Origin: a virus | Strand: one strand, 5' to 3' | DNA: 34,669 nt | Virus genome (UHGV): UHGV-0090561 | Shown: in pieces, positions 1 through 34,669 of the stretch | Layout: each line of letters begins with the position of its first letter | Numbering within the stretch: the first letter of the stretch is position 1 | Notes under the pieces: model-generated | Seen by the model: the letters and a program-made list of their open reading frames with translations, nothing else | Told to the model about the DNA's origin: nothing | Databases searched by the model: none | Program-made: the position numbers and the translations under genes

Positions 1-343
1 CATCCAGAAAACGGGCGTAAACCTTACGCCTGACCACCGTTCCGCCGACCAGACTCTGCAGATCTTCCGCCATCCCGGTGACCATGCCGTACAGGTTAGA
101 AACCGTCAGCGTGGGGCGCGTACTGGTGCCTTTGCCATTCAGTTCAAAACCACTCCCCTGAATGGGATACGCCTGATACTGCCGCCCCTGCCAGGTGACC
201 GGCTCACCTTTTTCGTTCTGCTCATTACAGAAAAAATAACGTTCACCACCGACCTCTGTCAGATCGATTTCCCAGAGCACCACGCTGGCCGACTGCTCCG
301 CACGGGTGCATTCATTCAGTGTTTCCTGTCGGATATCCTGCAT
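1..343 (-). CDS. L: Minor tail protein L, 5' portion (gene continues beyond window start)
   Basis: Reverse-strand translation from the ATG at 341-343 begins MQDIRQETLNECTRAEQSASVVLWEIDLTEVGGERYF, which I recognise as lambda gpL; ATGA overlap with the M stop codon. Confidence 0.9.
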   Translation of the reverse strand, partial: MQDIRQETLNECTRAEQSASVVLWEIDLTEVGGERYFFCNEQNEKGEPVTWQGRQYQAYPIQGSGFELNGKGTSTRPTLTVSNLYGMVTGMAEDLQSLVGGTVVRRKVYARFLD

Positions 344-672
344 CAGTTCACCACCTGTTCAAACTCTGCGCTGAACTCAACACGCAACATACTGACCCGC
401 GACGACCATTTTGCGCAGGTCACCTTTATCTGCCGGTAGCCATAAGGCGGCGTCCACAGAAAGGCCTTCCAGCCCCCGTGCTCAGCCAGAAACGACTCCA
501 GCGCCGCGGCCTCCCAACGGGGAACAGAAAGCGTCACGCTGTACGTTTTCAGGTCAGTGTTCAGCCCGGCAGGCGCTCGCAGGGAATAGCCATCACCAAA
601 GCGCACCTTTCTTACGGAAGGGGCCGAAGCCACATCCATACCCGGTTTCACTTTCCAGCGGAAGGTTTTCAT
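343..672 (-). CDS. M: Minor tail protein M
   Basis: 109-aa ORF MKTFRWKVKPGMDVAS...SAEFEQVVN is near-identical to recalled lambda gpM; sits between H and L as in lambda. Confidence 0.95.
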   Translation of the reverse strand: MKTFRWKVKPGMDVASAPSVRKVRFGDGYSLRAPAGLNTDLKTYSVTLSVPRWEAAALESFLAEHGGWKAFLWTPPYGYRQIKVTCAKWSSRVSMLRVEFSAEFEQVVN

Positions 673-3230
673 CGTCCACCTCCGGAGAACAGACCACCAT
701 CGCGCATCTGCCCGGTCACAACATCCATTGCCGCCTTACGGGCTACGTCATAAACAGCCTTCAGCGCCTGTGGCCCTATCTGACCGTTCGTGCCGTCGTT
801 GTTAATCACCACATGGTTATTCTGCTCAAACTTCCCGGACGCCTGCGACCGGCTGTCCGCCATGCTGCCCGGTGTACCGACATAACCACCGGTGGCATAG
901 CCGCGCATCAGCCGGTAGAGATTCCCCACGCCAATCCGGCTGGTTGCCTCCTTCGTGAAGACAAATTCACCGCGGTGAACAATCCCCGCAGGCTCATATT
1001 TGCCGCCGGTTCCCGTAAATCCCCCGGTCGCAAAATGGAATTTCGCCGCAGCTGCCTGAATGGCTGTACCGCCTGACGCTGATGCGTCACCACCGACAGC
1101 ACCGCCAATGACACTGCCGACACTCCCGACAATCCCCACCATTGCCTGCTTAAGCAGAATTTCTGTCATCATGGACAGCACGGAACGGGTGAAGCTGCGC
1201 CAGTTCTGCTCACTGCCGGTCAGCATCGCCGCCATATTCTGCGCAATACCATCAAAGGTCTGCGTGGCAGCACTTTTAACCTGCGACATACTGTCCGTGG
1301 CACTCTCTTTCCACTCGCTCCAGCCGGACTTCAGGCCAGCCATCCAGCTCCCGCGAAGCAGGTCTTCAGCTGCCCAGGTCTTTTTCTGCTCTGACATGAC
1401 GTTATTCAGCGCCAGCGGATTATCGCCATACTGCTCCTTCAGACGCTGTTCCGTGGCGTCCCGCGCTGCCTGCCGGTCAGTAAGCCCCCGGTTTTTCGCC
1501 TCAATGGCTGCCCGTTTTGCCCGTTGTTGCTGTGCGAACTTATCCGCCTGCTGCGCCAGCGCGTTCAGGTGCTCCTGATACGTGACCTTATCGCCAAGTA
1601 CAGCCAGCTGGCGTTTGTACTCCAGCGTCTCATCTTTATGCGCCAGCAGGGATTTCTCCTGTGCGGATAGCTGGCGACGTTGTGCCGCCTCCTCCAGTAC
1701 CGCGAACTGATTTTCCGCCTTCCACAAATCCCGGCGCTGCTGGCTGATTTTCTCATTCGCTCCGGCATGCTTCTCCAGCGTCCGGAGTTCTGCCTGAAGC
1801 GTCAGCAGGGCAGCATGAGCACTGTCTTCCTGACGATCGCCCGCAGACACCTTCACGCCGGACTGTTTCGGCTTTTTCAGCGTCGCTTCATAATCCTTTT
1901 TCGCCGCCGCCATCAGCGTGTTGTAATCTGCCTGCAGGATTTTCCCGTCTTTCAGTGCCTTGTTCAGTTCTTCCTGACGGGCGGTATATTTCTCCAGCGG
2001 TGTCTGCAGCCGTTCGTAAGCCTTCTGCGCCTCTTCGGTATATTTCAGCCGTGATGCTTCGGTATCGCTCTGCTGCTGCGCATTTTTGTCCTGTTGACTC
2101 TGCTGTTCAGCCTTCTTTCGGGCGGCTTCAAGCGCAAGACGGGCCTTTTCACGATCATCCCAGTAACGCGCCCGCGCTTCATCGTTAACAAAATAATCAT
2201 CCTTGCGCAGATTCCAGATGTCGTCCGCTTTCTTAAACGCAGCCTCTGCCTTAATCAGCATCTCCTGAGCGGTATCAGGGCGACCAATATCCAGCACCGC
2301 ATCCCACATGGATTTGAATGCCCGCGCTGTCCTGTCTGCCCAGGTCTCCAGCGTACCCATGTTCTCTTTCAGGCGGCGGGTCTGGTCATCAAACCCTTTC
2401 GTCGCGGCCTCGTTCGCCGCCTGCAATGCCCCGGCTTCATCGCCGGAACGCTGCAACTGAGCAACATACGCAATCTGCTCCGCCGTCACGTTATGGAACT
2501 GGCGTGCCATCGCCGTCAGCCCCGACGTCGGGTCTGTGGTCAGCTTCCCGAAGGCTTCAGCGACCTTGTCCACCTCCACGCCGGATGCAGAGGAGAAACG
2601 CGCCACACTCTGGCTGATGGATGCAATCTGAGCCTCACCGCTTACTCCCGCCTTAACCAGTGCGCTGAGTGACTCGCTGGTCTGGTTAAACGTCAGCCCT
2701 GCCGCCTGCCCGGCTCTGGACAGGACCAGCATGCGATCTGCCGTCAGACCCGACTGATTGCCGGAAAGGACCAGCGTTTTGTTGAAATCGGACAGGGTTG
2801 AGTTGCCCTGATACCAGGCATACGCCAGCGCACCGGTCGCCACCGCCAGCGAGGTGGCCCCCACCATCGGCAGGGTGATCGCACCGGCAAGCCCCCTGAA
2901 CATGGGGATCATCCCGCCGAAGGAGTCCTTAACCTGCCCCCCCTGTTGCAGCAGGATCAGCCACGGACTTTGCCCGCCTGCAAGCTGCGTGGCCACGTCG
3001 GTGAACTGTGCAGGAAGCATACGCATGGCGGCTTTATACTGTCCGACGGAAATCCCCGCTTTCTGTGCAGCCAGCGCCTGCCGGTTCATTGACTGTTCAA
3101 CGACTGCCGCTGTTTTTTTCGCATCACTTTCCGTACCGGAAAAATGACGCCTGACTCTGGCCATCTGCTCGTCAAATCTGGCCGCATCCAGACTCAAATC
3201 AACGACCAGATCGCCTACCGGTTCAGCCAT
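669..3230 (-). CDS. H: Tail tape measure protein H
   Basis: 853-aa ORF, the length of lambda gpH, with recognisable N-terminus MAEPVGDLVVDLSLDAARFDEQMARVRRHF and long coiled-coil repeats. Confidence 0.95.
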   Translation of the reverse strand: MAEPVGDLVVDLSLDAARFDEQMARVRRHFSGTESDAKKTAAVVEQSMNRQALAAQKAGISVGQYKAAMRMLPAQFTDVATQLAGGQSPWLILLQQGGQVKDSFGGMIPMFRGLAGAITLPMVGATSLAVATGALAYAWYQGNSTLSDFNKTLVLSGNQSGLTADRMLVLSRAGQAAGLTFNQTSESLSALVKAGVSGEAQIASISQSVARFSSASGVEVDKVAEAFGKLTTDPTSGLTAMARQFHNVTAEQIAYVAQLQRSGDEAGALQAANEAATKGFDDQTRRLKENMGTLETWADRTARAFKSMWDAVLDIGRPDTAQEMLIKAEAAFKKADDIWNLRKDDYFVNDEARARYWDDREKARLALEAARKKAEQQSQQDKNAQQQSDTEASRLKYTEEAQKAYERLQTPLEKYTARQEELNKALKDGKILQADYNTLMAAAKKDYEATLKKPKQSGVKVSAGDRQEDSAHAALLTLQAELRTLEKHAGANEKISQQRRDLWKAENQFAVLEEAAQRRQLSAQEKSLLAHKDETLEYKRQLAVLGDKVTYQEHLNALAQQADKFAQQQRAKRAAIEAKNRGLTDRQAARDATEQRLKEQYGDNPLALNNVMSEQKKTWAAEDLLRGSWMAGLKSGWSEWKESATDSMSQVKSAATQTFDGIAQNMAAMLTGSEQNWRSFTRSVLSMMTEILLKQAMVGIVGSVGSVIGGAVGGDASASGGTAIQAAAAKFHFATGGFTGTGGKYEPAGIVHRGEFVFTKEATSRIGVGNLYRLMRGYATGGYVGTPGSMADSRSQASGKFEQNNHVVINNDGTNGQIGPQALKAVYDVARKAAMDVVTGQMRDGGLFSGGGR

Positions 3231-3657
3231 ACCGGACTCCTCCTGCGATCCCTTCTGATACTGTCATCAGCATTACGTCATCCTCCGTCATGTCCGCCAC
3301 ATCCGGGGAAGCGGGGATAACTTCATTCCCGTCCGGGCCAAAGCGGACACCTCCGGCAAGCCCTGCCGCTTTCTGCATCAGCACATCATCTTCAGGCTCT
3401 TCGTCAGCCTCGCGCCGGTTCAGCAGACTGAAATCCAGCGGATGCATATCCGGATCGCTGAAAAACAGGCTGAGTACGGTGTACGTCAGCCCGGAAAAGT
3501 GCATATCCAGCAGAACATCATGAAAATAATGGGTACTGTAAAAGCGGTGCCAGTCGGCATACTCCGTGGATGACATCCCGGCAAGCATGGCACGCCAGTC
3601 GGGTCGCCCCATCTCGCGCGCCAGTTTCAGGGCAAAACTCAGCTCACCGTCGAACAC
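3223..3657 (-). CDS. T: T frame of the G-T tail assembly chaperone (expressed by -1 frameshift from G)
   Basis: ORF overlapping the 3' end of G in the -1 frame and directly upstream of H, as in lambda; slippery heptamer present. Confidence 0.85.
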   Translation of the reverse strand: MFDGELSFALKLAREMGRPDWRAMLAGMSSTEYADWHRFYSTHYFHDVLLDMHFSGLTYTVLSLFFSDPDMHPLDFSLLNRREADEEPEDDVLMQKAAGLAGGVRFGPDGNEVIPASPDVADMTEDDVMLMTVSEGIAGGVRYG

Positions 3658-4061
3658 TTTCCCGCAGAAACAGGCTCTGCGGGCCCGGCGTCCTCTGTCT
3701 GTTCAGGGGCATTATTCACCACAAACTCATACATACCAGACAGCCGGTACACCACGTTTTCAGCATGAGAAATTGCCTCCGTGGGCCAGGTGGTAAGCAC
3801 TTCCTGCTCAATCTGTTTAACGGCTTCATTCATGGACGGCATCTGCGTCTTCTGCGGATGGTTATGCCACAGGGACATCGCCACCAGAAACGCGCCGGTT
3901 CTGATGGCGTCTTCCACAGTAAACTTCCGGTTGCTGTCTGACTCCGCCTGTTCTGCCTGCCGTTTCATCAGGGCGAGATGCTCAATGCGCTGCAGGGCTG
4001 ACAGTTCAGAAAGCGTGACGGTCACGCCGTTATATTCAAATGATTCGGTTTTCAGGAACAT
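3639..4061 (-). CDS. G: Tail assembly chaperone G
   Basis: 140-aa ORF MFLKTESFEYNGVTVTLSELSALQRIEHLALMKRQAEQ matches recalled lambda gpG. Confidence 0.93.
   Translation of the reverse strand: MFLKTESFEYNGVTVTLSELSALQRIEHLALMKRQAEQAESDSNRKFTVEDAIRTGAFLVAMSLWHNHPQKTQMPSMNEAVKQIEQEVLTTWPTEAISHAENVVYRLSGMYEFVVNNAPEQTEDAGPAEPVSAGKCSTVS
3657..3663 (-). promoter_or_regulatory. Programmed -1 ribosomal frameshift slippery site GGGAAAG (G to G-T)
   Basis: Reverse complement of ctttccc near the 3' end of G reads GGGAAAG, the lambda G-T slippery heptamer; position hand-counted. Confidence 0.8.
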
Positions 4062-4076
4062 CGCTGACTCTCCGGA

Positions 4077-4817
4077 TTAACTGGCGGTGACGGTGATTTC
4101 TGCAACCGCAGCAAACTCACCATTACTGGATACAACCGGAATGTTGACCTTGCCTGCAGCAACGCCGTTCACGGTGATGGTCATACCACTGACCGACACG
4201 GTGGCTTTTGTTTTATCCGCAGACACCGCACGGAAGCTCTTGTCGGTTACACCTTCCGGCTGGAATGCCACGGTCAGCGTGGTGCTCTGCCCTTTCACTA
4301 CGGAAGCACTGGCTGGCGTTACCGTCATGCCGGTTGCTGCCGTCACCGTACTGCGATCTTCAGCCATCGACGGGCGTCCCACATTGGTGACCTTCACCGT
4401 GCGGGTGATCACTTCCTTCGCCGTCACTGCTTTACCGATACTGCTGACCCAGCCACGGAACACATCGACCGTGCCGTTCGGGAAGCGGATTTTATAGGCA
4501 CGGGTATCACCTTCATTAAACCACGCCAGCAGCGCCTGCTGCCCCTGCTCTCCGGGCATCCACGCCAGCGTGAAGCTGGTATCTCCGGCAGATTTCTGCC
4601 CCTGCCCGGTCGCAGTCCAGTCCGCATCTTCATCATCGAGATAGCTGTCGTCATAGGACTCAGCGGTCAGTTCGCCGGGTGTCAGGTCTTTAACTTTTGC
4701 CAGACGCGACCAGTCAACGTCTGAAAGCGGGTTCGCATAAGGGTCACCGTTCCCCTTATAAACCCACAGTGTGGTCCCGGCACCTTTCACCGGCATTGTT
4801 GGATTTGGTACAGGCAT
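4077..4817 (-). CDS. V: Major tail protein V
   Basis: From the internal ATG the ORF reads [22 protein letters not shown]..., matching lambda gpV including the C-terminal Ig-like region ending ITVTAS. Confidence 0.95.
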
Positions 4818-4824
4818 AGCGTCC

Positions 4825-5220
4825 TCACATTTCATAGGTAATGACATACGTCAGATCGGCTGAACTCCACAGGCCCGCATCATCGTCGCGCCGGTAGTCA
4901 TAGCCACTGGCCACCATACTGGTGATCAAATCTGACAGTGCCGGGATATCGCTCATCACCGGATAAATCCGGGACTCCATCCACGAATCCAGCTCTGAAT
5001 CCGGCACCTGAGCAGGCAGGAAAACTTCAATATGCAGCTCCGCCTGCCAGGTATCGCTGTCCAGCTCTTCGCCCGTGTATTCAGCGCCGGTGAGATAAAC
5101 GGCAATTGCCGGAAAATCCGCCTCATCAAAAACAGCGGGGCGACCATCAAAAAGCGTCGCCCCGGTGTCATGCTTCTCCAGTGCATCCAGTACGGCTGCT
5201 CGGAGTTCAGTATGTTTCAT
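4825..5220 (-). CDS. U: Tail terminator protein U
   Basis: 131-aa [55 protein letters not shown] matches lambda gpU; position between Z and V. Confidence 0.95.
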
Positions 5221-5795
5221 CGCTTTATTACCATTCTCAGTTGATGCTGCAGCGCATAGCCCAGCTCTTTCGGAAGACGCTCACGCCGTATCCGCTCAAT
5301 ATTCTGTTTAAACGCCGTGGTCAGCGGCACCGCCATCGGGATTTTCACCACATCAATGGGGTAACGGTTTTTCCCGGCCACACGCTGCATGACATGCCAC
5401 CGGCCATTTTTCAGTTGCTGAATAAACGCGCCGGGAATACGACGGTTTCCCACCACAAGCACGCTGCCGCCACCTTTCAGGGATGAACGCTGCCCCTTTT
5501 TACGACGCCTGCGGCGGGACAGGACAACCCGCGCGTTACCCAGCTTGATTACGGGCAAATCCCCCCGGTTAACCTTGATTCTGGCCTGCGGATTTTTGAC
5601 CGTGGCCCTTTTCAGCCTGGCCCTTTCCTTTACCAGTTTCCGGCGTACCTTTGTCTCACGGGCAACCTGTGACGCAGACTGCGATATCGCGGATGAAGCA
5701 ACGCGGTTAATGGCCATTGCGGTGGCACCAGGCACCGCCGTTTTGCTGATACGGCTGAGGTTTTCAACGGCCTGCTCAAGACCTTTTATGGCCAT
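5217..5795 (-). CDS. Z: Tail completion protein Z
   Basis: 192-aa ORF MAIKGLEQAVENLSRISKTAVPGATAMAINRVASS matches lambda gpZ. Confidence 0.95.
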   Translation of the reverse strand: MAIKGLEQAVENLSRISKTAVPGATAMAINRVASSAISQSASQVARETKVRRKLVKERARLKRATVKNPQARIKVNRGDLPVIKLGNARVVLSRRRRRKKGQRSSLKGGGSVLVVGNRRIPGAFIQQLKNGRWHVMQRVAGKNRYPIDVVKIPMAVPLTTAFKQNIERIRRERLPKELGYALQHQLRMVIKR

Positions 5796-5806
5796 ACATC
5801 CCCCTT

Positions 5807-6160
5807 TCAGCGGCGACGGTTAACGGCAGGCGGTACGCCCCGCCCAAGCCAGAGATGACAGCTTCCGCCATCATCCGGCGAAACCCGATCTACCCAGAAG
5901 TTTTCCTCACCGATGGTCAGAGTGTCTCCACGCCGCAGCTGCCGCACATCATCAGTCCGGACAAACAGGGACGGGCTGGAGCCTTCAACGCGCACGCCCT
6001 GTCCGGCATAGCTGATATTTTCAGGGTCATCAAAAACACCACGTATTACTGCGCCGGACTGCTCACCGGATGTAATGGTGGCTGACGTTCCCATGTACCC
6101 GCGTATCGTTTCATCGGCGCGGGCAATGGCAGCATCGAACAGGTTATCGAAATCAGCCAC
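5807..6160 (-). CDS. FII: Head-tail joining protein FII
   Basis: 117-aa ORF MADFDNLFDAAIARADETIRGYMGTSATITSGEQSG matches lambda gpFII. Confidence 0.95.
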   Translation of the reverse strand: MADFDNLFDAAIARADETIRGYMGTSATITSGEQSGAVIRGVFDDPENISYAGQGVRVEGSSPSLFVRTDDVRQLRRGDTLTIGEENFWVDRVSPDDGGSCHLWLGRGVPPAVNRRR

Positions 6161-6171
6161 AGCGCCTCCCG

Positions 6172-6570
6172 TTATTGCATTCTGGCCAGGCCACGTTCTG
6201 TCATTTCGGCTGCCACACCGGCAGAGACACGAAACGCCGTTCCCGGCAGCACAAATGCCACAGGTTCATCCCGCGTGGCGTGAAGTGCATCGGTATGCAG
6301 CGTCACCAGTGCCACGACCGTGACCAGTTCAGCCGTATCCTGAATCACGGTATCCGGCTGCGCTGATACCACCTCATTTTCATGTCCGGTCAGCGCATTT
6401 TCCGGGCTCAGAGGTGTGTCCTGACCGGCAGTGTCGCCCGTGTCATCAAGCTCCTCTTCCAGCTCTGCCACACGGAGCGCCAGTTCTTCTTTCGTCCCCG
6501 TCAGGCTGACATCACGGTTCAGTTGTTCTCCCAGCGAGCGGAGACGGGCAATCAGTTCATCTTTCGTCAT
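6172..6570 (-). CDS. FI: DNA packaging protein FI
   Basis: From the internal ATG (GGAGGA Shine-Dalgarno upstream) reads MTKDELIARLRSLGEQLNRDVSLTGTKEEL as in lambda gpFI; the ORF-track N-terminal extension is ignored. Confidence 0.93.
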   Translation of the reverse strand: MTKDELIARLRSLGEQLNRDVSLTGTKEELALRVAELEEELDDTGDTAGQDTPLSPENALTGHENEVVSAQPDTVIQDTAELVTVVALVTLHTDALHATRDEPVAFVLPGTAFRVSAGVAAEMTERGLARMQ

Positions 6571-6611
6571 GGACTCCTCCACAGTGAAACAATGGCCCCG
6601 AAGGGCCACGA

Positions 6612-7402
6612 TTACGCCAGTTGTACGGACACGAACTCATCAGGGTCAGCCAGCAGCATCAGCGGTGCTGACTGAATCATGGTGAACTCACGCGCAGGAT
6701 CGCCGGTGGTCACCCAGTTTTTCGGGTAACGGGCAGAGGCGTTAATGCCTTCGCGCTGTGCGTCCGCATCCTGAATGCAGCCATAGGTGCGCAGACCGCG
6801 TGCCTGAGTGTTCCCCAGCACCATCGTGTTGTCCGGCAGGAAGTTCTTTTTGACGCCGTTTTCCACGTACTGCCCGGAATACACGACGATGGCCACATCG
6901 CCATACATCCCCTTATAGGACACCGCTTTACCCAGGTCTTTCACCGCTGTCTCCAGCTCGGAATGAGAGCCGCGACGGGTATCCAGCTTCTCCTTGACGG
7001 CTTTGAAGGAACGGAACAGCGCCCAGCCTTTCGGATCAAACACGATGATATTCACTACACCGCTGGCGTTCAGCGCGTAGGCTTCGATATCGTCGGTCGG
7101 GTCATACGTGGACTTGTCACGCTTGCTCCACTCCGTGCCACCGGACTGTGTGATGTTGTTCGCCGCACTGCGGCCCATATCCACCTCAACCGGATCGAAG
7201 GCTTCACCGGTCATGGTGTATTTGCCCTTAAGCACGGCAGAAACTGCCTGCATCTCTTCGACCTGGGCAATGGCCAGCTCTTCGTCACGCATGTTCTGCA
7301 TGATGATGCGACGGCGACGGTAAGCCGGGTCCGCCAGATTCTGTGGATCTTCATCCGGCAGGCGACGCAGGGTCATCTGCGGATTCACCTCATGCTTGGG
7401 CT
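6612..7402 (-). pseudogene. E: Major capsid protein E, 3' fragment (codons from PKHEVNPQ to end), separated from its 5' part by the insertion
   Basis: Translation ...PKHEVNPQMTLRRLPDEDPQNLADPAYRRRR...VSVQLA matches the C-terminal ~260 aa of lambda gpE; no start codon, and a TAG lies immediately upstream at the junction. Confidence 0.93.
7393..7402. repeat. Left copy of 10-bp direct repeat TGCTTGGGCT (putative att core / target duplication)
   Basis: Identical 10-mer at 18591-18600; both copies lie inside E coding sequence (AAG CCC AAG CA on the coding strand). Confidence 0.8.
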
Positions 7403-8440
7403 ACATGAGTCAATGACGTAAGTATGTGAATGATATAAGAGGAAAAATAGAGCATAATCTCTACCAGAATGACTATGTTGCAATACATGCTGCAATACAC
7501 AGAAATGAATTTACATGCTGTTCGATTATTAAGTTTCATAGCCGAGTTGCAGATCAGCAACTCACCCACCAGCCCAGATAATTTCATTTTCACACTGGAG
7601 GACTCCTTGAAATCAAGGAATCATAATCCTGCCATGTCATCATTCCGGCCTTCTCAGATTTGAGGTGTGCGGAAAAAATAAACGCTATTAAGCAGCTATG
7701 TGGGTACTGCACTTTTTGGGTAGTGCAACTATCCAGCTTCCTCAAATTAAGGATTGTGGAAAAATCAATGAGTCAGGTTTATTCCCCCGTTCTCCCCCAA
7801 TGGGGGTTTTCGAAAGAATCAATGGGTTAGGCCATCGTGCAAATTTGCACTCTGCCAGCCAACGCAATTTTGCGTTATCAGTCCTCAGATGTGAGGGATG
7901 TAGCCAGCTTTTCCCCCAGTGGGGATTATCCAGTTACCGACGGTTTAACCGCCTGTGCCAGCACAACGAAAGAATTTGCGGGTAGCTTTAAACTACTCAC
8001 AACATCCCATCTTACAGGCCGTGCCTTTCTAACTTTTTACAATGCAATAAGTCAGGTAACGCTATGCGTTCCACCGTGTACACCGCGCCAGTAAAACCCC
8101 CGGATTCGTGGTTTTCCTGAATATCAGGAATCTACCGCCGTAACCGCTCCTGCTTCTTCCACTGGTAAGTGTTTTTCGCGCTCTCCCTTCGCTACATGGA
8201 ACGGCGACGATATGGCAACAACTCCAGAACTCTGGTGCGTATGTTGCACATATCCACGCCGTTAAGCTCGATACCGTCACGGCGCATAACCTCAAGCACC
8301 ACACGCGCGTAATTTTCAGCGGTCGTGCTGTCCGACTGCGTTGTCTCCTGTTTGCCTGCTGCCTGATAGATATCACTGGAAACGTGCCGGATAAGTTCCA
8401 GCAGCAGAAAGGCGAGTTGCTACCGCGCAATTGTTGAACA

Positions 8441-8647
8441 AAAAACGAGAAAGGAAACGACACTGTCCAAAAAACACGTTTTCAGCACCTGCTGTTTCCT
8501 TTCTTTTTAGGGGGTATTTATAATAAAAACATTAAGTTACGGCAAAGAAGAACGGAAACGCCTTAAACCGGAAAATTTTCATAAATAGCGAAAACCCGCG
8601 CGCCTTCCGCCCCGTAACGCTCCGGATCACCGGAAAGGACCCGCTCA
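8441..8647. other. cos site of the satellite (cosN/cosB-like), near-identical to the prophage cos
   Basis: About 200 bp aligns almost base-for-base with 24798-25000, including the inverted GAAAGGAAACGAC / CGTTTCCTTTC terminase R-site-like repeats and the segment GCGAAAACCCGCGCGCCTTCCGCCCCGTAACG. Confidence 0.75.
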
Positions 8648-8730
8648 AAAAAAGCGGCCACTGACGTGATTGTTTATGTTCCATGAGCGACAAAACCGCC
8701 CGGAGGCGGTTTCACATAAAACATTTTGCA

Positions 8731-9378
8731 TCAGCGACCAATCACCACAACCTGACCACCATCACCTTCATCTGCCGTGCTGATCTCCTGAGATACCACT
8801 CGCGACCCCACACGCATTTCACCGTACAGAACGGGCAGAACATTGCCCTGGGCAACCATGTTATCCAGTGACGAGAAATACGTGTTCTGCTTACCGTTAT
8901 CCGTTGTCTGTGTGCGGGGAGTTCTGGCTTTCGGTGCCAGCATCTGCGCCACACCACCGAGCACCATACTGGCACCCGCACTATACATTCCTGTAATTGC
9001 TGCCGCTCCTAGCCAACCAGCGGGGTTCCACCACGCCACCGCAATCAGCGCCGCCCCCAGCACGGTCTGAAACACACCGCCACTTTTAGCGCCAGCAAGA
9101 CGCGGTACGATGTGGATCACAGCACCATTCGCCAGCGGCTCATTAAGACGGGCTGATAATTCATTTTCGCCTGCATCCCGCCCGGCAATCCGTACCTGAT
9201 ACCAACCGTCGCTCAGTTTCTGACGAAACGACGGTAGCTGTGTGGACAGAGCTCGGATGGCTTCAGCCCCCGTTTTTACACGAAGGTCGATGCGGTGGCC
9301 GAATCGTTGCAAATCCCCGTAAAGGCAGATTCGTGCCATGCCCGATGACGCCAGAGGGAGTGTGTGCGTCGTTGCCAT
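8731..9378 (-). CDS. Tail assembly protein I-like protein (lambda gpI family)
   Basis: 215-aa ORF MATTHTLPLASSGMARICLYGDLQRFG...QGNVLPVLYGEMRVGSRVVSQEISTADEGDGGQVVVIGR resembles lambda gpI as I recall it (N and C termini conserved, middle divergent); Shine-Dalgarno upstream. Confidence 0.65.
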   Translation of the reverse strand: MATTHTLPLASSGMARICLYGDLQRFGHRIDLRVKTGAEAIRALSTQLPSFRQKLSDGWYQVRIAGRDAGENELSARLNEPLANGAVIHIVPRLAGAKSGGVFQTVLGAALIAVAWWNPAGWLGAAAITGMYSAGASMVLGGVAQMLAPKARTPRTQTTDNGKQNTYFSSLDNMVAQGNVLPVLYGEMRVGSRVVSQEISTADEGDGGQVVVIGR

Positions 9379-9418
9379 TTGTCGGTATACCTCTCTCGTT
9401 TGCTCTGTTGTTCAGAAA

Positions 9419-9802
9419 TTAGCAGATCAACTTATAGCGTCCATTCCGAGCATTGCGGCGTACACGTTCAATCTTGAGGCATAGCGCCGCATCTGGCTTT
9501 TTTGGGACTGGTACACGGCAATATTCAGAAGCGCGAGGAATATTATTTATCCAGTCAATCACTTCGCTTAAATACCAGGCCTTACGCCCTTCCGTAACCT
9601 GCACACGCTCCGGGAACTCTCCACGGGCCTCAAGGTTTAGCAGTGTACGACGACTCAGGGTTGTAAGTTCCATTACCTGATTCATATCAACAAGACGCTC
9701 GCTTAAACGCATTTTGTCAGCGATAGCTTTTAATTCCTCTACAGCTGGATTTGGGTACATAATTTCGGCAATTGGCTTAAGGTCATTGTAATGATTCTGC
9801 AT
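9419..9802 (-). CDS. AlpA-like helix-turn-helix protein with N-terminal extension
   Basis: 127-aa ORF with GGGGGA Shine-Dalgarno; C-terminal half TTLSRRTLLNLEARGEFPERVQVTEGRKAWYLSEVIDWI resembles the AlpA/excisionase-type HTH. Confidence 0.6.
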   Translation of the reverse strand: MQNHYNDLKPIAEIMYPNPAVEELKAIADKMRLSERLVDMNQVMELTTLSRRTLLNLEARGEFPERVQVTEGRKAWYLSEVIDWINNIPRASEYCRVPVPKKPDAALCLKIERVRRNARNGRYKLIC

Positions 9803-9813
9803 TGTATCCCCCT

Positions 9814-10155
9814 TTACACACGAGCCAGCGGCTGAACAGAAATACCTGAGCCAACAAACGCTGCAACCTTTACTGACAGTTCTTTTACAGACTCAGGCCA
9901 GTTCAGAGCATCAACATTTAAGACACCTGTCTTATAGACCTGAGCCTGTGTTTTTTTCGCGGTGTCGATTTGTACAGCGGATACATAAACCGCTTTACCT
10001 ACGCTCGTACCATCCCATACCACCAGTGCACCTGTTGCATCTTCCTGCATCAGTGGCGTAAATGCAGGAATTACCCCTTTATTAGCTGAAAATATCCCCA
10101 GCGTAGTAACCAGTGCTTCAGTGCCAGCCATGAGTTCAGTGTAATGAGTAGCCAT
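9814..10155 (-). CDS. Head decoration protein, lambda gpD family (divergent)
   Basis: 113 aa; aligns by eye with lambda gpD (FTPLMQEDATGALVVWDGTSVG vs [22 protein letters not shown]; AFVGSGISV vs [10 protein letters not shown]); strong Shine-Dalgarno AAGGGGGAG. Confidence 0.7.
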   Translation of the reverse strand: MATHYTELMAGTEALVTTLGIFSANKGVIPAFTPLMQEDATGALVVWDGTSVGKAVYVSAVQIDTAKKTQAQVYKTGVLNVDALNWPESVKELSVKVAAFVGSGISVQPLARV

Positions 10156-10164
10156 TGCTCCCCC

Positions 10165-11205
10165 TTAGCCAATGCGAACGGTAACAAAACGATTGATGCG
10201 AGCCGGTATTGGCTGTGGTGCTGAATGTGTCTGCACATATTCAATAGCCGGATCACCAGGCACAATATAGTTTTTCGGTGCAAGTTCGGCTTTAGTCAGC
10301 CCCATTCGGATTAGCTCCGGGTCCTGAATACCGCCATAGGCGACAATCCCCTGAAGAGCCGTATTGCCAAGCACCATCAAATCAGGATCAAGGAAATGTT
10401 TTTCAGTTCCGTCCTCGTCGGTATAACGCCCGCTGTAAACAACAATCGCAACATCGCCCATATACCCTTTAAAACTCACCGAATCACCAAGGTCTTTAAG
10501 GGCCGTTTCCAGTTCGGAATTAGAACCACGACGGGTATCCAGAGCCTCTTTTATCGCTCTGAATGAACGGTATTTCTTCCATACATTACCGCCCATAATG
10601 ATGATATTAGTGACGCCCTCACTAAATTCTGCGTAGTTCTCAATATCATCATTTGGATCAAAAGTTTCTTTATCCTTACCTGACCACTCAGCACCGCCAG
10701 ACTGAGTGATGATATTTTGTGGTTTAATATTCCAGTCCAGCTCATAACGTTCAATACCATCGCCCTCAATGATATTTTTCCCCGTTGTGATTGCCTGAAC
10801 GGCAAGCCATTCAATACGTGCACGAATAGCTTTAGCTTGATTTACAATCGCCTGTTTAACTTTAATATTACGCGCCCCAAAAGCATTGTATTGCTCAGGT
10901 GATACACCAGCAGGGCGCACAGCTAACTTATTTGGATCAATGCTGCTTTTCGGCTTCATATAGCCTGGACGAATTGTTTTTGATTCGTACCCTTCGTCAC
11001 GTGAAACTTTACTACCCACCATAGGAGAACAAAACGCTGCAATTGGGATATTTGGATCGTCGATTGTATCAAGAATAATATCGCGCGATTCAAACATTAC
11101 CGAGCGAGTAAAAAACAAACGGGTAAACAACGCATTTAGTTGTTTTTGTACATCTACAGCATTAACCACCTGTACAAGCTGGGTAGGCGAATATAAATCA
11201 ACCAT
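10165..11205 (-). CDS. Major capsid protein, lambda gpE family (divergent satellite copy)
   Basis: About 346 aa from the ATG with AAGAGG Shine-Dalgarno; central block NIITQSGGAEWSGKDKETFDPNDDIENYA...AIKEALDTRRGSNSELETALKDLG...GDVAIVVYSG is clearly homologous to lambda gpE but far more diverged than the prophage copy. Confidence 0.85.
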   Translation of the reverse strand: MVDLYSPTQLVQVVNAVDVQKQLNALFTRLFFTRSVMFESRDIILDTIDDPNIPIAAFCSPMVGSKVSRDEGYESKTIRPGYMKPKSSIDPNKLAVRPAGVSPEQYNAFGARNIKVKQAIVNQAKAIRARIEWLAVQAITTGKNIIEGDGIERYELDWNIKPQNIITQSGGAEWSGKDKETFDPNDDIENYAEFSEGVTNIIIMGGNVWKKYRSFRAIKEALDTRRGSNSELETALKDLGDSVSFKGYMGDVAIVVYSGRYTDEDGTEKHFLDPDLMVLGNTALQGIVAYGGIQDPELIRMGLTKAELAPKNYIVPGDPAIEYVQTHSAPQPIPARINRFVTVRIG

Positions 11206-11422
11206 ACGCATCCTCTTTGCATTCATTAAAAATAATTGTGGATATATGCTATCACCGATATTTGTCATGCGAATACATGCAACCGAGTGCAATGTTGTAT
11301 AAAGTTTTGGGATGACAACTTCAGCGCGGATAATTAGTGTTAATATCTTCACTCCCTTTGGTCGGGATTTATGTAGCATGCCGGAAAATTTATTTTTTTC
11401 CGGCCTTTTTTATTGGCAATAT

Positions 11423-11872
11423 TTAAAACGGAATATCATCTCCCCATTGCTCATTATCTCCCACTGGTGGATGGCTTCCTTGCTGATCTGCCTGTTGTTT
11501 TGCTCTGTTCAGTGCGTCAGTAGCCTGCCCCTGTTGGCCTTTTTTGCCGCCCGGTCGCACCGTTCGCGCACTGATTACGCTGTCTGCGATAACCTGCCAG
11601 CCCTGCCGCGTTTCACCGTTCTGTCCAGTCCACTGACTCACCTGCATGTTACCCGCCACGCTCAGGAGTTCGCCTTTGTGATGCTTTGCCAGCGCGTCGG
11701 CTTGTCTGCCAAACGCCAGAACAGATAACCACATCGTCGCCTGACCGTCATCCGACTGGCTGCAGGGCAGTGATACCGCCATACGCGCCAGCGTCATGGG
11801 GGTGCCCTTGCTGGTCTGTTTTGTCTGCGGGGCGTCCACCAGCCGCCCGTAAGCTGCTATTTGCGCCGTCAT
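11423..11872 (-). CDS. ssb: Single-stranded DNA-binding protein
   Basis: 149-aa ORF with OB-fold-like N-terminus, Gly/Gln-rich linker and the characteristic acidic tail ending DDIPF. Confidence 0.85.
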   Translation of the reverse strand: MTAQIAAYGRLVDAPQTKQTSKGTPMTLARMAVSLPCSQSDDGQATMWLSVLAFGRQADALAKHHKGELLSVAGNMQVSQWTGQNGETRQGWQVIADSVISARTVRPGGKKGQQGQATDALNRAKQQADQQGSHPPVGDNEQWGDDIPF

Positions 11873-12126
11873 GCTGCCTGCTCTCCGGACTTAATATTGA
11901 TGGTTGTCACTTCCTCCGCTTCGGCAATCTCCCGTTCGGTCAGCGTGGCAAAGTTTGCAGCCGCCGTTGTCATGAATGCGCTTATCAGTTCGGGATGTGC
12001 TTTCGCGTATCCTTCCCCGGCGTTGCGGTCTATTGCCTTAATCGCCACCCTTAGCCAGTGTTCAGCCATATCAAGGGCGCGGTAATGTGGCTTTATATGT
12101 TTGTTCAGTTTTCCTGATGTGTGCAT
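11869..12126 (-). CDS. Hypothetical protein (satellite, between ori and ssb)
   Basis: 85-aa ORF whose stop overlaps the ssb start (operon-like); no recognisable family. Confidence 0.45.
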   Translation of the reverse strand: MHTSGKLNKHIKPHYRALDMAEHWLRVAIKAIDRNAGEGYAKAHPELISAFMTTAAANFATLTEREIAEAEEVTTINIKSGEQAA

Positions 12127-12169
12127 TTTTATTTTTACCCCCTCGTTTAAAAAGTTTTTTGTGCACCAC

Positions 12170-12404
12170 CACCTTGTCTACCTTGTCTACCTGATTAGTT
12201 ATCAGGCCAGTAATGGCGCGGGTTTCAGGGAGGTAGACAGCCCCAAATAGCTGTCTACCTCATCTCTACCCGTATCCTTACCTGTCTACAAAAATGGGTA
12301 GATAAGGTAGATAACAGGTAGACAGTGAAAAATAGTTATCTACCTGCATTAATACATTGAAATAAAAGTATTTTCTTTCAGTCAGGTAGACAAGGTAGAT
12401 AACC
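12170..12404. repeat. Iteron array (putative satellite replication origin)
   Basis: About 10 copies of GGTAGA(C/T)A / its reverse complement TGTCTACC in both orientations, immediately downstream of the primase-helicase gene. Confidence 0.8.
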
Positions 12405-12415
12405 ATTGCCATTTT

Positions 12416-14167
12416 TTATAAAAACGCATCGCAATCATCAGTAGTCGTTGCGTTGGTCTGCGTGACTCCCTTAACTTTTCGCGTAATATATTCATATCCG
12501 TAAACTTTCGCCGCTGACCTCATAGCCTTTCCGAACTCATTCACGCTCAAACATTTCCCCTTTCCTGTGTATGCCATGAAGGCCATATAGACACGGTAAA
12601 GGCTGTTTCTGGTCGTGTACTTCACGGAGTCACCACCACCGCCCATCATTAGCCCACGAGCTTCCTCCAGAAACTCAAGCGCCGCGCAAAGCTCAACAAC
12701 TGGATCCGTTTGCTGCTTTATTGCCAGAGCTTCATCACCGTCACGCTGTTCCAGTAGTAAAGCCCTTGCCTTTTCAGGGTCAGCAAAGTTAGCCAGCAAG
12801 CGGCGGATAATTACGGGGATTTCTGCCGCTATCTTTTCCGGTAATTCCTTGTCTTTTTCGTCCTCCCTTACAATGTTGTCGAACCGGAAAATCACCCGAC
12901 GGCGTGACACACCTCCGGCCCGTTCGGTAAAGATCATCGGGTCGTTATTGGTTGCCAGTACCACCGCCCTTATTATCGTCGTGAATCGCTTCTCATATTT
13001 CGGATTGATTTCAACGGGATCGCCTCCCGTGATTTTCTTGATGCCCGTGCCTTCCCCCGTATATTTCGGCTGATCGGCAAGGACGATAAGACGACTCCCG
13101 ACAACCTGCGCGCGCCCTCCTGCATCATCGAGTGATGTCATCTCTGCGCTTACGGTGTTCTGTTTGCCTGCAAGCAGGGTGGCAATATGGGTAAATGTAC
13201 TCTTACCGCTTCCCCCGTCTCCGGTGGCCTCAATGAACATCTGCCAGTCGTAGCGGTTCGCCATAATCATGTATAACGCGGCACATATACGCATCATCTT
13301 GCGCGGGTCTTTTCCTGCAGCATGTTCAAGCCATTTATGGAAATTTGGCGCATTATCGCGGATGTTTTCCCCTGCTACTGGTGGCGTGTACTCAATACCA
13401 TTGTGCGTGGTGCTCCAGTGCTCCGGCGAGTGCGGAGAAAATTCCCCCGTTTTCAGATTAAGCACACCATTAGTGAACGGTAGCAAATCACCGGACGGCT
13501 CCCCCATGGGGGCTGCAATAACTTTTAACGCTTCCACGGCGTTATTGATTACACGTTTGCTGAACGTGGCCCTGTGCTCTGAATAGATCGCCACCATTTC
13601 GCGGCTCAGCTCCATTGTGCTGACCGGACACCATACCCCGCCGCGCCATACGTGGACGATTTCACTTTCTGCATGAACACACACACCATCAAAGCGATCG
13701 GCAAGTAGTTGTGCACGTTCACTGTCTGCCATCTGTGAAAGTTGCGCCTTTTGCTTCGTCGGAAGATTAAGCACCAGACTTTCCCCACGCTCGCATTCCT
13801 CTTTGAGTCGCGGCAACTGGTCGGATAAATCCACTGGGCTGGTGTCAGTAATCCCCGCGTATTCGTGTACGGTCTTCACTCCAGCCACAGCCAGTAACGT
13901 AACAATCTGCGTCATGCTGTGCTCTGTGATATGTCCTGCGCGGTAAACACGCACACACTGACGATCTTCATCAATGATCCGGTAATCGGTGATATTTTTC
14001 AGTTGCTCATCAGCCAGCACGACAGGCGGCACATCGTCGGCGGCAATATGTTTACCCGCCCATTCCTGCCACTCTTTCGCATGGCTCCACGCATCACTAC
14101 CTGCAAAGATGATTACCTCTGTCAGTCTGTCGCGTGGCTGTTTTTTTAAGTTCGGTGCCAGTTTCAT
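12416..14167 (-). CDS. Primase-helicase (P4-family primase C-terminal / SF3 helicase-like replication initiator)
   Basis: 583-aa ORF with Walker A GDGGSGKST and downstream NTPase-like motifs typical of P4 alpha-type / PICI Pri-Rep proteins; followed by iterons. Confidence 0.8.
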   Translation of the reverse strand: MKLAPNLKKQPRDRLTEVIIFAGSDAWSHAKEWQEWAGKHIAADDVPPVVLADEQLKNITDYRIIDEDRQCVRVYRAGHITEHSMTQIVTLLAVAGVKTVHEYAGITDTSPVDLSDQLPRLKEECERGESLVLNLPTKQKAQLSQMADSERAQLLADRFDGVCVHAESEIVHVWRGGVWCPVSTMELSREMVAIYSEHRATFSKRVINNAVEALKVIAAPMGEPSGDLLPFTNGVLNLKTGEFSPHSPEHWSTTHNGIEYTPPVAGENIRDNAPNFHKWLEHAAGKDPRKMMRICAALYMIMANRYDWQMFIEATGDGGSGKSTFTHIATLLAGKQNTVSAEMTSLDDAGGRAQVVGSRLIVLADQPKYTGEGTGIKKITGGDPVEINPKYEKRFTTIIRAVVLATNNDPMIFTERAGGVSRRRVIFRFDNIVREDEKDKELPEKIAAEIPVIIRRLLANFADPEKARALLLEQRDGDEALAIKQQTDPVVELCAALEFLEEARGLMMGGGGDSVKYTTRNSLYRVYMAFMAYTGKGKCLSVNEFGKAMRSAAKVYGYEYITRKVKGVTQTNATTTDDCDAFL

Positions 14168-14463
14168 TTTTTGCCCCTGAATGCGTTAATCATGCTTTTC
14201 ATTTTCTGGATGTTTCCCCGCGCTTTTTCCCTGCTGGTGGGCTTACTGCGGGGTGCGGCATATACCAGGGAAAAATCACGCCGGAACTGATAAACAGGCA
14301 TCACACAGTCATAGCTATACCCCTCACGGCGGTAAGTGATGCGCCGTTCTGCCACGCCTTTAATCGTTACCGTGCCGCCGTATTTATCGCGGTAAATATC
14401 GCCGTTCATAAATTCAGGCCGAGCGGGGCCGCTGGCAATAAAGCCAGAATTTTTCATTTCCAT
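14164..14463 (-). CDS. Hypothetical protein (upstream of primase, ATGA overlap)
   Basis: 99-aa ORF translationally coupled to the primase start; no recognised family. Confidence 0.5.
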   Translation of the reverse strand: MEMKNSGFIASGPARPEFMNGDIYRDKYGGTVTIKGVAERRITYRREGYSYDCVMPVYQFRRDFSLVYAAPRSKPTSREKARGNIQKMKSMINAFRGKK

Positions 14464-14480
14464 ATTATTTATTCTTCGAC

Positions 14481-14702
14481 TTAACTCGACTTATTTGATA
14501 GCAGGGCACTATTTATTGCGTCATTGAGTTTTTCTGCTGCTTCATCAATAAGTGACAACAGGCCATAAGCAATATTTGCATCTTCATTGTCATTTATGCA
14601 ATCAAGCCACATATTTAATATTGCTTTTGCTGAATTATTTAAAGTTAATGAACTCTCTGCACATGCTAACAATTTAAAAAAGACTTCCCGTTCTGTATTC
14701 AT
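14481..14702 (-). CDS. Hypothetical small protein
   Basis: 73-aa ORF in a tightly packed co-directional array; AT-rich. Confidence 0.4.
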   Translation of the reverse strand: MNTEREVFFKLLACAESSLTLNNSAKAILNMWLDCINDNEDANIAYGLLSLIDEAAEKLNDAINSALLSNKSS

Positions 14703-14894
14703 TTAATCCCCCACCAGCTTACTTTCTTCCTCAATCAGGAAACTAGCGACACTTCCCGAAAGGCGCGCCAGTAGGCTCGCCAGCGCGGATATATCAGCAT
14801 CTGTAATTTTGTTCGGGTATACCTCAAGAAGGCGGCAAATAATTTCTGTTTGGTGCGCACGTTCAGCGGCTTCGTGTAATGTGATTTCCTGCAT
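14703..14894 (-). CDS. Hypothetical small protein
   Basis: 63-aa ORF abutting its neighbours without gaps. Confidence 0.4.
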   Translation of the reverse strand: MQEITLHEAAERAHQTEIICRLLEVYPNKITDADISALASLLARLSGSVASFLIEEESKLVGD

Positions 14895-15079
14895 TAATGC
14901 ACCTCTTTTAATTCATACACTGCTGAAATAATGACTTGTGATAAGCCATATTCTGATGATTCGCTTCTCACCGCAGCAATAGCCGTCTGAACATTAACAG
15001 CCTTCACGTTCTGAGTGATACCAATTGTGTGGCCTCGTGGGTTAACAGCTCGGGCAAATACACGGAAGGTTTTAAGCAC
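14894..15079 (-). CDS. Hypothetical small protein
   Basis: 61-aa ORF overlapping its neighbours by a few nt. Confidence 0.4.
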   Translation of the reverse strand: MLKTFRVFARAVNPRGHTIGITQNVKAVNVQTAIAAVRSESSEYGLSQVIISAVYELKEVH

Positions 15080-15275
15080 GGCACACCTCCTGACGAATAC
15101 GGGCAGCGAATACCATCACGCAGCCAGTTGGGGATTGCTGGCGGGCTTCCTGTTCGCTGATGGCCTCGATGGTAATCATGCGCGGTTGTGCCGTACTCAA
15201 GGCGATAAAACGCCAGATGTATTTATTCAGGTTGTGCGAGTTCCGCCCTTGCGGGTGTGTGGTATGATTTCTCAT
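15072..15275 (-). CDS. Hypothetical small protein (first gene of the leftward satellite operon)
   Basis: About 67 aa from the internal ATG preceded by a GAGG Shine-Dalgarno; the upstream part of the track ORF is not supported. Confidence 0.4.
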   Translation of the reverse strand: MRNHTTHPQGRNSHNLNKYIWRFIALSTAQPRMITIEAISEQEARQQSPTGCVMVFAARIRQEVCRA

Positions 15276-15474
15276 AGCTACCTCGATACTGTTGCTATCG
15301 TTGGTGGTTAGAAGCCCGTTGGTGTTCCTAGCACCTTCGGGCTTTGCTTTTTTAAGTGCCCCCGTGTTAAGGTGGTCACCTAACAATGAAAAGGCTAATT
15401 CAATAGGTGGTCACTTGTCAACGATCAAACGCGATAAAAGTCCTAAGGGTGATGGGCAATCTCCACAATTCAGA

Positions 15475-15606
15475 ATGCGAATTTCTCCAGAGCTAAAAGA
15501 GCAATTCGACAAAGAAGCGCAGAGCGACGGCATAAGCCTAGCCAACTGGCTTAAAGAATTAGGGCGCAAAGAGCTGCTACGGCGCGGTATTGAACCAAAA
15601 GGATAA
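15475..15606 (+). CDS. Ribbon-helix-helix (Arc/CopG-like) DNA-binding protein, putative
   Basis: 43-aa product MRISPELKEQFDKEAQSDGISLANWLKELGRKELLRRGIEPKG fits the RHH pattern; weak Shine-Dalgarno, so the start is uncertain. Confidence 0.45.
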   Translation: MRISPELKEQFDKEAQSDGISLANWLKELGRKELLRRGIEPKG

Positions 15607-15633
15607 GAATAATTGAAGTCAAGGAGCTAACAC

Positions 15634-15990
15634 ATGAAATACGAATTCTTCGCAACAAGTAGCAGTAGTTTGGATGTATACATAGTCACTGTATCAAACG
15701 ATTCTGGCTCGCTAATCATGACTTGTAATTGTCCAGCAGGAAGTAAAGGTATTCTATGTAGACACCGTAAAGCTTTAATTACCGGAAAAATCCGCGGTAT
15801 ATTCACTCCCCCAAGAAGGAATAATCCTGAAAAATTACAAGAAGCTATAAATTTAATAGCCACATATGGCATAGATAAAACATTAAAGTTGTACACTGAT
15901 GAGTTAGAACGAGCAGAACAGACTTGGATAAGTGTTCGCGATAATTTGAGAGCAATGATAAACGCTCTTGTTGAACCACCTAAATATTGA
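15634..15990 (+). CDS. SWIM zinc-finger protein, small
   Basis: 118-aa ORF with AAGGAG Shine-Dalgarno; motif CNCPAGSKGILCRH matches the SWIM CxCxnCxH signature; followed by an intrinsic terminator. Confidence 0.7.
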   Translation: MKYEFFATSSSSLDVYIVTVSNDSGSLIMTCNCPAGSKGILCRHRKALITGKIRGIFTPPRRNNPEKLQEAINLIATYGIDKTLKLYTDELERAEQTWISVRDNLRAMINALVEPPKY

Positions 15991-16056
15991 ACTGTTCACA
16001 TTGCCTATCAGGCGATAACCTCGTATTCTGATTAAGGCTAACTATATACTCACATT

Positions 16057-16080
16057 GGCGACCAATTCTGGTCGCCTTTA
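16057..16080 (+). terminator. Rho-independent terminator after the SWIM gene
   Basis: GGCGACCA-attc-TGGTCGCC hairpin followed by TTTA; position hand-counted. Confidence 0.6.
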
Positions 16081-16121
16081 TCCACCATTTTTATAATATC
16101 ATAGATTAAAAGTGTTAATCC

Positions 16122-16952
16122 TTACCCCCTGAATGGAATTGATGAGGATTTAATTTCCACAGAACTAAATCCTCTTGAATCCAAGAACATTTTTATACCA
16201 GCCTCAATAAAATCATAATCGTTTGTCGGGCCAATTGTAATGCTTTTAATTGGTAACTTTCTATTATCTTTATTATCAATGATGATATAAGGGATGATCC
16301 CATTATTATTTATTCTGAAGTGCACATCTGGCATTTGCATCCACGGAGTAAATACCAATCTAAATTCATTCTCTTCGATAAAACTAGGATGTTTAAAAAA
16401 TGGGATGTATTTAGATATAAATTGATACGTAGAGACCATTGTTACAAAATGATCATTCATTTCTTTAATATTAATACCATTACAAGAAAAAAACTCCCCC
16501 AACTCCTTACTCATCTTAGTAATATCGTTATTATTTGAATATATAACATCATGTGCAACACAATTTAAATAAATATTTTGAGAAAAGCTCACAAGTTCAT
16601 CCGCATCAAACTCAATGCAAACACCCTGTTTATTTCCGTAACCTCTCCACTGACTTAACTTATCGTTTTCCTTACAAAAAGAGATGCTATAAACATGTTT
16701 ATCAATCCCTTTTTCTTTTTGTAACCTCCCTTTCTCATACATGTCAAGAGACTTGAGCAAAATAGTTTTCTTATCTTTTGGAATGATATTATCATCAACT
16801 ATTTTAATTGTATTTCGAAAGCATTCACATCCATGGTTAGACTCCTCTTTATCATTTAAGAAATATATGTTTGTAGCCCATAAAGAATTAGAGTCTAATA
16901 TACCTTTCAAACCAAAAAGATCTGTATAATGAAATATAGCCACAATGCCCAC
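16122..16952 (-). CDS. DUF2971-like protein (satellite cargo, function unknown)
   Basis: 276-aa ORF, markedly AT-rich versus its neighbours; N-terminal FHYTD...YFLNDKEE resembles the DUF2971 motif as I recall it (not verified by HMM); GTG start 7 nt after the alpA stop. Confidence 0.55.
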   Translation of the reverse strand: MGIVAIFHYTDLFGLKGILDSNSLWATNIYFLNDKEESNHGCECFRNTIKIVDDNIIPKDKKTILLKSLDMYEKGRLQKEKGIDKHVYSISFCKENDKLSQWRGYGNKQGVCIEFDADELVSFSQNIYLNCVAHDVIYSNNNDITKMSKELGEFFSCNGINIKEMNDHFVTMVSTYQFISKYIPFFKHPSFIEENEFRLVFTPWMQMPDVHFRINNNGIIPYIIIDNKDNRKLPIKSITIGPTNDYDFIEAGIKMFLDSRGFSSVEIKSSSIPFRG

Positions 16953-16959
16953 CTAATAG

Positions 16960-17190
16960 TTAAGTTGTTTCCCACTCACCTCGAATCCATGCCTGCACTT
17001 CTGAAAGACGATATGCAACAGCAGTGGAACCAATCTTGATCCGCTTAGGAAATTTTCCTTCCTTCTCCAGCTTCCAGCGTGTGCTGTTCGCAAGAGTGGT
17101 TAGCTCCCGACATTCTTTCTCACGGATCATTCGGTCAATGTTAGGAATGTACTCCAGACCCTTTTTATCAACAATTGCCATTTTTTTCAT
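16960..17190 (-). CDS. alpA: AlpA-family transcriptional regulator / excisionase-like protein
   Basis: 76-aa ORF immediately downstream of int; ...RELTTLANSTRWKLEKEGKFPKRIKIGSTAVAYRLSEVQAWI is the AlpA HTH pattern. Confidence 0.8.
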   Translation of the reverse strand: MKKMAIVDKKGLEYIPNIDRMIREKECRELTTLANSTRWKLEKEGKFPKRIKIGSTAVAYRLSEVQAWIRGEWETT

Positions 17191-17191
17191 G

Positions 17192-18427
17192 CTAACCAGC
17201 CTTTTGTTTGAGGATTGTCACTTTTGAATCAGCAGCTGCGATGCTATTGAGATATGTAGTCCAGAGTTCCAGAGCATCCAGTTTTTTAGCCATAAACTTA
17301 CTCCGGTTGTAAACACCTGCCACGCCAGGTAGCGCATGGCCTAACAGTTGTTCTACTACATAAAATTCAACACCGAGATCACTTAGATGAGTAGATAGCG
17401 TTCTTCTAAGGTCGTGTAGTGACCATTGTTTTTCATGGCCCAAACGTTTACCGATTTTCCCCCCAATCTTGCTTACGCTTTCTCTAATTCGCAGACTTCC
17501 CAGCACATAACCAGTATGTTTTGTCTCTTCGTGAACATCCGTTACCCACTGTCGTAGAATTTCAGGTACTGGTCTGACGATTTCAACACCAGTTTTTGAG
17601 TGATCTTTTGGCACAGTCCAAACCCAACTTTCGAGATCCCATTCGCTCCATTCTGATAATCGGGCTTCACTCATTCGACATCCAAATACTGTACAAAGCA
17701 CAAACATTTTTCGCGTGTATTCAGACATTAGTTTTAAATCAGGCTCGACAAAAATTGCCTTCCAGAGCTGGCCCAGTTCGGCTTCATCCAGAACCCGATC
17801 CCGCTTACCTGCAATCTGCCCCACATCACTCATGCGCAAATCCTTTAAAGCATCACACGTCGCGTACTGGCGTACCCGACAAAAACGAAGAGCTAATTTA
17901 GTGTCAGAAAAAACATACGCCGCCATAACTGGTGCATTACGTTTAATTCGGTCAAAACAGTCCAGCCATTCATATAGGTGAGTGTCATTTACGGGCAAAT
18001 GACCGATATAGGGAAAGATATGCTTTCGAAATCTGCCAAGCGTTACAGCATGAGTTTTACGACGCACCTTACAGTAATTTTCATACCAGTAATTTAGTGC
18101 ATCCTCCACTGTGACCGGCTTTAAGCGTTCTTCAGCCTGAATCTTAATCTGGATACGCGGATCACGTTTGTCAGCCAACCAAGCACGGCACTCGTCGCGC
18201 TTTTCCCTTGCCTGTTTGAGTGACATATCAGGATATTTACCCAACGTTAGCCAGACCGGAGCAGCCCGGCCACCTGCTAACCTGTAGAAGAAAACAAAGC
18301 TCACAGCCCCCTTGGTACTCACACGAATAGAAAGCCCCTTTCCATCAGCAATGGTGATCTGCTTTTCTCTGGGTTTCCCCAGATATCCTTTAAGTGCTTT
18401 GTCGCTCAGTTTGTTCTCGCCAGCCAT
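17192..18427 (-). CDS. int: Tyrosine recombinase (phage integrase family)
   Basis: About 411 aa from the internal ATG (MAGENKLSDK...); C-terminal catalytic region with HDLRRT...LLGH...Y-type motifs; adjacent to the right junction and direct repeat. Confidence 0.88.
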   Translation of the reverse strand: MAGENKLSDKALKGYLGKPREKQITIADGKGLSIRVSTKGAVSFVFFYRLAGGRAAPVWLTLGKYPDMSLKQAREKRDECRAWLADKRDPRIQIKIQAEERLKPVTVEDALNYWYENYCKVRRKTHAVTLGRFRKHIFPYIGHLPVNDTHLYEWLDCFDRIKRNAPVMAAYVFSDTKLALRFCRVRQYATCDALKDLRMSDVGQIAGKRDRVLDEAELGQLWKAIFVEPDLKLMSEYTRKMFVLCTVFGCRMSEARLSEWSEWDLESWVWTVPKDHSKTGVEIVRPVPEILRQWVTDVHEETKHTGYVLGSLRIRESVSKIGGKIGKRLGHEKQWSLHDLRRTLSTHLSDLGVEFYVVEQLLGHALPGVAGVYNRSKFMAKKLDALELWTTYLNSIAAADSKVTILKQKAG

Positions 18428-18589
18428 TTTTAGCCCCAAAAAGCAATACAAGCTGCAATACAGAGATGATTGCAACACACAGATAACGAGGAAAATCCAG
18501 TGAAAGCGCCAGATAAACTTATTCTTTATTATCAAAAGATTAAGTGTAAAAACCAGCAACTACACGAAAGCCTCAGAAAGCCATGCTAA

Positions 18590-18835
18590 GTGCTTGGGCT
18601 TGACATATCCCGGTGTAAATTCAGAGGTGGAGCCGCCACGGGAGCGGATAACCTCACCGGAAACAATCGGCGAAACGTACAGCGCCATGTTTACCAGTCC
18701 CGGAATTTGTGAGAGATAGACTTTCTCCGTGGTGAAGGGATAGCTCTCACGGAAAAAGAGACGCAGAAACAGCGGATCAAACTTAAATTTCTTCTCATTT
18801 GCCGCCAGCAGCTGGGCGGTTGTGTACATCGACAT
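18590..18835 (-). pseudogene. E: Major capsid protein E, 5' fragment (first ~81 codons), reading into the insertion
   Basis: MSMYTTAQLLAANEKKFKFDPLFLRLFFRESYPFTTEKVYLSQIPGLVNMALYVSPIVSGEVIRSRGGSTSEFTPGYVKPKH matches the lambda gpE N-terminus, then diverges (LAWLSEAFV, stop) at the junction. Confidence 0.93.
18591..18600. repeat. Right copy of 10-bp direct repeat TGCTTGGGCT
   Basis: Identical to 7393-7402; lies at the codons KPKH of E. Confidence 0.8.
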
Positions 18836-18890
18836 AAAAAAATCCCGTAAAAAAAGCCGCACAGGCGGCCTTTAGTGATGAAGGGTAAGG

Positions 18891-19223
18891 TTAAACGATG
18901 CTGATTGCCGTTCCGGCAAACGCGGTCCGTTTTTTCGTCTCGTCGCTGGCAGCCTCCGGCCAGAGCACATCCTCATAACGGAACGTGCCGGACTTGTAGA
19001 ACGTCAGCGTGGTGCTGGTCTGGTCAGCATCAACCGCAAGAATGCCAATGGCAGCACCGTCGGTGGTGCCATCCCACGCAACCAGCTTACGGGTGGAGGT
19101 ATCCAGCATCAGCGGGGTCATTGCAGGCGCTTTCGCACTCAATCCGCCGGGCGCGGTTGCCGTATGTGCCGGGTCACTGTTGCCCAGCGGCTGGTAATGG
19201 GTAAAGGTTTCTTTGCTCGTCAT
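18891..19223 (-). CDS. D: Head decoration protein D
   Basis: From the ATG after a TAAGGGA Shine-Dalgarno: [41 protein letters not shown]... matches lambda gpD. Confidence 0.95.
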
Positions 19224-19232
19224 AAACATCCC

Positions 19233-19838
19233 TTACACTGGTGTGTTCAACAAATCGTTAACGGCATCAGATGCCGGGTTACCTGCAGCCAGCGGTGCCG
19301 GTGCCCCCTGCATCAAACGATCCAGCGCAGTGTCACTGCGCGCCTGTGCACTCTGTGGTGCAGCTGCCAAAATGCGGCGGGCCGTTTCCACGGTCATACC
19401 GGGGGTTTCGGCCAGCACGCGTGCCTGTTCTTCGCGTCCGTGAGCCTCCTCACAGTTGAGGATCCCCATAATGCGACTGTTTTCTGCCGCAACCGCTGCG
19501 GTGATCTGCGCGTTCACGTCCGGCTGCGCAGCGCTGGCGTTCTCGCCCTCCGTCGCTTGCACCACGCCAGTAACGTCAGCCTGCGAAGCAGTGGCTGAAA
19601 CAGTTGTTGATTGAGTCTCTTTGGTCATTCGCCCTCCTGAGAGACGGGATTTACGTGCATCCAGTGCATCACGCATAACGGTGATCGCATCGGTGCTGTT
19701 AACAAGTTCATCAGCCAGTCCGGCATCAATGGCCTCCTGACCGCTGTACACTGCAGCCTCGGTATCCAGCACAGCCTGCACGGACAGGCCGGTATATGCC
19801 GACACTTTCTGCGCAAACATCTGGCGGGTTGCATCCAT
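19233..19838 (-). CDS. Nu3: Scaffolding protein Nu3 (in-frame internal start within C)
   Basis: Internal ATG (MDATRQMFAQKVSAYTG...) gives the C-terminal 201 codons of C, the lambda Nu3 arrangement. Confidence 0.8.
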   Translation of the reverse strand: MDATRQMFAQKVSAYTGLSVQAVLDTEAAVYSGQEAIDAGLADELVNSTDAITVMRDALDARKSRLSGGRMTKETQSTTVSATASQADVTGVVQATEGENASAAQPDVNAQITAAVAAENSRIMGILNCEEAHGREEQARVLAETPGMTVETARRILAAAPQSAQARSDTALDRLMQGAPAPLAAGNPASDAVNDLLNTPV

Positions 19839-20532
19839 CCGGGACTGCAGTGTTTCCCGGACGTCATCCGGAAGATGGCTGTAGGGGTTGCCATCCACCT
19901 TATGGCTGCCGCTGTAAATCAGCGTGATTTCCACACCCTGTTTCTCCAGCGCAGCACCGTAATTACTGTGAGCCATCATGACGCCGATGGAGCCTGTCCG
20001 GGCGGTCTGCGTGACCAGACGTCGGGAGGCGGCGCTGGCAAGCAGTTGACCTGCACTGCAGTTCATGTCGTTGGCCAGCGCCCATACCGGCTTTATGTCA
20101 CGCACACGGGCGATGATGTCAGCGCAGTCAAATGCTCCCGCCACCATTCCGCCTGGCGTGTCCATATCGAGCAGAATGCCGTCCACCATCGGGTCGCTGG
20201 CAGCCTGTTGCAGACGGGCGATAATGCCGTTGTAACCGGTCATCCCCGAGTACGGCTGCAGCGCCCGCGTCCGGCTGACCAGCGTGCCGGACACCGGCAG
20301 CACGGCGATGCCGTTCATGACCTGATAACTGCGGGCCTGTCGTGGTCCGTCATCATCACCGGATAATGCCAGCGTCGCGAGTGCCTCCTGGGCAGTCAGG
20401 CTGTCGCCGGACACCGCATCCGTCAGGCGGCTGATCCCAAGCTGGCCTGCAAGCGCACAAAAGAAAACCCGCGCATAGGCGGGTTCAAGCATCAGCGGCT
20501 CATTAAAGGCCATGCTGGCAATATGCGGGAGA

Positions 20533-20552
<20 letters not shown>
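19233..20552 (-). CDS. C: Head maturation protease / scaffold C
   Basis: From a GTG start with AGGAGGA Shine-Dalgarno: (V)TAELRNLPHIASMAFNEPLMLEPAYARVFF... matches lambda gpC. Confidence 0.92.
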
Positions 20553-24233
<3,681 letters not shown>

Positions 24234-24259
<26 letters not shown>

Positions 24260-24779
24260 TCAGCAACCCCGGTATCAGTTCATCCAGCGCGGCTGCTTTG
24301 TTCATGGCTTTGATGATATCCCGTTTCAGGAAATCAACATGTCGGTTTTCCAGTTCCGGAAAACGCCGCTGCACCGACAGGGGGATCCCGTCGAGAATAC
24401 TGGCAATTTCACCTGCGATCCGCGACAGCACGAAAGTACAGAATGCGGTTTCCACCACTTCAGCGGAGTCTCTGGCATTCTTCAGCTCCTGTGCGTCGGC
24501 CTGCGCACGCGTAAGTCGATGGCGTTCGTACTCAATAGTCCCTGGCTGCAGATCTGTCTCGCTGGCCTGCCGCAGTTCTTCAACCTCCCGGCGCAGCTTT
24601 TCGTTCTCAATTTCAGCATCCCTTTCGGCATACCATTTTATGACGGTGGCAGAGTCATAAAGCACCTCATTACCCTTCCCACCGCCTCGCAGAACGGGCA
24701 TTCCCTGCTCCTGCCAGTTCTGAATGGTACGGATACTCGCACCGAAAATGTCAGCCAGCTGCTTTTTGTTGACTTCCAT
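24234..24779 (-). CDS. Nu1: Terminase small subunit Nu1
   Basis: 181-aa ORF MEVNKKQLADIFGASIRTIQNWQEQGMPVLRGGGKGNEVLYDSA... matches lambda gpNu1; adjacent to cos. Confidence 0.96.
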
Positions 24780-24797
24780 TGTTCATTCCACGGACAA

Positions 24798-25000
24798 AAA
24801 CAGAGAAAGGAAACGACAGAGGCCAAAAAGCCCGTTTTCAGCACCTGTCGTTTCCTTTCTTTTCAGAGGGTGTTTTAAATAAAAACATTAAGTTACGGCG
24901 AAGAAGAACGGAAACGCCTTAAACCGGAAAATTTTCATAAATAGCGAAAACCCGCGCGCCTTCCGCCCCGTAACGTTCTGGATCGCCGGAAAGGACCCGA
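24798..25000. other. Prophage cos region (cosB R-site-like repeats and cosN-like segment)
   Basis: Reverse complement resembles the lambda left-end region (AAACGACAGGTG.../CGTTTCCTTTCT... R sites, IHF-like AT-rich stretch), but the cosN-equivalent differs from lambda GGGCGGCGACCT; duplicated at 8441-8647. Confidence 0.75.
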
Positions 25001-25148
25001 AAATGATAATACATATCAATTACACTTAAAGGGGGGGGGGTTAATTTGTTCACATCAACACTCCGGACCCCAATGGCCTTCTACTCTGGTTTTGCCATAA
25101 AATAGTCCTGATACATATTCATATCAGTTAGTCATATACGGAAAAAAT

Positions 25149-25475
25149 ATGGGCATTACTATTTTCAGCAGTGAAATACAGGATGTTGATAGCGAAGCGA
25201 TGTACAAGAGTTGGCTAGCGACCCATTCCGATGGATTCGTTATTAATCTGCTTAAGTCGGCCAGCGGGAAAGGCAGAAAAAATGATGCCAGATTTACGCG
25301 GATTCATCGAGCCTCATGCAAATCAATCAACCCGTTAATCAGCCCAAAAAATCACGCCGGCTTTACTACTGGCCGATACCAAAAAGTATGTGTTCTTACG
25401 CTTGACGAGGCCGAGTCCACCGCAGGCCAACTAACAGGACTGCCAACCATCCAGAGATGTCATTGGTGTATATAA
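25149..25475 (+). CDS. Hypothetical protein (accessory gene between cos and lysis cassette, opposite strand)
   Basis: 108-aa ORF in an AT-rich stretch, followed by a terminator hairpin; no recognised family. Confidence 0.45.
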   Translation: MGITIFSSEIQDVDSEAMYKSWLATHSDGFVINLLKSASGKGRKNDARFTRIHRASCKSINPLISPKNHAGFTTGRYQKVCVLTLDEAESTAGQLTGLPTIQRCHWCI

Positions 25476-25516
25476 GATACTGCAGTTACGATGGGCCTGC
25501 CCATGATGACGGAATA

Positions 25517-25540
25517 ATAAACCGCCAAAAAGGCGGTTAT
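25517..25540. terminator. Bidirectional intrinsic terminator hairpin
   Basis: AACCGCC-aaaaa-GGCGGTT hairpin flanked by A/T runs, between the convergent 108-aa and 95-aa ORFs; position hand-counted. Confidence 0.6.
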
Positions 25541-25827
25541 TAAATTTGACCTCTTGACTTTTCTATTTCATAAAGACCCACTCCATCTCCTGCATCAAGC
25601 AATGCATAATATTCAGGGTCTTTAATTCGATCTATCTGATTTGAAATTTCAAGTAACTCGTCCTTTAAAGAATCTACTTCAGAGGCTAATCTTTCATTTT
25701 CATCCCTCAGCTCCCTAACTTCTTGCTGTAAAGACAGTAAGCTCTTCCCGGTTGCTGGAAATCGGTTTATCTCATGCCAGATTGCAACTATTAAAGCTAA
25801 TAGCGCAACGGTTAAAGATGTCATCAT
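25540..25827 (-). CDS. Hypothetical membrane-anchored coiled-coil protein
   Basis: 95-aa ORF with N-terminal hydrophobic helix (LTVALLALIVAIW) then a heptad-like charged region. Confidence 0.5.
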   Translation of the reverse strand: MMTSLTVALLALIVAIWHEINRFPATGKSLLSLQQEVRELRDENERLASEVDSLKDELLEISNQIDRIKDPEYYALLDAGDGVGLYEIEKSRGQI

Positions 25828-25934
25828 TGGTCTCCCTTTACTTTACGGGATATAGCACCATCACAGACACTCTACGAGATCCTGTGATGGTGAGATTAGA
25901 ATGGAGGCTGTCTATGGTGATGCACCTGTGGATG

Positions 25935-26474
25935 TTATGATTTTTCGATCATTTTTATTACATTTTTGGCTGGCTTAATTTTCATCGTATCGCCGGTAGC
26001 AAGGTGCACAAGCAACATTAATTTGCGAACGTTGCCGCCCTGTTTCCATATCTTATTTTTCATATCTCTGGCCCAGTCGCCATTAGTATCATTTTGAATA
26101 AAGAAAAATGCATATTCGCCATGCTCAATTTTTTTTGGTAAATCGTCACCAAACCCACCCCCCAGAATCTGAAGTAGTGAGTTTTTTGTACCGAACGTCC
26201 ATGTTACTGAAGTTATAGTTGCGGTTTGAATGCCAACATTTGCAATGTTGATCGTAACTCCAAACGTGCTCACATTTTGGCCTGTGATGCCCCCAAGCGA
26301 TACTGTTCCTCTTAACTTCGGTCGAGGTCGACGGTTAGAAATATATAAAGTCAGGCATACTGCCATAAAGGTTGCAATGCCTGAAAACCACGTTCCTACC
26401 ATTGACCAAAAAGCCCATTCTGCTGTATTTCTAGTGGCAACCAATGATTCGTAAGCTATATAATCTGCGTTCAT
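25935..26474 (-). CDS. Hypothetical membrane protein (accessory gene)
   Basis: About 179 aa from the ATG with GAGGTG Shine-Dalgarno; predicted TM helix (WAFWSMVGTWFSGIATFMAVCLTLYI); AT-rich; upstream extension in the ORF track not supported. Confidence 0.55.
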   Translation of the reverse strand: MNADYIAYESLVATRNTAEWAFWSMVGTWFSGIATFMAVCLTLYISNRRPRPKLRGTVSLGGITGQNVSTFGVTINIANVGIQTATITSVTWTFGTKNSLLQILGGGFGDDLPKKIEHGEYAFFFIQNDTNGDWARDMKNKIWKQGGNVRKLMLLVHLATGDTMKIKPAKNVIKMIEKS

Positions 26475-26792
26475 CTTCACCTCATTTATCGATGAAGTGA
26501 TTGTAACTAAAAGCATTATCGCAAGCACTAAGTGAATGCCAACCACACTCTCGCAGTAGCTGCGCTCATTCCCTTGAGGCCATGTGTCAGGGGTATCTCG
26601 TGAATCCCTCACCACTAACCGGAAGCTGACTGGCGACCAGCCTGGAGTACCGGTGCGCTTCTTCCCGTTACCCCTCACCAGTACGCCCTCAGCTTTTTAC
26701 CTGAGACTGGCTACCCGCAACTTTGGGTATTCGGGGCAGCATCATGACTGCTGCATTGGCGCCACTTGCCACGGTCCGTCTGCTTTACTGCT

Positions 26793-27050
26793 TCATAGCT
26801 TGATCCTCTCTGCTTCAATTTTTCGAATATCAGCTTTATCTCGGTTACAGGTCGCCAGCGCGGAAAGCAGACTGACATTCAAATCCAGACTGCCCCCATA
26901 GGTCAGCGGATCAGGAATAACTGGTTGTGGGGTCTCAGTGGTCAGATTCGCCGGTAGCGGTACCGCTGGAACTGGTACGTAAACTGTCCGCGTACCGGCG
27001 CAGCCATTCAGCTGCACGAGCAGGAACAGGACGGGCAGCGCAATCATCAT
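26793..27050 (-). CDS. Rz1: Putative o-spanin (Rz1-like lipoprotein), overlapping the 3' end of Rz
   Basis: Starts in the +1 frame inside Rz; signal-like MMIALPVLFLLVQLNGC with a lipobox-like cysteine, then a proline-rich segment; extends past the Rz stop. Confidence 0.45.
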   Translation of the reverse strand: MMIALPVLFLLVQLNGCAGTRTVYVPVPAVPLPANLTTETPQPVIPDPLTYGGSLDLNVSLLSALATCNRDKADIRKIEAERIKL

Positions 27051-27327
27051 TCGCAACAGCCGTTTTGATATCTGTCTGGGTTCTCTGTGACTCCAGTGCA
27101 ATCTGCTGTTTTGCATGCTGGCTAGCCTCCAGAACTGTATTGACGATTTGCAGTGATTGCAGGACGTTATTGGTAATGACAGTTGCCGATTTGGCATTTT
27201 GTACAGCCTCATCAGCACGTTTCTTTTCGTGCTGATATTTGCTGTAGTAGTGGTTGGCAGACCAGATGAAAGAACCGATGACAGTAACGAGGAAAGCAGC
27301 GATAACCAGCTTATAGCTCAACTTCAT
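26935..27327 (-). CDS. Rz: i-spanin (Rz-like)
   Basis: 130-aa ORF with N-terminal TM helix and periplasmic coiled coil, immediately downstream of and overlapping the endolysin gene. Confidence 0.7.
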   Translation of the reverse strand: MKLSYKLVIAAFLVTVIGSFIWSANHYYSKYQHEKKRADEAVQNAKSATVITNNVLQSLQIVNTVLEASQHAKQQIALESQRTQTDIKTAVANDDCAARPVPARAAEWLRRYADSLRTSSSGTATGESDH

Positions 27328-27787
27328 TTACCACCCCACCAGCCTCTTTAAATCGGGAAATCAGGTCACCGATTTTATGTTCATACTGACCGTAACCTGC
27401 TCCGGGTAACGAAGCCCAGATATTGCTGCAACAGTCGATTGCCTGACGGATGTCACCGCGATCAATCATTAGTAAAGCACCACGCTCCTTAATCTGCTGC
27501 AATGCAACAGCATCCTGGCTTTTAGGAGAGAAGTCTGTCAGCCCTAACTGCTTGCGGTAAGCATCCCACCAGCGTGAAAGAAGTTGATAACGGCCTGCGG
27601 CTGTTGATTTGAGTTTCGGGTTTAGCGTGACAAGTTTTCGAGGGTGATCGGAGTAATCAGTGAAGAGTTCGCCACCGACAATAACGTCATAACCGCGGTT
27701 ACGTGTCGGTTGTCGCCCGTTATCCGTTCCTTCTGACCACGCCAACATATCGAGGAAAGCTTTACGCTGAGGATTAAGATTTTGCAT
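27311..27787 (-). CDS. R: Endolysin (lambda R-type lytic transglycosylase)
   Basis: 158-aa ORF ...NPQRKAFLDMLAWSEGTDNGRQPTRNRGYDVIVGGELFTDYSDHPRKLV... closely matches recalled lambda R. Confidence 0.93.
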   Translation of the reverse strand: MQNLNPQRKAFLDMLAWSEGTDNGRQPTRNRGYDVIVGGELFTDYSDHPRKLVTLNPKLKSTAAGRYQLLSRWWDAYRKQLGLTDFSPKSQDAVALQQIKERGALLMIDRGDIRQAIDCCSNIWASLPGAGYGQYEHKIGDLISRFKEAGGVVNEVEL

Positions 27788-28091
27788 TTTTCACCCCTGT
27801 CAGTCGTTCCCAGAAGTACGTCAGTGCAACCGAGCCCATCGCACCACTAATCCCCGCTGTCGCGAGAATCATGTAAATACTGAATCCACTTTCGATACTG
27901 ATCAGGCCACCAATAACACCGGTGAATCCCGATACCACTATCTGAGCCAGAGCATTTATCCAGCTCCACGTTGCTTTACTTTGCTTCACATCTATCAGAT
28001 AGCGGACCAGACCGCCCCAACCTGCGATGATCAGCAAAACGAGCCAGAACGCTCCGGCAAGGCTCTCTTTTTCGTGCATATGAATAGCCAA
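27774..28091 (-). CDS. S: Holin (three predicted TM helices; not lambda S-like in sequence)
   Basis: 105-aa ORF directly upstream of and overlapping R; three hydrophobic segments; possible dual-start MAIHM. Confidence 0.75.
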   Translation of the reverse strand: MAIHMHEKESLAGAFWLVLLIIAGWGGLVRYLIDVKQSKATWSWINALAQIVVSGFTGVIGGLISIESGFSIYMILATAGISGAMGSVALTYFWERLTGVKNAKS

Positions 28092-28307
28092 TGTTTCGCC
28101 GCCGACGAAAGGCCGGGACGCTAATGATTAAAAACTTACATGGGAAATATTGTTATAAACAGTCAACTCAAAATAACTAAAAAATCTTATAACTAAGCGA
28201 ATGGCCTTCAAAAGCCGATCCATGCAACTTGCATAAAACGATCTTTATCAATGAGTTACATGTGTGGTTAAATACCATGCTTTAAGGACTAAGAGCATTA
28301 CCAGCAG

Positions 28308-29111
28308 ATGACAGAAAAAGATAACATTGGTAAGTTAATTTGGCATATTGCTTGCGATGAATCTGGCATTGATGGGCAACGTTTCTACGGCTTTGGCAGT
28401 CTGTGGATGAAGTACCAACGCCGTGGGGATTTCTGTCAACTAATCAGAGAACTACGCAGCAAACATGGTTTTTTTGAAGAAATAAAATGGCAAAAAGCCC
28501 ATTCAAAAAGATACTCTGAATTTTATCTTGAGCTGATCGACTTATTCTTTAGAGTTCCTTGGCTAGCTTTTCATTGTATCGTGGTTGAAAAATCAATAGT
28601 AAACAAGGCATTTCATAATGGGGATTATGACCTGGCAAGGAGAAAGCACTTCACAAATCTCATTACCACAAAAATTAGCTCTGTAATTTCTGCACACCCT
28701 GAAAGAGACAGTTACTTCAGGATTGAAGTTGATCCTATCGCATCTCGTTATAAAAAGGCCGATGAAGAACTAAATGTTATTGCCAATAACATATTGAATA
28801 GAAAATTTGGTCGTAAAGGGATAATCAGCAGTGTAGTGACAAAAGACTCTAAAGCATCTGAAAACATTCAGCTAGCCGATTTTTTCTTAGGTGCGGTTAT
28901 GTGCGCATATCAAGGAAAAGCTTCATCTGAAGCCAAAATAAGAGTATCAAACTATGTTGCTTCATATTTAGGCTGGGATCATTTGCAATATGATACATGG
29001 CACACTGAGAGAAAATTTAATATCTGGTATTTTTATGATAAAACTCGAGGGCCACGAGATATAGAAACTCAAAATGTTAGCTTAAAGTATCCACTTCCCC
29101 AAAAGAAATAG
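28308..29111 (+). CDS. DUF3800-like protein (accessory gene between Q and S, antisense to late transcription)
   Basis: 267-aa ORF in a markedly AT-rich island; N-terminal HIACDESG and C-terminal IQLADFFLGAV resemble the DUF3800 motifs as I recall them (not HMM-verified). Confidence 0.55.
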   Translation: MTEKDNIGKLIWHIACDESGIDGQRFYGFGSLWMKYQRRGDFCQLIRELRSKHGFFEEIKWQKAHSKRYSEFYLELIDLFFRVPWLAFHCIVVEKSIVNKAFHNGDYDLARRKHFTNLITTKISSVISAHPERDSYFRIEVDPIASRYKKADEELNVIANNILNRKFGRKGIISSVVTKDSKASENIQLADFFLGAVMCAYQGKASSEAKIRVSNYVASYLGWDHLQYDTWHTERKFNIWYFYDKTRGPRDIETQNVSLKYPLPQKK

Positions 29112-29332
29112 ACGTCGACCTCTCAGCCGACACGGTTGGAGTCCCAGACCAATTATCGAGTCGAAGTTACCAACTTGGCGGTTATCTTTTGGGAGCCGCC
29201 CCTTCATTCCCAAAACCTTTATTGCAGAAAAATCTATATCCTGGAAATTGGATAGTCAACCCTTACGACACCTACGAACAGTTGCACATACAACATTGGC
29301 AAAATATCAGATTTACACGGAATATATGCCTT

Positions 29333-30022
29333 TCAATCCAGTTTTGCAATACTTTGCTGTGAAAATGTCGTCTTTTGTTTTGAACGTGTTCTCGTTACAA
29401 GCAATAAAGCTTCGCTATCAAGCTGTAGAAAAATGTGCTTCATTGCAACCCAGCGTTCAGTAAATGTCTCAGACCAGTTTTTTGATGTCACTCCCACCAG
29501 TGATGCCAGCTCCTGGTATTCATAGGTCTTACGCCCTGCCAGCTCGTTCTTCACATCCTGTGCCGCCAGCCAGATCAACTTCTTCAAACGTTCCAGTGTC
29601 TTACCTGCAATTTTTCTGGTACCCAACAGAGTCTTAAACTCGCTCCATGCCCACTGAGTTATGGCAACCTGATGCTCCCAGCGAACACTTTCGCTGTAAC
29701 TCCACAGCAACCACGCTTTCTGATGTTCATCAAGAGACAGAACCGCGCGGCGCCATGAAGAGGTTGAGAACTCAACCTGGCTGACCAGTGCAATGGATGA
29801 ACCTTTTGCGTACGACTGCTTACCGGAAATCGGCGGATTATCCAGCGTAATCATCCTGCCAGTTACCTCATCCAGAATGCTCGGCTTCTTTCGTTTGTAT
29901 GTACCAGTATCAAATTGAGCATGCTCCAGCCAGGCTTCAAGCTGGCCTTTCGTTACTCCGCTCAAATCAGCGGTAGCCACCATGAGTTGCTCGCGAACAT
30001 ACTGTAAATATTGGGTATTCAT
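29333..30022 (-). CDS. Putative late-gene antiterminator Q (non-lambda Q family)
   Basis: 229-aa ORF between rusA and the lysis cassette, where Q sits in lambdoid phages; resembles phage-82-type Q proteins as I recall them; not lambda Q. Confidence 0.5.
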   Translation of the reverse strand: MNTQYLQYVREQLMVATADLSGVTKGQLEAWLEHAQFDTGTYKRKKPSILDEVTGRMITLDNPPISGKQSYAKGSSIALVSQVEFSTSSWRRAVLSLDEHQKAWLLWSYSESVRWEHQVAITQWAWSEFKTLLGTRKIAGKTLERLKKLIWLAAQDVKNELAGRKTYEYQELASLVGVTSKNWSETFTERWVAMKHIFLQLDSEALLLVTRTRSKQKTTFSQQSIAKLD

Positions 30023-30155
30023 GCGGCAGCTCCTTTCAGTGTTTTGGCGTAATTCTTCAGTATTCGGTAATCGGTCAAAACAGAACCGGGAAAACGATAT
30101 AAGCGCAGGCGCACCCAGCGGCGGCGAAGACGTTCTACCATATAAGACTCAAACA

Positions 30156-30518
30156 TCATTCATCTCCCAGTTCAGTGATGGTCAGCTCCAGCTTTCCACC
30201 TTTGGTAACGGGCATCTTCACAACGCGGTAATCAACGACCTGAGCATCATCCAACCAGAAACCTGCTTTGGTGAGTGCGTCAAAAGCGGCCTTTTGTAGA
30301 TTATCCAGGTCACGGCGACGGCGATCCGGCATGTGGCACTCAATACGGATTTTCACTGGCATAGCCAGGCCGATATCCAGCATGGAGCCTTTGATGATTC
30401 GGGCGACGTTATCGCGGTATGCCTGCCCTTCTGCGCTGATGTGTGTGCGCCCGCGATTATGGCGGTAGTAGCGGTTATTGCTCGGCGGCCAGGGTAGTGT
30501 GATGTGGTAAGTATTCAC
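30156..30518 (-). CDS. rusA: Holliday junction resolvase RusA
   Basis: 120-aa [40 protein letters not shown]... matches the RusA family; GTG start. Confidence 0.9.
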
Positions 30519-30805
30519 GCCTTAATTACCCCCTCTTTCAGCCAGATAACCTGCGTTCTCGCCATACCTTCCAGCGCGCATTCTTTTGCATATCCAGCGT
30601 CAACAAAATTCGTGCGACGGTCGATCTCATCGTGACAGGCAGAACATGCAATGGTGGCAATCAGGTCTGGCGGTTTAATACCGGTGCCGCACAATCCAGC
30701 CAGCCGGATATGTGCCAGTACAGACGTTTCAGGGTTGCCATTACATATGCCAGGGATTCTTACCTGGCATTCCCGACCACGCGCTGCTTTTCTCAAATCA
30801 GCCAT
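30515..30805 (-). CDS. ybcO: YbcO-like (DUF1364) nin-region protein
   Basis: From the internal ATG: [42 protein letters not shown]... matches E. coli DLP12 YbcO as I recall it. Confidence 0.8.
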
Positions 30806-30968
30806 GATTCCTCCTTGCTGCCAGTCGCAACCATTTTTTATCAACCAGGCTGGCGGTATATCCGAGCAGTGTTGGTATTTCGGAAGGCTTCAGCTCAGGT
30901 TTACGCTTACGGCGATTTGGTACTCTGTAGATGTGTCCGTTCATGACACGAATAAGCGGTGTAGCCAT
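30798..30968 (-). CDS. ninE: NinE-like protein
   Basis: 56-aa product [53 protein letters not shown] matches the NinE family. Confidence 0.8.
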   Translation of the reverse strand: MATPLIRVMNGHIYRVPNRRKRKPELKPSEIPTLLGYTASLVDKKWLRLAARRNHG

Positions 30969-31423
30969 TACGCCTCCTGCTTGTCGCGCAGCAGCTGGAA
31001 CTCGCAGCTCTGCGGAATAGTCAGGTGGCAACCAATATTCATTGCCCAGGTTTCAATCTTACACAGGAAGACATACATCTCTCCGGTATCAAGATCGGAG
31101 GTATGGCGTAACGACTGGATAGTAGTGATTTCGCCGGTTACGACATCAACCAGGTCCTTGGTTTCATAACCGAGGTATGTGTGTTTGAGAGCATCTTTTA
31201 CCCATGCTGCGGTAGCGAACGATTTCCCCCTGTTGATGAGGTATTCACTGATTTCGCTGTACCACATGTGGCTGAGTGCATTCTGGGAAAGACTGCGTTT
31301 CTCACGCCACGGTTTAAGCACCATGCGAAAGCATTTTCCGTCCTCCAGATAAGGCTGGATCTGCTGGCCGATAGCGGTGAAGTTACCGCGATGCAGTTTG
31401 ATGCCATCTTGTGGTAGGTTCAC
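30968..31423 (-). CDS. ybcN: YbcN-like nin-region protein
   Basis: 151-aa [60 protein letters not shown] matches DLP12 YbcN as I recall it. Confidence 0.8.
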
Positions 31424-31620
31424 GCTTCACCTCCGCAGAGGTCAGACGCTGGATGCAAAAAATCGCAGGTGCATTTCTGCATCTGTGAAGGGAGAAGAGA
31501 GTTTGGATTGTATGTGCGCATAAACGTCCCCGTTTAGCGCAGAAGTCACCGGAGTTGTTCAGGCCCCGATGAGATGATTATGGCGGGTTGATAGCTGGAA
31601 ATCAAATTGCTTTCATGTCT

Positions 31621-31824
31621 TCAAATAACCTTCAATTTTTCGATTTGGCTTTCTCGATAGGCTATCTCTTTTTGTATTTCATCCAGACGACCTTGATTGT
31701 ATTCACCTTCAAGAGCGTCCTCGCATATAGCAGTTTCTTCTTCCAAAAGTTCTCTAATTTTTCGCTGATGATGTGTCATTCCCTGCCTTGCCCCTTCTGG
31801 GGTAGATTCAAATTCTATCGTCAC
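31621..31824 (-). CDS. Hypothetical small acidic protein
   Basis: About 67 aa; AGGAGG Shine-Dalgarno with GTG/TTG start; glutamate-rich, coiled-coil-like C-terminus. Confidence 0.45.
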   Translation of the reverse strand: MTIEFESTPEGARQGMTHHQRKIRELLEEETAICEDALEGEYNQGRLDEIQKEIAYRESQIEKLKVI

Positions 31825-32038
31825 TTTCAACCCTCCTGTTTTCAGATAAACCGGATCGCTACCGATCGCTACCTTTAGGTAAAGTTATCGACTTCTCGGA
31901 ATAAAACTTCAGGCACTCATTGTACGCTTTACTAGATGCCACCAAGTTAATGTTTACCTTGTCGCCTTCGTACTAGATTTTAGCTGCTATGTTAAAGTCT
32001 GACATATCGGTATCAAGTCAATAAGTTGCATAATTTCT

Positions 32039-32058
32039 AAAAAACCCGCCAAAGCGGG
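32039..32058 (-). terminator. Rho-independent terminator downstream of the NADAR-like gene
   Basis: Minus-strand hairpin CCCGC-tttg-GCGGG followed by a U-run (plus strand aaaaaaCCCGCCAAAGCGGGtt); position hand-counted. Confidence 0.6.
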
Positions 32059-32099
32059 TTTGCAGATCTGTCACGACAGTGAAAGGAACAACAGCCACA

Positions 32100-32717
32100 T
32101 TAAAAAAGCGATAAGCTTTGCCCCGAATTCATCGGTAGTGGAGAGAAAGTAACATCACGTATTTGCTCCCCGAGCAGAAGAAACCTATCCAAGGGTAGCG
32201 GCGGTATCGTAGCAAACCCTGAAAGCCCCTTCTTTCTTGCAACATCTCTCGCATCCATAAGGATACGACCTAACACGTTCATACCATAAAAGTTACCTTC
32301 GGAGTCTTTACTAGCCCCCCAAAATTGGTCCTTCTCTGAGTGCTCAACAATGTCATGCTCTCCTGTGCTATCCAGGAGCGCGAAAAACGATTCCCAGTTC
32401 TGGCAAAGCTTAACGCAGACACACCATTTCATTACCGAAACTCGATTTTTTTCCCAACCTGCACGGGTTTTGGCTTCGAAAGATCTGGCAGTTTGTTTAG
32501 CTTCATAAGGGTTGCCTTGGGTAATAATAGCCTTTTGGATATCTGGATAGTCTGGATATCGGCATGCTTGGTAAAGAATTTCACTCGATTGAATGGGTAT
32601 ACCATTAACTAAGAGCGGATATCCTTTGGCCATGTTGGAAAGCCCCCCCCATTTCTCGGTGGTTTTCCTGAAAGAAACTGTGTTGTGAAACAGGTATAGT
32701 CTATAGCTCATGATCAC
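32100..32717 (-). CDS. NADAR-domain (YbiA-like, DUF1768) protein, putative
   Basis: 205-aa ORF; N-terminal FRKTTEKWGGLSNMAKGYP...SSEILYQACRY fits the NADAR N-terminal pattern as I recall it; ATGA overlap with the upstream gene. Confidence 0.55.
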   Translation of the reverse strand: MIMSYRLYLFHNTVSFRKTTEKWGGLSNMAKGYPLLVNGIPIQSSEILYQACRYPDYPDIQKAIITQGNPYEAKQTARSFEAKTRAGWEKNRVSVMKWCVCVKLCQNWESFFALLDSTGEHDIVEHSEKDQFWGASKDSEGNFYGMNVLGRILMDARDVARKKGLSGFATIPPLPLDRFLLLGEQIRDVTFSPLPMNSGQSLSLF

Positions 32718-33733
32718 CGATTATACACATTACGCTTCATAAGTGGATACCAACAATCCAGAGCTCTATTTCCCGTTCGAAGATAAGTTCCCCACCAGTA
32801 CGCTAGAGGGGTATTATTGGGGCAGTTTCTGAAAGTAAAGATAGTTCCACCAAACCCAACACCATTGAAAGTTGAAAAGCCTAAAGGTTTTATAACATCA
32901 GAAGGATTTTGACTCTGACTAAGGATATCAAACCCAACTTTTGTCATAATTGCTTCAAAACGATCTCGTCTCTGCTCATTAGGGAAAAATTTATTCGCGA
33001 CGTAACCGTCACGATATGTTCCTAAATAATGTACTTGACCGTCAGCCCATTCAGGTATTGATACACTTTGCGCTTTTGGCCAAAAAACCTCAGAACTCGA
33101 ACTGTTTCGGCGTTGATTTTCAACAACTGCAAACTCACCAACACCAACGCAAACTGAAATATTCCTATCAGCAAATTTTCGTTCAAGTTGGTTTTTTATC
33201 TTCCATGCTGAATACGTGTGCCCGCCTAAAAAGTACACCAATATTGTAATATTTTGGAGTTCAAAGTGCTCAATAAACCAAGTTAAATCATTGATTGCCT
33301 TAGCTCCTGAGAATGAAACATCGTCAAAGTAAATAAATTCACGGAATGAACTAACTCTTTGACGTTGTGACAGTCTGGTCACAACGTTGAATTCTTCCAC
33401 ACAATCTTCTCGAAGCAAATCCAAAAACTCAGATTGACTGGTGCCTTGGTTCTGGATATCGAGAAACGCTGCGGTTTGAAAGAACCTTTCATTTTGCTCA
33501 TCATTGGCGATACTACTAATAACTCTGCGATAGTCGCTCTCAGAGAAGTATCCAATCCCCATTAATCGGTCCGTTTCCTCTAAGACAAATCGCCTATCGG
33601 TTAACTCAAATTGATTAATCCATCGATTAACATGATCAATGCTCATGCCACCTTGAGGAGGGTTTCGATAGTCATTTAGTTTAGTAGCAATTTGCCCCAT
33701 AAGATCACGATCTGTAACATTGCTATAACACAT
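32714..33733 (-). CDS. Phosphoribosyltransferase-like protein (type I PRTase PRPP-binding motif), function unknown
   Basis: 339-aa ORF, AT-rich; motif FIYFDDVSFSGAKAI resembles the PRPP-binding loop (hydrophobic x4, DD, then small residues and G); flanking domains unrecognised. Confidence 0.5.
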   Translation of the reverse strand: MCYSNVTDRDLMGQIATKLNDYRNPPQGGMSIDHVNRWINQFELTDRRFVLEETDRLMGIGYFSESDYRRVISSIANDEQNERFFQTAAFLDIQNQGTSQSEFLDLLREDCVEEFNVVTRLSQRQRVSSFREFIYFDDVSFSGAKAINDLTWFIEHFELQNITILVYFLGGHTYSAWKIKNQLERKFADRNISVCVGVGEFAVVENQRRNSSSSEVFWPKAQSVSIPEWADGQVHYLGTYRDGYVANKFFPNEQRRDRFEAIMTKVGFDILSQSQNPSDVIKPLGFSTFNGVGFGGTIFTFRNCPNNTPLAYWWGTYLRTGNRALDCWYPLMKRNVYNR

Positions 33734-33936
33734 ATAGATTCCTGTTCATGCATTGATACGAAAGGATCAGAATACTCTTAAAATAATTTAGTGAAAGCCT
33801 TAAAAGTCATAATGTTAACATGTATCACAAATTGTGATTTTTCTCAGTATCTGAGACGTAAACTGAATCCAAGACCACTAATCTGGCTCAAAAAATTTAG
33901 AAAGTTTCTCATAATGAATAATTGCCTCTTTGCCCG

Positions 33937-34638
33937 TCATACACTTGCTCCTTTCAGTCCGAACTTAGCTTTGATTTCTGCGATCTTCGCCAAAGCCTGT
34001 GCACGATTTAGAGGTCTACCGCCCATGACAGGAAGTTGTTTTACTGGTTCAGGTATCGCCTCACCACGGTTAATTCGCGCGGTCATACAGGACAGTTCAT
34101 CGGCAGCCTTGCGCCGCAATTCCGCGTCAGTCAACGCATTGGCCCGCATGTTCTGGTACAGGTTGGTAACCAGCCAGTAGTGCGCGTTTGATTTCCACGG
34201 ATAAGACTCTGCATCCGGATACAGGCCACGCTTCCGGCAATACTCGTAAACCATATCAACCAGCTCGCTGACGTTTGGCAGCCCGGCGTTAACGGATGCT
34301 TCTTCCCGGCACCAGGCGACAAACTGTCCGGGTGATGGCAGGAATGGTCTATTCTGCCGACGGGCGACACGCATTCCGGCGCTCACCTGTTCCATCGTGG
34401 TGATCCCGTTTTCCCGGAAAGCCAGAACCCACTGGCGGCGGATTTCGTTCAGTTCGTTCTGGTCACGGTTAGCCAGGCTCGCCGGGAAAGTTGCCAGTAA
34501 CTGGCTGAATACACCGTTGATTATCTGCGCTACCTGCTGTACCTGCGGCTTTTCGTCGTACTGTTCCGGCATGTTGTTGGCGATCCGGCGCATCTGCTCA
34601 CGGTCAAAATTAATCATCTGTGCGGCGATGTTTTTCAT
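33937..34638 (-). CDS. P: Replication protein P (DnaB helicase loader)
   Basis: 233-aa ORF MKNIAAQMINFDREQMRRIANNMPEQYDEKPQVQQVAQIINGVFSQLL... matches lambda P. Confidence 0.95.
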   Translation of the reverse strand: MKNIAAQMINFDREQMRRIANNMPEQYDEKPQVQQVAQIINGVFSQLLATFPASLANRDQNELNEIRRQWVLAFRENGITTMEQVSAGMRVARRQNRPFLPSPGQFVAWCREEASVNAGLPNVSELVDMVYEYCRKRGLYPDAESYPWKSNAHYWLVTNLYQNMRANALTDAELRRKAADELSCMTARINRGEAIPEPVKQLPVMGGRPLNRAQALAKIAEIKAKFGLKGASV

Positions 34639-34669
34639 AAATCCACCCCGTAAATCCAGTCAGTGTTTG
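34635..34669 (-). CDS. O: Replication initiator O, extreme 3' end (gene continues beyond window end)
   Basis: Reverse complement of the last 35 nt reads ...DWIYGVDL, stop, with ATGA overlap onto the P start, the lambda O-P arrangement. Confidence 0.6.
   Translation of the reverse strand, partial: NTDWIYGVDL

Follow-up and report, generated by a model that had tools for sequence, protein, structure and literature searches.

A lambda-type major capsid gene E lies in two separate pieces within the 34.7-kb stretch of viral DNA analysed here (UHGV-0090561, 34,669 nucleotides, referred to as the window), which raises the question of what interrupts this gene and whether it can be restored. The gene is split at codon ~80, and the same 10 bp, TGCTTGGGCT, are found at both break points. 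The two junctions comprise the following features (coordinates, strand, description):

6612–7402, minus: 3' fragment of the helper major capsid gene E (~codon 79 to stop; Pfam Phage_cap_E), including the attR-side core
7393–7402, no strand: 10-bp identity block (core) of the int-distal junction, TGCTTGGGCT (AGCCCAAGCA in gene orientation)
18590–18835, minus: 5' fragment of helper gene E, codons 1–82 (translation and Pfam)
18591–18600, no strand: 10-bp identity block (core) at the int-proximal junction

Translated on the minus strand, 18590–18835 gives residues 1–82 of a lambda-type E, the last of them being ...TPGYVKPKH; the original prediction had located this piece correctly, with a length of 81 instead of 82 codons. 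Past the core, the interrupted N fragment continues for 9 unrelated codons and then reaches a stop. In Pfam searches, the N fragment matched positions 1–78 of Phage_cap_E and the ORF at 6612–7388 (minus strand) matched positions 94–328, placing the insertion at about position 80 of the profile, among lambda late genes. TGCTTGGGCT occurs exactly twice in the window (7393–7402 and 18591–18600). A repeated 10-mer is by itself unremarkable in 34.7 kb; this one carries weight since each copy coincides precisely with a break point of the split gene. The sequences flanking the core on either side are unrelated.

Excision was simulated in silico by removing the 11,188-bp insert together with one copy of the repeat. 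When joined, the segments 6612–7402 and 18601–18835 gave an open frame (1026 nt, 341 codons; ...TPGYVKPKHEVNPQ...), which aligned without gaps and over its full length to lambda E (J02459 6135–7160) with 98.0% identity. The predicted junction of the restored gene reads ...GTCAAGCCCAAGCATGAGGTG... (also written ...GGATATGTCAAGCCCAAGCATGAGGTGAAT...), and the predicted attP junction reads ...CATGTAGCCCAAGCACTTAGC... (also written ...TGACTCATGTAGCCCAAGCACTTAGCATGG...). The original prediction of an E gene in two pieces with identical 10-bp repeats at its junctions, whose joining restores the frame, was thus borne out, including in the comparison with an uninterrupted lambda E that it had proposed as a check.

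The insert is very probably a phage-inducible chromosomal island (PICI) that is embedded in a helper (HE-PICI), of the published 11capE type, residing at the site E:Phage_cap_E:80 of a lambdoid prophage. The founding HE-PICI, Eco567.11capE of E. coli NRG857c, and its site were described by Tommasini, Mageeney & Williams (NAR Genom Bioinform 2023; PMC10111431), whose survey comprised 491 HE-PICIs at 14 late-gene sites, 201 of them at E:Phage_cap_E:80, and whose supplement contains 220 HE-PICI genotypes. The core agcccaagca (AGCCCAAGCA) is listed for E_Phage_cap_E_80 elements in supplementary file 3 of that paper, and the window core fits the identity block a[ag]cc[cg]aagca of this site group at both junctions. 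The original prediction had proposed that a satellite integrated site-specifically into its presumed helper's capsid gene, in agreement with the 10-bp block and the restoration of E by precise excision; the accompanying remark that no such attachment site was known to be described does not hold, since the site is published with 201 instances. The phenomenon is real, had been read correctly and has been known since 2023 (PMC10111431). The element contains the following features:

7403–18590, minus: PICI-type satellite embedded in the helper, 11,188 bp with one core copy counted, oriented like the helper late operon
7403–8437, no strand: variable left-end region without a convincing intact ORF
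8438–8643, minus: satellite copy of the helper cos region, including cosN-proximal sequence (91% identity)
8731–9378, minus: captured lambdoid tail tip assembly gene I (Pfam Lambda_tail_I, 5.7e-24)
9419–9802, minus: second AlpA-family HTH regulator, late zone (Phage_AlpA, 1.3e-8)
9814–10155, minus: satellite head decoration protein, gpD-like (HDPD, 4e-15)
10165–11205, minus: the satellite's own major capsid protein, gpE-like, 346 aa (Phage_cap_E, 4.5e-41)
11423–11872, minus: single-strand DNA-binding protein (SSB, 5.1e-15)
12416–14167, minus: primase/replication protein (D5_N, DUF5906 and Pox_D5)
14164–15386, minus: small early ORFs (DUF4222, three hypotheticals and an ORF at an Icd-like position, the latter taken from RefSeq annotations of related elements)
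15634–15990, plus: SWIM zinc-finger protein in the variable cargo zone after alpA (15634–16952)
16122–16952, minus: DUF2971 protein in the same variable cargo zone
16960–17190, minus: AlpA, excisionase/regulator (Phage_AlpA, 3e-15)
17192–18427, minus: tyrosine integrase, 411 aa from the ATG at 18427 (Arm-DNA-bind_3 and Phage_integrase)

The integrase and alpA genes lie just inside the right junction, as had been predicted. Together with the primase gene they are encoded on the minus strand, like E, D, C, B, A and Nu1 of the helper, and the int, alpA, primase, SSB and capsid ORFs of the window copy are all intact. The zones follow each other in the order Integration (int, alpA), a second zone containing DUF2971, SWIM and the small ORFs, Replication (primase, SSB) and Late (capsid, D-like, I, cos). 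Because neither a Bro-N domain protein (Pfam, window copy) nor a C4/isrK immunity RNA (Rfam gathering thresholds, whole window) was found, only other cargo stands in for the Bro zone. C4/isrK RNAs have been reported in some HE-PICIs; the Rfam scan of the window gave no hit of any kind at these thresholds. Portal, terminase, tail-tube and lysis genes were absent from the element ORFs (Pfam). The satellite E-like and D-like proteins share 42% and 38% identity with helper E and D, respectively; these two genes and the copy of the helper cos site had been overlooked in the original prediction. Besides the cos copy, an ORF search of 7403–8730 returned only a remnant, lacking its start, of a 93-aa protein (~8192–8414, minus strand) that is intact in strain GN06489. 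Gene I is preceded by a 3' remnant of K reaching ~9420, and this K/I region shows ~90% DNA identity to K/I of lambdoid phages. A PADLOC scan of the DUF2971, SWIM, gpI-like, HTH and primase proteins returned only weak matches to candidate families (E 1e-3 to 5e-5), which were not counted as evidence for a defence system.

The source type of the satellite cos copy is found in the helper prophage itself:

24794–24999, minus: helper prophage cos region upstream of Nu1

The two regions are 91% identical over 206 bp, and both contain the 56-bp lambda left-end sequence with zero mismatches. A cos copy was also reported for 11capE (PMC10111431). Nu1 of the helper is located at 24234–24779. Apart from the split E, nothing is missing from the helper late operon in the window (Nu1, A, portal B, protease C, D, V and H), and each of these genes has its full length. 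The prophage ends lie outside the window.

Two further features were identified at the inner sides of the cores:

7480–7499, minus: doubled arm motif TGTATTGCAgcaTGTATTGC; distance to the core centre 82.5 bp
18443–18462, minus: doubled arm motif TGTATTGCAgctTGTATTGC; distance to the core centre 133.5 bp

The doubled TGTATTGC motif matches the window at these two minus-strand positions only, with 0.01 matches expected by chance. The attP of HE-PICIs carries a doubled tgTGTATTGCantgTGTATTGCa in two co-oriented copies, positioned 81±2 and 132±2 bp on either side of the centre (PMC10111431), and the distances of 82.5 and 133.5 bp fit these values. In the window copy, the two cores are the same and each arm motif is perfect.

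Compared with Eco567.11capE of strain NRG857c, the window element targets the same codon of a lambda-type E and likewise carries a 10-bp identity block, which is AACCCAAGCA in NRG857c and AGCCCAAGCA in the window and other published members. The integrases are identical at 408 of 411 aa and the satellite capsid proteins at 344 of 346 (99% each). The doubled TGTATTGC arm motifs, their spacing, the co-orientation with the late operon and the cos copy are also shared, as is the backbone order int-alpA-...-primase-SSB-capsid-decoration-HTH. The two elements differ only in their accessory modules: alpA is followed by a hypothetical and a YlcI-like gene in NRG857c but by DUF2971 and SWIM in the window, and the distal end carries DUF262 and HEPN in NRG857c but K'/I and a degenerate region in the window.

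Experimental evidence of precise excision comes only from 11capE of NRG857c, for which qPCR and deep sequencing revealed the products attB and attP 2 h after addition of mitomycin C, once the prophage-satellite composite had excised and replicated (PMC10111431). Given the 99% integrase identity and the intact att architecture, we infer that the window copy would excise as well. The satellite's own tyrosine integrase, of the P4/PICI clade, would have inserted the element in the same orientation as the late operon, leaving helper E split for as long as the element is integrated, with an attP that provides no replacement sequence for E. By analogy with the NRG857c experiments, prophage induction would first cause the composite to excise and replicate, after which Int and AlpA would bring about recombination between the two 10-bp cores, which would free a circle of 11.2 kb and make the 341-codon E whole again. 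Helper late transcription would probably read into int and alpA. The helper terminase is predicted to package the satellite via the latter's copy of the helper cos, as supported by its 91% identity to the helper's own site, and the satellite E-like and D-like proteins may contribute to or modify capsids. Embedding would couple the satellite to the helper in cis, both in replication and in late transcription, with the helper capsid gene held hostage until the satellite departs.

It is quite improbable that the HE-PICI in the window is instead a fossil, trapped in a defective prophage and no longer able to excise or transfer, with E inactivated for good. Many HE-PICI helpers look truncated, and virions of helper or satellite could not be recovered by the 2023 authors (PMC10111431); the start-less gene remnant in the left end (7403–8437) and the location of the prophage ends outside the window are compatible with such decay. 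Intact int, alpA, primase, SSB and capsid ORFs, identical cores with perfect arm motifs and full-length helper late genes in the window argue against it.

The split gene might also have arisen as an assembly or chimera artefact joining unrelated contigs, a reading in favour of which nothing was found. The original prediction had suggested a search of other genomes for the integrase next to a split E, and an 801-bp junction query (≥80% coverage) retrieved the integrase/split-E junction from at least 171 of 5,426 complete E. coli genomes. Since the same junction recurs in this many closed genomes from independent projects, an artefact is ruled out for practical purposes. In five genomes the junction is near-identical and aligns base for base, RefSeq annotates both E fragments in relatives as partial pseudogenes flanking the island, and excision products were observed experimentally in NRG857c (PMC10111431).

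Insertion by homologous recombination between the satellite E-like gene and helper E, rather than by the integrase, can be dismissed from the anatomy of the junctions: the satellite homologue is 42% identical and includes one 144-bp stretch with 74% DNA similarity to helper E, but the junctions lie at the element termini beside int and outside the satellite capsid gene, which is intact at 10165–11205, lacks the att core and reads AGCCGAAAAG at the corresponding stretch, while the flanks past the 10-bp core are unrelated and the arm motifs are placed at fixed spacing around it.

Gram-negative PICIs such as EcCICFT073 are similar to the window element in size (~11 kb), in the presence of int, alpA and primase, in the absence of tail and lysis genes and in cos-type packaging by a lambdoid helper, which is predicted for the window element. 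Classical PICIs, however, occupy chromosomal genes at a distance from the helper, with which they interact only in trans, whereas the window satellite lies inside the helper capsid gene. Its own major capsid protein is a trait shared with cf-PICIs. These carry a full head module composed of capsid, protease, portal, connectors and small terminase. Membership in this group was rejected, as the window element has only the E-like and D-like genes, with no portal, protease or terS/terminase among its ORFs. P4-like satellites share only the type of integrase, AlpA and primase with it, and this assignment was likewise rejected, as the window lacks C4/isrK RNA at the Rfam gathering score and sid, psu and delta proteins (Pfam). 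In regulated gene integrity elements such as skin in sigK of B. subtilis, a gene is also interrupted and reconstituted by programmed excision, but in the window the interrupted gene is part of a different mobile element, and it is presumably the satellite that benefits; the comparison with gene integrity elements was made previously (PMC10111431).

The window adds one further instance with different accessory cargo to the known family, and its value lies in confirming that a reading from sequence only recovered a real, recently described phenomenon rather than in a discovery. The element as a whole was absent from the complete E. coli genomes searched, the best match showing 84% coverage and 98.6% identity. 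The copy might represent an uncatalogued E:80 HE-PICI mosaic (DUF2971 and SWIM after alpA, K'/I beside cos, decayed distal end) in which one cargo module may have a function undescribed in HE-PICIs, such as interfering with tail-tip assembly of the helper or defending against phages, a view that we regard as rather unlikely. Parts of this cargo recur elsewhere: the pair of SWIM and DUF2971 genes is also found in strain LR-50, and the element of strain 2015C-4136CT1 carries the same gene I.

The DNA around the insert is a lambdoid prophage (the helper), in which Nu1, A, B, C, D, V, H, Q and P are full-length and capsid gene E is split by an 11,188-bp island of the PICI type. The translated N-terminal fragment (18590-18835, minus strand) reads MSMYTT...TPGYVKPKH and corresponds to Pfam Phage_cap_E positions 1-78, and the ORF at 6612-7388 on the same strand to positions 94-328. 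The window contains exactly two copies of the 10-bp core TGCTTGGGCT, one at 7393-7402 and the other at 18591-18600. Repeated 10-mers are common in 34.7 kb; it is the position of both copies exactly at the break points of one gene that is significant. Beyond the core, the junction flanks are unrelated to each other. Removal of 7403-18600 in silico yielded a 1026-nt open frame (341 codons) containing ...TPGYVKPKHEVNPQ..., which aligned with lambda gene E (J02459 6135-7160) over its full length, gap-free and with 98.0% identity. As judged from these junctions, integration occurred at the core within E, and core-to-core recombination would restore E exactly. The original prediction of a split E with identical 10-bp repeats at its break points was thus borne out, and its mechanistic reading, a satellite integrated in E whose excision restores the gene, was correct; the N-terminal fragment lay where predicted and comprised 82 rather than 81 codons.

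The finding is real, but the attachment site, which had been put forward as possibly undescribed, has already been published, as have the family, how widespread it is and the excision of its elements (PMC10111431). Tommasini, Mageeney and Williams (NAR Genom Bioinform 2023) described Eco567.11capE of E. coli NRG857c, an 11-kb PICI that disrupts the lambda-type E of an icd-integrated prophage and has a 10-bp identity block and its own capsid gene. They coined the names "helper-embedded PICI" (HE-PICI) for the configuration and E:Phage_cap_E:80 for the site, and counted 491 HE-PICIs across 14 late-gene sites, of which 201 were located at this one (PMC10111431). In NRG857c, a strain other than that of the window, qPCR and deep sequencing after mitomycin C treatment revealed composite excision and replication first, followed by precise 11capE excision (PMC10111431); by analogy, the same order may apply here. 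No virions were obtained by these authors (PMC10111431), and no HE-PICI is known to be transferred.

The window element closely resembles 11capE, with 408/411 identical residues in the integrase and 344/346 in the capsid protein. The core 'agcccaagca' is listed for several E_Phage_cap_E_80 elements in the supplementary table of PMC10111431. The diagnostic doubled motif tgTGTATTGCantgTGTATTGCa, reported to flank the attP centre on its two sides at distances of 81+/-2 and 132+/-2 bp (PMC10111431), has exactly two matches in the window; they lie on the minus strand, and their distances from the core centres are 82.5 and 133.5 bp. At the int-side junction, five genomes (L001-L005) aligned nearly base for base. 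A third, degenerate half-site, TGTGTTGCA (18465-18480, minus strand), located 7 bp upstream of the int-side doubled TGTATTGC motif, was unchanged in all five. Between these junctions and the supplement of PMC10111431, the core varied at two synonymous positions (AAGCCCAAGCA, AAACCCAAGCA, AAGCCGAAGCA); wobble changes in the E codons for K-P-K are therefore either tolerated by the integrase or matched by co-variation in it.

The major genes of the insert all lie on the minus strand, as do E and the helper late operon:

Features of the insert, in order from the int-side junction
17192-18427, minus: tyrosine integrase (Arm-DNA-bind_3 + Phage_integrase)
16960-17190, minus: AlpA
16122-16952, minus: DUF2971 protein
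15634-15990, plus: SWIM zinc-finger protein, divergent
between SWIM/DUF2971 and primase: several small ORFs, one of them DUF4222
12416-14167, minus: primase (D5_N/DUF5906)
11423-11872, minus: SSB
10165-11205, minus: satellite capsid protein (Phage_cap_E), 42% identical to restored helper E
9814-10155, minus: satellite decoration protein (HDPD), 38% identical to helper D
9419-9802, minus: second AlpA-family HTH protein
8731-9378, minus: Lambda_tail_I protein

Portal, protease, terminase, tail-tube and lysis genes were absent from the insert's genes. The only HE-PICI feature not clearly recognizable is the "Bro zone", which in the window copy holds DUF2971, SWIM and small ORFs; no Bro-N domain was found in the element with Pfam, nor did any C4/isrK RNA reach the Rfam gathering score. 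SWIM and DUF2971 (15634-16952) fill the variable zone after alpA, the usual place of Bro-network genes in the published family. This zone gave only weak PADLOC matches (PDC-S62, PDC-S31), and the pair was also present in the element of strain LR-50.

It is improbable that the window's strain carries a "fossil" copy that has lost excision, given that int and alpA are intact and the arm motifs perfect. Homologous recombination via the satellite capsid gene was ruled out by the junction anatomy. That gene lacks the core and carries AGCCGAAAAG at the homologous position, in agreement with PMC10111431. Helper late transcription would read through into int and alpA, helper terminase could package the satellite at its own cos, the satellite E and D homologues may have a role in capsids, and helper yield may be lowered.

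It has been described that satellite and helper have a cos-like segment in common and that late genes are captured by the satellite, in its late zone (PMC10111431). In the window, a cos-region copy within the element (8438-8643) shares 91% identity with 24794-24999, the segment directly preceding helper Nu1, and the cosN-proximal sequence is the same in both. Directly adjoining the satellite copy, 8644-9420 (minus strand) contains tail-tip assembly gene I and a 3' stub of K. Because of its ~90% DNA identity to the tail genes of free lambdoid phages, it represents a captured fragment and is an instance of the capture proposed in PMC10111431. The captured I recurs in strains 2015C-4136CT1, RM14723 and Z1323HEC0355. 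No convincing intact gene was found in 7403-8437. The start-less, truncated homologue at 8133-8414 (minus strand) of the 93-aa hypothetical protein WP_001588505.1, intact in strain GN06489, suggests decay of the distal cargo region.

Recurrence was assessed with an 801-bp query that runs from the start of int across the junction and the N-terminal E fragment to the end of D. At a coverage of at least 80%, the int/split-E junction was detected in 171 of 5,426 complete E. coli genomes, and in every genome inspected both E pieces are annotated in RefSeq as partial pseudogenes flanking the island. An assembly artefact was ruled out by this recurrence in closed genomes. At the distal junction, most matches listed extended only 113 bp into the element, past the arm motif, and then diverged; the distal cargo is therefore variable. 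It consists of DUF262 and HEPN in KW21 and NRG857c, terS and a hypothetical gene in GN06489, and an abortive-infection gene in 2015C-4136CT1. The entire window element was found in none of the 5,426 genomes (best match 84% coverage, 98.6% identity). All that the window adds is another mosaic of cargo in an element already known.

In the nin region of the helper, between P and Q (32100-33733, minus strand), two overlapping genes encode a 339-aa PRTase-CE protein (Pfam 1e-39; PADLOC PRTase_III-A 1.9e-10) and a 205-aa NADAR-domain protein (Pfam 5.7e-23; PADLOC PDC-M42C 4e-8), a pair resembling cargo for defence or counter-defence carried by the prophage. A gene located between Q and the lysis region and oriented opposite to the neighbouring phage genes (28308-29111, plus strand) encodes a 267-aa DUF3800 protein that strongly matches PDC-M04A, a candidate defence family of PADLOC (7.7e-35).

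Follow-up and report, generated by a model that had tools for sequence, protein, structure and literature searches.

Helper-embedded PICIs that interrupt the capsid gene E of lambdoid prophages are known already, the configuration having been published as 11capE, with a 10-bp block and a doubled TGTATTGC motif at 81 and 132 bp from the centre of attP (Mageeney et al. 2023, PMC10111431); the motif positions published for helper-embedded PICIs leave nothing beyond ~100 bp from the core. Eco567.11capE, from the same paper (PMC10111431), shares with the island examined here its capsid E target, 10-bp block, doubled TGTATTGC motif at 81/132 bp, gene order, size (~11 kb) and the position of a helper-like cos, while the repeat array and pseudogene treated below are not described there. 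EcCICFT073, the model E. coli PICI, has the same end layout, i.e., packaging gene, cos, 93-aa PHROG-1561 gene, array and att, and its array holds three perfect IHF cores on the antisense strand; the array is not among the EcCICFT073 features that were mutated (Fillol-Salom 2018, 2019). By contrast with the present island, in which cosB is complete and lambda-like, rpp is missing and the PHROG-1561 gene is dead, EcCICFT073 carries rppA together with a PICI-specific cosB and a second cos in inverted orientation. On the phage side, rha is regulated by IHF and harms phage growth without it (PMC4936722), and HK022 Roi and IHF mutants were the subject of a 1996 paper by Clerget & Boccard. Our literature search found no description of such arrays at PICI ends.

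The window analyzed here is a stretch of 34,669 nucleotides from virus genome UHGV-0090561. Positions 7403–8440 had been described in an earlier note, made from the sequence alone, as AT-rich non-coding DNA with several palindromes and a promoterless ORF remnant. An 11.2-kb helper-embedded PICI (7403–18601) lies within capsid gene E of a lambdoid prophage, and the stretch makes up its integrase-distal end. By profile search, the two halves of capsid E (6612–7388 and 18560–18862) correspond to profile positions 84–340 and 1–82, respectively, so that a prophage late gene is split by the island, with lambdoid head and tail genes on both flanks; the island itself contains int, alpA, primase and ori, and all of its genes lie on the minus strand, co-oriented with the helper late genes. 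Strain FDAARGOS_1296 has the same junction. The landmarks of the element are as follows.

7393–7402, second copy at 18592–18601: 10-bp att identity block TGCTTGGGCT, the crossover region
7403–7540: integrase-distal att arm, 31.9% GC, carrying the doubled motif
8132–8419, minus strand: pseudogene of the PHROG-1561 family (PHROG match, E = 7e-27)
8441–8660, minus strand: lambda-type cos site, with cosQ, cosN, then cosB as R3-I1-R2-R1
8601–8612, minus-strand reading: cosN GGGCGGAAGGCG, identical to the cosN of the helper
12231–12403: origin iterons
12416–14167, minus strand: D5-type primase
16960–17190, minus strand: AlpA
17192–18559, minus strand: Int

The doubled motif GCAATACAtgctGCAATACA (i.e., GCAATACA), which the earlier note had missed, lies at 7480–7503 and is the reverse complement of the published tgTGTATTGCantgTGTATTGCa; its partner at 18443–18466 was detected by repeat-family search, and the two are ~81 and 132 bp from the crossover block, the spacing published for helper-embedded PICIs. 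The suggestion that the region holds attP arm sites therefore stands for the first ~140 bp only. None of the palindromes listed in the earlier note falls in that arm, and they are not arm sites, since PICIs with different integrases and att sites have them as well, and their distance from the junction varies. Similarly, the description as AT-rich applies to the 138-bp att arm and in comparison with the helper prophage (56–57% GC), while the stretch as a whole, at 46.7% GC, matches the rest of the element (45.8%).

In the direction of the island genes (minus strand), cos is followed by the dead PHROG-1561 gene, ~600 bp of degenerate ~54-bp units and the att arm; the left junction, the placement of cos and the ORF remnant had all been called correctly. 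The cos site was identified by three-way alignment of the island, lambda cos and the helper's own cos, with matches to lambdoid phages as well. It is colinear with lambda (12-nt cosN, full lambda-like cosB), and homology ends where Nu1 would begin; at the place of rpp or Nu1-like terS in relatives, the island, which lacks rpp, has a lambda gpI-like gene instead. Packaging would begin at this cos (8441–8660) and proceed leftwards across the stretch. The minus-strand open frame without a start codon is real, bounded by TAG at 8420–8422 and 8192–8194, and belongs to the PHROG-1561 remnant, in which the start codon is gone, a premature TAG stands at 8192–8194 (QQ to M*) and another TAG lies upstream at 8420–8422. 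With the start codon missing and an internal stop, this copy is a pseudogene; relatives carry an intact, 93-aa copy, and sibling contig L034 has identical lesions. That the remnant is promoterless means little, as it lies inside an operon. PHROG-1561 had no match in Pfam, NCBIfam or PDB. Its identification as Rpp was rejected, the best PDB match of the 93-aa relative reaching only E = 0.96 (RppC structure compared), and in EcCICFT073 RppA is encoded by a separate, 144-aa gene upstream. The array was likewise rejected as a PICI cosB, pac site or origin, since cos is complete at 8441–8660 and the origin iterons lie at 12231–12403.

Positions ~7540–8135 are occupied by a tandem array of degenerate ~54-bp units, each with a variable palindrome and an IHF-consensus tail, with fragments of Bro-family genes interspersed.

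7544–7735, plus strand: outer, strongly decayed part of the array, tails no longer matching the IHF core
7544–7563: palindrome GAGTTGCAGATCAGCAACTC, variants of which recur in other PICIs
7604–7619: palindrome TCCTTGAAATCAAGGA, variants of which recur in other PICIs
7651–7662: palindrome CTCAGATTTGAG, read off the sequence, with only 4-bp arms
7708–7727: inverted repeat TGCACT..AGTGCA
7736–7781, plus strand: unit of the roi 'LPQIE' class
7789–7834, plus strand: best-preserved unit, with CCCCCAATGGGGG (7794–7806), then TTTTCGAAAG, then the perfect IHF core AATCAATGGGTTA (7817–7829)
7836–7930, plus strand: four truncated units, tails short or deleted, with palindromes GTGCAAATTTGCAC (7837–7850), AACGCAATTTTGCGTT (7861–7876), CCTCAGATGTGAGG (7883–7896) and TCCCCCAGTGGGGA (7912–7925)
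7970–8011, plus strand: fragment of a P22AR / ant N-terminal-type antirepressor gene, reading KNLRVALNYSQHPI
8060–8118, minus strand: KilA-N domain gene fragment (ENHESGGFT / RGVHGGT), frameshifted by 1 nt and with the palindrome AAAACC..GGTTTT inside
8114–8130: last unit, palindrome TTCCTGAATATCAGGAA, adjoining the ancestral stop codon of the pseudogene

The window's copy of the array is partly decayed, with several mutated units and one perfect IHF core. This core, WATCAANNNNTTR, stands ~11–12 bp past the palindrome; it is perfect in the unit with 7817–7829 and is 1–2 mismatches off or truncated in the others. In the unit at 7736–7781, the palindrome CCTCAAATTAAGG (7740–7752) has one arm mutated and is one mismatch from the CCTCAAATTGAGG class, the tail core AATCAATGAGTCA (7763–7775) is one mismatch off WATCAANNNNTTR, and over 52 nt the unit shares 88% identity with an internal stretch of an intact Rha/KilAC antirepressor gene. 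The palindrome, spacer and core of the unit at 7789–7834 are those of intact 243–252-aa roi-family genes coding for ..QLPPMGVFENINSLS.., and among the truncated units, AACGCAATTTTGCGTT is followed in relatives by a full tail, ATCGGGAATATCAGCAAGTTACCG. The tail of the last unit, GAATATCAGGAATCTACCG, extends into the 3' end of the pseudogene. The antirepressor fragment is 95% identical over 44 nt (tblastn and blastn against L005), with the ant gene of phage CP-1639 matched, and the KilA-N fragment is 87% identical over 60 nt to KilA-N genes, including hkbK of HK620. The elements that the earlier note had listed were recovered here, namely the palindromes GTGCAAATTTGCAC and AACGCAATTTTGCGTT, the two C5/G5 stem-loops (CCCCCAATGGGGG followed by TTTT at 7794–7810, and CCCCCAGTGGGG at 7913–7924) and the direct repeat GGGTACTGCAC / GGGTAGTGCAAC (7702–7730), the last of which also supplies the two arms of the inverted repeat at 7708–7727; it had not recognized the palindromes as members of a repeating unit. 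Perfect hairpins with stems of at least 5 bp numbered 12 in 7403–8135 as compared to 4.25 ± 2.0 in dinucleotide shuffles, 0 of 500 of which reached 12, such short hairpins being approximately three times commoner than chance. The stretch holds no convincing ORF, as had been claimed: the plus-strand ORFs 7698–7985 and 7837–8094 had no family match and contain frameshifting indels in close relatives, and between array alleles an eye count gave ~4 non-synonymous to 3 synonymous substitutions. A coding role for them was rejected on these grounds.

Similar arrays are found at the ends of E. coli PICIs from at least six integration sites, with EcCICFT073 among these islands, and PICI ends from six sites align to the same repeat unit. 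In relatives, WATCARNNNNTTR was matched 3–5 times per 600 bp, all on one strand and none on the other, against 0.02–0.06 in shuffles, and core spacings were often 54 or 68 bp. Units of these arrays are repeated 3–10 times head to tail in one orientation, with several allele classes mixed. A perfect stem of at least 5 bp was present just upstream of the core in 34% of distinct core-bearing sequences versus 4.5% of random 26-mers, and the stems at that one offset from the IHF core comprise more than 12 different sequences. Comparison with related elements, a check that had been proposed earlier with lack of conservation as the refuting outcome, found the palindromes conserved. The middle module (7880–8110) is missing in sibling contig L034, and much of the stretch can therefore be dispensed with. 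Block 7836–8117 is near-identical among PICIs, while a second allele of the block differs by ~20% and the block and its adjacent gene recombine independently; a general claim of purifying selection was rejected on these two observations, and the near-identity reflects module exchange rather than steady purifying selection. One array (L107) keeps ~28 extra nt of roi upstream sequence, in the manner of a truncated gene. Cargo stands beside the array in some relatives, be it a Q-family antiterminator between array and att or an adjoining Doc-family toxin. Judged from an evenly spaced listing of matches, several hundred of the 5,426 complete E. coli genomes covered by the search contain array-type matches. 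Two scans of species-representative genomes found no arrays outside E. coli, the first returning none and the second 8 loci in distant phyla that were taken for chance matches, which suggests that the feature is young.

The array units are near-exact copies of a segment present once in intact phage roi/rha genes, at approximately codons 45–58, and phage matches to the units fall in roi, anti-repressor and KilA-N genes. The roi gene of HK022 contains CCTGCATTGCAG, 12 nt and then AATCAATGATTTA, its palindrome and spacing being those of the PICI unit CCTGCATTGCAGG-TTTTCGAAATA-ATCAATGGGTTAGG, and intact roi alleles with CCCCCAATGGGGG-TTTTCGAGAA-TATCAANNNNTTA exist. At least three palindrome classes of the PICI arrays match three different roi allele classes. 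Among 80 roi homologues, collected by means of motifs outside the palindrome–core segment, palindrome and core occur together in five of six allele classes, and the remaining class, which lacks the palindrome, lacks the core as well. Work on HK022 Roi and IHF mutants is said to have placed Roi binding within the roi gene itself, next to an IHF site, with IHF stabilizing the binding.

Regulatory protein binding sites, one of several roles that had been offered for the region, are the best-supported reading, given palindromes at a fixed distance from the IHF consensus and units copied from within phage roi/rha genes. We consider it about an even chance that the array is a cluster of predicted IHF and Roi/Rha-type operator sites with a role as DNA and not as RNA. 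It would then be bound by host IHF and by helper-phage Roi/Rha-type proteins, and would copy the operator-plus-IHF arrangement by which Roi reportedly binds inside its own gene; assignment of the palindrome as the putative Roi site is our own. No Rha/Roi-domain protein was found to be encoded by the island, so any such binder would come in trans, and as the modules normally occur once inside roi/rha genes, the satellite may carry landing pads for regulators of its helper phage. In the circular island, the resulting nucleoprotein block would stand between the packaging operon and attP-int, where it could serve as a roadblock or boundary, or else could sense or sequester the Roi/Rha of the helper. 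Simple IHF titration is questionable because IHF is abundant. Several further observations count against this explanation: the window's copy is degenerate, with its one perfect core and a mutated CCTCAAATTGAGG palindrome; no roi/rha gene was found between P and Q (nin region) in the part of the helper that the window covers; L034 lacks the middle module; the near-identity of block 7836–8117 reflects module exchange; and the feature seems to be young.

A further-reaching and more speculative version, which we would rather bet against than for, is that E. coli phage satellites capture or sense helper Roi/Rha together with IHF through operator-plus-IHF modules at their integrase-distal end, copied from several roi/rha alleles of helper phages. 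This could set up a helper-dependent roadblock that separates the packaging operon from attP-int; alternatively, an autoregulatory repressor could be titrated off the helper's roi/rha gene, turning a self-control circuit of the phage against it. As a corollary of this version, palindrome-plus-IHF modules in coding sequence would be a general feature of Bro-family regulator genes.

The array may instead be non-functional debris, the leftovers of recombination between PICIs and helper Bro-family genes (roi/rha, ant, kilA-N) plus slippage duplications, perhaps kept only as filler for a packageable length (4 × 11.2 kb = 44.8 kb); this is a serious possibility, albeit not a likely one. Fragments of three Bro-family genes in both orientations, the mutated units in the window, the loss of the middle module from L034, the mosaic histories of the block and its neighboring gene, and the truncated-gene-like L107 array are all consistent with debris, and PICI size has been reported to matter for cos packaging. 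Debris, however, would not be expected to be restricted to the ~54-bp operator-plus-IHF segment of three or more roi allele classes, with the excerpts set head to tail in a single orientation at regular spacing, nor to retain more than 12 different palindromes that remain perfect at the same core offset, and the arrays persist in compact 10–12-kb islands at six or more integration sites, EcCICFT073 among them. In another reading, the repeated tails would be homology patches flanking a cargo hot spot at PICI 3' ends, through which cargo and helper modules are swapped. Immune systems are reported at the 5' or 3' ends of PICIs, cargo adjoins the array in the relatives with the antiterminator and the toxin, and the modules flanking the units are shuffled among islands. 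Homology patches, however, require neither a fixed distance between palindrome and IHF core nor a single orientation, and no unit-specific recombinase is evident; we regard such a recombination anchor as improbable. An assignment of the whole kilobase to attP arm sites for Int, AlpA and IHF, or to a P4-type immunity RNA, has very little probability: the doubled motif and AT-rich arm at 7403–7540 and a perfect IHF core in the other arm (18530–18542) agree with it, whereas islands whose integrases and att sites are unrelated have the array too, at distances from the junction that vary, the published motif positions leave no room more than ~100 bp from the core, and the Bro zone near int, rather than this end, is where C4/isrK-type RNAs have been reported.

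A structured RNA, either a 3' trailer of the packaging operon (minus strand) or a small RNA, whose hairpins would stabilize the transcript or pair with antirepressor mRNAs, is a quite unlikely reading. The minus strand folds better than shuffles (z = −3.6; the plus strand not clearly, z = −1.9), and the units are antisense to roi coding sequence over ~50 nt, which makes pairing of a minus-strand RNA with helper antirepressor mRNAs conceivable; the KilA-N fragment, however, has the opposite orientation, so that one and the same transcript would be complementary to some targets but of the same strand as others. Rfam returned nothing at gathering scores for the whole window and one chance-level U12 match (E = 0.5) at E ≤ 1 in 7000–9500, and the C4 and isrK covariance models had no match in either search. 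A promoter and terminator scan of 7300–8800 gave one promoter-like and one terminator-like site as compared to 1.8 and 1.7 in shuffles. Single non-Watson–Crick hairpin pairs were near random (26 G.T, 12 A.C and 71 other), with a slight wobble excess on the strand opposite the better fold, and palindrome covariation was rejected on this test as a signal of RNA or DNA hairpins. The P4-type small RNA of the earlier note thus finds no support, with Rfam empty, no RNA-type strand bias in wobble pairs and no promoter or terminator signal above chance. Symmetric changes in the palindromes are explained equally well by dimeric proteins of differing specificity, and the link to roi led us to drop the RNA-hairpin reading of that symmetry. 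Integron attC sites, type III toxin–antitoxin RNA repeats and REP/BIME elements were rejected informally on sequence and architecture, as were CRISPR repeats or mimics of them, 7909–7937 bearing a faint resemblance to a I-E repeat.

Rpp, capsid-size factors and AlpA activation are among the known protein-based means by which PICIs exploit their helpers. If the array is indeed a cluster of Roi/Rha-type and IHF sites, a copy in cis of a helper regulator's operator would differ in kind from these, in that the island would mimic a phage control site with its own DNA. A function would then fall to 5% of a very compact element, in a stretch also present in EcCICFT073, and the little-studied Roi/Rha-IHF circuit would be revived. 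If the array is debris, its value lies in annotation, in that fragments of roi, ant and kilA-N gather at the 3' cargo hot spot of PICIs, and the locus still documents that both rpp/terS and the PHROG-1561 gene have gone from the cos-only islands of this lineage.

RIB/RIP elements (BIME-1), in which REP palindromes stand on either side of an IHF site, lie at the 3' ends of E. coli operons, and the array resembles them in that short palindromes alternate with IHF sites just past the last gene of a transcription unit; it differs in having no REP similarity, palindromes of 11–16 bp versus ~35 bp, direct repeats and an origin in phage coding sequence. In the sopC locus of plasmid F, a 43-bp unit is repeated twelve times in tandem, and SopB binds the inverted repeat within each copy. 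Array and sopC have in common tandem units of ~45–55 bp with a short inverted repeat as an actual or possible protein-binding site, but the sopC repeats are near-identical and served by one binder encoded in cis, whereas the array palindromes vary from unit to unit. The phage genes themselves are counterparts as well: HK022 roi and the rha genes of phi80 and P22 have the palindromes CCTGCATTGCAG, CCTCAAATTGAGG and CCCCCAATGGGGG in common with PICI units, as well as the ~12-nt spacing to the WATCAANNNNTTR core and often the spacer sequence too. In the phages, however, the module is single, lies inside coding sequence and serves its own gene, while in the PICIs it is non-coding and present in 3–10 head-to-tail copies of mixed allele classes, with the gene for the cognate protein absent in cis.

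The lambdoid late region on the minus strand (Nu1, A, portal, protease and D, later FI to the tape-measure gene) carries capsid gene E in two pieces, with the C-terminal 258 codons ending at 7388 and the first ~82 codons at 18560-18862. Between these halves lies an 11,199-bp element with the 10-bp repeat TGCTTGGGCT at both borders (7393-7402 and 18592-18601) and every gene on the minus strand.

Features of the element between the capsid E halves
17192-18559, minus: tyrosine integrase
16960-17190, minus: AlpA, adjoining int, its usual place
16122-16952, minus: DUF2971 gene, lying between alpA and the regulatory zone in DNA of 32% GC
15072-15386, minus: transcriptional repressor (phrog_6196); position in relatives is its sole likeness to Icd
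14164-14463, minus: DUF4222
12416-14167, minus: D5-type primase
12231-12403: iterons AGGTAGACAG.. and GGTAGATAAGGTAGATAAC, just downstream of the primase gene
11423-11872, minus: SSB
10165-11379, minus: capsid E homologue
9814-10155, minus: decoration protein
9419-9802, minus: second AlpA-like protein, between the decoration and gpI-like genes of the late zone
8731-9378, minus: homologue of lambda gpI, tail assembly protein I (PF06805, E = 6e-24)

This configuration, a phage-inducible chromosomal island (PICI) embedded in its helper, has already been published as Eco567.11capE (PMC10111431), and complete E. coli genomes contain a near-identical insertion. The iterons are the expected satellite replication origin. 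Two AlpA-family genes (16960-17190 and 9419-9802) are present in the satellite. The DUF2971 gene is probably cargo and possibly anti-phage; in the helper, a PRTase-CE and NADAR gene pair in the nin region (32100-33733, minus) and an oppositely oriented DUF3800 gene that separates Q from the lysis genes (28308-29111, plus; low-GC DNA) are candidate defence genes or morons. The gpI homologue is found directly upstream of cos, where relatives have rppA or a Nu1-like 'terS'. It is unusual for a PICI packaging module to include a tail-assembly gene, and this one could be relevant to tail hijacking or interference.

Between the left border and cos (7403-8440), all palindromes and repeats listed in the earlier note were found in place. 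The interval 7403-8135 contains 12 perfect hairpins whose stems have 5 bp or more, as against 4.25 ± 2.0 in dinucleotide shuffles, of which 0/500 reached 12. The description of the stretch as AT-rich holds for its first 138 bp only (7403-7540; 31.9% GC), the stretch having 46.7% GC versus 45.8% for the element. These 138 bp constitute the att arm: GCAATACAtgctGCAATACA at 7480-7503, with a co-oriented partner at 18443-18466, is the doubled TGTATTGC motif published at ~81 and 132 bp from the attP centre (PMC10111431), and stands at those distances. The suggested attP arm sites are accordingly retained for the first 140 bp and not for the remainder. The doubled motif was unlike an IHF site in the published account (PMC10111431); the integrase-proximal arm, where a perfect IHF core (TATCAAAAGATTA, 18530-18542, plus) lies ~55-70 bp from the crossover block, may have an IHF site apart from that motif.

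No intact gene is present in the stretch, as had been proposed: plus-strand ORFs have no family match, are broken by indels in relatives and differ between alleles by mostly non-synonymous substitutions (counted by eye). The ORF remnant at 8132-8419 matches PHROG 1561 (E = 7e-27), for which relatives encode an intact 93-94-aa protein; it has no start codon, QQ has become M-stop at 8192-8194, and it is a dead gene. Searches of Pfam, NCBIfam and PDB gave no match to the PHROG-1561 protein. The sibling contig L034 has the two lesions as well, along with a helper-type cos. In relatives and in the model E. coli PICI, EcCICFT073, the gene comes after rppA or the Nu1-like 'terS', and its loss accompanies rppA/'terS' loss in the cos-only lineage.

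The ~600 bp from ~7540 to 8135 form a repeat array. PICI ends were aligned from inserts at capsid E, portal, thiM, dinD, clpS and yejO, as well as from EcCICFT073 next to phoQ, and all exhibit tandem units of ~45-54 bp in a single orientation downstream of the PHROG-1561 gene. Each unit comprises a short, unit-specific palindrome (e.g., CCTCAaatTGAGG, CCCCCaatGGGGG, CCTGCattGCAGG, TTCGCCgctGGCGAA, CAGCCgttGGCTG, AACGCAAttTTGCGTT, GTGCAAatTTGCAC) and a conserved tail (e.g., TTTTCGAAAgAATCAATGGGTTAGGC or ATCGGGAATATCAGCAAGTTACCG) with the IHF consensus WATCARNNNNTTR as its core. Core matches in relatives' arrays number 3-5 per 600 bp (shuffles, 0.02-0.06), all on the plus strand and 0 on the minus, often spaced by 54 or 68 bp. 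Just upstream of the core, 34% of distinct core-bearing sequences have a perfect stem of 5 bp or longer, compared with 4.5% of random 26-mers. A search of complete E. coli genomes (5,426) produced 925 records with a match to some portion of the stretch, and about half of an evenly spaced listing of these matches were intergenic and array-type. Two scans of species-representative genomes yielded no convincing array (one nil, the other 8 loci in distant phyla, presumed chance), and its distribution looks restricted to E. coli. EcCICFT073 has similar arrays, which are not among its features mutated in published studies, and the PICI literature searched, keyword searches included, does not mention the array. 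Within the array, TTTTCCCCCAGTGGGGATTATCC (7909-7937) shows a loose similarity to the type I-E CRISPR repeat of E. coli, GTTCCCCGCGCCAGCGGGGATAAACC; it follows the general unit pattern with a much shorter stem, and the likeness was judged to be chance.

Parts of the array have matches within phage genes whose annotation is roi, anti-repressor, KilAC or KilA-N; in Rha-domain antirepressors, the counterpart of the unit is codons ~45-58 (..GVIRLPQIEDCGRINGLG..). HK022 roi contains CCTGCATTGCAG followed after 12 nt by AATCAATGATTTA, with palindrome and spacing identical to those of a PICI unit, and other intact roi-family genes carry CCCCCAATGGGGG-TTTTCGAGAA-TATCAANNNNTTA, CCTCAAATTGAGG-TTTCCGAAAG-AATCAATAACTTA or CCTGCATTGCAGG-TTTTCGAAAA-AATCAATAACTTA. 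Among 80 roi homologues retrieved via motifs outside the unit segment (L162-L241), palindrome and IHF core occur together at about codons 36-62 in five of the six allele classes; the sixth (LPPMQKVENKQ) has neither. The I-N-x-L motif uses ATC for Ile and TTA for Leu in all five core-bearing classes seen, as the IHF core requires, which hints at DNA-level selection inside the roi coding sequence. Since unit palindromes and cores match several roi classes, the arrays string together one ~54-bp excerpt from at least three of them. Short fragments of an ant/P22AR-type gene (7970-8011, plus) and of a frameshifted KilA-N gene (8060-8118, minus) are also present in the window's array. KilA-N genes (L006 1723-1782; HK620 hkbK) themselves contain a perfect palindrome with 9-bp arms, AAAAACCACgaatctGTGGTTTTT, within the coding sequence for KNHESVVF. 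This suggests that Bro-family regulator genes may often carry operators within their coding sequence. The insertion, att motif and cos have been described before; the new part would be the use that a satellite makes of the roi operator/IHF module, as an array outside coding sequence.

According to work on HK022 by Clerget and Boccard (J Bacteriol 1996), Roi reportedly binds a site inside its own gene that is closely linked to an IHF site, and IHF is said to stabilise this binding. We infer that the array palindrome is a Roi site. Its arms would change symmetrically because dimeric regulators that differ in specificity require matching changes in the two half-sites, which explains the symmetric changes without hairpins. 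The rha gene of phi80 and P22 harms lytic growth without IHF and is under IHF regulation (PMC4936722). Array units would be bound by IHF and also by Roi/Rha-type proteins that helper phages supply in trans, no gene for such a protein having been found in the island. With the island circular or concatemeric, the array would lie between the packaging operon and attP-int, where a Roi-IHF complex could block transcription across the junction; alternatively, the array could draw Roi and IHF off the helper's own roi gene. The observation in the earlier note is confirmed and its interpretation partly supported: of the roles it offered, protein-binding sites fare best, as sites predicted from homology to the roi palindrome and IHF core.

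What is established about the array is how it is composed, its homology, its orientation and where it occurs. The protein-site reading as a whole has about an even chance of being correct. The main rival, which we consider rather unlikely, is that the array is debris of recombination with helper Bro-family genes, perhaps retained as length filler. Consistent with debris, the window's array is worn, with one perfect core (7817-7829) and remaining units that have 1-2 mismatches or truncated tails. The array is also modular: a left module (7737-7879) occurs in every type, and the middle (7880-8110) is variable, missing from L034 and thus dispensable. Histories are mosaic as well, the block and the neighbouring gene recombining independently and a second block allele being ~20% different. 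Slight support for an RNA role comes from the fold of the minus strand (z = -3.6). Against such a role, the P4-type small RNA once suggested included, Rfam gave no usable match, the wobble test was unfavourable, and promoter and terminator signals did not exceed chance. Read as protein sites, the array offers a concrete, testable lead on satellite-helper cross-talk, in a copy that is partly decayed in the window.

The cos at 8441-8660 aligns base for base with lambda cosQ-cosN-cosB (R3, I1, R2, R1) and with the helper cos near 24.9 kb, and homology ends exactly at the would-be Nu1 start. Satellite cosN (GGGCGGAAGGCG, 8601-8612) is identical to that of the helper, whereas lambda differs (GGGCGGCGACCT). 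Packaging would thus begin at 8601-8612 and proceed leftwards through the stretch. EcCICFT073 (L120; NC_004431) has one cosN upstream of rppA and a second, inverted, between rppA and the PHROG-1561 gene (37556 and 38304), presumably the published cos1 and cos2. Unlike EcCICFT073, the satellite retains a full lambda-like cosB (R3-I1-R2-R1); combined with a helper-identical cosN, this should let unmodified terminase from the helper package it.

Follow-up and report, generated by a model that had tools for sequence, protein, structure and literature searches.

The window, that is, the whole 34,669-nucleotide stretch of viral DNA analysed here (UHGV virus genome UHGV-0090561), carries on its minus strand a lambdoid prophage in the order P, nin region, Q, holin, lysozyme, Rz, cos, Nu1, A, W, B, C, D and E, continuing after E with FI, FII, Z, U, V, G, T and H; only part of this helper prophage lies inside the window. 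Its head and packaging proteins are 93–100% identical to those of lambda (99.1% for B), and the Nu1 and A terminase genes are intact and lambda-like. Nu1 was found after the prophage cos (24779–24234, minus strand), where the original prediction, made from the letters of the DNA, had placed it. The lambda E homologue is split at about residue 82 by an inserted island, and joining the two flanks without the island gives GYVKPKHEVNPQ, exactly as in lambda E.

The inserted unit is delimited by a 10-bp direct repeat and is co-oriented with the helper, all of its genes but one lying on the same strand as the helper late operon. Pfam and PDB searches returned the gene order of Gram-negative PICIs, namely int, alpA, a variable zone, pri with its ori, and a late zone (Table 1). 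Specifically, AlpA is followed by a low-G+C DUF2971 gene and then by several small ORFs, which precede the primase. Iteron-like repeats directly downstream of pri represent the probable replication origin, in a position that fits the ori of Gram-negative PICIs (PMC10111431). The Pfam, PHROGs and PDB scans of the island yielded only integrase, AlpA, primase, SSB, E-like, D-like and gpI-like proteins, together with families of unassigned function. Its morphogenetic genes in the Pfam and PDB scans are limited to the E-like and D-like ones, with no portal, protease, head–tail connector or own terminase. In addition, the island is not P4-like: the P4 hallmark genes sid, psu and delta are absent from the matches of the general Pfam, PHROGs and PDB scans, and its cos is lambda-type. 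As regards structured RNA, no Rfam family reached the gathering threshold anywhere in the window.

The 3' end of the island comprises a second AlpA-family regulator, a captured homologue of the lambda tail-tip assembly gene I, a cos-like region and a decayed ORF. The possibility that the AlpA-like gene upstream of cos is a disguised Rpp or TerS was discarded, its only PDB match being an AlpA family protein. The gene I homologue is missing from most sibling islands; its assignment to a Tai tail-assembly-inhibition system was rejected, as the Tai paper puts those genes beside pri and does not mention gpI. The original prediction had the island cos followed by a promoterless ORF remnant and AT-rich non-coding DNA. 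We indeed found at 8404–8135 an ORF without a start codon, no minus-strand promoter-like site, and then about 0.7 kb of non-coding DNA, with 43% G+C, up to attR. The order proposed for these features is therefore right, but all of them lie on the minus strand, so that "followed by" is to be read toward lower coordinates. The ORF is not a remnant of Nu1 or Rpp, since it matches instead the 93-aa PICI 3'-end gene phrog_1561, intact homologues of which come after terS in one sibling island (L045) and after rppA and the second cos in EcCICFT073. Because a decayed copy of this gene has been kept, the 3'-end architecture of the island is homologous to that of EcCICFT073.

Helper-embedded PICIs (HE-PICIs) carry a doubled motif, tgTGTATTGCantgTGTATTGCa, which flanks att at about 81 and 132 bp from the attP centre (PMC10111431). 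In the window, doubled motifs are present on both sides of att, their nearest edges about 80 and 127 bp, and their centres 93.5 and 141 bp, from the att core centres. Integrases 99–100% identical to that of the island occur on dozens of viral contigs, nearly all of them beside a split E. By these sequence features, the island is an HE-PICI of the "11capE" type, belonging to the capsid-E site group and site-specific in gene E.

Table 1. Features of the helper prophage and of the inserted island; positions are those of the window.
Feature	Position	Strand	Remarks
Helper cos	24794..25000	-	cosQ 24992–24998, cosN 24955–24970, R3 24904–24919, R2 24846–24861, R1 24803–24818
Helper Nu1, small terminase subunit, 181 aa	24234..24779	-	98.3% identical to lambda Nu1; residues 1–44 (recognition helix and wing) identical
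Helper gpA, large terminase subunit, 641 aa	22334..24259	-	99.4% identical to lambda A
Helper E, N-terminal fragment, residues 1–82	18590..18835	-	98.8% identical to lambda E
Helper E, C-terminal fragment, residues 80–341	6612..7400	-	98.9% identical to lambda E
Helper-embedded PICI, 11,198-bp unit	7393..18600	-	10-bp direct repeat AGCCCAAGCA at 18600–18591 and 7402–7393
Doubled motif TGTATTGC x2, attL side	18441..18468	-	just upstream of int; motif of PMC10111431
Tyrosine integrase, 411 aa	17192..18427	-	Arm-DNA-bind_3 and Phage_integrase
AlpA	16960..17190	-	Pfam PF05930, E=3e-15
Primase/replication protein	12416..14167	-	D5_N, DUF5906, Pox_D5; PDB matches: DNA primase, P4-specific primase domain
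Iteron-like repeats GGTAGAYAA / AGGTAGACAG	12225..12415	-	repeat families D3 and D8; directly downstream of pri
SSB	11423..11872	-	Pfam PF00436
E-like major capsid homologue	10165..11205	-	42% identical to lambda E; closest solved structure 3bqw
D-like head decoration homologue	9814..10155	-	about 40% identical to lambda D
Second AlpA-family regulator	9419..9802	-	upstream of cos; not Rpp-like
Captured lambda gene I homologue (tail-tip assembly), 215 aa	8731..9378	-	about 81% nucleotide identity to helper-type I gene
Island lambda-type cos (cosQ-cosN-cosB)	8438..8647	-	alignment with helper copy and lambda cos
Island cosQ GGGTCCT	8636..8642	-	as lambda cosQ (-30..-24), same spacing to cosN
Island cosN, 16 bp, CGGGGCGGAAGGCGCG	8599..8614	-	positional homology to lambda cosN; nicking predicted
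Island cosB R3 AGGCGTTTCCGTTCTT	8548..8563	-	identical to lambda R3; distance to cosN as in lambda
Island I1 interval, R3 to R2 (position of IHF site)	8506..8547	-	alignment; IHF binding predicted
Island cosB R2, inverted, AAGAAAGGAAACAGCA	8490..8505	-	core GAAAGGAAA intact; two flank changes relative to helper
Island cosB R1 TGTCGTTTCCTTTCTC	8447..8462	-	identical to lambda R1
Decayed remnant of 93-aa PICI 3'-end gene, phrog_1561	8135..8404	-	no start codon, premature stop; 63% identity
Doubled motif TGTATTGC x2, attR side	7478..7505	-	HE-PICI-specific motif of PMC10111431

It had been proposed that about 200 bp of the inserted element repeat the prophage cos almost base for base. Pairwise alignment of positions 8438–8643 with 24794–24999 (MAFFT and blastn) gave 206 nt with 18 mismatches and no gaps, that is, 91.3% identity, with an E value of 2.7e-81 in the blastn comparison within the window, far past chance. 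The resemblance is thus real, and the cosN-like 32-mer that had been pointed out, GCGAAAACCCGCGCGCCTTCCGCCCCGTAACG, is present in both copies; the description of the two sites as identical goes too far, as is clear from the 18 differences, most of which lie in spacers, in I1 and in the flank of R2. An origin by chance or by an assembly duplication is ruled out by the E value (3e-81), by the 18 differences themselves and by the recurrence of the arrangement in dozens of independent genomes and viral contigs. The match of island and helper breaks off abruptly at both edges of the segment, which corresponds to lambda positions -31 to about +176, starting at cosQ and ending just before the Nu1 ribosome-binding site. 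Since the homology spans exactly this interval, with no flanking phage DNA, we consider the shared stretch to be the functional cos unit and not an arbitrary fragment.

The ends of lambda were fetched and aligned with the minus-strand sequences of the two window copies. The helper cos matches that of lambda at 183 of 198 positions, and the sole length change relative to lambda is one base missing near +138, common to the island and helper copies. As no indels separate the two copies, the cosN–R3 distance, described as critical (Feiss et al. 2022), is preserved. The flanks of the nick sites in cosN are kept, the island reading CG|GGGCGGAAGGCG|CG at 8614–8599 as does the helper, and the predicted 12-nt cohesive end GGGCGGAAGGCG is identical in the island (8612–8601) and in the helper (24968–24957), that of lambda being GGGCGGCGACCT. 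The inverted repeats resembling terminase R sites, which had also been noted beforehand, correspond to cosB: in either copy R3 and R1 are lambda-identical, and R2 has the inverted orientation that it has in lambda. Judged by these elements, both copies are complete lambda-type cos sites, consisting of cosQ, cosN and a cosB with R3-I1-R2-R1, and both are predicted to be cleaved.

The 18 differences fall in the gap between cosQ and cosN, in the I1 interval (6/18), in the flank of R2 (2/18), in the R2–R1 spacer and just past R1, and leave cosQ, cosN, R3, R1 and all R cores untouched. Such a pattern would be expected if the island copy had been kept functional for recognition by Nu1/A. The changes in I1 and in the R2 flank could lower the affinity of the island site, and in this respect they count against its use as a packaging site.

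The same question was addressed across the family by taking every lambda-type cos from the loci described below, which gave 27 distinct alleles from islands and 24 distinct ones from lambda-like helpers. The R cores were defined as 9 bp each of R3, R2 and R1, matching the Nu1-contacted bases 55–63 of R3 (Feiss 2022). While cosQ is invariant in 27/27 island alleles, 5 of the 34 R-core positions vary, as compared with 111 of 167 elsewhere, when the two most divergent alleles are excluded (Fisher p=2e-8), and 14/34 as compared with 125/167 when all 27 are included (p=2e-4). Among the 18 full-length alleles no R-core position varies (0/34 vs 63/167; p=9e-7), a result that counts as supporting evidence only, because this subset was picked partly by R-site similarity. 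The conservation constitutes positive evidence and supports the view that the island cos would be under selection for terminase recognition. In addition, most island alleles share derived states lacking in helpers, notably the cohesive end GGGCGTCAGGCG, and these shared states argue for long vertical inheritance within islands rather than for repeated recent capture.

We also looked in the island for proteins able to direct a terminase to a different site. A PDB scan of all island gene-strand ORFs gave no Rpp match, and the best tblastn hit with RppA had E=0.19; in tblastn searches of the island with RppA, Nu1 and three sibling TerS proteins, only chance-level matches were obtained. The Rpp search was validated on EcCICFT073, where the 144-aa ORF that follows the first cos, rppA, matches RppC with E=5e-31. 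An Rpp-type redirection was therefore rejected for the window island, in which all R sequences are present and no Rpp match was found. As R3-I1-R2-R1 are kept and both Rpp and TerS are absent, the island would rely on mimicry of the whole cosB, with neither an Rpp adaptor nor a small terminase subunit of its own.

All together these data support, with a probability of roughly 0.8, the conclusion that 8438–8647 is the packaging site of an 11capE-type HE-PICI, used through direct cosB mimicry by the helper terminase. The anatomy of the site, the intact terminase genes of the helper, the lack of Rpp and TerS in the island and the family-wide conservation of terminase contacts are direct observations. 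Packaging by the helper Nu1/A had been anticipated in the original prediction; the inserted element, its complete and co-oriented cos, the intact Nu1/A genes and the R-core conservation all bear it out, and packaging itself is what these features lead us to infer. Following induction, the composite would replicate and the island would excise, restoring E. The island would then replicate from its own pri/ori into concatemers with one cos per 11.2 kb. Unmodified helper Nu1 would bind R3, R2 and R1 of the island and position gpA to nick cosN, after which the DNA would be moved into helper-built heads and cut at a downstream cos, by means of cosQ, with the head close to full.

How many units a head would hold can be estimated from the length of the island. 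Lambda packages DNA of about 78–105% of its genome length. Three island units would be too short and five too long, so that only four fit these limits; most likely, four units would be packaged per head, amounting to 44.8 kb or 92% of lambda length. As the island measures 10.3–11.3 kb in 47 complete copies, four units would always fit the lambda packaging window. This narrow size range, as well as the phage-sized DNA of EcCICFT073, fits four-unit packaging. A different outcome would be the packaging of monomers or dimers, in the manner of P4 and SaPIbov5, in small capsids made with the E-like and D-like proteins of the island, the helper terminase again cutting at cos. The island does have diverged capsid and decoration homologues (sharing 42% and about 40% identity with lambda E and D, respectively) and interrupts the helper's own E; moreover, capsid homologues redirect capsid size in SaPIbov5, and PmCI172 has small capsids (Fillol-Salom 2018, PMC6092414). 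EcCICFT073, however, has the same two homologues and packaged only phage-sized DNA (PMC6092414). Size redirection by the E-like and D-like proteins is a live alternative as far as capsid size is concerned, and one that we consider unlikely.

The helper-terminase route in phage-sized heads, favoured here, has been approached once by experiment. In an HE-PICI induction study the composite was excised and replicated, and the satellite was then excised; neither helper nor satellite particles were recovered (PMC10111431). Our literature search returned no later paper testing HE-PICI packaging.

A further aspect concerns the cohesive ends. Island and helper 12-nt ends differ in 14 of 15 pairs, and the window pair is the sole identical one. 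Co-variation of the island cos with that of the resident helper was rejected as a general feature, since in 14 pairs the island cos is about as far from that of its own helper as, on average, from those of other helpers; the window pair alone shows a smaller distance. Furthermore, the window island cos is a mosaic: its left half differs from the helper at 3 of 99 positions and its right half at 15 of 102, and the right half is nearest to the allele of another island. This suggests a past exchange with a helper-type cos, the helper-like left half having probably been acquired by gene conversion.

These observations, taken jointly with the packaging modules of sibling islands, could be read as follows: within one integrase lineage of helper-embedded islands, the packaging module is an exchangeable cassette that takes at least four forms (a helper-type cos alone, cos with a Nu1-like TerS, divergent TerS and shortened cos), cohesive ends are under diversifying pressure, and the window is an exception that allows hybrid cos-to-cos packaging. 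We regard this joint reading as doubtful. If it were true, differing ends would keep island and helper DNA ends incompatible. In an unexcised composite with identical ends, terminase might, speculatively, begin at the island cos and end at the helper cos that comes next, and the products would be cyclisable hybrids with the helper tail and early genes but without Nu1 to D and the island. Such a cos-to-cos route to defective or transducing particles has not been described for satellites.

Regarding the distribution of the element, stretches making up at least 80% of the island, and about 98% identical to it, were found in 26 complete E. coli genomes, mostly beside terminase, portal and protease genes, and the annotation of one locus (L001) displays the same split capsid gene in a Qin-like prophage. 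Among 5,426 complete E. coli genomes none has an identical island, and coverage reaches 84% at best. A search with the island integrase recovered 71 loci, 68 on viral contigs and three on genome contigs, the latter from a scan of species-representative genomes. Integrases at these loci are 88–100% identical, 65 of the 71 have the E N-terminal fragment at most 400 bp upstream of int, and in the 47 loci holding both E halves the island is 10,324–11,316 bp long. In sibling islands with unrelated flanking DNA, cos is at the same place, at the 3' end before attR.

The packaging module itself is variable among siblings with the same integrase. Five of them (L012, L020, L042, L043 and L071) combine cos with their own Nu1 homologue, at about 70% identity; others, such as L014 and L045, have a full-length divergent TerS (36–38% identity), and others again, among them L023 and L030, have a shortened cos. 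The shortened-cos islands were considered as Rpp-type candidates and rejected, as the ORFs read downstream are gpI-like fragments and unrelated ORFs, none of them Rpp-like. In the window island, the 3' tail is a mosaic of three parts with a breakpoint at cosB: 9430–8495 resembles islands of the L018 type (96.6%), the nearest relative of the cos allele is at 91.3%, and 8365–7380 resembles islands in which that DNA comes after a divergent terS. The 2-kb tail was not found in one piece among the complete E. coli genomes.

The variety of modules bears against direct cosB mimicry as the main reading, since a bare helper-type cos is not the sole workable design and could, in some lineages, be a decayed state. 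Likewise, the decayed remnant adjoining cos shows this end of the island to be undergoing erosion. Taken further, the mosaic tail with its breakpoint at cosB, the decayed neighbour, the mosaic allele and the helper-type I gene captured right beside the island cos would agree with a passive by-product of late-gene capture or of recombination with the helper, unused for packaging; frequent late-gene capture is documented (PMC10111431). Against this stand the copy's beginning and ending exactly at the functional limits of cos, without Nu1 or the lysis-side flank, its constant position amid unrelated flanks, the retention of cosQ and R cores while spacers diverge by about 10–20%, and the derived changes common to most island alleles, such as the cohesive end mentioned above, which imply long residence in islands. 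We therefore hold a by-product to be quite improbable.

Least probable of all is that the site acts mainly as a decoy, titrating helper terminase or causing abortive cutting of the composite instead of serving as the island's route into the capsid: satellites do commonly interfere with helper packaging (Feiss 2022; Fillol-Salom 2018, PMC6092414), in the unexcised composite two co-oriented cos sites whose cohesive ends are identical lie 16,356 bp apart and could give rise to defective products, and the island has no Rpp to bias the terminase, but a decoy needs cosB only, whereas cosQ, required solely for packaging termination, shows no variation in any island allele, no other means of particle entry is recognisable in the island (TerS, Rpp, portal or large terminase), its narrow size range fits a packaging constraint, and decoy and packaging roles are not exclusive. 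The exact boundaries and the invariant cosQ make a role purely as by-product or purely as decoy unlikely.

In conclusion, the packaging of a satellite by way of a shared helper cos, which we favour, has to be placed among known systems. The phenomenon is already known, having been published for Eco567.11capE, the founding member of this element type, an HE-PICI in the lambda-E homologue of prophage 50icd of E. coli NRG857c (Tommasini, Mageeney & Williams 2023, PMC10111431). That element was reported with an identity block of 10 bp at att, together with 201 more instances at this site, and its authors noted that, where lambda has its cos, element and helper have in common a stretch of about 90% identity, for which they inferred a packaging role (PMC10111431). 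The window island resembles 11capE in being a PICI of about 11 kb that lies, in the same orientation, within the lambda-E homologue of a lambdoid prophage, in its 10-bp att block and the doubled TGTATTGC that flanks att on either side, in the order int-alpA...pri...E-like, in the lack of terS and in having about 90% identity to its helper over a stretch placed as the lambda cos. It differs in its 3' tail, which is a novel mosaic and includes a captured homologue of gene I, and in its cos allele, whose nearest relative is at 91%. The 11capE paper gives the shared stretch only; to this the present analysis adds the anatomy of the subsites, the test of conservation, the check for Rpp and TerS and the range of packaging modules in the family.

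EcCICFT073 has a cosQ and a cosN like those of its helpers and no cosB, and the Rpp encoded after cos retargets TerS (Fillol-Salom 2018, PMC6092414; Feiss 2022); its cos sites are required for lambda- and phi80-mediated transfer, and the DNA packaged is phage-sized (PMC6092414). In the CFT073 region that we fetched, the first cos matches lambda from -35 to +44 only, with no R sequences, and a second, inverted cos is followed by a 93-aa ORF. The window island has in common with this and other Rpp-type PICIs int, alpA, pri, the E-like and D-like genes, a 3'-end cos and a lambda-like helper (Fillol-Salom 2018, 2019; Feiss 2022), as well as a helper-like cosQ and cosN and the conserved 93-aa gene after the packaging module. 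In contrast, EcCICFT073 has two cos sites and rppA and is chromosomal, next to phoQ, whereas the window island lies within its helper and has one cos, all three R sequences and no rpp. As regards cf-PICIs, which, as published, encode all proteins for capsids and DNA packaging and take only tails from the helper, the likeness is an own major capsid homologue, and the difference is that the window island has the E-like and D-like genes only.

The comparison with P4/P2 and with cos-type PICIs drawn in the original prediction is apt for how the system works. The P4 satellite carries the cos of its helper P2 and is packaged by the helper terminase without a subunit of its own. SaPIbov5-type cos islands of Staphylococcus likewise carry the helper cos and no satellite terminase subunit (Fillol-Salom 2018, PMC6092414). 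Both SaPIbov5 and P4 differ from the window island in having unrelated helpers and terminases and in integrating away from the helper; both redirect capsid size (through Ccm and Sid, respectively), which for the window island is the unlikely alternative considered above. The window holds a textbook case of a recently described lifestyle, with a satellite that, from inside its helper's capsid gene, presents the helper's own packaging signal. Since the whole cosB is mimicked, unmodified Nu1 should recognise the island cos, which places the island apart from the Rpp adaptor strategy, the current model for E. coli PICIs. This does not change existing knowledge in kind, and the addition is one of mechanistic placement: with mimicry, retargeting and self-supplied TerS, the family offers a natural series on the trade-offs of satellites.

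The predicted cohesive ends of island and helper are unlike in 14 of the 15 island/helper cos pairs, with GGGCGTCAGGCG in the island versus, in most cases, GGGCGGCGACCT in the helper. The pair in the window is the only one of the 15 in which the predicted ends match, GGGCGGAAGGCG being found in both island and helper. Directly past cosQ of the helper, towards the lysis genes, we also observed a run of ten G residues (aaaggggggggggttaat, window 25030-25040), which is present neither in the island cos copy nor in lambda at the same position, and which could be a slippage-prone tract.

Packaging modules differ among islands whose integrases are 99-100% identical, a variety that is not covered in the paper on helper-embedded PICIs (Tommasini, Mageeney & Williams 2023, PMC10111431). 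Specifically, in some of the loci with a related island integrase (L012, L020, L042, L043 and L071) a helper-type cos is followed by the island's own Nu1 homologue (about 70% identity), while L014, L045, L047, L066 and others encode a full-length divergent small terminase (36-38% identity), without a long match to lambda cos. At L023, L030 and L044 the cos is shortened to roughly 150 nt.

The island cos is flanked by a homologue of the lambda tail-tip assembly protein I, together with which the final bases of K are also present. Its DNA is about 81% identical to a helper-type I gene, and it is missing in most sibling islands; in the relatives L030 and L060, gpI-like gene fragments lie on the opposite side of cos. 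This gene looks like a late-gene capture. After the packaging module, at the PICI 3' end, comes a conserved 93-aa protein, phrog_1561, common to chromosomal (EcCICFT073) and helper-embedded PICIs, whose copy in the window is decayed.

Coordinates of island, helper and related-locus features (window positions unless a locus is named)
Feature	Position	Strand	Location
DUF2971 gene, low G+C (32%)	16122-16952	minus	island variable zone, between alpA and pri
SWIM zinc-finger gene, opposite in orientation to DUF2971 gene	15634-15990	plus	island variable zone, alpA-pri interval
Gene I homologue, 215 aa	8731-9378	minus	island, just upstream of island cos
Iteron-like repeat cluster	12225-12415	minus	directly 3' of island primase gene
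phrog_1561 gene	8404-8135		window
phrog_1561 gene	3374-3655		L075 (CFT073 region)
phrog_1561 gene	19732-20013		L045
DUF3800 protein, 267 aa	28308-29111	plus	helper prophage, between Q and holin, opposite strand
PRTase-CE domain protein (339 aa) and adjoining 205-aa protein	32100-33733	minus	helper nin region

As regards accessory genes, the DUF3800 gene of the helper sits in a 39% G+C patch and, given the match of its product to PDC-M04A (E=8e-35), a family of defence candidates in PADLOC, is likely to be a moron or defence gene. The PRTase-CE protein and its 205-aa neighbour, the latter matching PDC-M42C, are a candidate two-gene defence system. In the island, the DUF2971 and SWIM zinc-finger genes, for which PADLOC returned weak matches only (PDC-S31, PDC-S62), may be accessory or defence cargo.

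Finally, the iteron-like cluster of the island is built on the repeats GGTAGAYAA and AGGTAGACAG...CTGTCTACCT, and it is at the equivalent position that replication origins have been reported in Gram-negative PICIs.

Follow-up and report, generated by a model that had tools for sequence, protein, structure and literature searches.

The satellites closest to the element described here belong to the HE-PICI family 11capE / E_Phage_cap_E_80 (Tommasini, Mageeney and Williams 2023; PMC10111431). In that study, the capture of late genes from the helper is documented in the PICI 'late zone' of this family, and the cos site of the prototype HE-PICI matches the helper cos over 258 bp at 90% identity. 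The tail Pfams for M and L serve there as markers that are missing from satellites, and they were found in 0 of the 476 model satellites surveyed. The main text of PMC10111431 does not mention tail assembly genes. A working definition of the cf-PICI likewise demands that tail genes be absent. Satellites are in part defined by their missing tail genes and are thought to accept the tails of their helpers as they find them. In the literature searched on PICI and 'tail assembly protein I', no paper was found that describes a tail-tip gene as satellite cargo.

One such tail-tip gene is I. In lambda, gpI is a trimeric 'insertion' or plug protein that lies within the tail-tip cone and retains the tape-measure protein and the DNA. 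Two hydrophobic helices of gpI have been proposed to enter the outer membrane. In the virion, residues 135-223 of lambda gpI bind gpJ and support the gpH coiled coil (PMC10721106; PMC11101478).

The window, the whole stretch of DNA that was analysed, is 34,669 nt of the virus genome UHGV-0090561. It contains the late operon of a lambda-like prophage on the minus strand, which is interrupted within gene E by about 11.2 kb of foreign DNA. The two parts of the operon and the ends of the foreign DNA are as follows.

18560-24779, minus strand: 5' part of the helper late operon, with Nu1 (24234-24779), A, B, C, D (18891-19229) and the first ~90 codons of E (18560-18862)
18591-18600, minus strand: attL identity block AGCCCAAGCA, where the 5' part of E is joined to the integrase end of the satellite
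7393-7402, minus strand: attR identity block AGCCCAAGCA, where the 3' end of the satellite is joined to the 3' part of E
Window start to 7388, minus strand: 3' part of the helper late operon, with the rest of E (6612-7388), FI, FII, Z, U, V, G, T, H (669-3230), M (343-672) and the start of L

When the two E fragments are joined across the direct repeat, the reading frame of E is restored. The flanks of these att sites agree with the attL/attR alignments in the supplements of PMC10111431. The gpH of the helper is 97% identical to lambda gpH. The window starts within L, and the K-I-J genes of the prophage therefore lie outside, beyond the window start.

The foreign DNA has the four-zone layout of these satellites, with int and AlpA, an accessory/Bro zone, primase and SSB, and a late zone with its own capsid gene. 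Its genes comprise an integrase, an AlpA-like gene, DUF2971, small ORFs, DUF4222, a D5/DUF5906 primase, an SSB, an E-like capsid gene, a D-like decoration gene and an AlpA-family HTH gene. The Pfam hits within the satellite were Phage_integrase, Phage_AlpA, DUF2971, DUF4222, D5_N/DUF5906, SSB, Phage_cap_E and HDPD. All of the backbone genes that could be identified are co-oriented with the helper late operon. An unassigned ORF of 118 aa (15634-15990) lies on the strand opposite to the other satellite genes. Rfam gave zero hits between positions 7000 and 19000.

This satellite is itself a member of the 11capE / E_Phage_cap_E_80 family. Its DNA identity to two members listed in the PMC10111431 supplement, Eco8567.11 (strain RM14723) and Eco8487.11 (strain 2015C-4136CT1), is 97-99%. 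The window satellite shares with the family its integration site in E with the identity block, its orientation along the helper late operon and its gene order of int, AlpA, accessory genes, primase, SSB, capsid and decoration genes, HTH gene and cos. The capsid-decoration module of the satellite is covered by at least 80% in 395 of 5426 complete E. coli genomes. Relatives of the terS type carry cos, terS and then a phrog_1561 gene. The window keeps only a remnant of the latter.

8080-8365, minus strand: phrog_1561 gene remnant, decayed, with its 5' end missing and an in-frame stop codon

M and L, the tail markers used in PMC10111431, are absent from the satellite. Gene I is present, and the 'no tail genes' signature of satellites fails for this element.

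The satellite carries a cos site of lambda type that lies 86 nt 3' of the stop codon of gene I.

8438-8644, minus strand: satellite cos of the helper type, with cosQ (8630-8642), the cosN overhang GGGCGGAAGGCG (8601-8612), R3, an IHF-site region, R2 and R1
24794-24999, minus strand: helper prophage cos, upstream of Nu1, 91% identical to the satellite cos and ungapped

The two sites align over 206 nt (8438-8643 and 24794-24999) at this identity. The cosQ, R3 and R1 boxes are recognisable in both. The overhang GGGCGGAAGGCG is common to satellite and helper, and that of lambda is GGGCGGCGACCT. Among the ORFs of the window, no Nu1/terS gene was found 3' of the satellite cos. The DNA of the satellite would therefore be expected to be packaged by the helper terminase, which fits PMC10111431 as well as the cos biology described in PMC6739421. 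The first-pass annotation had placed a tail assembly gene inside a satellite, next to the satellite cos and away from any tail gene cluster, with the K-I-J region of the prophage beyond the window start. The split E with its identity blocks, the cos site just past gene I and the start of the window within L bear out this placement.

Gene I lies in an insertion of 781 bp (8645-9425) that sits exactly between the last late gene of the satellite, the AlpA-like HTH gene, and cosQ. The insertion consists of the last 41 nt of K before I, gene I, the I-J spacer and an orphan linker.

9419-9802, minus strand: AlpA-family HTH gene, with which the backbone of the satellite late zone ends
9276-9419, minus strand: 3' remnant of K, ~144 nt, of which 41 nt lie upstream of the start of I and the remainder overlaps I
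8731-9378, minus strand: gene I, whose product combines a ubiquitin-like Lambda_tail_I domain at the N-terminus with two hydrophobic helices and, at the C-terminus, a plug with beta-strands
8676-8730, minus strand: I-J spacer remnant, ~55 nt, with the GC-rich hairpin AAACCGCC-TCCG-GGCGGTTT
8645-8675, minus strand: orphan linker, ~31 nt, between the phage-derived part of the cassette and cosQ

The homology to the K-I regions of phages and prophages is bounded and runs from 9419 down to 8676-8681. At the upstream junction only the final residue of the HTH protein is altered (G to C), with a new TAA stop at 9419-9421. The 41 nt of K carry the native ribosome-binding site of I. Gene I of the satellite thus retains both a lambda-like native ribosome-binding site and the overlap with the 3' end of K. 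No JAB or NlpC/P60 domain was found in the K remnant, whose end at 9276 was taken from the 144-nt K pseudogene that PGAP annotates at the corresponding position in closed genomes with the cassette, and not from the window itself. At the other end, phage homology in the I-J spacer stops about 10 nt short of where J would start. Across the 5426 E. coli genomes, the 31-nt linker has a full-length match solely in I-type satellites. Gene I starts 40 nt downstream of the HTH gene, and no terminator was predicted between the cassette and the upstream genes. A scan for promoters and terminators gave sites that were no more numerous than in shuffled sequence.

In relatives without I, such as that of E. 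coli strain 10, 27 nt separate the HTH stop from the same cosQ-cosN-cosB. Because the junction is uninterrupted in these I-less relatives, the event is a simple 781-bp insertion into the HTH-cosQ junction. The cassette was also considered as a replacement of a cos-terS module. This was rejected, since a cos of the helper type follows the HTH stop, after 27 nt, even in relatives that lack terS.

The ORF at 8731-9378 begins with ATG on the minus strand and has an intact reading frame of 215 aa. Its product matches the Pfam family Lambda_tail_I (PF06805) over residues 14-97 (E 5.7e-24; score of 84.8 bits, cut-off 23.8) and the PHROG family phrog_32, 'tail assembly protein', over profile positions 2-202 of 203 (E 2.9e-84). 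Along its entire length the protein is collinear with the gpI chains in the lambda structures 8IYK, 8IYL, 8K35 and 8XCG (E 2.1e-108), and the match to chain I of 8IYK spans residues 1-215. Residues 129-214 also match the resolved lambda fragment 9E7M (E 8e-47). The ORF encodes a genuine full-length protein of the gpI family.

The alignment with lambda gpI shows residues 1-68 and 127-215 to be near-identical and residues 69-126 to be divergent and 8 residues shorter. The initial description, a gpI homologue with lambda-like N- and C-terminal regions and a divergent middle, agrees with these profile and structure matches. The C-terminal 87 residues are ~95% identical to those of lambda gpI; in lambda numbering, the conserved part corresponds to residues 135-223, responsible for gpJ binding and gpH coiled-coil support. 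A Gly/Ala-rich hydrophobic segment, GGVFQTVLGAALIAVAWWNPAGWLGAAAITGMYSAGASMVLGGVAQMLAP, aligns with H1/H2 of lambda. The two proteins thus have the same three-part build. The middle segment of the satellite protein (…AVAWWNPAGWLGAAA…GMY.AGASM…) is common to the alleles of ordinary prophages. The closest protein clusters in a collection of 5.8 billion proteins are 215 aa long, 93-95% identical and have hundreds to thousands of members, and those of the 93-95% identical prophage alleles that were looked up all lie in the canonical M-L-K-I-J order. The divergent middle is thus an ordinary prophage allele and not an invention of the satellite, and the 215-aa form is the normal I gene in many prophages of E. 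coli. It is different from that of lambda but common. His28 is the only change in the satellite protein at a near-invariant position, which is Arg elsewhere, and the copy in RM14723 retains the Arg. In context the genes differ more, since I of lambda lies between complete copies of K and J and I of the satellite has an AlpA-like gene on one side and cos on the other.

Of the 378 E. coli genomes that match the HTH-cosQ junction of this satellite family, 374 have it without an interruption. Three of the four exceptions, RM14723, 2015C-4136CT1 and Z1323HEC0355, carry the K'-I cassette. These three share the same composite and a helper with an IS3-linked deletion of tail genes from V to J, and they are therefore counted as one lineage. 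An IMG/VR contig is an element of the RM14723 lineage at 99.99% identity. The window is therefore the second known lineage with the cassette, and its accessory genes are different at both ends. In a large assembly index, the exact gene I protein was found on the window contig only. The first-pass annotation had called gene I unexpected cargo, and the near-invariant junction supports the phrase.

The window is a SPAdes-style metagenome contig with 7.4x coverage, and both I and cos are repeated sequences. A metagenome assembler could in principle have joined a prophage I to the satellite at such a repeat. This is excluded, as both junctions, HTH/K' and I-linker-cosQ, are found with every base identical in an IMG/VR contig and in the chromosomes of three closed E. 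coli genomes.

A scan of species representatives, with one genome per species, returned 43 loci, all of which are canonical K-I-J arrangements, uninformative fragments or lambda vector contamination. Among the best 80 IMG/VR loci, 77 are canonical or uninformative. The other three are the satellite of the RM14723 lineage and two loci with shorter K matches in which J is present. One further candidate, H54, is the Qin cryptic prophage. A truncated I lies after its cos, in the opposite order, and H54 is unrelated to the cassette.

The satellite gene had at first been described either as a gpI variant that could alter tail-tip assembly or as a recombination relic from the helper. Among the options thus left open, capture from a lambdoid phage is favoured, because the 3' remnant of K and the I-J spacer came along with I and the homology is bounded at 8676-9419. 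The word variant was overstated, and no feature specific to satellites was found in the protein. The nearest prophage allele of I is only 92% identical in DNA to the satellite gene, so no recent donor has been sampled. All of the nearest alleles found are in L-K-I-J prophage settings. A fresh duplication of the I gene of the resident helper in this genome was ruled out, since the same junctions are present in a different satellite and host lineage.

The captured gene has since exchanged sequence with other alleles. Across 6.7 kb, the window and the satellites of the RM14723 lineage are 99.3% identical, which gives a background divergence of 0.7%. One stretch within I departs from this background.

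8749-8974, minus strand: recombination patch in the 3' third of I, ~8% divergent from the copy of the RM14723 lineage against 0.7% background

This patch holds 18 of the 20 differences in the ORF (18 of 22 over 8726-9443) from the RM14723-lineage copy, and over this stretch the window resembles ordinary prophage alleles more than it does the satellite of that lineage. Such a pattern marks a gene conversion in which a different I allele was the donor, and the simplest source would be a lambdoid phage residing in the same cell. It shows that the captured gene remains in genetic exchange with phages. The I ORFs of the two E. coli satellite copies differ by 13 synonymous differences and by 7 in non-synonymous codons. 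This synonymous excess is no evidence of selection inside the satellite, because the differences are concentrated in the imported patch.

The same numbers bear on whether the gene is used at all. The cassette could be neither expressed nor used and could be intact merely because there has been little time for decay. At 0.7% background divergence, an unconstrained ORF of 648 nt could easily stay open, most of the differences were imported by recombination and give no information on selection in the satellite, and the neighbouring phrog_1561 remnant has decayed. Such a silent relic is nevertheless improbable. The native ribosome-binding site was kept, and I lies 40 nt after the HTH gene, with no predicted terminator, in an operon that is read late. 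The junction left the upstream ORF preserved, and a counterpart in Klebsiella, described below, is intact despite deep divergence.

The most likely reading, which is favoured with some confidence, is that gene I is a working but redundant tail-tip plug gene that was gained by late-gene capture and that is probably expressed and incorporated into tails. An HE-PICI of the 11capE family would have taken I from a lambdoid phage by illegitimate recombination. The cassette of K', I, I-J spacer and linker would have landed precisely between the last late gene and cosQ. Gene I would then be expressed late, together with the capsid, decoration and HTH genes of the satellite, as is suggested by the native ribosome-binding site, the lack of a predicted terminator and the co-orientation with the late operons of both satellite and helper. 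Read-through from the helper would also transcribe I while the satellite is integrated. The satellite gpI would join gpJ, gpL and gpH of the helper in tail tips and would add to the supply of gpI, for the most part redundantly. It would rely on the helper for K and all of the other tail proteins. The product would be a trimeric plug in tail tips that serve helper and satellite particles alike. It would have no special function in the satellite, and the gene would go on exchanging sequence with phage I alleles by homologous recombination. Two observations were counted against this reading. These are His28 at the near-invariant Arg position and the promoter scan, which was no better than that of shuffled sequence.

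A second case of a satellite-borne I gene is found in Klebsiella. In the gene profiles of 7 of 645 genotypes in the supplement of PMC10111431, capsid-forming HE-PICIs that are integrated in the terminase gene A (profiles Kpn6334.16 / Kpn6433.16) carry a gene of the I family. The elements were recovered through the published attR sequence and from the assembly index. The Klebsiella protein has 196 aa. Its gene comes directly after terL, closes the series of co-oriented late-zone genes and is followed on its 3' side by an inverted Mrr-like gene and then by attR. The protein matches phrog_32 (E 1.9e-70), has a Pfam hit under the cut-off and is 33% identical to the gene I protein of the window. 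Its nearest relatives are the I proteins of Klebsiella prophages with the gene order M-L-K-PDZ-I-J, with identities of 84% for protein and 71% for DNA. The DNA homology to the prophage I is limited to the ORF. The satellite gene is intact, and its protein forms a 90% cluster of its own with 50 sequences. The Klebsiella satellite copies have only 5-6 differences among them, so dN/dS is uninformative on selection. When the I gene of the Klebsiella helper itself was sought in IMG/VR, only the satellite copy was returned.

The E. coli and the Klebsiella satellites both have I as their only tail gene, located where the late zone ends on its 3' side. The Klebsiella type has a full capsid and terminase module, another integration site and another group of donor phages. 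Its I gene follows terL, without an adjacent K remnant or cos, whereas that of the window follows the HTH gene. Since satellite type, integration site and donor phage group all differ, I has been captured by satellites at least twice, independently.

The position of gene I at the border of the 3' accessory region raises the question of interference. A satellite gpI could act as a poison subunit in the tail tips of competitors or of the helper and so lower infectivity. The region contains an AbiJ-like gene in the RM14723 lineage and the Mrr-like nuclease gene in Klebsiella. By analogy, the Tai systems of PICIs act on the central tail fibre J to stop tails from being assembled (PMC11364771). The Tai/Tab defence genes of PICIs and prophages (PMC11364771, PMC10884400) and the satellite I gene are alike in being satellite-borne, in touching the tail tip and in lying near accessory hotspots. 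By their descriptions, however, Tai/Tab are inhibitors of J and are not homologues of phage structural proteins, whereas I looks like an ordinary structural gene. A poisoning role is very improbable. The C-terminus that binds gpJ is close to the lambda consensus and could not separate helper from competitor, the protein looks like a normal functional allele, and the satellite itself needs working tails. A comparison of the gene I protein with the PADLOC defence models gave no convincing match. The sole hit, to LeoBC, covers 52 residues (E 4.7e-5) and falls on the hydrophobic segment. The sequence of the satellite I gene gave no sign of inhibitory specialisation.

The recurrence in Klebsiella bears on whether I is adaptive cargo. 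The satellite could supply its own gpI to manipulate or boost the assembly of the helper tail tip. This could provide more tail-tip initiators, so that the satellite capsids get tails, it could provide a compatible plug if the I of the helper is ill-matched, or it could tune the exit of the DNA into recipient cells, which have to be lysogens beforehand if the satellite is embedded in its helper. Precisely I, without any further tail gene, occurs at the late-zone 3' end in two lineages of satellites that are unrelated, and both cassettes are trimmed to I alone. The Klebsiella gene is intact although its DNA is only 71% identical to that of the closest prophage allele among those tested. Apart from the cassette, the HTH-cosQ slot does not vary and so is not a general hotspot for cargo, and tail signatures are otherwise missing from satellites in PMC10111431. 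Yet the cassette is very rare in the E. coli satellite family, the part of the protein that binds gpJ has no satellite-specific residues, and in the sole closed genomes that have the cassette the helper has lost its tail genes, which leaves these genomes uninformative. The few differences within the satellite copies leave dN/dS uninformative. Tails are drawn from a common pool, and a benefit specific to the satellite is not obvious. An adaptive role is possible, kept alive by the double capture of this one gene, but rather unlikely. It is unlikely that HE-PICIs selectively and repeatedly acquire I to help build the helper tail tip, either by supplying initiators or by fitting the plug and its membrane helices for transfer into lysogens.

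Published work already describes the satellite family, its cos and the capture of late genes in general, and two I-bearing satellites are present in the tables of PMC10111431. To our knowledge, the exact anatomy of the cassette, the invariance of the junction that it interrupts and the recurrence in Klebsiella are new. That two unrelated lineages of satellites carry a gene for the tail-tip plug suggests a possible, occasional intervention of satellites in the assembly of tail tips or the delivery of DNA. If the selective acquisition of I is true, this would be the first tail protein encoded by a satellite and would break the rule of tail-less PICIs. If I has a role, it would constitute a new point of interaction between satellite and helper that is directly accessible to lambda genetics. 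If it has none, the cassette would be a clean example of late-gene capture with exact breakpoints, in which the captured gene still recombines with helper alleles.

Some further observations weigh against a redundant plug gene. The E. coli cassette is known from two lineages only (3 of 378 genomes and the window contig), with no visible spread by selection. This rarity cuts both ways, and the Klebsiella case hints at a preferential retention of I that a purely neutral capture would not predict. In addition, the direct repeat of I in the composite should destabilise it, and its persistence argues weakly for some benefit.

The 3' end of the window satellite, a phage-inducible island of the HE-PICI type, contains a remnant of a gene that belongs to a different type of satellite.

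8080-8365, remnant of a phrog_1561 gene (93 aa at full size, located 3' of terS in relatives in which cos is followed by terS)

The first ~25 codons of this gene are missing and an in-frame stop codon is present. The 3' part of the window satellite is thus recombinant and includes this decayed fragment from a terS-type element. The last ~650 nt of this end (7403-8060) contain no convincing ORF, and no match to this stretch was found in Rfam. It is 96% conserved with respect to other satellites of the same family and carries no annotation in the RefSeq genomes. This stretch may contain arm sites for the integrase or encode an RNA that has not been described before.

Genes of the I family, which encodes the lambda tail-tip protein gpI, were also found at other loci. 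In capsid-forming HE-PICIs of Klebsiella, such a gene is directly 3' of terL (L147, 7436-8080; L148, 8718-9350), and an inverted Mrr-like nuclease gene comes next. Relative to the prophage alleles, the Klebsiella satellite I ORF as called by gene callers is extended by 14 residues at its N-terminus. Both of these HE-PICIs have a Klebsiella prophage as host and are integrated in its terminase gene. The Qin cryptic prophage of E. coli CFSAN061772 possesses a cos-like sequence followed by a 5'-truncated I and then a truncated J. This arrangement is the product of a deletion that joined cos to I, and its cos/I order is opposite to that of the satellite cassette.

The window satellite and its host prophage share a cohesive-end sequence.

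8601-8612, satellite, cohesive end GGGCGGAAGGCG
24957-24968, helper prophage, cohesive end GGGCGGAAGGCG

Lambda differs in having GGGCGGCGACCT in this place. In the RM14723 lineage, another E. coli satellite lineage with an I cassette, the satellite has the GGGCGGAAGGCG variant, but the resident defective prophage is of the lambda type. The satellite of E. coli strain 10 has the cohesive end GGGCGTCAGGCG.

The gpH tape-measure protein of the window helper (C-terminus at 669-740) is 97% identical to that of lambda. Several positions differ in a patch near residues 819-840, which in lambda gpH is the helix resting on the gpI trimer. The RM14723-lineage host prophage has lost all of V through J, beside an IS3 element, and its satellite is therefore stranded in a tail-less helper.

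Replication origins of PICIs are usually placed just downstream of the primase gene. In the window, repeated and clustered palindromic motifs (AGGTAGACAG…CTGTCTACCT and GGTAGATAAGGTAGATAAC) are present just 3' of this gene, at 12231-12403. The satellite also encodes its own capsid protein.

10165-11379, capsid ORF (404 aa if read from the upstream ATG)

The capsid E profile match of the 404-aa reading begins at residue 70, and the ORF of relatives is 346 aa in RefSeq.

Two genes occupy the accessory zone (15634-16952).

16122-16952, minus strand, DUF2971 protein gene
15634-15990, opposite strand to the DUF2971 gene, 118-aa ORF

PADLOC matches for both were weak and only to candidate systems, PDC-S31 and PDC-S62. 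In the RM14723 lineage, this position is instead occupied by a HicB-like gene and a different ORF. The lineage also possesses an AbiJ-like gene 3' of cos (L001, 10483-11244; also L003/L004), which was identified by PADLOC as AbiJ (E 2e-22).

Follow-up and report, generated by a model that had tools for sequence, protein, structure and literature searches.

The protein encoded directly downstream of the satellite capsid and decoration genes, for which we use the working name HTH127 (the product of ORF 9419..9802 on the minus strand), is best explained as a component of the capsid (late) module of enterobacterial PICIs, and not of their integration or packaging-specificity functions. Comparison with related islands makes a dedicated regulator of the capsid genes more likely than a redirector of packaging. 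The reading that we favour, to which we would give a probability of roughly 0.4, is that HTH127 acts as a module-specific late activator or autoregulator of the E'-D'-HTH127 unit, comparable to the delta protein of P4. The first-pass annotation had offered both roles: late regulation is compatible with what we find, including a region of phased repeats and a probable promoter upstream of the unit, while the evidence argues against packaging redirection.

The satellite that carries the gene is a helper-embedded PICI, a type already recognised, and occupies gene E of a lambdoid prophage (Table 1; coordinates are those of the window, i.e. the whole 34.7-kb stretch of DNA that was analysed). The helper gene E is interrupted exactly at ...KPKH, the core AGCCCAAGCA is found at both junctions, and every satellite gene is co-oriented with the helper late genes. 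The accessible part of one published account (PMC10111431) already describes this configuration under the site name E:Phage_cap_E, with elements that lie within the E gene of a lambdoid prophage, run in its direction and show the same zones as the satellite here, namely int-alpA, a dynamic zone, primase/ssb, a late zone and a cos about 90% like that of the helper; that part of the text does not single out a second AlpA-type gene in the late zone. Along the minus strand the order here is int, alpA, DUF2971, small genes, primase, ssb, E', D', HTH127, a gpI-like gene, cos, about 1 kb of further sequence and attR.

Table 1. Features of the satellite and of the region around HTH127 (window coordinates).
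Feature	Position	Strand	Remarks
Satellite	about 7389..18590		11.2 kb, inside gene E of lambdoid prophage
int	17192..18427	-	
alpA, int-adjacent	16960..17190	-	
DUF2971 protein	16122..16952	-	adjoins alpA, satellite variable zone
Primase	12416..14167	-	small genes precede, ssb after
Hairpin after ssb	11380..11404	.	parts replication genes from capsid unit
Direct repeats (putative HTH127 binding array)	11277..11302	-	TTATAC 11302-11297, TTGCAC 11292-11287, TTGCAT 11282-11277
Extended -10 segment (putative promoter)	11238..11254	-	TGaTAGCAT at 11254-11246; partly palindromic
E' major capsid	10165..11205	-	346 aa; Pfam Phage_cap_E 4.5e-41
D' head-decoration	9814..10155	-	Pfam HDPD 4e-15
HTH127	9419..9802	-	127-aa ORF, ATG start; AlpA/Xis-family winged-helix protein
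gpI-like tail assembly gene	8731..9378	-	Pfam Lambda_tail_I 5.7e-24, own SD
Satellite cos	8441..8643	-	cosQ side, cosN 8601..8612, cosB R3-I1-R2-R1

E', D' and HTH127 form a unit of their own, in which HTH127 comes third, and relatives have clear intrinsic terminators at the position of the hairpin that follows ssb in the window. The start of E' was set at 11205 from homologues (the mechanical ORF runs to 11379); a Shine-Dalgarno sequence and an ATG are seen there, and the annotation of a relative in RefSeq is 1041 nt long. E' is 43-45% identical to the helper E and D' 38% identical to the helper D. The placement of HTH127 between the head genes and cos, as first described, is correct insofar as E' and D' lie upstream and cos downstream, but the gpI-like gene intervenes, and HTH127 is not directly beside cos. 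This gene is 81% identical to a helper-type I, is missing in most relatives, and was captured between HTH127 and cos, where it is probably co-transcribed. In a Kluyvera PICI the same slot is taken by an I-like gene with 35% identity (L011 10678..11253), an indication that gpI has been captured more than once.

That HTH127 is a genuine gene, strongly conserved and under purifying selection, follows from its constant length and low dN/dS. The length of 127 residues is kept across genera in about 100 homologue clusters, comparison with other E. coli copies gives a dN/dS of 0.03-0.10, and between genera the helix-turn-helix core has a dN of 0.02-0.04 at saturated synonymous sites. Its start follows the D' stop after an 11-nt gap and is preceded at 5-6 nt by the sequence AAGGGGG, which overlaps the D' stop codon and bears out the good Shine-Dalgarno noted before. 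Within 5426 complete E. coli genomes the late module occurs in 366-408 (about 7%), the full-length HTH127 in 366 and an rppA-type gene in 110; family members are additionally found in Citrobacter and Salmonella, which makes ten genera in all. A tblastn search of 50,697 phage genomes gave zero matches; no bona fide phage among them carries the gene, and the family is hence one of satellites and islands. When 1.84 billion representatives were scanned exhaustively with HMMER, just three clusters at 50% identity showed the architecture in full length, the remaining matches reaching the HTH127 core only.

The protein family as such is already annotated, as "AlpA family / HTH transcriptional regulator", and NCBIfam holds no model specific to HTH127. 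What appears to be undescribed is the narrow HTH127 subfamily, with extensions at its termini and a constant location within the capsid module of PICIs: the literature searchable here makes no mention of HTH127 and gives no binding, expression or genetic data on it, and according to one paper the typical E. coli PICI has just one AlpA.

Profile comparisons place HTH127 in the AlpA/Xis class. Pfam Phage_AlpA (PF05930) matches residues 36-85 over profile positions 2-51 of 51 (E=1.3e-8, 35 bits against a gathering cut-off of 21), and PHROG 2790, labelled excisionase/regulator, matches with E=3.6e-48, probably by way of prophage-embedded copies. The sole PDB sequence match is 8c3t, the AlpA-family excisionase of GIsul2 (E=1.6e-10), with 40-44% identity in the core; the next nearest solved proteins are RdfS, Pukovnik Xis and TorI. 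A fold computed with AF2 from an alignment of 63 sequences, ordinary AlpA proteins included, has the winged helix-turn-helix expected of the excisionase/MerR-like type, with predicted helices at 8-15 and 19-33 in the N-terminal part, the winged domain at 40-86 and a basic amphipathic helix at 105-119; the 23 close homologues alone gave an unusable model (pLDDT 52.6). HTH127 is probably a protein that binds DNA in a sequence-specific manner and belongs to the AlpA/Xis (MerR-like winged-helix) class.

Within that class HTH127 has its own character. With the int-adjacent AlpA it shares 37% identity over 67 residues, as befits a paralogue and not a copy, and the earlier description of a second AlpA-type protein distinct from the one next to int is confirmed. 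The N-terminal extension, put at about 45 residues in the first-pass annotation, is shorter: about 35 residues when measured against the Pfam domain, or about 21 against the element's own AlpA, with a range of 22-35 among the relatives of HTH127 and about 22 in the Serratia branch. More distinctive than this, and absent from that annotation, is a conserved C-terminal extension of about 40 residues, composed of a WINNIPR motif, in which W-I-N-N-I-P is invariant, and the basic amphipathic helix. Compared with its relatives in PF05930, which include the PICI AlpA proteins, the GIsul2 excisionase (8c3t) and P4 Vis, HTH127 thus adds an N-terminal helical hairpin and this C-terminal extension; BldC and lambda Xis also lack the C-terminal helix. 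The recognition helix TTLSRRTL is invariant across genera, with R52Q in Serratia as the one exception.

We compared 17 loci with a full-length relative from Escherichia, Enterobacter, Buttiauxella, Kosakonia, Kluyvera, Superficieibacter, Cedecea and Serratia; a scan of genome contigs had contributed four extra loci and a search seeded with the Serratia variant one more protein. The order E'-D'-HTH127 is kept with near-identical spacing in all 17, and all other parts of the islands change around it. Integration sites include the prophage E gene, tRNA-Pro, cspD/clpS and fis, the replication modules hold primases that are 41-46% identical or else an AAA_25 helicase, and the int-adjacent AlpA proteins have at least five unrelated recognition helices. 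In most relatives cos follows the HTH127 stop by about 35-60 bp, as counted to the start of cosQ/cosN, and in seven of the first 13 loci cos is in turn followed by a separate Nu1-like small terminase gene (terS'). Loci with terS' have a cosB of another repeat type (GCTGGTGGTGGTG...), and loci that lack it have lambda-like R sites in cosB. The HTH127 of the window, where there is no terS' and cos is of the helper type, is 97.6% identical to that of a tRNA-Pro island with its own terS'. The type of cos, and whether a satellite TerS is encoded, thus change without regard to HTH127.

These comparisons bear on the possibility that HTH127 binds the helper Nu1, the satellite TerS' or cos DNA, and so favours packaging of the satellite or blocks that of the helper, in the manner of Rpp in E. 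coli PICIs or of Ppi in SaPIs. HTH127 and Rpp are alike in genomic position and in broad fold class. In the E. coli cos-PICI EcCICFT073, whose sequence we took from the CFT073 genome, c1501 and rppA lie where HTH127 does here, behind the capsid and decoration genes and ahead of cos, rppA being c1503, with 144 residues (PMC6739421), and RppA, RppB and RppC belong to the same broad MerR-like winged-helix class as HTH127. The likeness goes little further. HTH127 gave no BLASTP alignment with RppA at E<=100 and an hhalign probability of 0.1%, no Rpp chain is among its PDB sequence matches at E<=10, and it has no sequence or profile similarity to the helper Nu1; the neighbouring c1501 has no family match and does not resemble HTH127 either. 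Rpp consists of an N-terminal DNA-binding domain that mimics that of TerS, followed by a three-helix dimerisation domain (PMC6739421), and this layout is not seen in HTH127, whose DNA-binding domain is central.

The sites on which a redirector would act point the same way. Rpp works with a cosB specific to the satellite, whereas elements with HTH127 have a helper-type cosB or a TerS' of their own. In the window the satellite cosB is not of a type that differs from the helper's: the satellite cos, which was located by homology to the prophage cos (24796..24999), is practically that of the helper (92% identity over 206 bp), R3 and R1 of cosB being identical and R2 having two mismatches, and therefore there is nothing to retarget. 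Both carry the variant cosN GGGCGGAAGGCG (at 24957..24968 in the helper), and the lambda cosN GGGCGGCGACCT is not found in the window. The type of cosB and the presence of terS' change among the relatives while the recognition helix of HTH127 stays constant, so that nearly the same protein serves an element that depends on the helper Nu1 and one that has its own TerS'. An inhibitor of the helper Nu1 would moreover be self-defeating in elements that depend on it, as here, and the genes inserted between HTH127 and cos in the window and in Kluyvera show that adjacency is not required. Packaging specificity in these PICIs is already explained by a helper-type cosB, or by terS' with a matching cosB, and we consider a role of HTH127 in packaging quite unlikely.

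A second possibility is that HTH127 serves as a recombination directionality factor, for the satellite itself or for the helper prophage. This would suit the family well, as its nearest solved relatives are excisionases and its PHROG bears that label, and there is a precedent in the PICI EcCIMP1, whose second AlpA (alpA_1) can replace the helper Xis (PMC11773190). EcCIMP1 alpA_1 is, however, a different case, since it lies elsewhere, on the other strand, and is similar to the helper Xis. HTH127 is encoded in the capsid module and not next to int, shows no covariation with the integrase, and is inherited with E'-D' across at least four integrase target sites and not together with a cognate integrase and att site. 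Each island already has its own int-adjacent AlpA/HTH_17 protein, and no array of the TTGCAY repeats described below lies near the att junctions. A function in excision is thus very unlikely in our estimation.

The late-regulator idea is plausible and comes with a concrete candidate site. The 170 bp upstream of E' are conserved and contain three to four hexamers (TTGCAC/TTGCAT/TTATAC) in exact 10-bp phase, which in the window have their centres near -60, -50 and -40 relative to a start predicted close to 11239. In every locus the last repeat is followed, at a constant distance of 23-25 nt, by a TGnTAnnAT element, and there is no recognisable -35. On conservation, on which the assignment of PE' is based, we infer that this extended -10 segment is the promoter, of the activator type, of the E'-D'-HTH127 unit; a sigma-70 consensus scan does not flag it, as is expected of a promoter lacking a -35. 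The repeat array is unique in the window, with two overlapping matches against 0.16 expected. Across 13 loci the TTGCAY array occurs upstream of E' only, in nine of them, with variant repeats in the rest, and no second array is found in nine other loci of about 20 kb. The region upstream of E' is present in 366 E. coli genomes, the same number as the full-length HTH127, and EcCICFT073, which has E'-D' and not HTH127, has no repeat array. This linkage is partly trivial, as repeats and gene are 1.5 kb apart in one module.

Small winged-helix proteins of the Xis/BldC type bind phased direct repeats head-to-tail, and the three hexamers of the window may be read as a putative binding array for HTH127. 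Both the repeats and TTLSRRTL are constant while the recognition helices of the int-adjacent AlpA proteins vary, which makes HTH127 the more parsimonious binder. Covariation between repeats and recognition helix is weak: the variant repeats of Buttiauxella, Cedecea and Serratia are of the kinds TTATAC, TTGTAC and TTAGAC, and Serratia, with R52Q, does have the most divergent set (TTAGAC/TTAGAC/TTGGGT/TTGTGC), but Buttiauxella has TTATAC repeats despite an unchanged recognition helix.

The repeats could also be bound by a helper or host factor, a thought suggested by their likeness to TTGC-N6-TTGC, the site of lambda CII. We considered CII itself and find it unlikely, as the distance between repeats and -10 exceeds that at pRE by about 14 bp and the Serratia repeats have no TTGC.

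Under the favoured reading, HTH127 monomers would bind head-to-tail to three or four TTGCAY-type repeats, 10 bp apart at about -40 to -70, and so activate the extended -10, -35-less promoter of E'. The basic amphipathic helix at the C-terminus might provide contacts between protomers or with RNA polymerase. Its gene being the third cistron of the very operon under its putative control (E'-D'-HTH127, followed by cos and in some islands by terS'), HTH127 would create a positive feedback loop. A regulator inside the operon that it activates needs an outside trigger, and we conjecture that the first molecules could arise by read-through, in the embedded state from the helper late transcript, and in free-standing islands from the early operon that AlpA drives. 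HTH127 could also be a repressor, with the partly palindromic -10 segment as operator.

The closest parallel in logic is the sid-delta-psu operon of P4, where a regulator lies inside the late capsid-modifying operon that it activates. The likeness does not extend to the proteins: delta and Ogr are zinc-finger proteins, the delta family is unrelated to HTH127, and transactivation by HTH127 is a proposal. The antiterminator of P. aeruginosa that is also called "AlpA" was considered as an analogue and set aside, since its Q-like fold of eight helices has no relation to Pfam Phage_AlpA (PMC9371919).

HTH127 might also act outside its own module. Produced late, along with the capsid proteins of the satellite, it could regulate the helper head genes or host loci and so bias assembly toward satellite capsids. 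Satellites often carry such regulators, for instance CapR of PLE, PtiA of SaPIs and P4 delta acting on P2 (PMC10111431 and general background), and a recognition helix that is invariant across genera would fit a conserved external target. Against this, no second TTGCAY array is present in the window, which covers the helper from tail genes to replication genes, and selective repression of E would be hard given that the late genes of lambda form one transcript. We therefore regard such a trans-acting function as unlikely and retain control of the module's own promoter as the preferred reading.

A wider version of the favoured reading, which is possible though doubtful, makes HTH127 the master switch of a late cassette that is portable and self-contained, consisting of the phased-repeat promoter, capsid, decoration protein, activator and cos (with terS' in some islands), which PICIs would swap independently of their integration and replication modules. 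HTH127 would then be a delta-like transactivator built on an excisionase fold and triggered by late expression of the helper, on which it might itself feed back.

If HTH127 does control the capsid genes, this would explain the timing of shell-protein production by the PICI relative to the helper, and also why the cassette moves between islands as a unit. One protein and one site of about 30 bp would then offer a handle for switching satellite capsid production in engineered PICIs. If HTH127 acts on terminase instead, it would represent a second, unrelated solution to packaging piracy. Either role would be an incremental advance in a well-studied kind of system. The rppA-type gene is the only characterised occupant of this slot, and in E. 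coli the HTH127-type module is the commoner one.

Several smaller observations were made along the way. The control region upstream of the EcCICFT073 capsid unit (L002 5380..5435) has a TATAAT within a palindrome, followed at once by a terminator-like hairpin with a 14-bp stem, and is thus unlike the phased-repeat promoter of the HTH127-type module. The lambda cosN is present in related PICIs of Enterobacter and Serratia. The Nu1-like small terminases of many relatives lie directly after cos (e.g. L008 9589..10131 and L005 10599..11108); the Pfam Nu1 profile matches only the L008 protein's C-terminal part, and the cosB beside the small terminase, read in L004, L005 and L007, is of the repeat type GCTGGTGGTGGTGTTG.... 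These sequences suggest that the DNA-binding domain of TerS' was exchanged along with the matching cosB sites.

The stretch of about 1 kb between cos and attR (7395..8440) has no convincing ORF, the satellite has no Rfam match, and in E. coli genomes this stretch finds mosaic matches only; it may be decayed cargo. In relatives the variable positions beside alpA or after cos hold TIR, FRG and AF_1680 genes and a gene for an "abortive infection family protein", which suggests that these positions are hotspots for defence cargo.

Follow-up and report, generated by a model that had tools for sequence, protein, structure and literature searches.

[quoted passage not shown] The analysis follows up an earlier note, which had been made from the letters of the window alone (the whole 34,669-nucleotide stretch of UHGV virus genome UHGV-0090561) and had described a satellite with divergent shell proteins of its own. 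The observation was confirmed, the interpretation drawn from it was partly supported, and both the configuration and the gene pair proved to be already published. What is added here for the pair is the strength of the selection acting on it, its satellite-only lineage, and its presence in PICIs outside gene E. The interest of the finding lies in the role of a widespread, selected, satellite-only capsid/decoration pair without a known phenotype. Helper-embedded elements provide a natural test system for this role, with helper gene E broken until the satellite excises.

A satellite inserted in the major capsid gene of its helper

The window covers a lambda-like late operon, with nearly all relevant genes on the minus strand. 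An 11,198-bp element of the int-alpA-primase-cos type is inserted in helper gene E, which it splits after codon ~81, between the residues KPKH and EV. The element is bounded by the 10-bp direct repeat TGCTTGGGCT (plus strand). Rejoined across the insertion, helper E encodes 341 aa and differs from lambda gpE (PDB 7VI9) at 4 of 341 positions. As the earlier note had stated, the element lies inside helper E, so that during integration of the satellite the composite has no intact major capsid gene other than the E-like one. The helper has the gene order of lambda, D then E, and continues beyond the E 3' fragment with FI, FII, Z, U, V, G, T, and H in that order. Satellite and helper late operon run in the same direction, and the satellite lies downstream of Q. 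An RNA gene as integration target was rejected, as tRNA/tmRNA and Rfam scans of the window were empty and the target is gene E. The features of the satellite and its helper are as follows.

6612-7392, minus strand: helper E, C-terminal fragment (EVNPQ... to the stop codon)
7393-7402: attachment-site core TGCTTGGGCT at the satellite end adjoining the helper E 3' fragment
7403-8437: 3' accessory region, ~1 kb
8438-8643, minus strand: satellite cos site
8731-9378, minus strand: captured late gene for tail assembly, lambda I-like
~9276-9419: putative K' fragment, positioned using the offset to RM14723 as annotated in RefSeq
9419-9802, minus strand: AlpA-family HTH protein, 127 aa, third gene of a packed E-D-HTH cluster
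9814-10155, minus strand: D-like head decoration gene, 113 aa
10165-11205, minus strand: E-like major capsid gene, 346 aa
11423-11872, minus strand: SSB gene of the replication zone (Pfam SSB, 5e-15)
12416-14167, minus strand: D5-type primase/helicase (D5_N, DUF5906, and Pox_D5 in the Pfam search)
14164-15386, minus strand: DUF4222 gene plus several small ORFs conserved in satellites, one of them Icd-like (label taken from the RefSeq annotation of relatives)
between these small ORFs and the DUF2971 gene, plus strand: HicB-like gene and SWIM-domain gene
16122-16952, minus strand: DUF2971 cargo gene in the 5' accessory slot (Pfam search)
16960-17190, minus strand: alpA (Pfam Phage_AlpA, 3e-15)
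17192-18427, minus strand: tyrosine integrase, intact (profile search)
18591-18600: attachment-site core TGCTTGGGCT at the integrase end
18601-18835, minus strand: helper E, N-terminal fragment (MSMYTT...GYVKPKH), first ~81 codons
18891-19223, minus strand: helper D, differing from lambda gpD (PDB 7VII) at 4 of 110 positions
19233-20666, minus strand: helper C
20533-22134, minus strand: helper portal gene B
22334-24259, minus strand: helper A, followed by W
24234-24779, minus strand: helper Nu1
29333-30022: Q antiterminator of the helper late region, with a holin and an Rz1-like lysis gene alongside

A further small conserved ORF lies between the primase and SSB genes. Among the element ORFs, no portal, terminase, protease, or scaffold family was matched in searches against Pfam and PHROG profiles, in agreement with the earlier note, which had reported neither portal nor terminase. 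The profile searches identified the E-like, D-like, and I-like genes as the only late genes present in the element, and no family beyond those tabulated matched any of its ORFs.

The E-like and D-like proteins

The predicted E-like protein matches Pfam Phage_cap_E (E=2.6e-41) over residues 12-343, corresponding to profile positions 4-327 of 329, as well as the PHROG 'major head protein' (1.4e-89) and lambda gpE (PDB 7VI9, 8e-77), with PDB 3BQW as its best structural match (6e-121). The D-like protein matches Pfam HDPD (lambda head decoration protein D, 4e-15), the PHROG 'head decoration' (7e-26), and the decoration-protein entry PDB 1TD0 (6.5e-16). Homology of both ORFs to lambda E and D, as claimed earlier, is upheld by these profile matches, and so is the claim that the satellite copies are far more diverged than the near-lambda copies of the prophage. 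The E-like protein shares 42.8% identity with helper E and the D-like protein 40.4% with helper D, vs. the four differences from lambda found in each helper protein. The divergence is unevenly distributed along the E-like protein, with 25-32% identity to helper E per alignment segment in the N-terminal half and 50-80% at residues ~160-280. Its fold is already fixed by the 55%-identical crystal structure 3BQW, together with the cryo-EM structures of lambda.

Within the element, the E-like gene precedes the D-like gene with a 9-nt spacer, and this order is the reverse of that in lambda and the helper, as had been noticed from the letters alone. Strong Shine-Dalgarno sequences are found at all three genes of the cluster, namely AGAGGA 5 nt upstream of the ATG of the E-like gene, GGGGGAG for the D-like gene, and AGGGGGA for the HTH gene, which follows the D-like stop codon after an 11-nt spacer. 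A promoter and terminator scan around the module yielded matches at or below the shuffle expectation.

Relationship to 11capE and other Gram-negative PICIs

Judged by its sequence, the element at 7393-18600 is an HE-PICI of the published 11capE type with a different cargo. Eco567.11capE of E. coli NRG857c was described by Tommasini, Mageeney and Williams (2023, NAR Genom Bioinform, PMC10111431) as an 11-kb PICI that sits in prophage 50icd, where it disrupts the lambda-E-like capsid gene. Its att identity block spans 10 bp. The element also brings a capsid gene from the same family as the interrupted one; the att-equivalent region of this satellite gene is too different for self-integration. 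With its helper, 11capE shares a 258-bp cos segment of 90% identity. The authors reported 201 further instances at the same E site and demonstrated excision of 11capE, while plaques were not detectable in their hands (PMC10111431). The element type, its integration in E, its own capsid gene, and the shared cos are thus known since 2023.

The assignment of the window element to the 11capE group is based on the match of integrase, junctions, architecture, and E/D module to NRG857c. The integrases are 99.3% identical and the E/D modules 99.1%. In prophage gene E the two elements occupy the same attachment site, whose core is 10 bp long, and their satellite arms are identical; the 11capE junctions differ by one SNP in the core. 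Both are ~11 kb in size and have the common gene order int-alpA-cargo-primase-SSB-E-D-HTH-cos. In the window, too, the att-equivalent position in the satellite's own E-like gene diverges (ATGAAGCCGAAAAGCA vs. GTCAAGCCCAAGCA). The integrase is 99.0-99.5% identical to those of three E-site elements, including NRG857c, vs. 53% for a portal-site element and 42-45% for chromosomal PICIs. Both the insertion site and the close integrase match place the element in the HE-PICI E:Phage_cap_E site group. The whole element at 100% coverage was absent from the complete E. coli genomes searched, the closest of which cover 84% of it at 98.4-98.6% identity.

The features of Gram-negative PICIs are also found in a broader sense. 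With 11,198 bp, the element falls into the 10-20 kb class, and it encodes an integrase at its end with a co-oriented alpA, its own primase/replication module (primase at 12416-14167, SSB at 11423-11872), a helper-type cos site, and an incomplete set of structural genes. The E-like and D-like genes represent the capsid and decoration module usual in these islands, i.e. the c1499/c1500 type, as indicated by the E-then-D order and by a closer similarity to PICI than to phage copies. This type is named after the capsid protein (c1499) and the head decoration protein (c1500) encoded by EcCICFT073, the model PICI of Gram-negative bacteria (Fillol-Salom et al. 2018, PMC6092414), and the c1499 protein is the one in crystal structure PDB 3BQW. 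The pairs of EcCICFT073 and the window are 55% (c1499/E-like) and 54% (c1500/D-like) identical, and in both elements the adjacent E-then-D pair lies downstream of the replication genes, with cos beyond it; EcCICFT073 is chromosomal, whereas the window element is embedded in its helper. A capsid gene is present in 21 of the 29 reference Gram-negative PICIs, and transfer does not need it (PMC10111431). The earlier note had taken the shell pair to set the element apart from P4-type satellites and capsid-forming PICIs (cf-PICIs); as a difference from known satellites in general this view has to be given up, because classical Gram-negative PICIs carry the same module (PMC6092414, PMC10111431). The capsid/decoration pair of E. 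coli PICIs was already described and knocked out in 2018, and we found no later functional work on c1499/c1500, 3BQW, or HE-PICIs in the literature beyond the 2018, 2019, and 2023 papers.

Selection, distribution, and lineage of the pair

Both genes are under strong purifying selection. Nei-Gojobori estimates for six E. coli copies (the window, RM14723, NRG857c, strain 190693, DS26-1, and APEC O2-211) gave dN/dS values of 0.05-0.10 for the E-like gene, with dS ranging from 0.1 to 1.3, and of 0.07-0.18 for the D-like gene in pairs with enough substitutions. The module is also widespread, occurring in 395 of 5,426 complete E. coli genomes (~7%; megablast, at least 80% coverage). In a spread sample of 21 full-length matches, all were listed as capsid and decoration genes and 20 were annotated as intact, the remaining copy (AST85) being annotated as frameshifted.

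That the two genes are decaying, functionless relics of a captured head module is exceedingly improbable. The frameshifted copy in AST85 would fit such decay, as would the lack of a phenotype in EcCICFT073 (PMC6092414), but the low dN/dS of the E-like gene, maintained over dS values of up to 1.3, largely refutes this reading, and the ORFs are intact in nearly all copies, with conserved Shine-Dalgarno sequences. The earlier note had named pseudogene relics as an outcome that would overturn its reading, and the dN/dS of the E-like gene speaks for the opposite.

The pair represents an old, satellite-specific lineage of gpE/gpD homologues, since the best tblastn matches among 50,697 phage records reach only 42% identity for the E-like protein (to lambda itself) and 41% for the D-like protein. 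PICI copies of the pair are 55-100% identical. The pair is neither a recent capture from the helper nor a relic.

The distribution of the module also bears on the idea that it serves as a backup copy, raised by Tommasini et al. (PMC10111431). In this scenario, the E-like gene, together with the D-like gene, would replace the broken helper E and allow head formation before or without excision of the satellite. It is indeed the sole intact major capsid gene in the composite, and read-through expression is plausible given that the satellite points the same way as the late genes of the helper. However, APEC O2-211 contains the module at 96-97% nucleotide identity in a PICI that resides in a prophage portal gene and leaves E intact, and chromosomally inserted PICIs have the module as well; the broken E therefore does not account for the module's retention, which weakens the backup idea. 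Moreover, the pair long predates the habit of integrating in E, as the CFT073 pair is 55% identical, and with 43% identity to helper E the E-like protein may not fit helper D, scaffold, and portal. We consider a backup function unlikely.

Packaging of the satellite

Over 206 bp, the satellite cos site (8438-8643) shares 91% identity with its prophage counterpart (24794-24999), which is located directly upstream of Nu1, and the cosN-like stretch and its neighbouring sequence are identical in the two copies; the cos site proposed earlier is thus confirmed. In EcCICFT073, RppA (c1503) redirects the helper TerS to a diverged cos (PMC6739421). The window element differs from this Rpp-type arrangement with its diverged cosB in that its cos is helper-like. 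No Rpp homologue was found when the HTH protein at 9419-9802 was compared with the two CFT073 proteins encoded downstream of c1500. The HTH protein was consequently rejected as an Rpp candidate; it has no similarity to this CFT073 pair and matches Pfam Phage_AlpA (1.3e-8) and an AlpA-family structure, PDB 8C3T (1.6e-10).

By analogy with relatives in the literature, among them EcCICFT073, for which a helper phage was shown to bring about induction, excision, and transfer at high frequency (PMC6092414), we infer that the composite would excise and replicate upon induction. The satellite would then excise, which would restore helper E. Transcription of the helper late operon may read into the embedded satellite, and the E-like and D-like proteins would be made and functional as an accessory shell pair. 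The helper terminase would recognise the helper-like satellite cos and package satellite concatemers. Heads would be built on helper portal, protease, and scaffold, the E-like/D-like pair entering or forming lambda-type shells alongside helper gpE and gpD, and helper tails would be added subsequently. Four element genomes amount to 44.8 kb, about the length of lambda DNA, which is compatible with the packaging of concatemers into full-size lambda-type heads as reported for EcCICFT073.

Possible roles of the capsid/decoration pair

Most probably, the E-like/D-like pair is an accessory to the shell that works beside helper gpE and gpD, and it is probably not a required or size-determining shell. 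The only direct experiments were made in EcCICFT073, in which deletion of c1499 or c1500 left island transfer and lambda interference unaltered (PMC6092414; PMC6739421) and did not restore lambda plaque formation (PMC6092414). As all packaged DNA was phage-sized (PMC6092414; PMC6739421), size redirection is ruled out for this island. By extension to the window element, these results argue against the earlier suggestion that the satellite supplies the shell, possibly for smaller capsids. It should be considered that they were obtained under laboratory conditions with intact helpers and a 55%-identical relative, so that a redundant or conditional role in the shell would have escaped detection. 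Strong selection on a capsid protein together with its decoration partner is also hard to reconcile with the lack of a structural function.

In the model drawn from the earlier note, E-like and D-like proteins build element-specific, possibly smaller capsids on the helper portal, scaffold, and protease, with the satellite DNA packaged inside. The two genes are intact and conserved together, purifying selection acts on both, and the E-like protein is a full-length gpE-type protein with a solved homologue (3BQW). Precedents exist in Ccm of SaPIbov5 (PMC8569155) and in the small heads of PmCI172 (PMC6092414). In contrast, the deletions in EcCICFT073 were without effect and its packaged DNA was phage-sized, a neat multiple of the element's length (11.2 kb), 44.8 kb, suits a full-size head, and no scaffold or size-determination gene was matched in the element. 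Although these points render the proposal rather unlikely, we retain it because a dedicated decoration partner has been co-conserved, which suggests separate lattice sites formed by the E-like protein.

There is a similarly small chance that, in the helper-embedded setting, the pair forms complete shells on the helper portal, scaffold, and protease, either full-size or with another T number. The selection on both partners and their satellite-specific lineage keep this possibility alive. If true, 11capE-type elements would be 'shell-only' capsid formers and stand between classical PICIs and cf-PICIs, and the null phenotype of EcCICFT073 would reflect redundancy with helper gpE and gpD.

Finally, the pair could have a non-structural role, acting as decoys or modulators, for example against capsid-sensing defence, or, towards lambdoid phages other than the helper, as poison subunits. 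Defence cargo is abundant in PICIs, and the absence of a transfer or lambda interference phenotype in EcCICFT073 (PMC6092414) despite strong selection would be in line with such functions. Yet neither protein was matched to a defence family in a PADLOC scan, deletion of c1499 or c1500 did not relieve lambda interference (PMC6092414), and the sequence features all fit an ordinary shell protein. We regard this role as quite improbable.

Comparison with other satellites

P4, likewise small and integrative, has a D5-type primase, is packaged through cos, and includes a function for capsid decoration (Sid/Psu); its external scaffold Sid acts on the capsid protein of the helper. To our knowledge, P4 lacks a homologue of the major capsid protein.

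Closer parallels to the accessory shell pair are found among satellites that encode capsid proteins. SaPIbov5 resembles the window element in being a cos-packaged satellite that encodes a homologue of the helper major capsid protein. This homologue, Ccm, redirects the size and shape of the helper capsid (PMC8569155), whereas no size redirection was seen in the E. coli PICI tested, EcCICFT073 (PMC6092414). Unlike the E-like protein, Ccm belongs to an unrelated protein family and has no decoration partner. PmCI172 is a PICI with a major capsid protein homologue, and small capsids are made (PMC6092414). The cf-PICIs encode all proteins for capsid production and packaging themselves and borrow only tails (bioRxiv 10.1101/2022.09.08.507074). 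The window element and the cf-PICIs share the encoding of their own HK97-fold capsid protein, but portal, protease, scaffold, connectors, TerS, and TerL were all absent from the window element in profile searches.

Cargo and late zone of the element

The element differs from 11capE mainly in its cargo, with a DUF2971 gene in the 5' slot and an I-like gene plus K' fragment before cos. The kilobase around the DUF2971 gene (16001-17000) has a GC content of 32%, and the encoded protein has only a weak PADLOC match (PDC-S31). In relatives, the 3' accessory slot holds Abi or DUF262+HEPN genes, the latter in NRG857c. This slot appears to be empty in the window element, where domain and defence profile searches of the region at 7403-8437 revealed no ORF with a recognisable domain.

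In many relatives, the interval from the HTH gene to cos contains a gene with the annotation of a terminase small subunit. In the window, this position is taken by the I-like gene (8731-9378) and the putative K' fragment, neither of which had been noticed in the earlier reading. Tail assembly inhibition (Tai) was considered as an explanation of the I-like gene and rejected, the Tai paper having no gpI-related content. The capture of the I-like gene and the K' fragment agrees with the "dynamic late zone" that Tommasini et al. described (PMC10111431). The I-like gene matches Pfam Lambda_tail_I (5.7e-24) and the PHROG tail assembly family (2.9e-84), and its product is 76% identical to gpI of the NRG857c helper.

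The capsid and decoration module in other genomes

Judged by nucleotide comparison, the divergence between the E-like and D-like genes of the satellite and those of the chromosomal PICI of E. coli 190693 is mosaic. When positions 9814-11205 of the window are compared with 10999-12390 of the 190693 locus, dS reaches 1.28 in the E-like capsid gene but only 0.24 in the D-like decoration gene, and nucleotide identity jumps near the boundary of the two genes from about 70-80% to 96-98%, a step that suggests recombination within the module. The module of E. coli RM14723 is 99.9% identical to that of the window. Its capsid and decoration genes are intact despite frameshifts in both the primase and the integrase genes of the same satellite copy (14603-16353 and 18821-20055 of the RM14723 locus). 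As read from its sequence, this satellite copy is probably immobile; in the same genome, an IS3 element interrupts the helper tail region.

Genes and signals flanking the module

The satellite of the window carries the following features on either side of the module:
8731-9378, full-length lambda I-like tail assembly gene, between the AlpA-family HTH gene and cos
about 9276-9419, K' fragment, placed by offset from the RM14723 annotation
11380-11404, hairpin with a 9-bp stem (GCCGGAAAA...TTTTCCGGC), immediately downstream of the SSB gene and ahead of the E-like gene

The I-like protein shares 76% identity with a helper-type gpI, and its gene thus looks like a captured late-gene fragment; in many relatives, the gene at this place bears the annotation terminase small subunit. 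An A-run lies on one side of the hairpin and a T-run on the other. Since the T-run follows the stem on the plus strand only, the hairpin may terminate antisense transcription rather than act as a boundary between SSB and the capsid module.

Accessory and candidate defence genes

Further genes lie in the satellite and in the helper prophage:
15292-15990, plus strand, HicB-like gene and SWIM zinc-finger gene
16122-16952, DUF2971 gene, in the 5' accessory slot of the satellite
28308-29111, DUF3800 gene, helper prophage, between the holin gene and Q (PADLOC PDC-M04A, 8e-35)
32100-32717 and 32714-33733, adjoining NADAR and PRTase-CE genes, helper prophage, upstream of the RusA gene (PADLOC PDC-M42C and PRTase_III-A)

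The last three are candidate defence genes of the helper. The DUF2971 gene, whose surrounding region has 32% GC and whose sole PADLOC match is weak (PDC-S31, 1.3e-4), is possibly defence cargo; accessory-slot genes in relatives encode TIR-domain, Abi, DUF262+HEPN or BRO-N proteins. No ORF with a family match was found at 7403-8437, the stretch of about 1 kb from cos to the attachment-site core. The counterpart 3' slot of relatives is occupied by Abi or DUF262+HEPN genes, and the stretch in the window is perhaps either a cargo slot that was emptied or has decayed, or non-coding DNA.

The HicB-like gene, so labelled from a weak Pfam match, and the SWIM zinc-finger gene (phrog_13130) are the only two on the plus strand of the satellite. 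They probably lie in the regulatory 'Bro zone', and relatives carry YlcI/YnfO-family or HicB-family genes at this position.

Follow-up and report, generated by a model that had tools for sequence, protein, structure and literature searches.

The window, which is the whole stretch of 34,669 bp analysed here, contains an array of short repeats (iterons). Very probably, this array is the origin (ori) from which a gram-negative phage-inducible chromosomal island (PICI), itself embedded in a lambdoid prophage, starts its vegetative replication. We read it this way because of the enrichment of the iterons, their position, the homology with the element EcCICFT073, the match of the initiator protein to PDB entry 1KA8, a conserved layout, co-variation of iterons and initiator, the resemblance to the ori layout of phage P4, and the SSB gene that goes with it. 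An earlier note had proposed the layout of a Pri-Rep-dependent origin in a PICI/P4-type satellite. This is borne out by the PICI gene content, the EcCICFT073 homology, the P4 type of origin-binding domain and the co-variation. By homology, the copy in the window would be expected to replicate autonomously.

This kind of feature is already known. Its position, architecture and iteron sequence are in the literature for EcCICFT073, and the embedded type of island has also been published. The coordinates of the features are collected in Table 1.

Table 1 Features of the window around the iteron array, with strand and the basis for each assignment.
Feature	Coordinates	Strand	Basis
Helper-embedded PICI, about 11.2 kb	7393..18600	-	bounded by 10-bp repeat TGCTTGGGCT
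Island SSB, part of the replication module, two genes beyond the initiator	11423..11872	-	family match
First gene past the origin, 85 aa, phrog_1231	11869..12126	-	same position in EcCICFT073
AAAAAACTTTTTAAAC element beyond the last iteron pair	12145..12160	-	kept across lineages with different iterons
Iteron array, putative ori	12175..12401	-	GGTAGAYA or its complement, 12 times; full-length alignment with the EcCICFT073 gap
Module II, inverted copy of the module I layout	12175..12290	-	iteron positions
Non-iteron block CTGAAACCCGCGCCATTACTGG in the module II spacer	12207..12228	-	near-invariant in 42 distinct GGTAGA-type arrays
Module I, nearest the initiator gene	12297..12401	-	same layout as P4 ori type-1 repeats
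A+T-rich spacer, predicted DNA-unwinding element	12345..12384 (40 bp)		78% A+T, where the window has 50%
Initiator gene Pri/Rep, 583 aa	12416..14167	-	Pfam, NCBIfam and PDB matches
Winged-helix origin-binding domain (residues 487-578), coding region	12434..12709	-	homology to P4 alpha, 1KA8

The array and the island around it

Counted on both strands of the whole 34,669-bp window, the motif GGTAGAYA has 10 exact matches, and all of these fall within the 227 bp from 12175 to 12401. Dinucleotide-preserving shuffles lead one to expect 1.00 match (standard deviation 1.02, maximum 6), and 0 of 100 shuffles reach 10. Two more iterons have one mismatch each, at 12263-12270 (GGTAGAGA) and 12283-12290 (TGTAGACA), and both are at sites that hold iterons in relatives. 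The total is therefore 12, split 7 to 5 between the two orientations. The earlier note had reported a dense array at 12170-12404, with roughly ten copies of an 8-9 bp motif in both orientations, and was right about place, motif and number alike. No second iteron cluster was found when the whole window, island included, was searched for AGGTAGAYA with at most one mismatch.

Tandem iterons are spaced 9-11 bp apart, which is about one helical turn. There are also two convergent pairs, one of them with perfect 12-bp arms (12230-12241 and 12250-12261), and a 21-nt inverted repeat joins both ends of the array.

The array occupies a non-coding gap of 289 bp, from the stop codon of the initiator gene (12416-12418) to the next start codon (12124-12126), and the first iteron follows the stop codon after 14 nt. 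It had been described as immediately downstream of the initiator gene. Directly 3' of the stop codon is indeed where it lies, with the correction that these are minus-strand genes, for which downstream means lower coordinates.

The repeats are non-coding. Three related records have no RefSeq annotation inside the gap. Two small open reading frames were considered and rejected as coding. The first, at 12278-12412 on the same (minus) strand, has start codons that are not kept in relatives and is unannotated in RefSeq; the second, at 12101-12250 on the plus strand, is likewise unannotated there. Searches of the whole window for Rfam families and tRNAs came back empty, and RNAs of the C4/isrK type, which are mentioned for some PICIs, were not detected by them.

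Internally, the array consists of two modules. Read along the minus strand, module I begins with a tandem pair (12394-12401 and 12385-12392), followed by an A+T-rich spacer, an inverted iteron (12337-12344) and a tandem trio (12317-12324, 12306-12313 and 12297-12304). The spacer is a local maximum of A+T. Iterons at 12385-12401 and 12297-12344 thus enclose 40 bp with 78% A+T, as in an origin of the PICI type, and comparable A+T-rich spacers are visible in the displayed related loci.

Module II starts with the two degenerate iterons (12283-12290 and 12263-12270) and one at 12252-12259, continues with an inverted iteron (12232-12239) and a spacer, and ends in a pair (12184-12191 and 12175-12182). 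Its spacer is also 40 bp long, at 50% A+T. The bases beside the CTGAAACCCGCGCCATTACTGG block in this spacer vary among the 42 distinct GGTAGA-type arrays. Each P4 crr repeat also has the AAAAAACTTTTTAAAC element, after its terminal pair.

The island itself interrupts a lambda-E-like capsid gene. One piece of this gene is found at 18560-18862 (family positions 1-82), the other at 6612-7388 (positions 84-340), and the copies of the 10-bp repeat TGCTTGGGCT are at 7393-7402 and 18591-18600. Between them are genes for an integrase, an AlpA-like regulator, an Icd-like protein, a DUF4222 protein, the initiator, SSB, capsid and decoration proteins. The lambda-E-like capsid and decoration genes come after the SSB gene, and every gene relevant here is encoded by the minus strand. 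Gene content and att repeats show the marks of a PICI: int, an alpA-like regulator, unidirectional genes, a size of about 10-20 kb and a specific att site.

Annotated relatives also have a block of about 11 kb between two halves of the major capsid gene of a lambdoid prophage. The block starts with an integrase and a helix-turn-helix regulator, continues with accessory genes, an Icd-like protein, a DUF4222 protein, a 'DNA primase family protein', a hypothetical gene and SSB, and ends with capsid, decoration and a regulator.

Going by its sequence, the element is a PICI inside a lambdoid prophage, of the helper-embedded 11capE type that was published with Eco567.11capE (Tommasini, Mageeney & Williams 2023, PMC10111431). 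As in that element, the window has a 10-bp att identity block and a capsid gene of its own. The accessible part of the paper states explicitly that the embedded island type has an origin, and does not dissect this origin. It also reports that the whole composite of prophage and island is replicated before the island excises (PMC10111431). Because of this, the share of the island origin itself in vivo is a presumed one. With the satellite embedded in its helper prophage, the helper may also replicate it passively.

Regions of cosB and att arm type also show short protein-binding repeats in two orientations, and the array could in principle be such a packaging or recombination site, bound by the small terminase subunit or by integrase. 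This is exceedingly unlikely. The att cores, at 7393-7402 and 18591-18600, are some 5-6 kb away, there is no cosN-like sequence near the array, and the motif tracks the initiator domain (see below), not integrase or terminase. In EcCICFT073, moreover, the cos sites were defined as cosQ/cosN/cosB-type and were tested apart from the pri-ori construct (PMC6092414). A search for lambda cosN gave one distant site with two mismatches, at 26029, which is no better than chance.

Origins of related and better known elements

EcCICFT073 is a gram-negative PICI for which the ori has been placed downstream of pri (Fillol-Salom et al. 2018, PMC6092414). In that work, a pri-ori clone kept a temperature-sensitive plasmid at 44 degrees C. 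A delta-pri clone gave no plasmid maintenance at this temperature; for delta-ori, colony numbers were 'significantly reduced', and abolition was not reported. The paper also describes the PICI/SaPI-type origin as following the initiator gene directly on its 3' side and having an A+T-rich region between two sets of short iterons, and one of its deletion primers carries CTGTCTACCCTGTCTACC immediately past the pri stop codon (PMC6092414).

For the comparison, NC_004431:1377749-1389210 was used as the EcCICFT073 sequence. It has the same order as the window (DUF4222 protein, initiator, a gap of 288-289 bp, 85-aa gene, SSB, capsid, decoration) and the same GGTAGAYA iterons. The two initiators are 80% identical, and over 90% past residue 140 or so; nearly all of the divergence is in the first 135 residues, approximately. 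The gaps align over their full length with a mean column identity of 89%. Iteron cores are invariant, and most substitutions are in the spacers. Measured from the stop codon, iterons in the window have offsets of 17, 26, 73, 94, 105, 114, 147, 158, 179, 226 and 235. In EcCICFT073 these are 17, 26, 73, 94, 105, 114, 146, 157, 178, 225 and 234, which means that the window has the same value or one more.

Because gene order is shared, the Pri proteins are 80% identical and the gaps align at full length, the array is, on the strength of these alignments, closely homologous to the stretch that follows pri in EcCICFT073, the site of the published ori. There are differences too. The degenerate iteron at 12283-12290 has no counterpart in EcCICFT073, the spacers differ, and the island sits in a prophage capsid gene, where EcCICFT073 lies between the chromosomal genes ycfD (annotated as roxA) and phoQ.

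When the replication module was compared by megablast with GenBank phages, there were no matches, and for that reason relatives were taken from IMG/VR and from genomes of E. coli and GTDB. With one phage record and P4 added, this yielded 66 distinct downstream regions. A short repeated k-mer dominates the region after the stop codon in every one of the 66. In the displayed loci of each lineage, the iteron array lies within the first 300 bp or so past the stop codon.

Read in the direction of the gene, the commonest layout among the displayed loci starts with two iterons, an A+T-rich spacer of about 38 bp, one inverted iteron, some 12 bp, and three iterons. Its second half has two or three inverted iterons, one iteron, a spacer of about 40 bp, two inverted iterons and a AAAACTTTTT-like element. 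Counted from the stop codon, offsets are nearly equal in the displayed loci, with a constant shift in L004, L007 and L080. The order of the two halves is swapped in L069-L072 and in L076, which is why they are treated as modules here.

Over the 42 GGTAGA-type arrays, conservation is 0.81 in iteron columns and 0.75 in spacer columns, a contrast that is understated because the global alignment is scrambled at offsets 72-99, where a subgroup has another inner arrangement. Core columns average 0.90.

Phage P4 offers a further likeness in terms of layout. Its ori (9310-9413) and the window at 12297-12401 both have two iterons, roughly 35-40 bp of A+T-rich DNA, one inverted iteron, and three more. 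The iterons of P4 are also short, at 8-9 bp, and also occur in both orientations. P4 alpha is homologous to the initiator in the window both in its helicase core and in its C-terminal origin-binding domain.

The P4 type-1 iteron is TGTTCACC, however, where the window has GGTAGAYA. The iterons of L004, L007 and L076 have a GTGAACA/TGTTCAC core, the same as this P4 repeat. P4 is also arranged differently: according to its GenBank annotation, crr comes immediately after the stop codon of alpha, and ori is about 4.5 kb away. Both P4 crr and the iterons of the window are thus directly 3' of the initiator gene, but the bipartite origin of P4 is one contiguous array in the window.

Given this arrangement, the array might be only an auxiliary cis element like crr, with true initiation elsewhere in the island. 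Module II does share with P4 crr a spacer that starts with CTGAAA, a terminal tandem pair and an A/T-tract element, although the inner iteron of the crr unit has another orientation. We think this very unlikely. The window holds no other iteron cluster at up to one mismatch, module I repeats the P4 ori layout including its A+T-rich spacer, and the homologous pri-ori segment of EcCICFT073 is enough for plasmid replication (PMC6092414).

More distant systems share parts of the design. The Rep-ori of the staphylococcal pathogenicity islands (SaPIs) was reportedly described by Ubeda and co-workers in 2007. As in the window, the origin there is immediately 3' of the initiator gene, and has two sets of short iterons around an A+T-rich region. 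The relationship is distant and confined to the helicase core, for which the SaPI side is represented by 7OLA (named DNA primase by its depositors, E=7e-15). DNA-binding domain and iterons differ, and the hosts of SaPIs are gram-positive.

Iteron plasmids such as pSC101, F, P1 and R6K have repeated initiator sites beside an A+T-rich unwinding element, and their specificity pairs set compatibility. Their iterons are direct repeats of about 17-22 bp, and a Rep of the RepA/Pi type, which is not a helicase, recruits host DnaA and DnaB. The window differs in having iterons of 8-9 bp in both orientations and an initiator that is itself an SF3 helicase. When the array was inspected by eye, no close match to the DnaA-box consensus TTATCCACA was seen.

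The initiator and the co-variation with its iterons

The initiator gene has an intact reading frame. Its protein matches the Pfam families D5_N and DUF5906, with a sub-threshold match to the C-terminal Pox_D5 family; NCBIfam recognises only the helicase region of the P4-family 'primase_Cterm'. D5_N and DUF5906 together form an SF3 helicase core, with a Walker A motif GDGGSGKS at residues 316-323. A comparison with PDB sequences pairs this core with 7OLA (E=7e-15). For residues 487-578 it gives 1KA8 (E=3e-7), which bears the title 'Crystal Structure of the Phage P4 Origin-Binding Domain'.

The N-terminus is different. When P4 alpha and a Morganella homologue are aligned with it, the initiator proves to be without the zinc-ribbon/Toprim part of some 350 residues that both of these possess, as does L005. 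The zinc-ribbon and Toprim primase domain of P4 alpha therefore has no counterpart in the window. In its place is an unrelated domain of about 135 residues, and Pfam and NCBIfam have no family match for residues 1-160. A model of residues 1-126 alone predicts a small alpha/beta domain (pLDDT 85.5). A fold search of the PDB with this model found nothing at E<=0.001; the best match was the RNA-polymerase domain of DnaG, a weak one (E=0.013) with a poor superposition. This gives a hint that the domain may be a degenerate Toprim.

The protein had been called a primase-helicase. The helicase half of this name holds, and an origin-binding domain can be added to it. A primase catalytic domain is not detectable by Pfam, by NCBIfam or in the alignment with P4 alpha, and what can be recognised is the SF3 helicase together with the origin-binding domain. 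The evidence thus supports a helicase and an origin binder but not primase activity, and 'primase-helicase' is best seen as an annotation label.

The full-length model of the initiator has 1ka8_A as its top fold match, with probability 1.00, but is poor overall (shallow alignment, pLDDT 45). It was used for the N-terminal domain and, tentatively, for C-terminal secondary structure; the helicase and the C-terminus are of low confidence in it. At this low confidence, there is a helix at 542-555 and a predicted hairpin at 562-571. N543 and G546 would be at the start of the predicted recognition helix.

Iterons differ between lineages. GGTAGAYA is found in the window and in EcCICFT073, and GGTAGAnGG in a sister group. 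P4, L004, L007 and L076 have GGTGAACA, the L080 group has ATGAACAC, the L078 group has GGTATACA, and L005 has ATGAACA.

These differences go together with residues of the initiator. The pattern NV-N-[DE]-F-G-KAM (window residues 540-549) accompanies GGTAGAYA in 26 of 26 distinct arrays, and NV-A-[DE]-F-S-KAM accompanies GGTAGAnG in 21 of 21, where these counts are of distinct sequences and not of independent events, and there were at least three separate switches, probably only 3-4. The same iteron shift as in the GGTAGA group recurs in a lineage that is 71% identical, where L069 (with N) has GGTAGAtA and L070 (with G) has GGGTAGAngg. In yet another clade, KTRGV goes with ATGAACAC and K[N/A]RGM with GGTATACA, while the domain is otherwise nearly identical. 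This segment aligns with the predicted beta-hairpin, or wing, of the window protein (562-571).

The co-varying residues can tentatively be placed in the recognition helix and the wing. If the model is right, they would sit where a winged-helix domain reads DNA. Such co-variation is the signature to be expected if the C-terminal domain reads the iterons, and none of the rival explanations predicts it.

One of these rivals is that the array is mainly a transcriptional operator, at which a regulator (the initiator or one of the helix-turn-helix proteins of the island) controls the ssb-capsid-decoration genes and replication does not start. It is at least not a strange idea. The array is directly upstream of the next gene cluster, conserved sequence extends up to the ribosome-binding site, the convergent perfect 12-bp inverted repeats look like operators, and plasmid initiators that bind iterons commonly autoregulate. 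Still, we find it unlikely. A scan of 11800-12800 on both strands found no sigma-70-like promoter and no terminator, and a reading of the conserved blocks as a sigma-70 promoter was dropped for this reason. The motif co-varies with the origin-binding domain of the initiator, and not with any regulator. Modules that have been rearranged and lie apart from the next gene, as in L069-L072 and L076, are nonetheless intact. Finally, the homologous pri-ori segment of EcCICFT073 contributes to replication (PMC6092414). A regulatory role on the side, next to replication, is possible.

The same evidence bears on the idea that the array is an inactive relic, its repeats kept by descent, in an island that is replicated only passively with the helper prophage. 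Helper-embedded islands could in principle do without an origin of their own, and replication of the 11capE composite before excision fits with that (PMC10111431). But the initiator frame is intact, and the core of the protein is over 90% identical to the functional one of EcCICFT073. Iteron cores are kept while spacers drift, which points to purifying selection, and a coupled change of iterons and binding-domain residues requires ongoing function. Among 5,426 complete E. coli genomes, moreover, 325 cover at least 80% of the 3.1-kb replication module. We consider a relic highly improbable.

How the origin may work and what this means

Taking the array to be the origin, a mechanism can be sketched by analogy with P4 alpha and SaPI Rep. 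After induction, the initiator would be made from the co-directional operon of the island. Its C-terminal domain would bind the 8-9-bp GGTAGAYA iterons cooperatively and on one face of the helix, with tandem iterons about one helical turn apart and the convergent pairs as its targets. Once the iterons around 12345-12384 are filled, the 40-bp spacer with its 78% A+T might melt, and the SF3 helicase domain could assemble on it as a ring. The SSB of the island would coat single strands, and host DNA polymerase III would do the synthesis. For priming, host DnaG is the simplest guess.

Module II (12175-12290) is probably a cis enhancer like crr, and could act through cooperative binding, looping or copy control. 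All of these steps, from binding, melting and helicase loading to the role of module II and the source of priming, are inferred.

A more specific picture is possible, and we offer it tentatively, as something we would not bet on. The origin may be a fused one of two parts, a melting module of the P4 ori type and an inverted crr-like enhancer, which can be reshuffled as in L069-L072 and L076. One or two residues of the winged helix (N543/G546) might then reset its specificity, and so create groups of different replication specificity in which related islands could coexist. The N-terminus would be the remnant of a dead Toprim, with priming left to host DnaG.

The match to the P4 ori layout, the view of two modules with swapped orders, and the co-variation of residues and bases were not found in the accessible parts of PMC6092414 and PMC10111431. 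This comparative work ties the origins of gram-negative PICIs explicitly to the layout of P4 ori. It leaves the overall picture unchanged, and makes origin specificity testable. It also flags that no primase catalytic site can be recognised in a protein annotated as 'primase'. In this case, sequence alone was enough for a satellite's replication origin to be recognised correctly.

The map that results connects N543/G546 with iteron positions 7-8, and wing residues with the iterons of another clade. If this recognition code is true, N543A/G546S would shift the preference of the initiator from GGTAGAYA towards GGTAGAGG. Mutagenesis could then directly address origin specificity, and with it the incompatibility of islands that reside in the same cell.

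For the biology of the island, the origin is one reason to think that an embedded island can amplify itself after excision. Such self-amplification bears on the strength of its competition with the prophage in whose capsid gene it sits.

An island inside a capsid gene

At about codon 82/83, the surrounding lambdoid prophage has its lambda-E-like major capsid gene split by the island, which brings capsid and decoration genes of its own. This is the published configuration of the helper-embedded PICI '11capE' (PMC10111431). Capture of late genes, as described for such islands, is exemplified by a lambda-type tail assembly protein gene in the late zone.

The variable zone holds genes for a repressor-like protein and a DUF2971 protein, and between them a phrog_13130 gene on the opposite strand. 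These three are candidates for accessory or defence cargo. In relatives, the position of the phrog_13130 gene is taken by a SWIM zinc-finger or HicB gene.

Features of the island, its surroundings and the Escherichia albertii locus L006
Feature	Position	Strand	Remark
Prophage capsid gene pieces	6612-7388 and 18560-18862		
Island	7393-18600		att cores 7393-7402 and 18591-18600
Tail assembly protein gene	8731-9378	-	phrog_32
Island decoration gene	9814-10155		
Island capsid gene	10165-11379		
AAAACTTTTT-type element	12145-12160		after terminal iteron pair
CTGAAACCCGCGCCATTACTGG block	12207-12228		minus-strand reading; in module II spacer
Initiator N-terminal domain	13790-14167	-	residues 1-126
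Repressor-like protein gene	15072-15386	-	phrog_6196
phrog_13130 gene	15634-15990	+	
DUF2971 protein gene	16122-16952	-	
L006 long protein	6001-8136		L006 coordinates
L006 inverted iteron sets	8136-8300		TGTCCCA / GGGACAAG; flank A+T-rich spacer, 3' of long protein; L006 coordinates

Conserved elements besides the iterons

Over 42 distinct arrays the CTGAAACCCGCGCCATTACTGG block matches the iteron cores in degree of conservation, and it recurs in part in the related initiator locus L076, which has a different iteron. No promoter consensus match was found in this block.

The AAAACTTTTT-type element also comes after the terminal iteron pair in L005, L069, L070 and L076, lineages with different iterons, and in phage P4 it does so in both repeats of crr, the cis element directly 3' of alpha. 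Because it is kept even where module II, the inverted, crr-like half of the array, does not adjoin the downstream gene, the element seems to be part of the origin and not of the ribosome-binding region.

In L069-L072 and L076 the module order is reversed: within the first 330 bp past the initiator stop, the crr-like module comes first, followed by a gap of some 80-90 bp and then the P4-ori-like module. The arrays past the initiator stop in L079 and L088 are hybrids of GTATAC-type and TGTTCAT-type iterons. These hybrids resemble intermediate stages of a specificity switch.

The initiator N-terminus and its possible exchange

For initiator residues 1-126 no family match was found. The predicted fold, a confident model, is a small alpha/beta domain, and its top PDB fold match, a weak one (E=0.013), is the DnaG RNA-polymerase domain. 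IIFAGSD and YRAG, compared by eye, resemble the E-G and DxD..AG motifs of Toprim, with the acidic residues absent. The domain may be a dead Toprim remnant.

Over roughly its first 335 residues, N-terminal domain included, the window initiator is 43% identical to the start of the longer L006 protein; the rest of the L006 protein has no match to it. L006 has iteron sets of its own past this gene. This suggests that domains have been shuffled among satellite initiators.

Follow-up and report, generated by a model that had tools for sequence, protein, structure and literature searches.

The locus described here raises the question of what an unusually AT-rich gene is doing directly behind the integrase (int) and alpA genes of a phage satellite, and whether, as a sequence-only reading had proposed, it represents a new single-gene anti-phage system carrying a DUF2971-like domain. 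The window, meaning the whole 34,669-nucleotide stretch of UHGV virus genome UHGV-0090561 that was analysed, contains both the satellite and the surrounding lambdoid prophage, and the features discussed below are collected in Table 1.

The reading frame and its start

Positions 16122 to 16952 hold an uninterrupted open reading frame (ORF) on the minus strand, with 276 codons when counted from the first GTG. When the same 831 bases were shuffled (n = 2000), the longest stop-free run had a mean of 65 codons and a maximum of 149, and a 276-codon frame at 30% GC is thus not a product of chance. The AT-richness that had first drawn attention to the gene is real; its GC content of 0.305 (GC3, 0.285) is the lowest in the element, compared with 0.442 for alpA, 0.454 for int, 0.459 for the whole element, and 0.501 for the window.

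The likely start is the second GTG, at 16943, which gives a protein of 273 amino acids. It is the better supported of the two because a Shine-Dalgarno-like hexamer stands 5 nt before it, the PGAP start of WP_016247984.1 (99.6% identical) is the same GTG, and homologues begin M-x-I-x-H-Y-T-D, in agreement with this position. The 7-nt distance from the alpA stop that was originally given applies to the first GTG, whereas the preferred start leaves a gap of 16 nt. A literature search by the exact accession WP_016247984 returned no paper mentioning the E. coli protein.

Table 1. Coordinates of the satellite, the DUF2971 gene, its proposed motifs, and adjacent features (positions of the window)
Feature	Position	Strand	Basis or remark
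Whole 11.2-kb helper-embedded PICI, 11capE type	7393..18600	-	att block, split capsid gene
Tyrosine integrase, 411 aa	17192..18427	-	Arm-DNA-bind_3 and Phage_integrase; PGAP start, near-identical L001 copy
alpA, 76 aa	16960..17190	-	Pfam Phage_AlpA, 56.3 bits; directly upstream of DUF2971 gene
Swappable single-gene cassette (variable slot)	16080..16971		blastn against sister elements
AGGTGG, Shine-Dalgarno-like	16949..16954	-	5-nt spacer before GTG 16943; direct sequence reading
DUF2971 / predicted ART-fold CDS, 273 aa	16122..16943	-	first-GTG form extends to 16952 (276 aa)
H5-Y6-T7 (CAT TAT ACA), proposed ART motif I, strand beta-1	16923..16931	-	invariant in 61 homologues
S97-Q98-W99-R100-G101-Y102, proposed ART motif II (conserved Tyr)	16638..16655	-	conservation in homologues
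E191-N-E193-F-R195 (GAG AAT GAA TTT AGA), proposed ExE catalytic motif III	16359..16373	-	E191, E193, and R195 invariant
GC-rich hairpin GGCGACCA-ATTC-TGGTCGCC	16058..16077		between convergent DUF2971 and SWIM genes; terminator-like
SWIM zinc-finger gene	15634..15990	+	Pfam SWIM, 24.1 bits; phrog_13130 strong; PDC-S62 weak

A helper-embedded satellite

The satellite is bounded by a 10-bp att identity block, TGCTTGGGCT, at 7393-7402 and 18591-18600, and it splits the lambda-E-like major capsid gene of its helper, on the minus strand, so that the N-terminal part of the gene lies at 18560..18862 and the C-terminal part at 6612..7388. In the surrounding lambdoid prophage, terminase, portal, protease, and D genes stand upstream of the element, and the tail genes follow downstream. 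Within the element are int, alpA, an Icd-like gene, DUF4222, a D5-type primase, SSB, an E-like capsid gene of its own (10165-11379), and a D-like decoration gene (9814-10155), with Pfam support for the core (integrase, AlpA, D5_N/DUF5906 primase, SSB, Phage_cap_E, and HDPD). The element is the published HE-PICI 11capE (PMC10111431), with which it also shares a 10-bp att block lying in gene E. The integrase reading frame is open to 18559, int and alpA are separated by 1 nt, and the gene under study follows them directly on the same strand, as had been claimed for it.

Several other features of the element were recorded. The captured capsid and decoration genes are followed downstream by a second AlpA-family gene (127 aa; 9419-9802, minus strand), and the element therefore has two AlpA paralogues. 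A doubled motif, GCAATACA (GCAATACAtGCTGCAATACA), occurs inside both element ends at 7480-7503 and 18443-18466, 10,963 bp apart, and may be the HE-PICI-unique 'doubled DNA motif' of PMC10111431, presumably integrase arm sites. The satellite probably has its replication origin at 12231-12403, where iteron-like direct repeats (AGGTAGACAG...CTGTCTACCT and GGTAGATAAGGTAGATAAC, at a spacing of about 85-88 bp) lie a short way downstream of the primase gene. The 3' end of the element (7435-9425) is variable as well. The element of locus L001 is otherwise 98.8% identical, yet similarity to it breaks off at 9426 and is regained only at 7434. This segment contains a lambda tail-I-like gene at 8731-9378, which matches LeoBC weakly, and two ORFs without matches (8062-8463 and 7698-7985), and looks like a second accessory region. 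In the early operon, a 73-aa ORF (14481-14702, minus strand) with no family match is as AT-rich as the DUF2971 gene (GC, 0.33) and may likewise have been acquired recently.

A swap slot after alpA

Among 5,426 complete E. coli genomes, the int-alpA segment was found in about 176 at ≥95% identity and in 179 when any match was counted, compared with only 36 genomes possessing the DUF2971 gene. Six sister loci (L002-L007) were inspected, and because a truncated major capsid gene directly precedes int in 6/6, these elements occupy the same capsid-gene site. The gene after alpA varies amongst them. The alternatives include a CAP12/Pycsar-type TIR protein (PADLOC PDC-S35 match, E 7e-67; 37 genomes), a putAbiC protein in reverse orientation, and three proteins for which no Pfam or PADLOC match was found, namely an uncharacterised protein of 305 aa (L002:7615-8532; 6 genomes), a 265-aa protein with two transmembrane (TM) helices (phrog_2611; L004:7585-8382), and an uncharacterised protein of 467 aa (L005:7608-9011).

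By blastn, similarity ends at 16972, in the last alpA codons, in all of the sister elements, and in L004, which has other cargo and the same SWIM gene, it resumes at 16079; these breakpoints delimit the DUF2971 gene as a single-gene cassette of ~0.9 kb. The gene is cargo, not backbone, as had been proposed from its position, and the slot directly 3' of alpA exchanges defence-type genes. The post-alpA position in 11capE-type satellites is accordingly defined here as a single-gene swap slot, and its 305-aa, 265-aa, and 467-aa occupants are cheap candidates for new defence genes.

In Enterobacter kobei (L010:7207-8822), two genes stand in tandem after alpA, first one for a protein 56% identical to the two-TM cargo of L004 and then a DUF2971 gene (43% identity), suggesting that cassettes can stack. 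The alternative is that the two genes are able to cooperate in some elements. About 2 kb downstream of this tandem is an Abi_C gene.

Protein family and predicted fold

A profile search upheld the family assignment, with a match to Pfam DUF2971 (PF11185) of 46.2 bits against a gathering cut-off of 22, covering residues 98-196, and the cut-off was also passed by 61/61 aligned homologues (29-60% identity). The N-terminal motifs that the sequence-only reading had named as typical of the family are invariant in these 61 homologues but fall outside the Pfam model. The full set of invariant residues consists of H5-Y6-T7, N30-D31-x-x-E34, L96, W99, and Y102 (in S-Q-W-R-G-Y), Y135, K184, F188, E191-x-E193-x-R195, P218, and G238-P239, while S97, Q98, R100, and G101 are conserved in at least 90% of the homologues. 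The family is large, with the profile matching 29,969 clusters at 50% identity (8,438 with E ≤ 1e-30), and the best 150 representatives listed are nearly all single-domain proteins of 260-350 aa.

A PDB sequence search with the 61-sequence profile found nothing beyond brief chance alignments with loops of GABA-A receptors, and the fold was therefore examined through a model. The AlphaFold2 model based on the 61-homologue alignment (pLDDT, 88.4; pTM, 0.85) is confident and has the split beta-sheet core of an ADP-ribosyltransferase (ART), a fold that binds NAD+. Around this core are a C-terminal beta subdomain and two long helical inserts (residues ~32-83 and ~141-182). The top seven Foldseek matches were to the DarT and Tpt1 families, each of them weak (E 0.01-0.07), and a fold search of BFVD returned only uncharacterised viral proteins (TM about 0.3-0.4).

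The motifs of the H-Y-E clade of ARTs, motif I (H-x-S/T), motif II (Tyr), and motif III (Glu at a strand start), are present in order and invariant. H5-Y6-T7 lies within a predicted strand (residues 2-8), the segment with Y102 is proposed as motif II based on the motif order and PMC12522546, and in the model a beta-strand begins at residue 193, placing E193 at its start. At the sequence level, residues 4-22 of the protein weakly match Tox-ART-HYD1, as do 21 of the 61 homologues, and a single homologue touches AbiGi. The model shows a predicted ART core of the H-Y-E type, nearest to the nucleic-acid-modifying DarT and Tpt1, in which the active-site signature H-Y-T / Tyr / ExE is predicted to be intact. 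DUF2971 was placed in the H-Y-E clade near DarT, AbiGi, and Tox-ART-HYD1 in 2025 (PMC12522546), an assignment that the model independently reproduces; the same study calls the motif-I histidine poorly conserved, in contrast to its invariance among the 61 homologues.

A predicted ART fold could also belong to a protein that is inactive or has no relation to phages, whether a decaying passenger, a secreted virulence effector, or a Tpt1-type housekeeping enzyme. An effector role has been proposed for some Legionella DUF2971 proteins and about 18% of DUF2971 proteins are predicted effectors (PMC12522546), Tpt1 is among the fold neighbours, and one homologue is an orphan between metabolic operons. 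However, the reading frame is unbroken, with at least 99% conservation across 24 genomes, the catalytic-motif residues are all invariant, and the protein, in whose sequence no signal peptide or transmembrane segment was found, reads as cytoplasmic. The patchy occurrence of the gene and its carriage by mobile genetic elements argue against a housekeeping enzyme, and we regard this group of explanations as extremely improbable.

Transcription and neighbouring genes

Co-transcription of int, alpA, and the DUF2971 gene is plausible based on their spacing. A sigma-70 scan returned 10 sites, compared with 8.0 ± 2.9 expected, and none in the junction between alpA and the ORF; a promoter of the gene's own was considered and rejected, the minus-strand sites within the gene being noise from its AT-rich sequence. 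Downstream, the hairpin between the convergent genes marks the 3' boundary of the cassette and is stable on both strands (z -2.8 and -4.7). A U-tract follows it on the plus strand only, and as a result it is uncertain if the minus-strand transcript of int, alpA, and cargo terminates there.

This arrangement could instead serve the life cycle of the satellite, with the ART made only when the int-alpA operon fires, through helper induction or late-operon read-through, and acting in helper interference or host takeover by modifying helper or host nucleic acid or proteins and biasing resources to the satellite. Consistent with such a role, the layout is tight (int, 1 nt, alpA, 16 nt, ORF), with a Shine-Dalgarno sequence and no intervening terminator or convincing promoter, and the int-alpA-DUF2971 order is kept in diverged satellites. 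The element is also co-oriented with the late genes of the helper, and late transcription should therefore read into it (PMC10111431). Further, no antitoxin is present, and transcriptional gating would be a simple means of controlling a toxic enzyme. Nevertheless, the gene appears dispensable for the satellite cycle because only 36/179 backbone elements carry it, the TIR and putAbiC alternatives in the slot are typical of defence, homologues occur outside satellites (on plasmids and beside CBASS, restriction-modification (R-M), and Abi genes), and the validated DUF2971 protein Aristaios acts on infecting phages from a plasmid (PMC11381338). A role in the satellite's own cycle seems unlikely on this evidence.

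On the far side of the hairpin, the SWIM gene, convergent with the DUF2971 gene and likewise AT-rich (36% GC), is present in only some sister elements (L001 and L004), and others carry a YlcI/YnfO gene there. The SWIM gene could thus form another cassette in its own right, with an accessory or regulatory role. Its presence, along with that of a nearby HicB-like fragment (15292..15606, below the Pfam cut-off), bears on whether the DUF2971 protein is the toxin of a toxin-antitoxin (TA) or addiction module that stabilises the satellite, with an antitoxin gone unrecognised as a small ORF, an antisense RNA, or one of these two genes. DarT, to which the protein is nearest in structure, is a TA toxin, and a distant plasmid homologue is annotated as a 'putative T/A toxin'. 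As partner or antitoxin, the SWIM gene was rejected on three counts: L004 has it beside different cargo, the cassette breakpoint separates it from the DUF2971 gene, and it is missing beside the Klebsiella and Enterobacter copies. Neither a macrodomain nor any other conserved neighbour accompanies the homologues, and a Rfam scan of the whole window, run for immunity RNAs, found no RNA family. An addiction module is very unlikely.

Homologues in other genomes

In Klebsiella aerogenes, a 59%-identical copy of the DUF2971 gene again follows int and alpA, in a satellite embedded after a terminase gene. This satellite (L008/L009; CP142846.1, CP142848.1) also carries a Zn-ribbon/Toprim primase and a ClpP-capsid fusion gene, and has been deposited twice, once integrated and once as a 10,541-bp circular 'plasmid', the latter probably being the excised, replicating form caught by assembly.

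More distant homologues are solitary genes and no conserved partner was seen in the neighbourhoods inspected. Their settings differ, with the P. putida homologue adjoining a CBASS operon in an integrase-bounded island, the Deinococcus homologue adjoining an MmeI-type R-M gene, and the Symbiopectobacterium homologue located among TA modules, Tn3, and umuDC. In the Streptococcus satellite Javan305, the homologue sits at the element end. Many homologues are on conjugative plasmids, for which a leading-region or anti-defence role was considered; the IncI context inspected proved to be an Abi/DUF3800 neighbourhood instead, in that the IncI-gamma/K1 plasmid NZ_CP122641.1 (L019, 7208-9857) has a 39%-identical DUF2971 gene beside an 'abortive infection family protein' and DUF3800. 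PGAP calls this plasmid gene at 582 nt against a tblastn match of 786 nt, and it may be mis-started or disrupted.

Proposed function

Taken as a whole, the model in which the DUF2971 protein is an ART-fold abortive-infection effector, carried as a post-alpA single-gene cassette of the 11capE HE-PICI, is one that we consider slightly more probable than not to hold. By analogy with Aristaios, an anti-phage abortive-infection effector is the most likely function, and anti-phage activity is the best reading because the gene is cargo (36 versus 179 genomes) and the slot elsewhere holds TIR or putAbiC proteins.

Under this defence model, expression would be driven via the int-alpA transcript, as the spacing suggests, and the protein would remain silent or autoinhibited for as long as no phage cue is present. 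The trigger sensor may reside in the helical inserts (about 32-83 and 141-182), the C-terminal beta subdomain, or both. Once triggered, the protein, which we infer from the model to be an active NAD+-dependent transferase, would use NAD+ to ADP-ribosylate an essential target, with the outcome that phage gene expression would be shut down and the infection aborted. Based on the structural neighbours and on the block that Aristaios imposes on phage transcription or protein production, the target is probably nucleic acid.

A bolder proposal holds that the enterobacterial clade consists of antitoxin-less, DarT-like nucleic-acid ARTs whose toxicity is controlled by position in the AlpA operon and, in addition, that the three other slot occupants (305-aa, 265-aa two-TM, and 467-aa) are new defence genes. 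The enzyme would then be made only after a helper, or an invader resembling one, has activated the satellite, and would ADP-ribosylate phage or host DNA or RNA, arresting the competitor. If true, this would add positional control to the ways in which ART toxins are kept in check, a new logic, possibly with a new nucleic-acid target. We consider this combined proposal quite unlikely.

Comparison with known systems

To our knowledge, Aristaios is the only validated member of the DUF2971 family. It is a 316-aa DUF2971 protein from the Lactococcus plasmid pUCCL641_199, validated in 2024 as a single-gene abortive-infection system and with a predicted ART-like fold (Grafakou et al., PMC11381338), and it blocks phage transcription or protein production, not DNA replication (PMC13064643, PMC12967558). 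Compared by description, the two proteins share the DUF2971 domain, a single gene without a partner, a similar size (316 versus 273 aa), a predicted ART-like fold, and carriage by a mobile element. They differ in the phylum of the host and in the carrier, a plasmid as opposed to a phage satellite, and the abortive-infection phenotype has been demonstrated for Aristaios alone. A tblastn search of PLSDB with the E. coli ORF had no Lactococcus record among the matches listed, and the same was true among the matches listed for a tblastn search of the plasmid collection from the Javan305 homologue.

For the predicted ART core, the best structural match is DarT of DarTG (PDB 7omv, 7yk3, 8baq), which has the order of its H-x-T motif and catalytic Glu, a cytoplasmic location, and an association with phage defence in common with the E. 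coli protein. By sequence the two part ways, in that no DarT (DUF4433) Pfam match at E ≤ 1 was found in the 61 homologues and PADLOC gave no DarT match. The DarG macrodomain antitoxin is also absent, the neighbours here being alpA and the SWIM gene, and none was found in the homologue neighbourhoods examined.

PADLOC's PDC-S31 is a computational candidate that, like the E. coli gene, consists of a single gene. Its five HMMs are matched weakly by 46/61 homologues (best E 1e-9), which identifies PDC-S31 as a related DUF2971-type lineage; the E. coli protein itself matches with only 19.9 bits (E 1.3e-4) over 77 residues of a 259-position model, which would place it outside that lineage.

The carrier corresponds to the HE-PICI 11capE in the site in capsid gene E, the 10-bp att block, the order of int-alpA, dynamic zone, primase, and captured capsid gene, and the int-proximal position of the cargo (Mageeney et al. 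2023, PMC10111431). In the main-text passages considered, the zone after alpA is described as containing Bro-N proteins and immunity RNAs, and neither a single-gene defence swap slot nor DUF2971, TIR, or putAbiC cargo is described for it. More generally, it is established that immune systems can be located at the 5' or 3' end of a PICI (PMC11364771).

Two claims of the sequence-only reading have thus been overtaken by published work. The family does have a validated function, with Aristaios in 2024 (PMC11381338) and the ART assignment in 2025 (PMC12522546), and the gene is not the first candidate of its kind, as Aristaios precedes it, PADLOC already lists PDC-S31, and both the HE-PICI 11capE (PMC10111431) and immune cargo at PICI 5' ends (PMC11364771) had been published. 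With both the protein family and the satellite slot type already described, the E. coli gene is an enterobacterial, satellite-borne candidate of a kind already known, and current understanding is not overturned. Relative to these known systems, the E. coli copy is tractable and would be convenient for finding out what DUF2971 enzymes act on (DNA, RNA, or protein) and which phage cue sets them off, because of its clean predicted active site, its defined cassette boundaries, and the lambdoid helper prophage that adjoins it.

Follow-up and report, generated by a model that had tools for sequence, protein, structure and literature searches.

Late transcription of a lambda-like prophage very probably reads into the int-alpA operon of a satellite embedded in its capsid gene

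Does late transcription of a prophage switch on the excision genes of a satellite that sits inside it? The question is raised by a 34,669-nucleotide stretch of virus genome UHGV-0090561, analysed here in full and called the window. The original prediction placed a 5' fragment of capsid gene E (E') in the prophage late operon, followed on the same strand by int and alpA, and both the coordinates and the Pfam matches agree with this layout. It further proposed that late read-through would express int, alpA and a DUF2971-like gene. This proposal is mechanistically sound, as regards Q, a pR'-like promoter, a tR'-like hairpin and co-orientation, but the idea is not new: the arrangement, its distribution and the read-through hypothesis were already published in 2023 by Tommasini, Mageeney & Williams (PMC10111431), who described the helper-embedded PICI (HE-PICI) family and hypothesized that helper late transcription continues into int. 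The features of the junction and of the satellite are as follows.

18591..18835, minus strand: E', the 5' fragment of the helper major capsid gene, codons 1-82 (ATG at 18835; Pfam Phage_cap_E positions 1-78, E 4.9e-15)
18591..18600, minus strand: attL core AGCCCAAGCA, 10 bp, defined by an identity block and of the core type published for E:Phage_cap_E:80
17192..18427, minus strand: satellite tyrosine integrase gene int, 411 aa (Pfam Arm-DNA-bind_3, Phage_integrase and SAM-like domain)
16960..17190, minus strand: alpA, 76 aa (Pfam Phage_AlpA, 3e-15), starting 1 nt past the int stop
16122..16952, minus strand: DUF2971 gene (Pfam DUF2971, 1.2e-11), starting 7 nt past the alpA stop, third gene of the operon
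7403..16121, minus strand: rest of the satellite, including an accessory zone and DUF4222
12416-14167, minus strand: D5_N primase (Pfam)
11423-11872, minus strand: satellite SSB gene
10165 to ~11205, minus strand: satellite E-like capsid gene
9814-10155, minus strand: satellite D-like decoration gene
9419-9802, minus strand: second AlpA-like gene of the satellite
8731-9378, minus strand: lambda tail I-like gene of the satellite
8438-8643, minus strand: satellite cos, found by cos comparison
7393..7402, minus strand: attR core AGCCCAAGCA, with the doubled motif 84-96 nt upstream, at 7479-7498
6612..7392, minus strand: 3' part of E, codons 83-341, with FI, FII, Z, U, V, G, T and H downstream on the same strand

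The piece from 17,192 to 18,835 is the attL junction of an HE-PICI of the 11capE type, 11,198 bp in length, inserted at site E:Phage_cap_E:80 and co-oriented with E, the gene for the major capsid protein of the lambda-like prophage that harbours it, all on the minus strand. The founding element of this type is Eco567.11capE, in prophage 50icd of E. coli NRG857c, and the published cores of the site group are agcccaagca, aacccaagca and agccgaagca (PMC10111431). In the window, AGCCCAAGCA occurs exactly twice on the minus strand (18600-18591 and 7402-7393). E is interrupted between codons 82 and 83 (18835-18591 and 7392-6612), a split late gene without an attP replacement copy, as in HE-PICIs, and excision in silico at the core yields an intact 341-aa E. 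HE-PICI membership is further indicated by the co-orientation of int, alpA and the primase gene with the interrupted E, and by the integrase, which belongs to the HE-PICI clade as judged from DNA identity and the late-gene locations of its nearest homologues rather than from a tree. Measured from the start of the attR core, the doubled motif GTATTGCA is found at -96 and -84; measured from the start of the attL core, it is found at +139, and a second motif half, GTATTGCT, comes 12 nt beyond the attL-side GTATTGCA. These offsets agree to within ~10 bp, depending on the reference point, with the published HE-PICI doubled motif tgTGTATTGCantgTGTATTGCa, ~81 bp upstream and ~132 bp downstream of the attP centre (PMC10111431). 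With a size in the class range of about 10-15 kb, with int, alpA, D5_N primase, SSB and cos, and lacking a complete set of phage structural or lysis genes, the element also has the makeup of a Gram-negative PICI (Fillol-Salom 2018; PMC6092414). Its late genes are limited to the E-like, D-like and I-like genes; its cos is 91% identical to that of the helper (188/206, no gaps), and the sole phage-collection match of its ORF-poor ~1-kb 3' end (7403-8440) is a 60-bp KilA-N piece.

The first three satellite genes are packed as one operon. Homologues of 411 aa, among them a cluster of 1098 members with 99% identity, fix the int start at ATG 18427. The 1-nt int-alpA spacing recurs at other loci (L004-L007 and L011), and a Klebsiella HE-PICI within the protease gene likewise has a DUF2971 gene after alpA.

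The E' frame continues for 9 codons into foreign DNA beyond the core and stops at 18562-18560, and the untranslated gap from there to the int ATG spans 18559-18428. The original prediction of a ~130-bp gap with no obvious terminator held up: the gap measures 132 bp and contains no convincing terminator in two scans. An automatic scan, which omits hairpins preceded by an A-run (the D-E intergenic hairpin described below and the hairpin after the I-like gene), found no terminator on the minus strand between 16500 and 19500. A more permissive hairpin enumeration, which yields many weak matches, returned for the gap only weak, imperfect hairpins of -5 to -9 kcal/mol without an adjacent U-tract. 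Shuffled controls contain ~2.7 terminator-like sites per 3 kb, both strands counted, so a terminator-free gap of 132 bp is what chance predicts; it therefore carries little weight and does not by itself count as evidence. An attenuator or riboswitch-like element in the gap was considered and dropped, folding being no better than that of shuffled sequence (z = 0.09). An Rfam scan of the whole window at gathering thresholds gave zero matches, so that no known regulatory RNA is present in the gap or elsewhere in the window.

The gap constitutes the attP arm and contains an IHF-consensus site as well as a doubled arm motif.

18530..18542, plus strand: IHF-consensus site TATCAAAAGATTA (WATCAANNNNTTR), read from the sequence, predicted to bind IHF
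18442..18476, minus strand: inverted half-site GTTGCAAT and doubled motif CTGTATTGCAGCTTGTATTGCT, 15-50 nt upstream of the int ATG
18521..18550, minus strand: weak sigma-70-like hexamers TTTACA, 18 nt, AAGAAT (9/12 matches), a candidate satellite promoter for int
18849..18870, minus strand: D-E intergenic terminator-like hairpin GGCCGC CTGT GCGGCT followed by 7 T (-9.3 kcal/mol), ending 13 nt upstream of the E' ATG

The few columns of alignment A1 that are conserved across site groups include the TTGAT core of the IHF-like site, and every aligned HE locus has the doubled motif unchanged. Binding of Int or IHF to these arm sites, located 15-100 nt upstream of int, could obstruct an incoming polymerase.

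The weak hexamers bear on a different account of how int is expressed. According to this account, int and alpA are switched on mainly from one or more satellite promoters, by a diffusible helper product together with AlpA self-activation, as in EcCICFT073, and read-through occurs without being needed. Induction of alpA in trans, self-activation and the ability of AlpA alone to drive excision and replication are documented for EcCICFT073 (PMC6092414). Moreover, close relatives of the integrase work without any upstream late operon: one (L010) sits at fis with a divergent gene upstream of int, and others occupy tRNA-Phe or off-target chromosomal sites (PMC10111431). Because of these relatives, the int-alpA module must have a promoter of its own. 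The hexamers at 18550 to 18521 are a candidate, and other site groups show A/T-rich -10-like hexamers close to the same alignment columns. Against this, the region holds 4 promoter-like matches where shuffles predict 4.0, so the weak hexamers are not evidence of function; the alignment of the gap shows no int promoter conserved across site groups, only the IHF-like core and the doubled motif; and int and alpA leave no room between them for a separate PalpA. The account also leaves unexplained the strict co-orientation seen at every late-gene site. We consider it rather unlikely as the main route. Since the family can express int and alpA without an upstream late operon, read-through may nevertheless add to the trigger rather than be the trigger.

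Late read-through requires a late operon that reaches the junction, and the window contains one, with the following parts.

29333..30022, minus strand: late antiterminator gene Q, 229 aa, full length (PHROG 304 'anti-termination protein Q-like', 7.2e-108; Pfam PF06323, 1.2e-93)
29231..29259, minus strand: pR'-like late promoter TTGACT, 17 nt, TAGATT, just downstream of Q, from a consensus scan (predicted function)
29112..29133, minus strand: tR'-like hairpin of 9 pairs and a T-run, tail CTATTTCTTT, ~100 nt downstream of the promoter, a putative terminator for Q override
24794..24999, minus strand: helper cos region upstream of Nu1, with cosN GGGCGGAAGGCG, then cosB, read from the sequence
18891..24779, minus strand: helper late head genes Nu1, A, W, B, C/Nu3 and D (ORFs; Nu1 = PHROG 57; self tblastn map)

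Q covers positions 1-217 of the 220 of the PF06323 profile, the pR'-like site has the position of lambda pR', and the tR'-like hairpin presumably resembles the lambda 6S leader. Q, promoter and hairpin lie ~10.8 kb upstream on the same strand. Every gene from Nu1 to E' is co-oriented, and the head gene order is homologous in two other E-inserted loci (L001 and L002). A Q-antiterminated lambdoid late operon is thus recognizable from Q, the promoter-like site, the hairpin and the co-oriented lysis, head and tail genes, with an antisense DUF3800 gene lying between pR' and the holin gene. From this layout, late transcription very probably reads into int.

This conclusion would lose its regulatory meaning if the composite were a decaying prophage remnant without late transcription in the source strain. 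Many HE-PICI helpers look truncated, and virions have not been recovered (PMC10111431); in addition, the immunity, replication and integration regions of the helper lie outside the window, which limits judgement of its intactness. Yet Q, holin, endolysin, cos and Nu1 through H show unbroken reading frames within the window, E is intact once restored, the homologue in NRG857c excises and replicates on induction (PMC10111431), and the junction, taken as 601 bp, is present in 172 of 5426 complete E. coli genomes. A decaying remnant is thus very improbable.

Hairpins upstream of the junction also bear on what a terminator would mean. Kosakonia and Cedecea helpers retain the GCCGC/GCGGC stem of the D-E hairpin, with loops that differ, and the stretch is 99.7% identical in sequenced lambda-like phages; our guess is that the automatic scan misses it by extending the stem, pairing the upstream A's with the T-run. 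In lambda, Q-modified RNA polymerase is terminator-resistant. A terminator between E' and int, which had been put forward as a refutation of read-through, would therefore be a weak one, both because such a polymerase ignores terminators and because the native phage already has a terminator-like hairpin just upstream of the E start.

It is the recurrence of the arrangement that is non-random. The Kosakonia and Cedecea helpers carry the junction too, with E' proteins only 91% and 62% identical. In all HE loci retrieved, int is found immediately downstream of a truncated late gene in the same orientation, four different late genes being interrupted: E (the window, L001, L002 and L012), portal (L004, L007 and L011), protease (L005/L006 and L009) and tail gene T (L008). 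A genome-contig search with the single Int protein gave 3 loci only, and the context of diverged Int homologues came from exact-protein look-ups. At each HE site int is the first satellite gene met, after a gap of ~105-165 nt, and co-orientation holds at 14/14 published sites (PMC10111431). At most 84% of the satellite is covered by any complete E. coli genome. Among sequenced lambda-like phage genomes, none of the 80 that match carries the junction, and the match stops exactly at the core (18591), consistent with excision before packaging.

Co-orientation might instead have been selected so that late transcription and replication cross the 11 kb satellite without head-on conflict, the satellite capsid genes and FI to J still being expressed and read-through into int being a by-product. 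Until excision, the helper genes downstream of E (FI to H) do need transcription across the satellite, the majority of satellite genes, the E-like and D-like capsid genes among them, are on the same strand, and the source paper stresses passive late transcription of capsid and other genes (PMC10111431). This explanation is compatible with Q-dependent triggering rather than exclusive of it, and it does not address why int is always the first satellite gene met, after so short a gap. Excision kinetics require, moreover, some late-phase signal. In NRG857c treated with mitomycin C, the composite excised at 1 h and replicated, and the satellite excised, precisely, only at 2 h; in the same experiment composite excision involved only 2-11% of icd copies, a second prophage was active and virions were not recovered (PMC10111431). 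As the sole explanation of co-orientation, conflict avoidance appears quite improbable. The LF82 prophage paper holds nothing relevant on RNA or virions of an E-embedded satellite.

The late satellite excision in NRG857c fits late-phase control. Taken together with the anatomy of the window, it leads us to favor Q-dependent read-through into int-alpA as the trigger of satellite excision at this 11capE-type attL site, with a probability of roughly 55%. Upon induction, helper Q would modify RNA polymerase at pR'. The terminator-resistant polymerase would then transcribe S, R, cos and Nu1 through D, pass the D-E hairpin, E' and the attL arm, and enter int, alpA and the DUF2971 gene, which are the first genes of the satellite on its path. 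Int and AlpA, the latter possibly self-amplifying, would excise the satellite from helper-satellite composites that have already replicated. Excision would restore E, and the satellite circle would replicate with its own primase and be packaged through its helper-like cos. The read-through transcript, its Q dependence and its trigger role are what we infer from the anatomy described here and from the late, precise excision of the founding element.

A stricter version of Q-dependent read-through, which we advance only tentatively and hold to be doubtful, is that induction is gated purely in cis by the modification of RNA polymerase: the D-E hairpin and tR' would stop ordinary polymerase, and only the Q-modified enzyme would reach int-alpA. 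If so, the satellite would sense the late phase of its helper without a diffusible inducer, and Q alone would suffice for excision from an uninduced lysogen. This reading sharpens the published hypothesis. To that hypothesis we add the chance-level absence of terminators, the attP-arm nature of the gap, the D-E hairpin, the upstream Q, pR' and tR', co-orientation at four late genes and the weakness of a terminator as refutation.

What sets helper-embedded satellites apart from others is the possibility of communication in cis between parasite and helper. If Q-dependent read-through fires int-alpA, the satellite would need no inducer protein. Its excision would be timed after helper replication, the helper capsid gene would be delayed and the satellite capsid gene would be given a head start. 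The arrangement would then be a simple timing device and also a clean system in which to study mobile-element conflict.

Among known systems, the closest is the founding element of NRG857c, which shares with the window the insertion codon, the orientation, a matching satellite-side attL, the doubled TGTATTGC motif and the same int-alpA module, within a C-to-alpA junction region of 95.8% identical DNA. The block of SSB, E-like capsid, D-like decoration and second AlpA genes is 97.8% identical, and both satellites have a helper-like cos. By contrast, the NRG857c core is AACCCAAGCA, whereas that of the window matches other published members of the site group. The accessory zone holds DUF2971, SWIM and HicB-like genes in the window and a different set, including YlcI/YnfO-family and Icd-like proteins, in NRG857c; the primase regions give no BLASTN match to each other; and at the 3' end the lambda tail I-like gene and ~1 kb without clear genes stand in place of the DUF262/HEPN genes of NRG857c.

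EcCICFT073 (Fillol-Salom et al. 2018, PMC6092414) is, like the satellite of the window, an int-alpA-primase-cos satellite of lambdoid helpers. There, AlpA is the activator that starts the cycle; its expression suffices by itself for excision and replication, lambda and phi80 lysogens induce alpA in trans, and AlpA activates its own promoter (PMC6092414). Unlike the element described here, EcCICFT073 is chromosomal and away from its helper, has separate Pint and PalpA promoters that were tested, and has no cis link to a late operon. The late operon of lambda itself (pR', qut, tR') resembles that of the window in its Q, promoter, early terminator-like hairpin and long co-oriented lysis, head and tail operon; the window differs in having a Q of Pfam PF06323, an added 11.2 kb satellite and the antisense DUF3800 gene.

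Regulated gene integrity offers a further parallel, since the skin element in sigK of B. subtilis and the comK prophage of Listeria each split a gene that timed, precise excision restores. In the window, by contrast, the split gene belongs to the helper phage, and the regulation presumably serves the satellite. Satellite P4 has an AlpA/Vis-type factor next to int, as here, but integrates in a tRNA gene, uses a P2-type helper and is not known to be embedded in helper late genes. Its integrase clade is related to the HE-PICI integrases (PMC10111431).

The junction between helper and satellite is laid out as the original prediction described: E′, the 5′ fragment of the helper capsid gene E, is followed on the minus strand by the satellite int and alpA genes after a gap of 132 nt, with coordinates, strand and gap length all in agreement. 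Ahead of E′, the late head operon comprises Nu1, A, W, B, C/Nu3 and D, in that order; the E′ frame continues past the att core for 9 foreign codons to a stop at 18560. This frame (18560-18835) would encode a 91-aa peptide, 82 E residues plus the 9 foreign ones, expressed at the level of a late gene for as long as the satellite stays integrated.

Features of the late control region, the junction and the far end of the satellite
29259->29231, minus: predicted pR′-like promoter
29133->29112, minus: predicted tR′-like hairpin
24779-24234, minus: Nu1, first gene of the lambda-type late head operon
19229-18891, minus: D, last late head gene before E′
18870-18849, minus: D-E terminator-like hairpin, GGCCGC-CTGT-GCGGCT plus 7 T, its end 13 nt before the E start
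18835 (ATG) to 18591, minus: E-derived part of E′, 82 N-terminal residues of lambda E, Pfam Phage_cap_E positions 1-78
18600-18591, minus: att core AGCCCAAGCA at attL, end of the E-derived sequence
18427-17192, minus: int, tyrosine integrase of 411 aa, start set by 411-aa homologues
17190-16960, minus: alpA, abutting the int stop
16952-16122, minus: DUF2971 gene, beginning 7 nt past alpA
7402-7393, minus: second copy of the att core at attR, its sole recurrence
attR core to 6612, minus: remainder of E, then FI, FII, Z, U, V, G, T, H

In silico removal of the 11,198 bp between the cores yielded an intact 341-aa E. The removed segment carries int, alpA, an accessory zone, DUF4222, D5_N primase and SSB genes, as well as E-like capsid, D-like decoration, second AlpA-like and lambda tail I-like genes, and its cos is 91% identical to that of the helper (188/206), with identical cosN. 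The insert is a PICI-type phage satellite embedded in its own helper, and we regard an inert composite remnant as very improbable.

The E-like capsid gene (9814-11205 together with the D-like gene) shares ~45-48% identity with helper E in the C-terminal 240-270 residues; for the D-like gene and its helper counterpart the figure is 38%. Because its own capsid gene lacks the att core, the satellite is unable to integrate into itself. The tail assembly protein I homologue (8731-9378; Pfam Lambda_tail_I, 5.7e-24), with a strong terminator-like hairpin at its 3′ side (ACCGCC-TCCG-GGCGGT-TTTG, ~8692-8712), is an unexpected tail-tip gene, all other late genes of the satellite being capsid genes. No convincing ORF was found in the ~1 kb between cos and attR at the satellite 3′ end (7403-8440), where the phage collection yielded a single match, 60 bp of a KilA-N gene; in relatives this place is taken by other cargo, namely a terminase small subunit gene, DUF262/HEPN genes or IS elements. 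A plus-strand ORF pair (15292-15990), opposite to the other satellite genes, encodes SWIM zinc-finger (118 aa) and weakly HicB-like (104 aa) proteins and stands in the path of any read-through past the DUF2971 gene.

The original prediction also held that the gap has no obvious terminator. Only weak, imperfect hairpins are indeed present: in our own permissive scan, the best reached -9.3 kcal/mol over 40 nt and, from the arm-site repeats, -8 kcal/mol, neither adjoined by a U-run; the folding energy resembles that of shuffled sequence (z = 0.09), and Rfam gave no match. This absence carries little weight, since shuffled sequence gives ~2.7 terminator-like sites per 3 kb, both strands together, and 132 nt are expected to lack one by chance. 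When the 220 nt preceding int were aligned across helper-embedded loci and one PICI at fis, two features proved conserved: a TTGAT core, which in the window belongs to a perfect match to the IHF consensus (TATCAAAAGATTA, 18530-18542, plus strand), and a doubled motif that lies 15-45 nt before the int ATG (18463-18442) and has an inverted half-site ahead of it. Judging from these sites, the gap is an attP arm, whose content and length would be set by recombination functions. In the fis-site PICI (L010:3960-3990), a variant doubled repeat, TGTATAAAC twice, lies upstream of int in the position of the doubled TGTATTGCA of helper-embedded PICIs (window 18442-18463), suggesting that a doubled arm-type site of differing sequence may be general to the wider integrase clade.

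The D-E hairpin falls just outside the interval first considered (18427-18835) and is missing from the list of the built-in terminator scan. Lambda-like phages carry it natively: sequenced phages share 99.7% identity with the helper half of the junction. The stem, but not the loop, is also shared by the Kosakonia and Cedecea helpers. Lambda late transcription crosses terminator signals, the Q-modified polymerase being terminator-resistant. A terminator between E′ and int, proposed at the outset as refuting read-through, would thus not do so, and makes a weak test with a terminator-like hairpin already native upstream. Ordinary polymerase is probably halted before E′, so that upstream transcription into int would be specifically Q-dependent.

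To compare junctions, loci were retrieved by exact-protein look-ups of integrases 50-57% identical to the window Int. In every helper-embedded locus retrieved, int follows a truncated late gene of the same orientation at a distance of 105-165 nt.

Late genes interrupted in the retrieved loci, each with int co-oriented
L004, L007, L011: portal gene
L005/L006, L009: ClpP-type protease gene
L008: tail gene T of an HK97-like operon

Helpers of Kosakonia and Cedecea are interrupted at the E site as well, with E′ identities of only 91% and 62%, respectively. Another conceivable reason for co-orientation is selection for transcriptional pass-through, in which case expression of int would be incidental; we consider this unlikely. 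The junction is absent from sequenced phage genomes: in each of the 80 matching records the match stops exactly at the core, consistent with excision before packaging. P0004, a 391-aa metagenomic protein 81% identical to the window Int over 77% of its length, joins a Phage_Nu1 domain to an integrase catalytic domain; this may reflect a gene call that fuses the two sides of a junction in the Nu1 gene, or a rearrangement.

A full-length Q gene lies upstream on the same strand, and Q, the pR′-like promoter and the tR′-like hairpin are ~10.8 kb from the junction, followed by holin, endolysin and cos. A DUF3800 gene (28308-29111, plus; PADLOC candidate PDC-M04A, 7.7e-35) lies antisense between the Q/pR′ region and the holin gene, where late transcription has to traverse it head-on. 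A minus-strand run of 10 C (~25030-25040) precedes the matched helper cos by ~30-40 nt in the direction of the late operon and may be a tract prone to slippage or one sensitive to sequencing.

The most likely mechanism, at roughly 55%, is Q-dependent late read-through driving int-alpA and satellite excision. SOS induction would turn on helper early genes, and the composite would excise and replicate, as shown for the NRG857c homologue. Q would then act at pR′, and terminator-resistant transcription would pass tR′ and the D-E hairpin, cross E′ and attL and enter int-alpA-DUF2971. Int and AlpA would release the satellite from composites present in many copies (for the homologue, excision was shown to be late and precise), restoring E, while the satellite would replicate and be packaged via cos. 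A satellite promoter of its own, induced in trans, is a possible but clearly less favored trigger. In the model PICI EcCICFT073, lambda or phi80 induces alpA in trans, AlpA switches on its own promoter and by itself suffices for excision and replication (PMC6092414). The close relative at fis has a divergent gene upstream of int, and near-identical integrases occur in tRNA-Phe and in 28 off-target chromosomal insertions (PMC10111431); it follows that the int-alpA module does not need a late operon for its expression. Against such a promoter, the weak promoter-like hexamers in the gap (18550->18521) are no more frequent than chance. Given these relatives and the trans induction of EcCICFT073, Q-dependent read-through may act as trigger, booster or by-product.

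"Helper-embedded PICIs" were described by Tommasini, Mageeney and Williams in 2023, with Eco567.11capE of E. coli NRG857c (site E:Phage_cap_E:80) as founding element, 201 elements at that site and 491 across 14 late-gene sites, every one pointing the same way as the late gene it interrupts; the attP core has a doubled motif, tgTGTATTGCantgTGTATTGCa, on either side (PMC10111431). Read-through of helper late transcription into int was already put forward there as a hypothesis; after mitomycin C, the NRG857c composite excised at 1 h and replicated, and the satellite excised only at 2 h, with no virions recovered (PMC10111431). This timing would fit late-phase control, and the original interpretation appears sound and partly supported, being consistent with these kinetics. 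The few later papers using the term "helper-embedded PICI" add no test of read-through. Both structure and hypothesis are thus in the literature and not new. The published attL agrees with ours on the satellite side, and our core is among the published variants. Of 5426 complete E. coli genomes, 172 contain the junction. By BLAST, C-D-E′-attL-int-alpA is 95.8% and the SSB-capsid-decoration-AlpA2 block 97.8% identical to NRG857c, whereas the accessory zone, primase region and 3′ end have no match in its Eco567.11capE region. With no complete E. coli genome covering more than 84% of it, the satellite is, by these comparisons, a new mosaic genotype within a known class.
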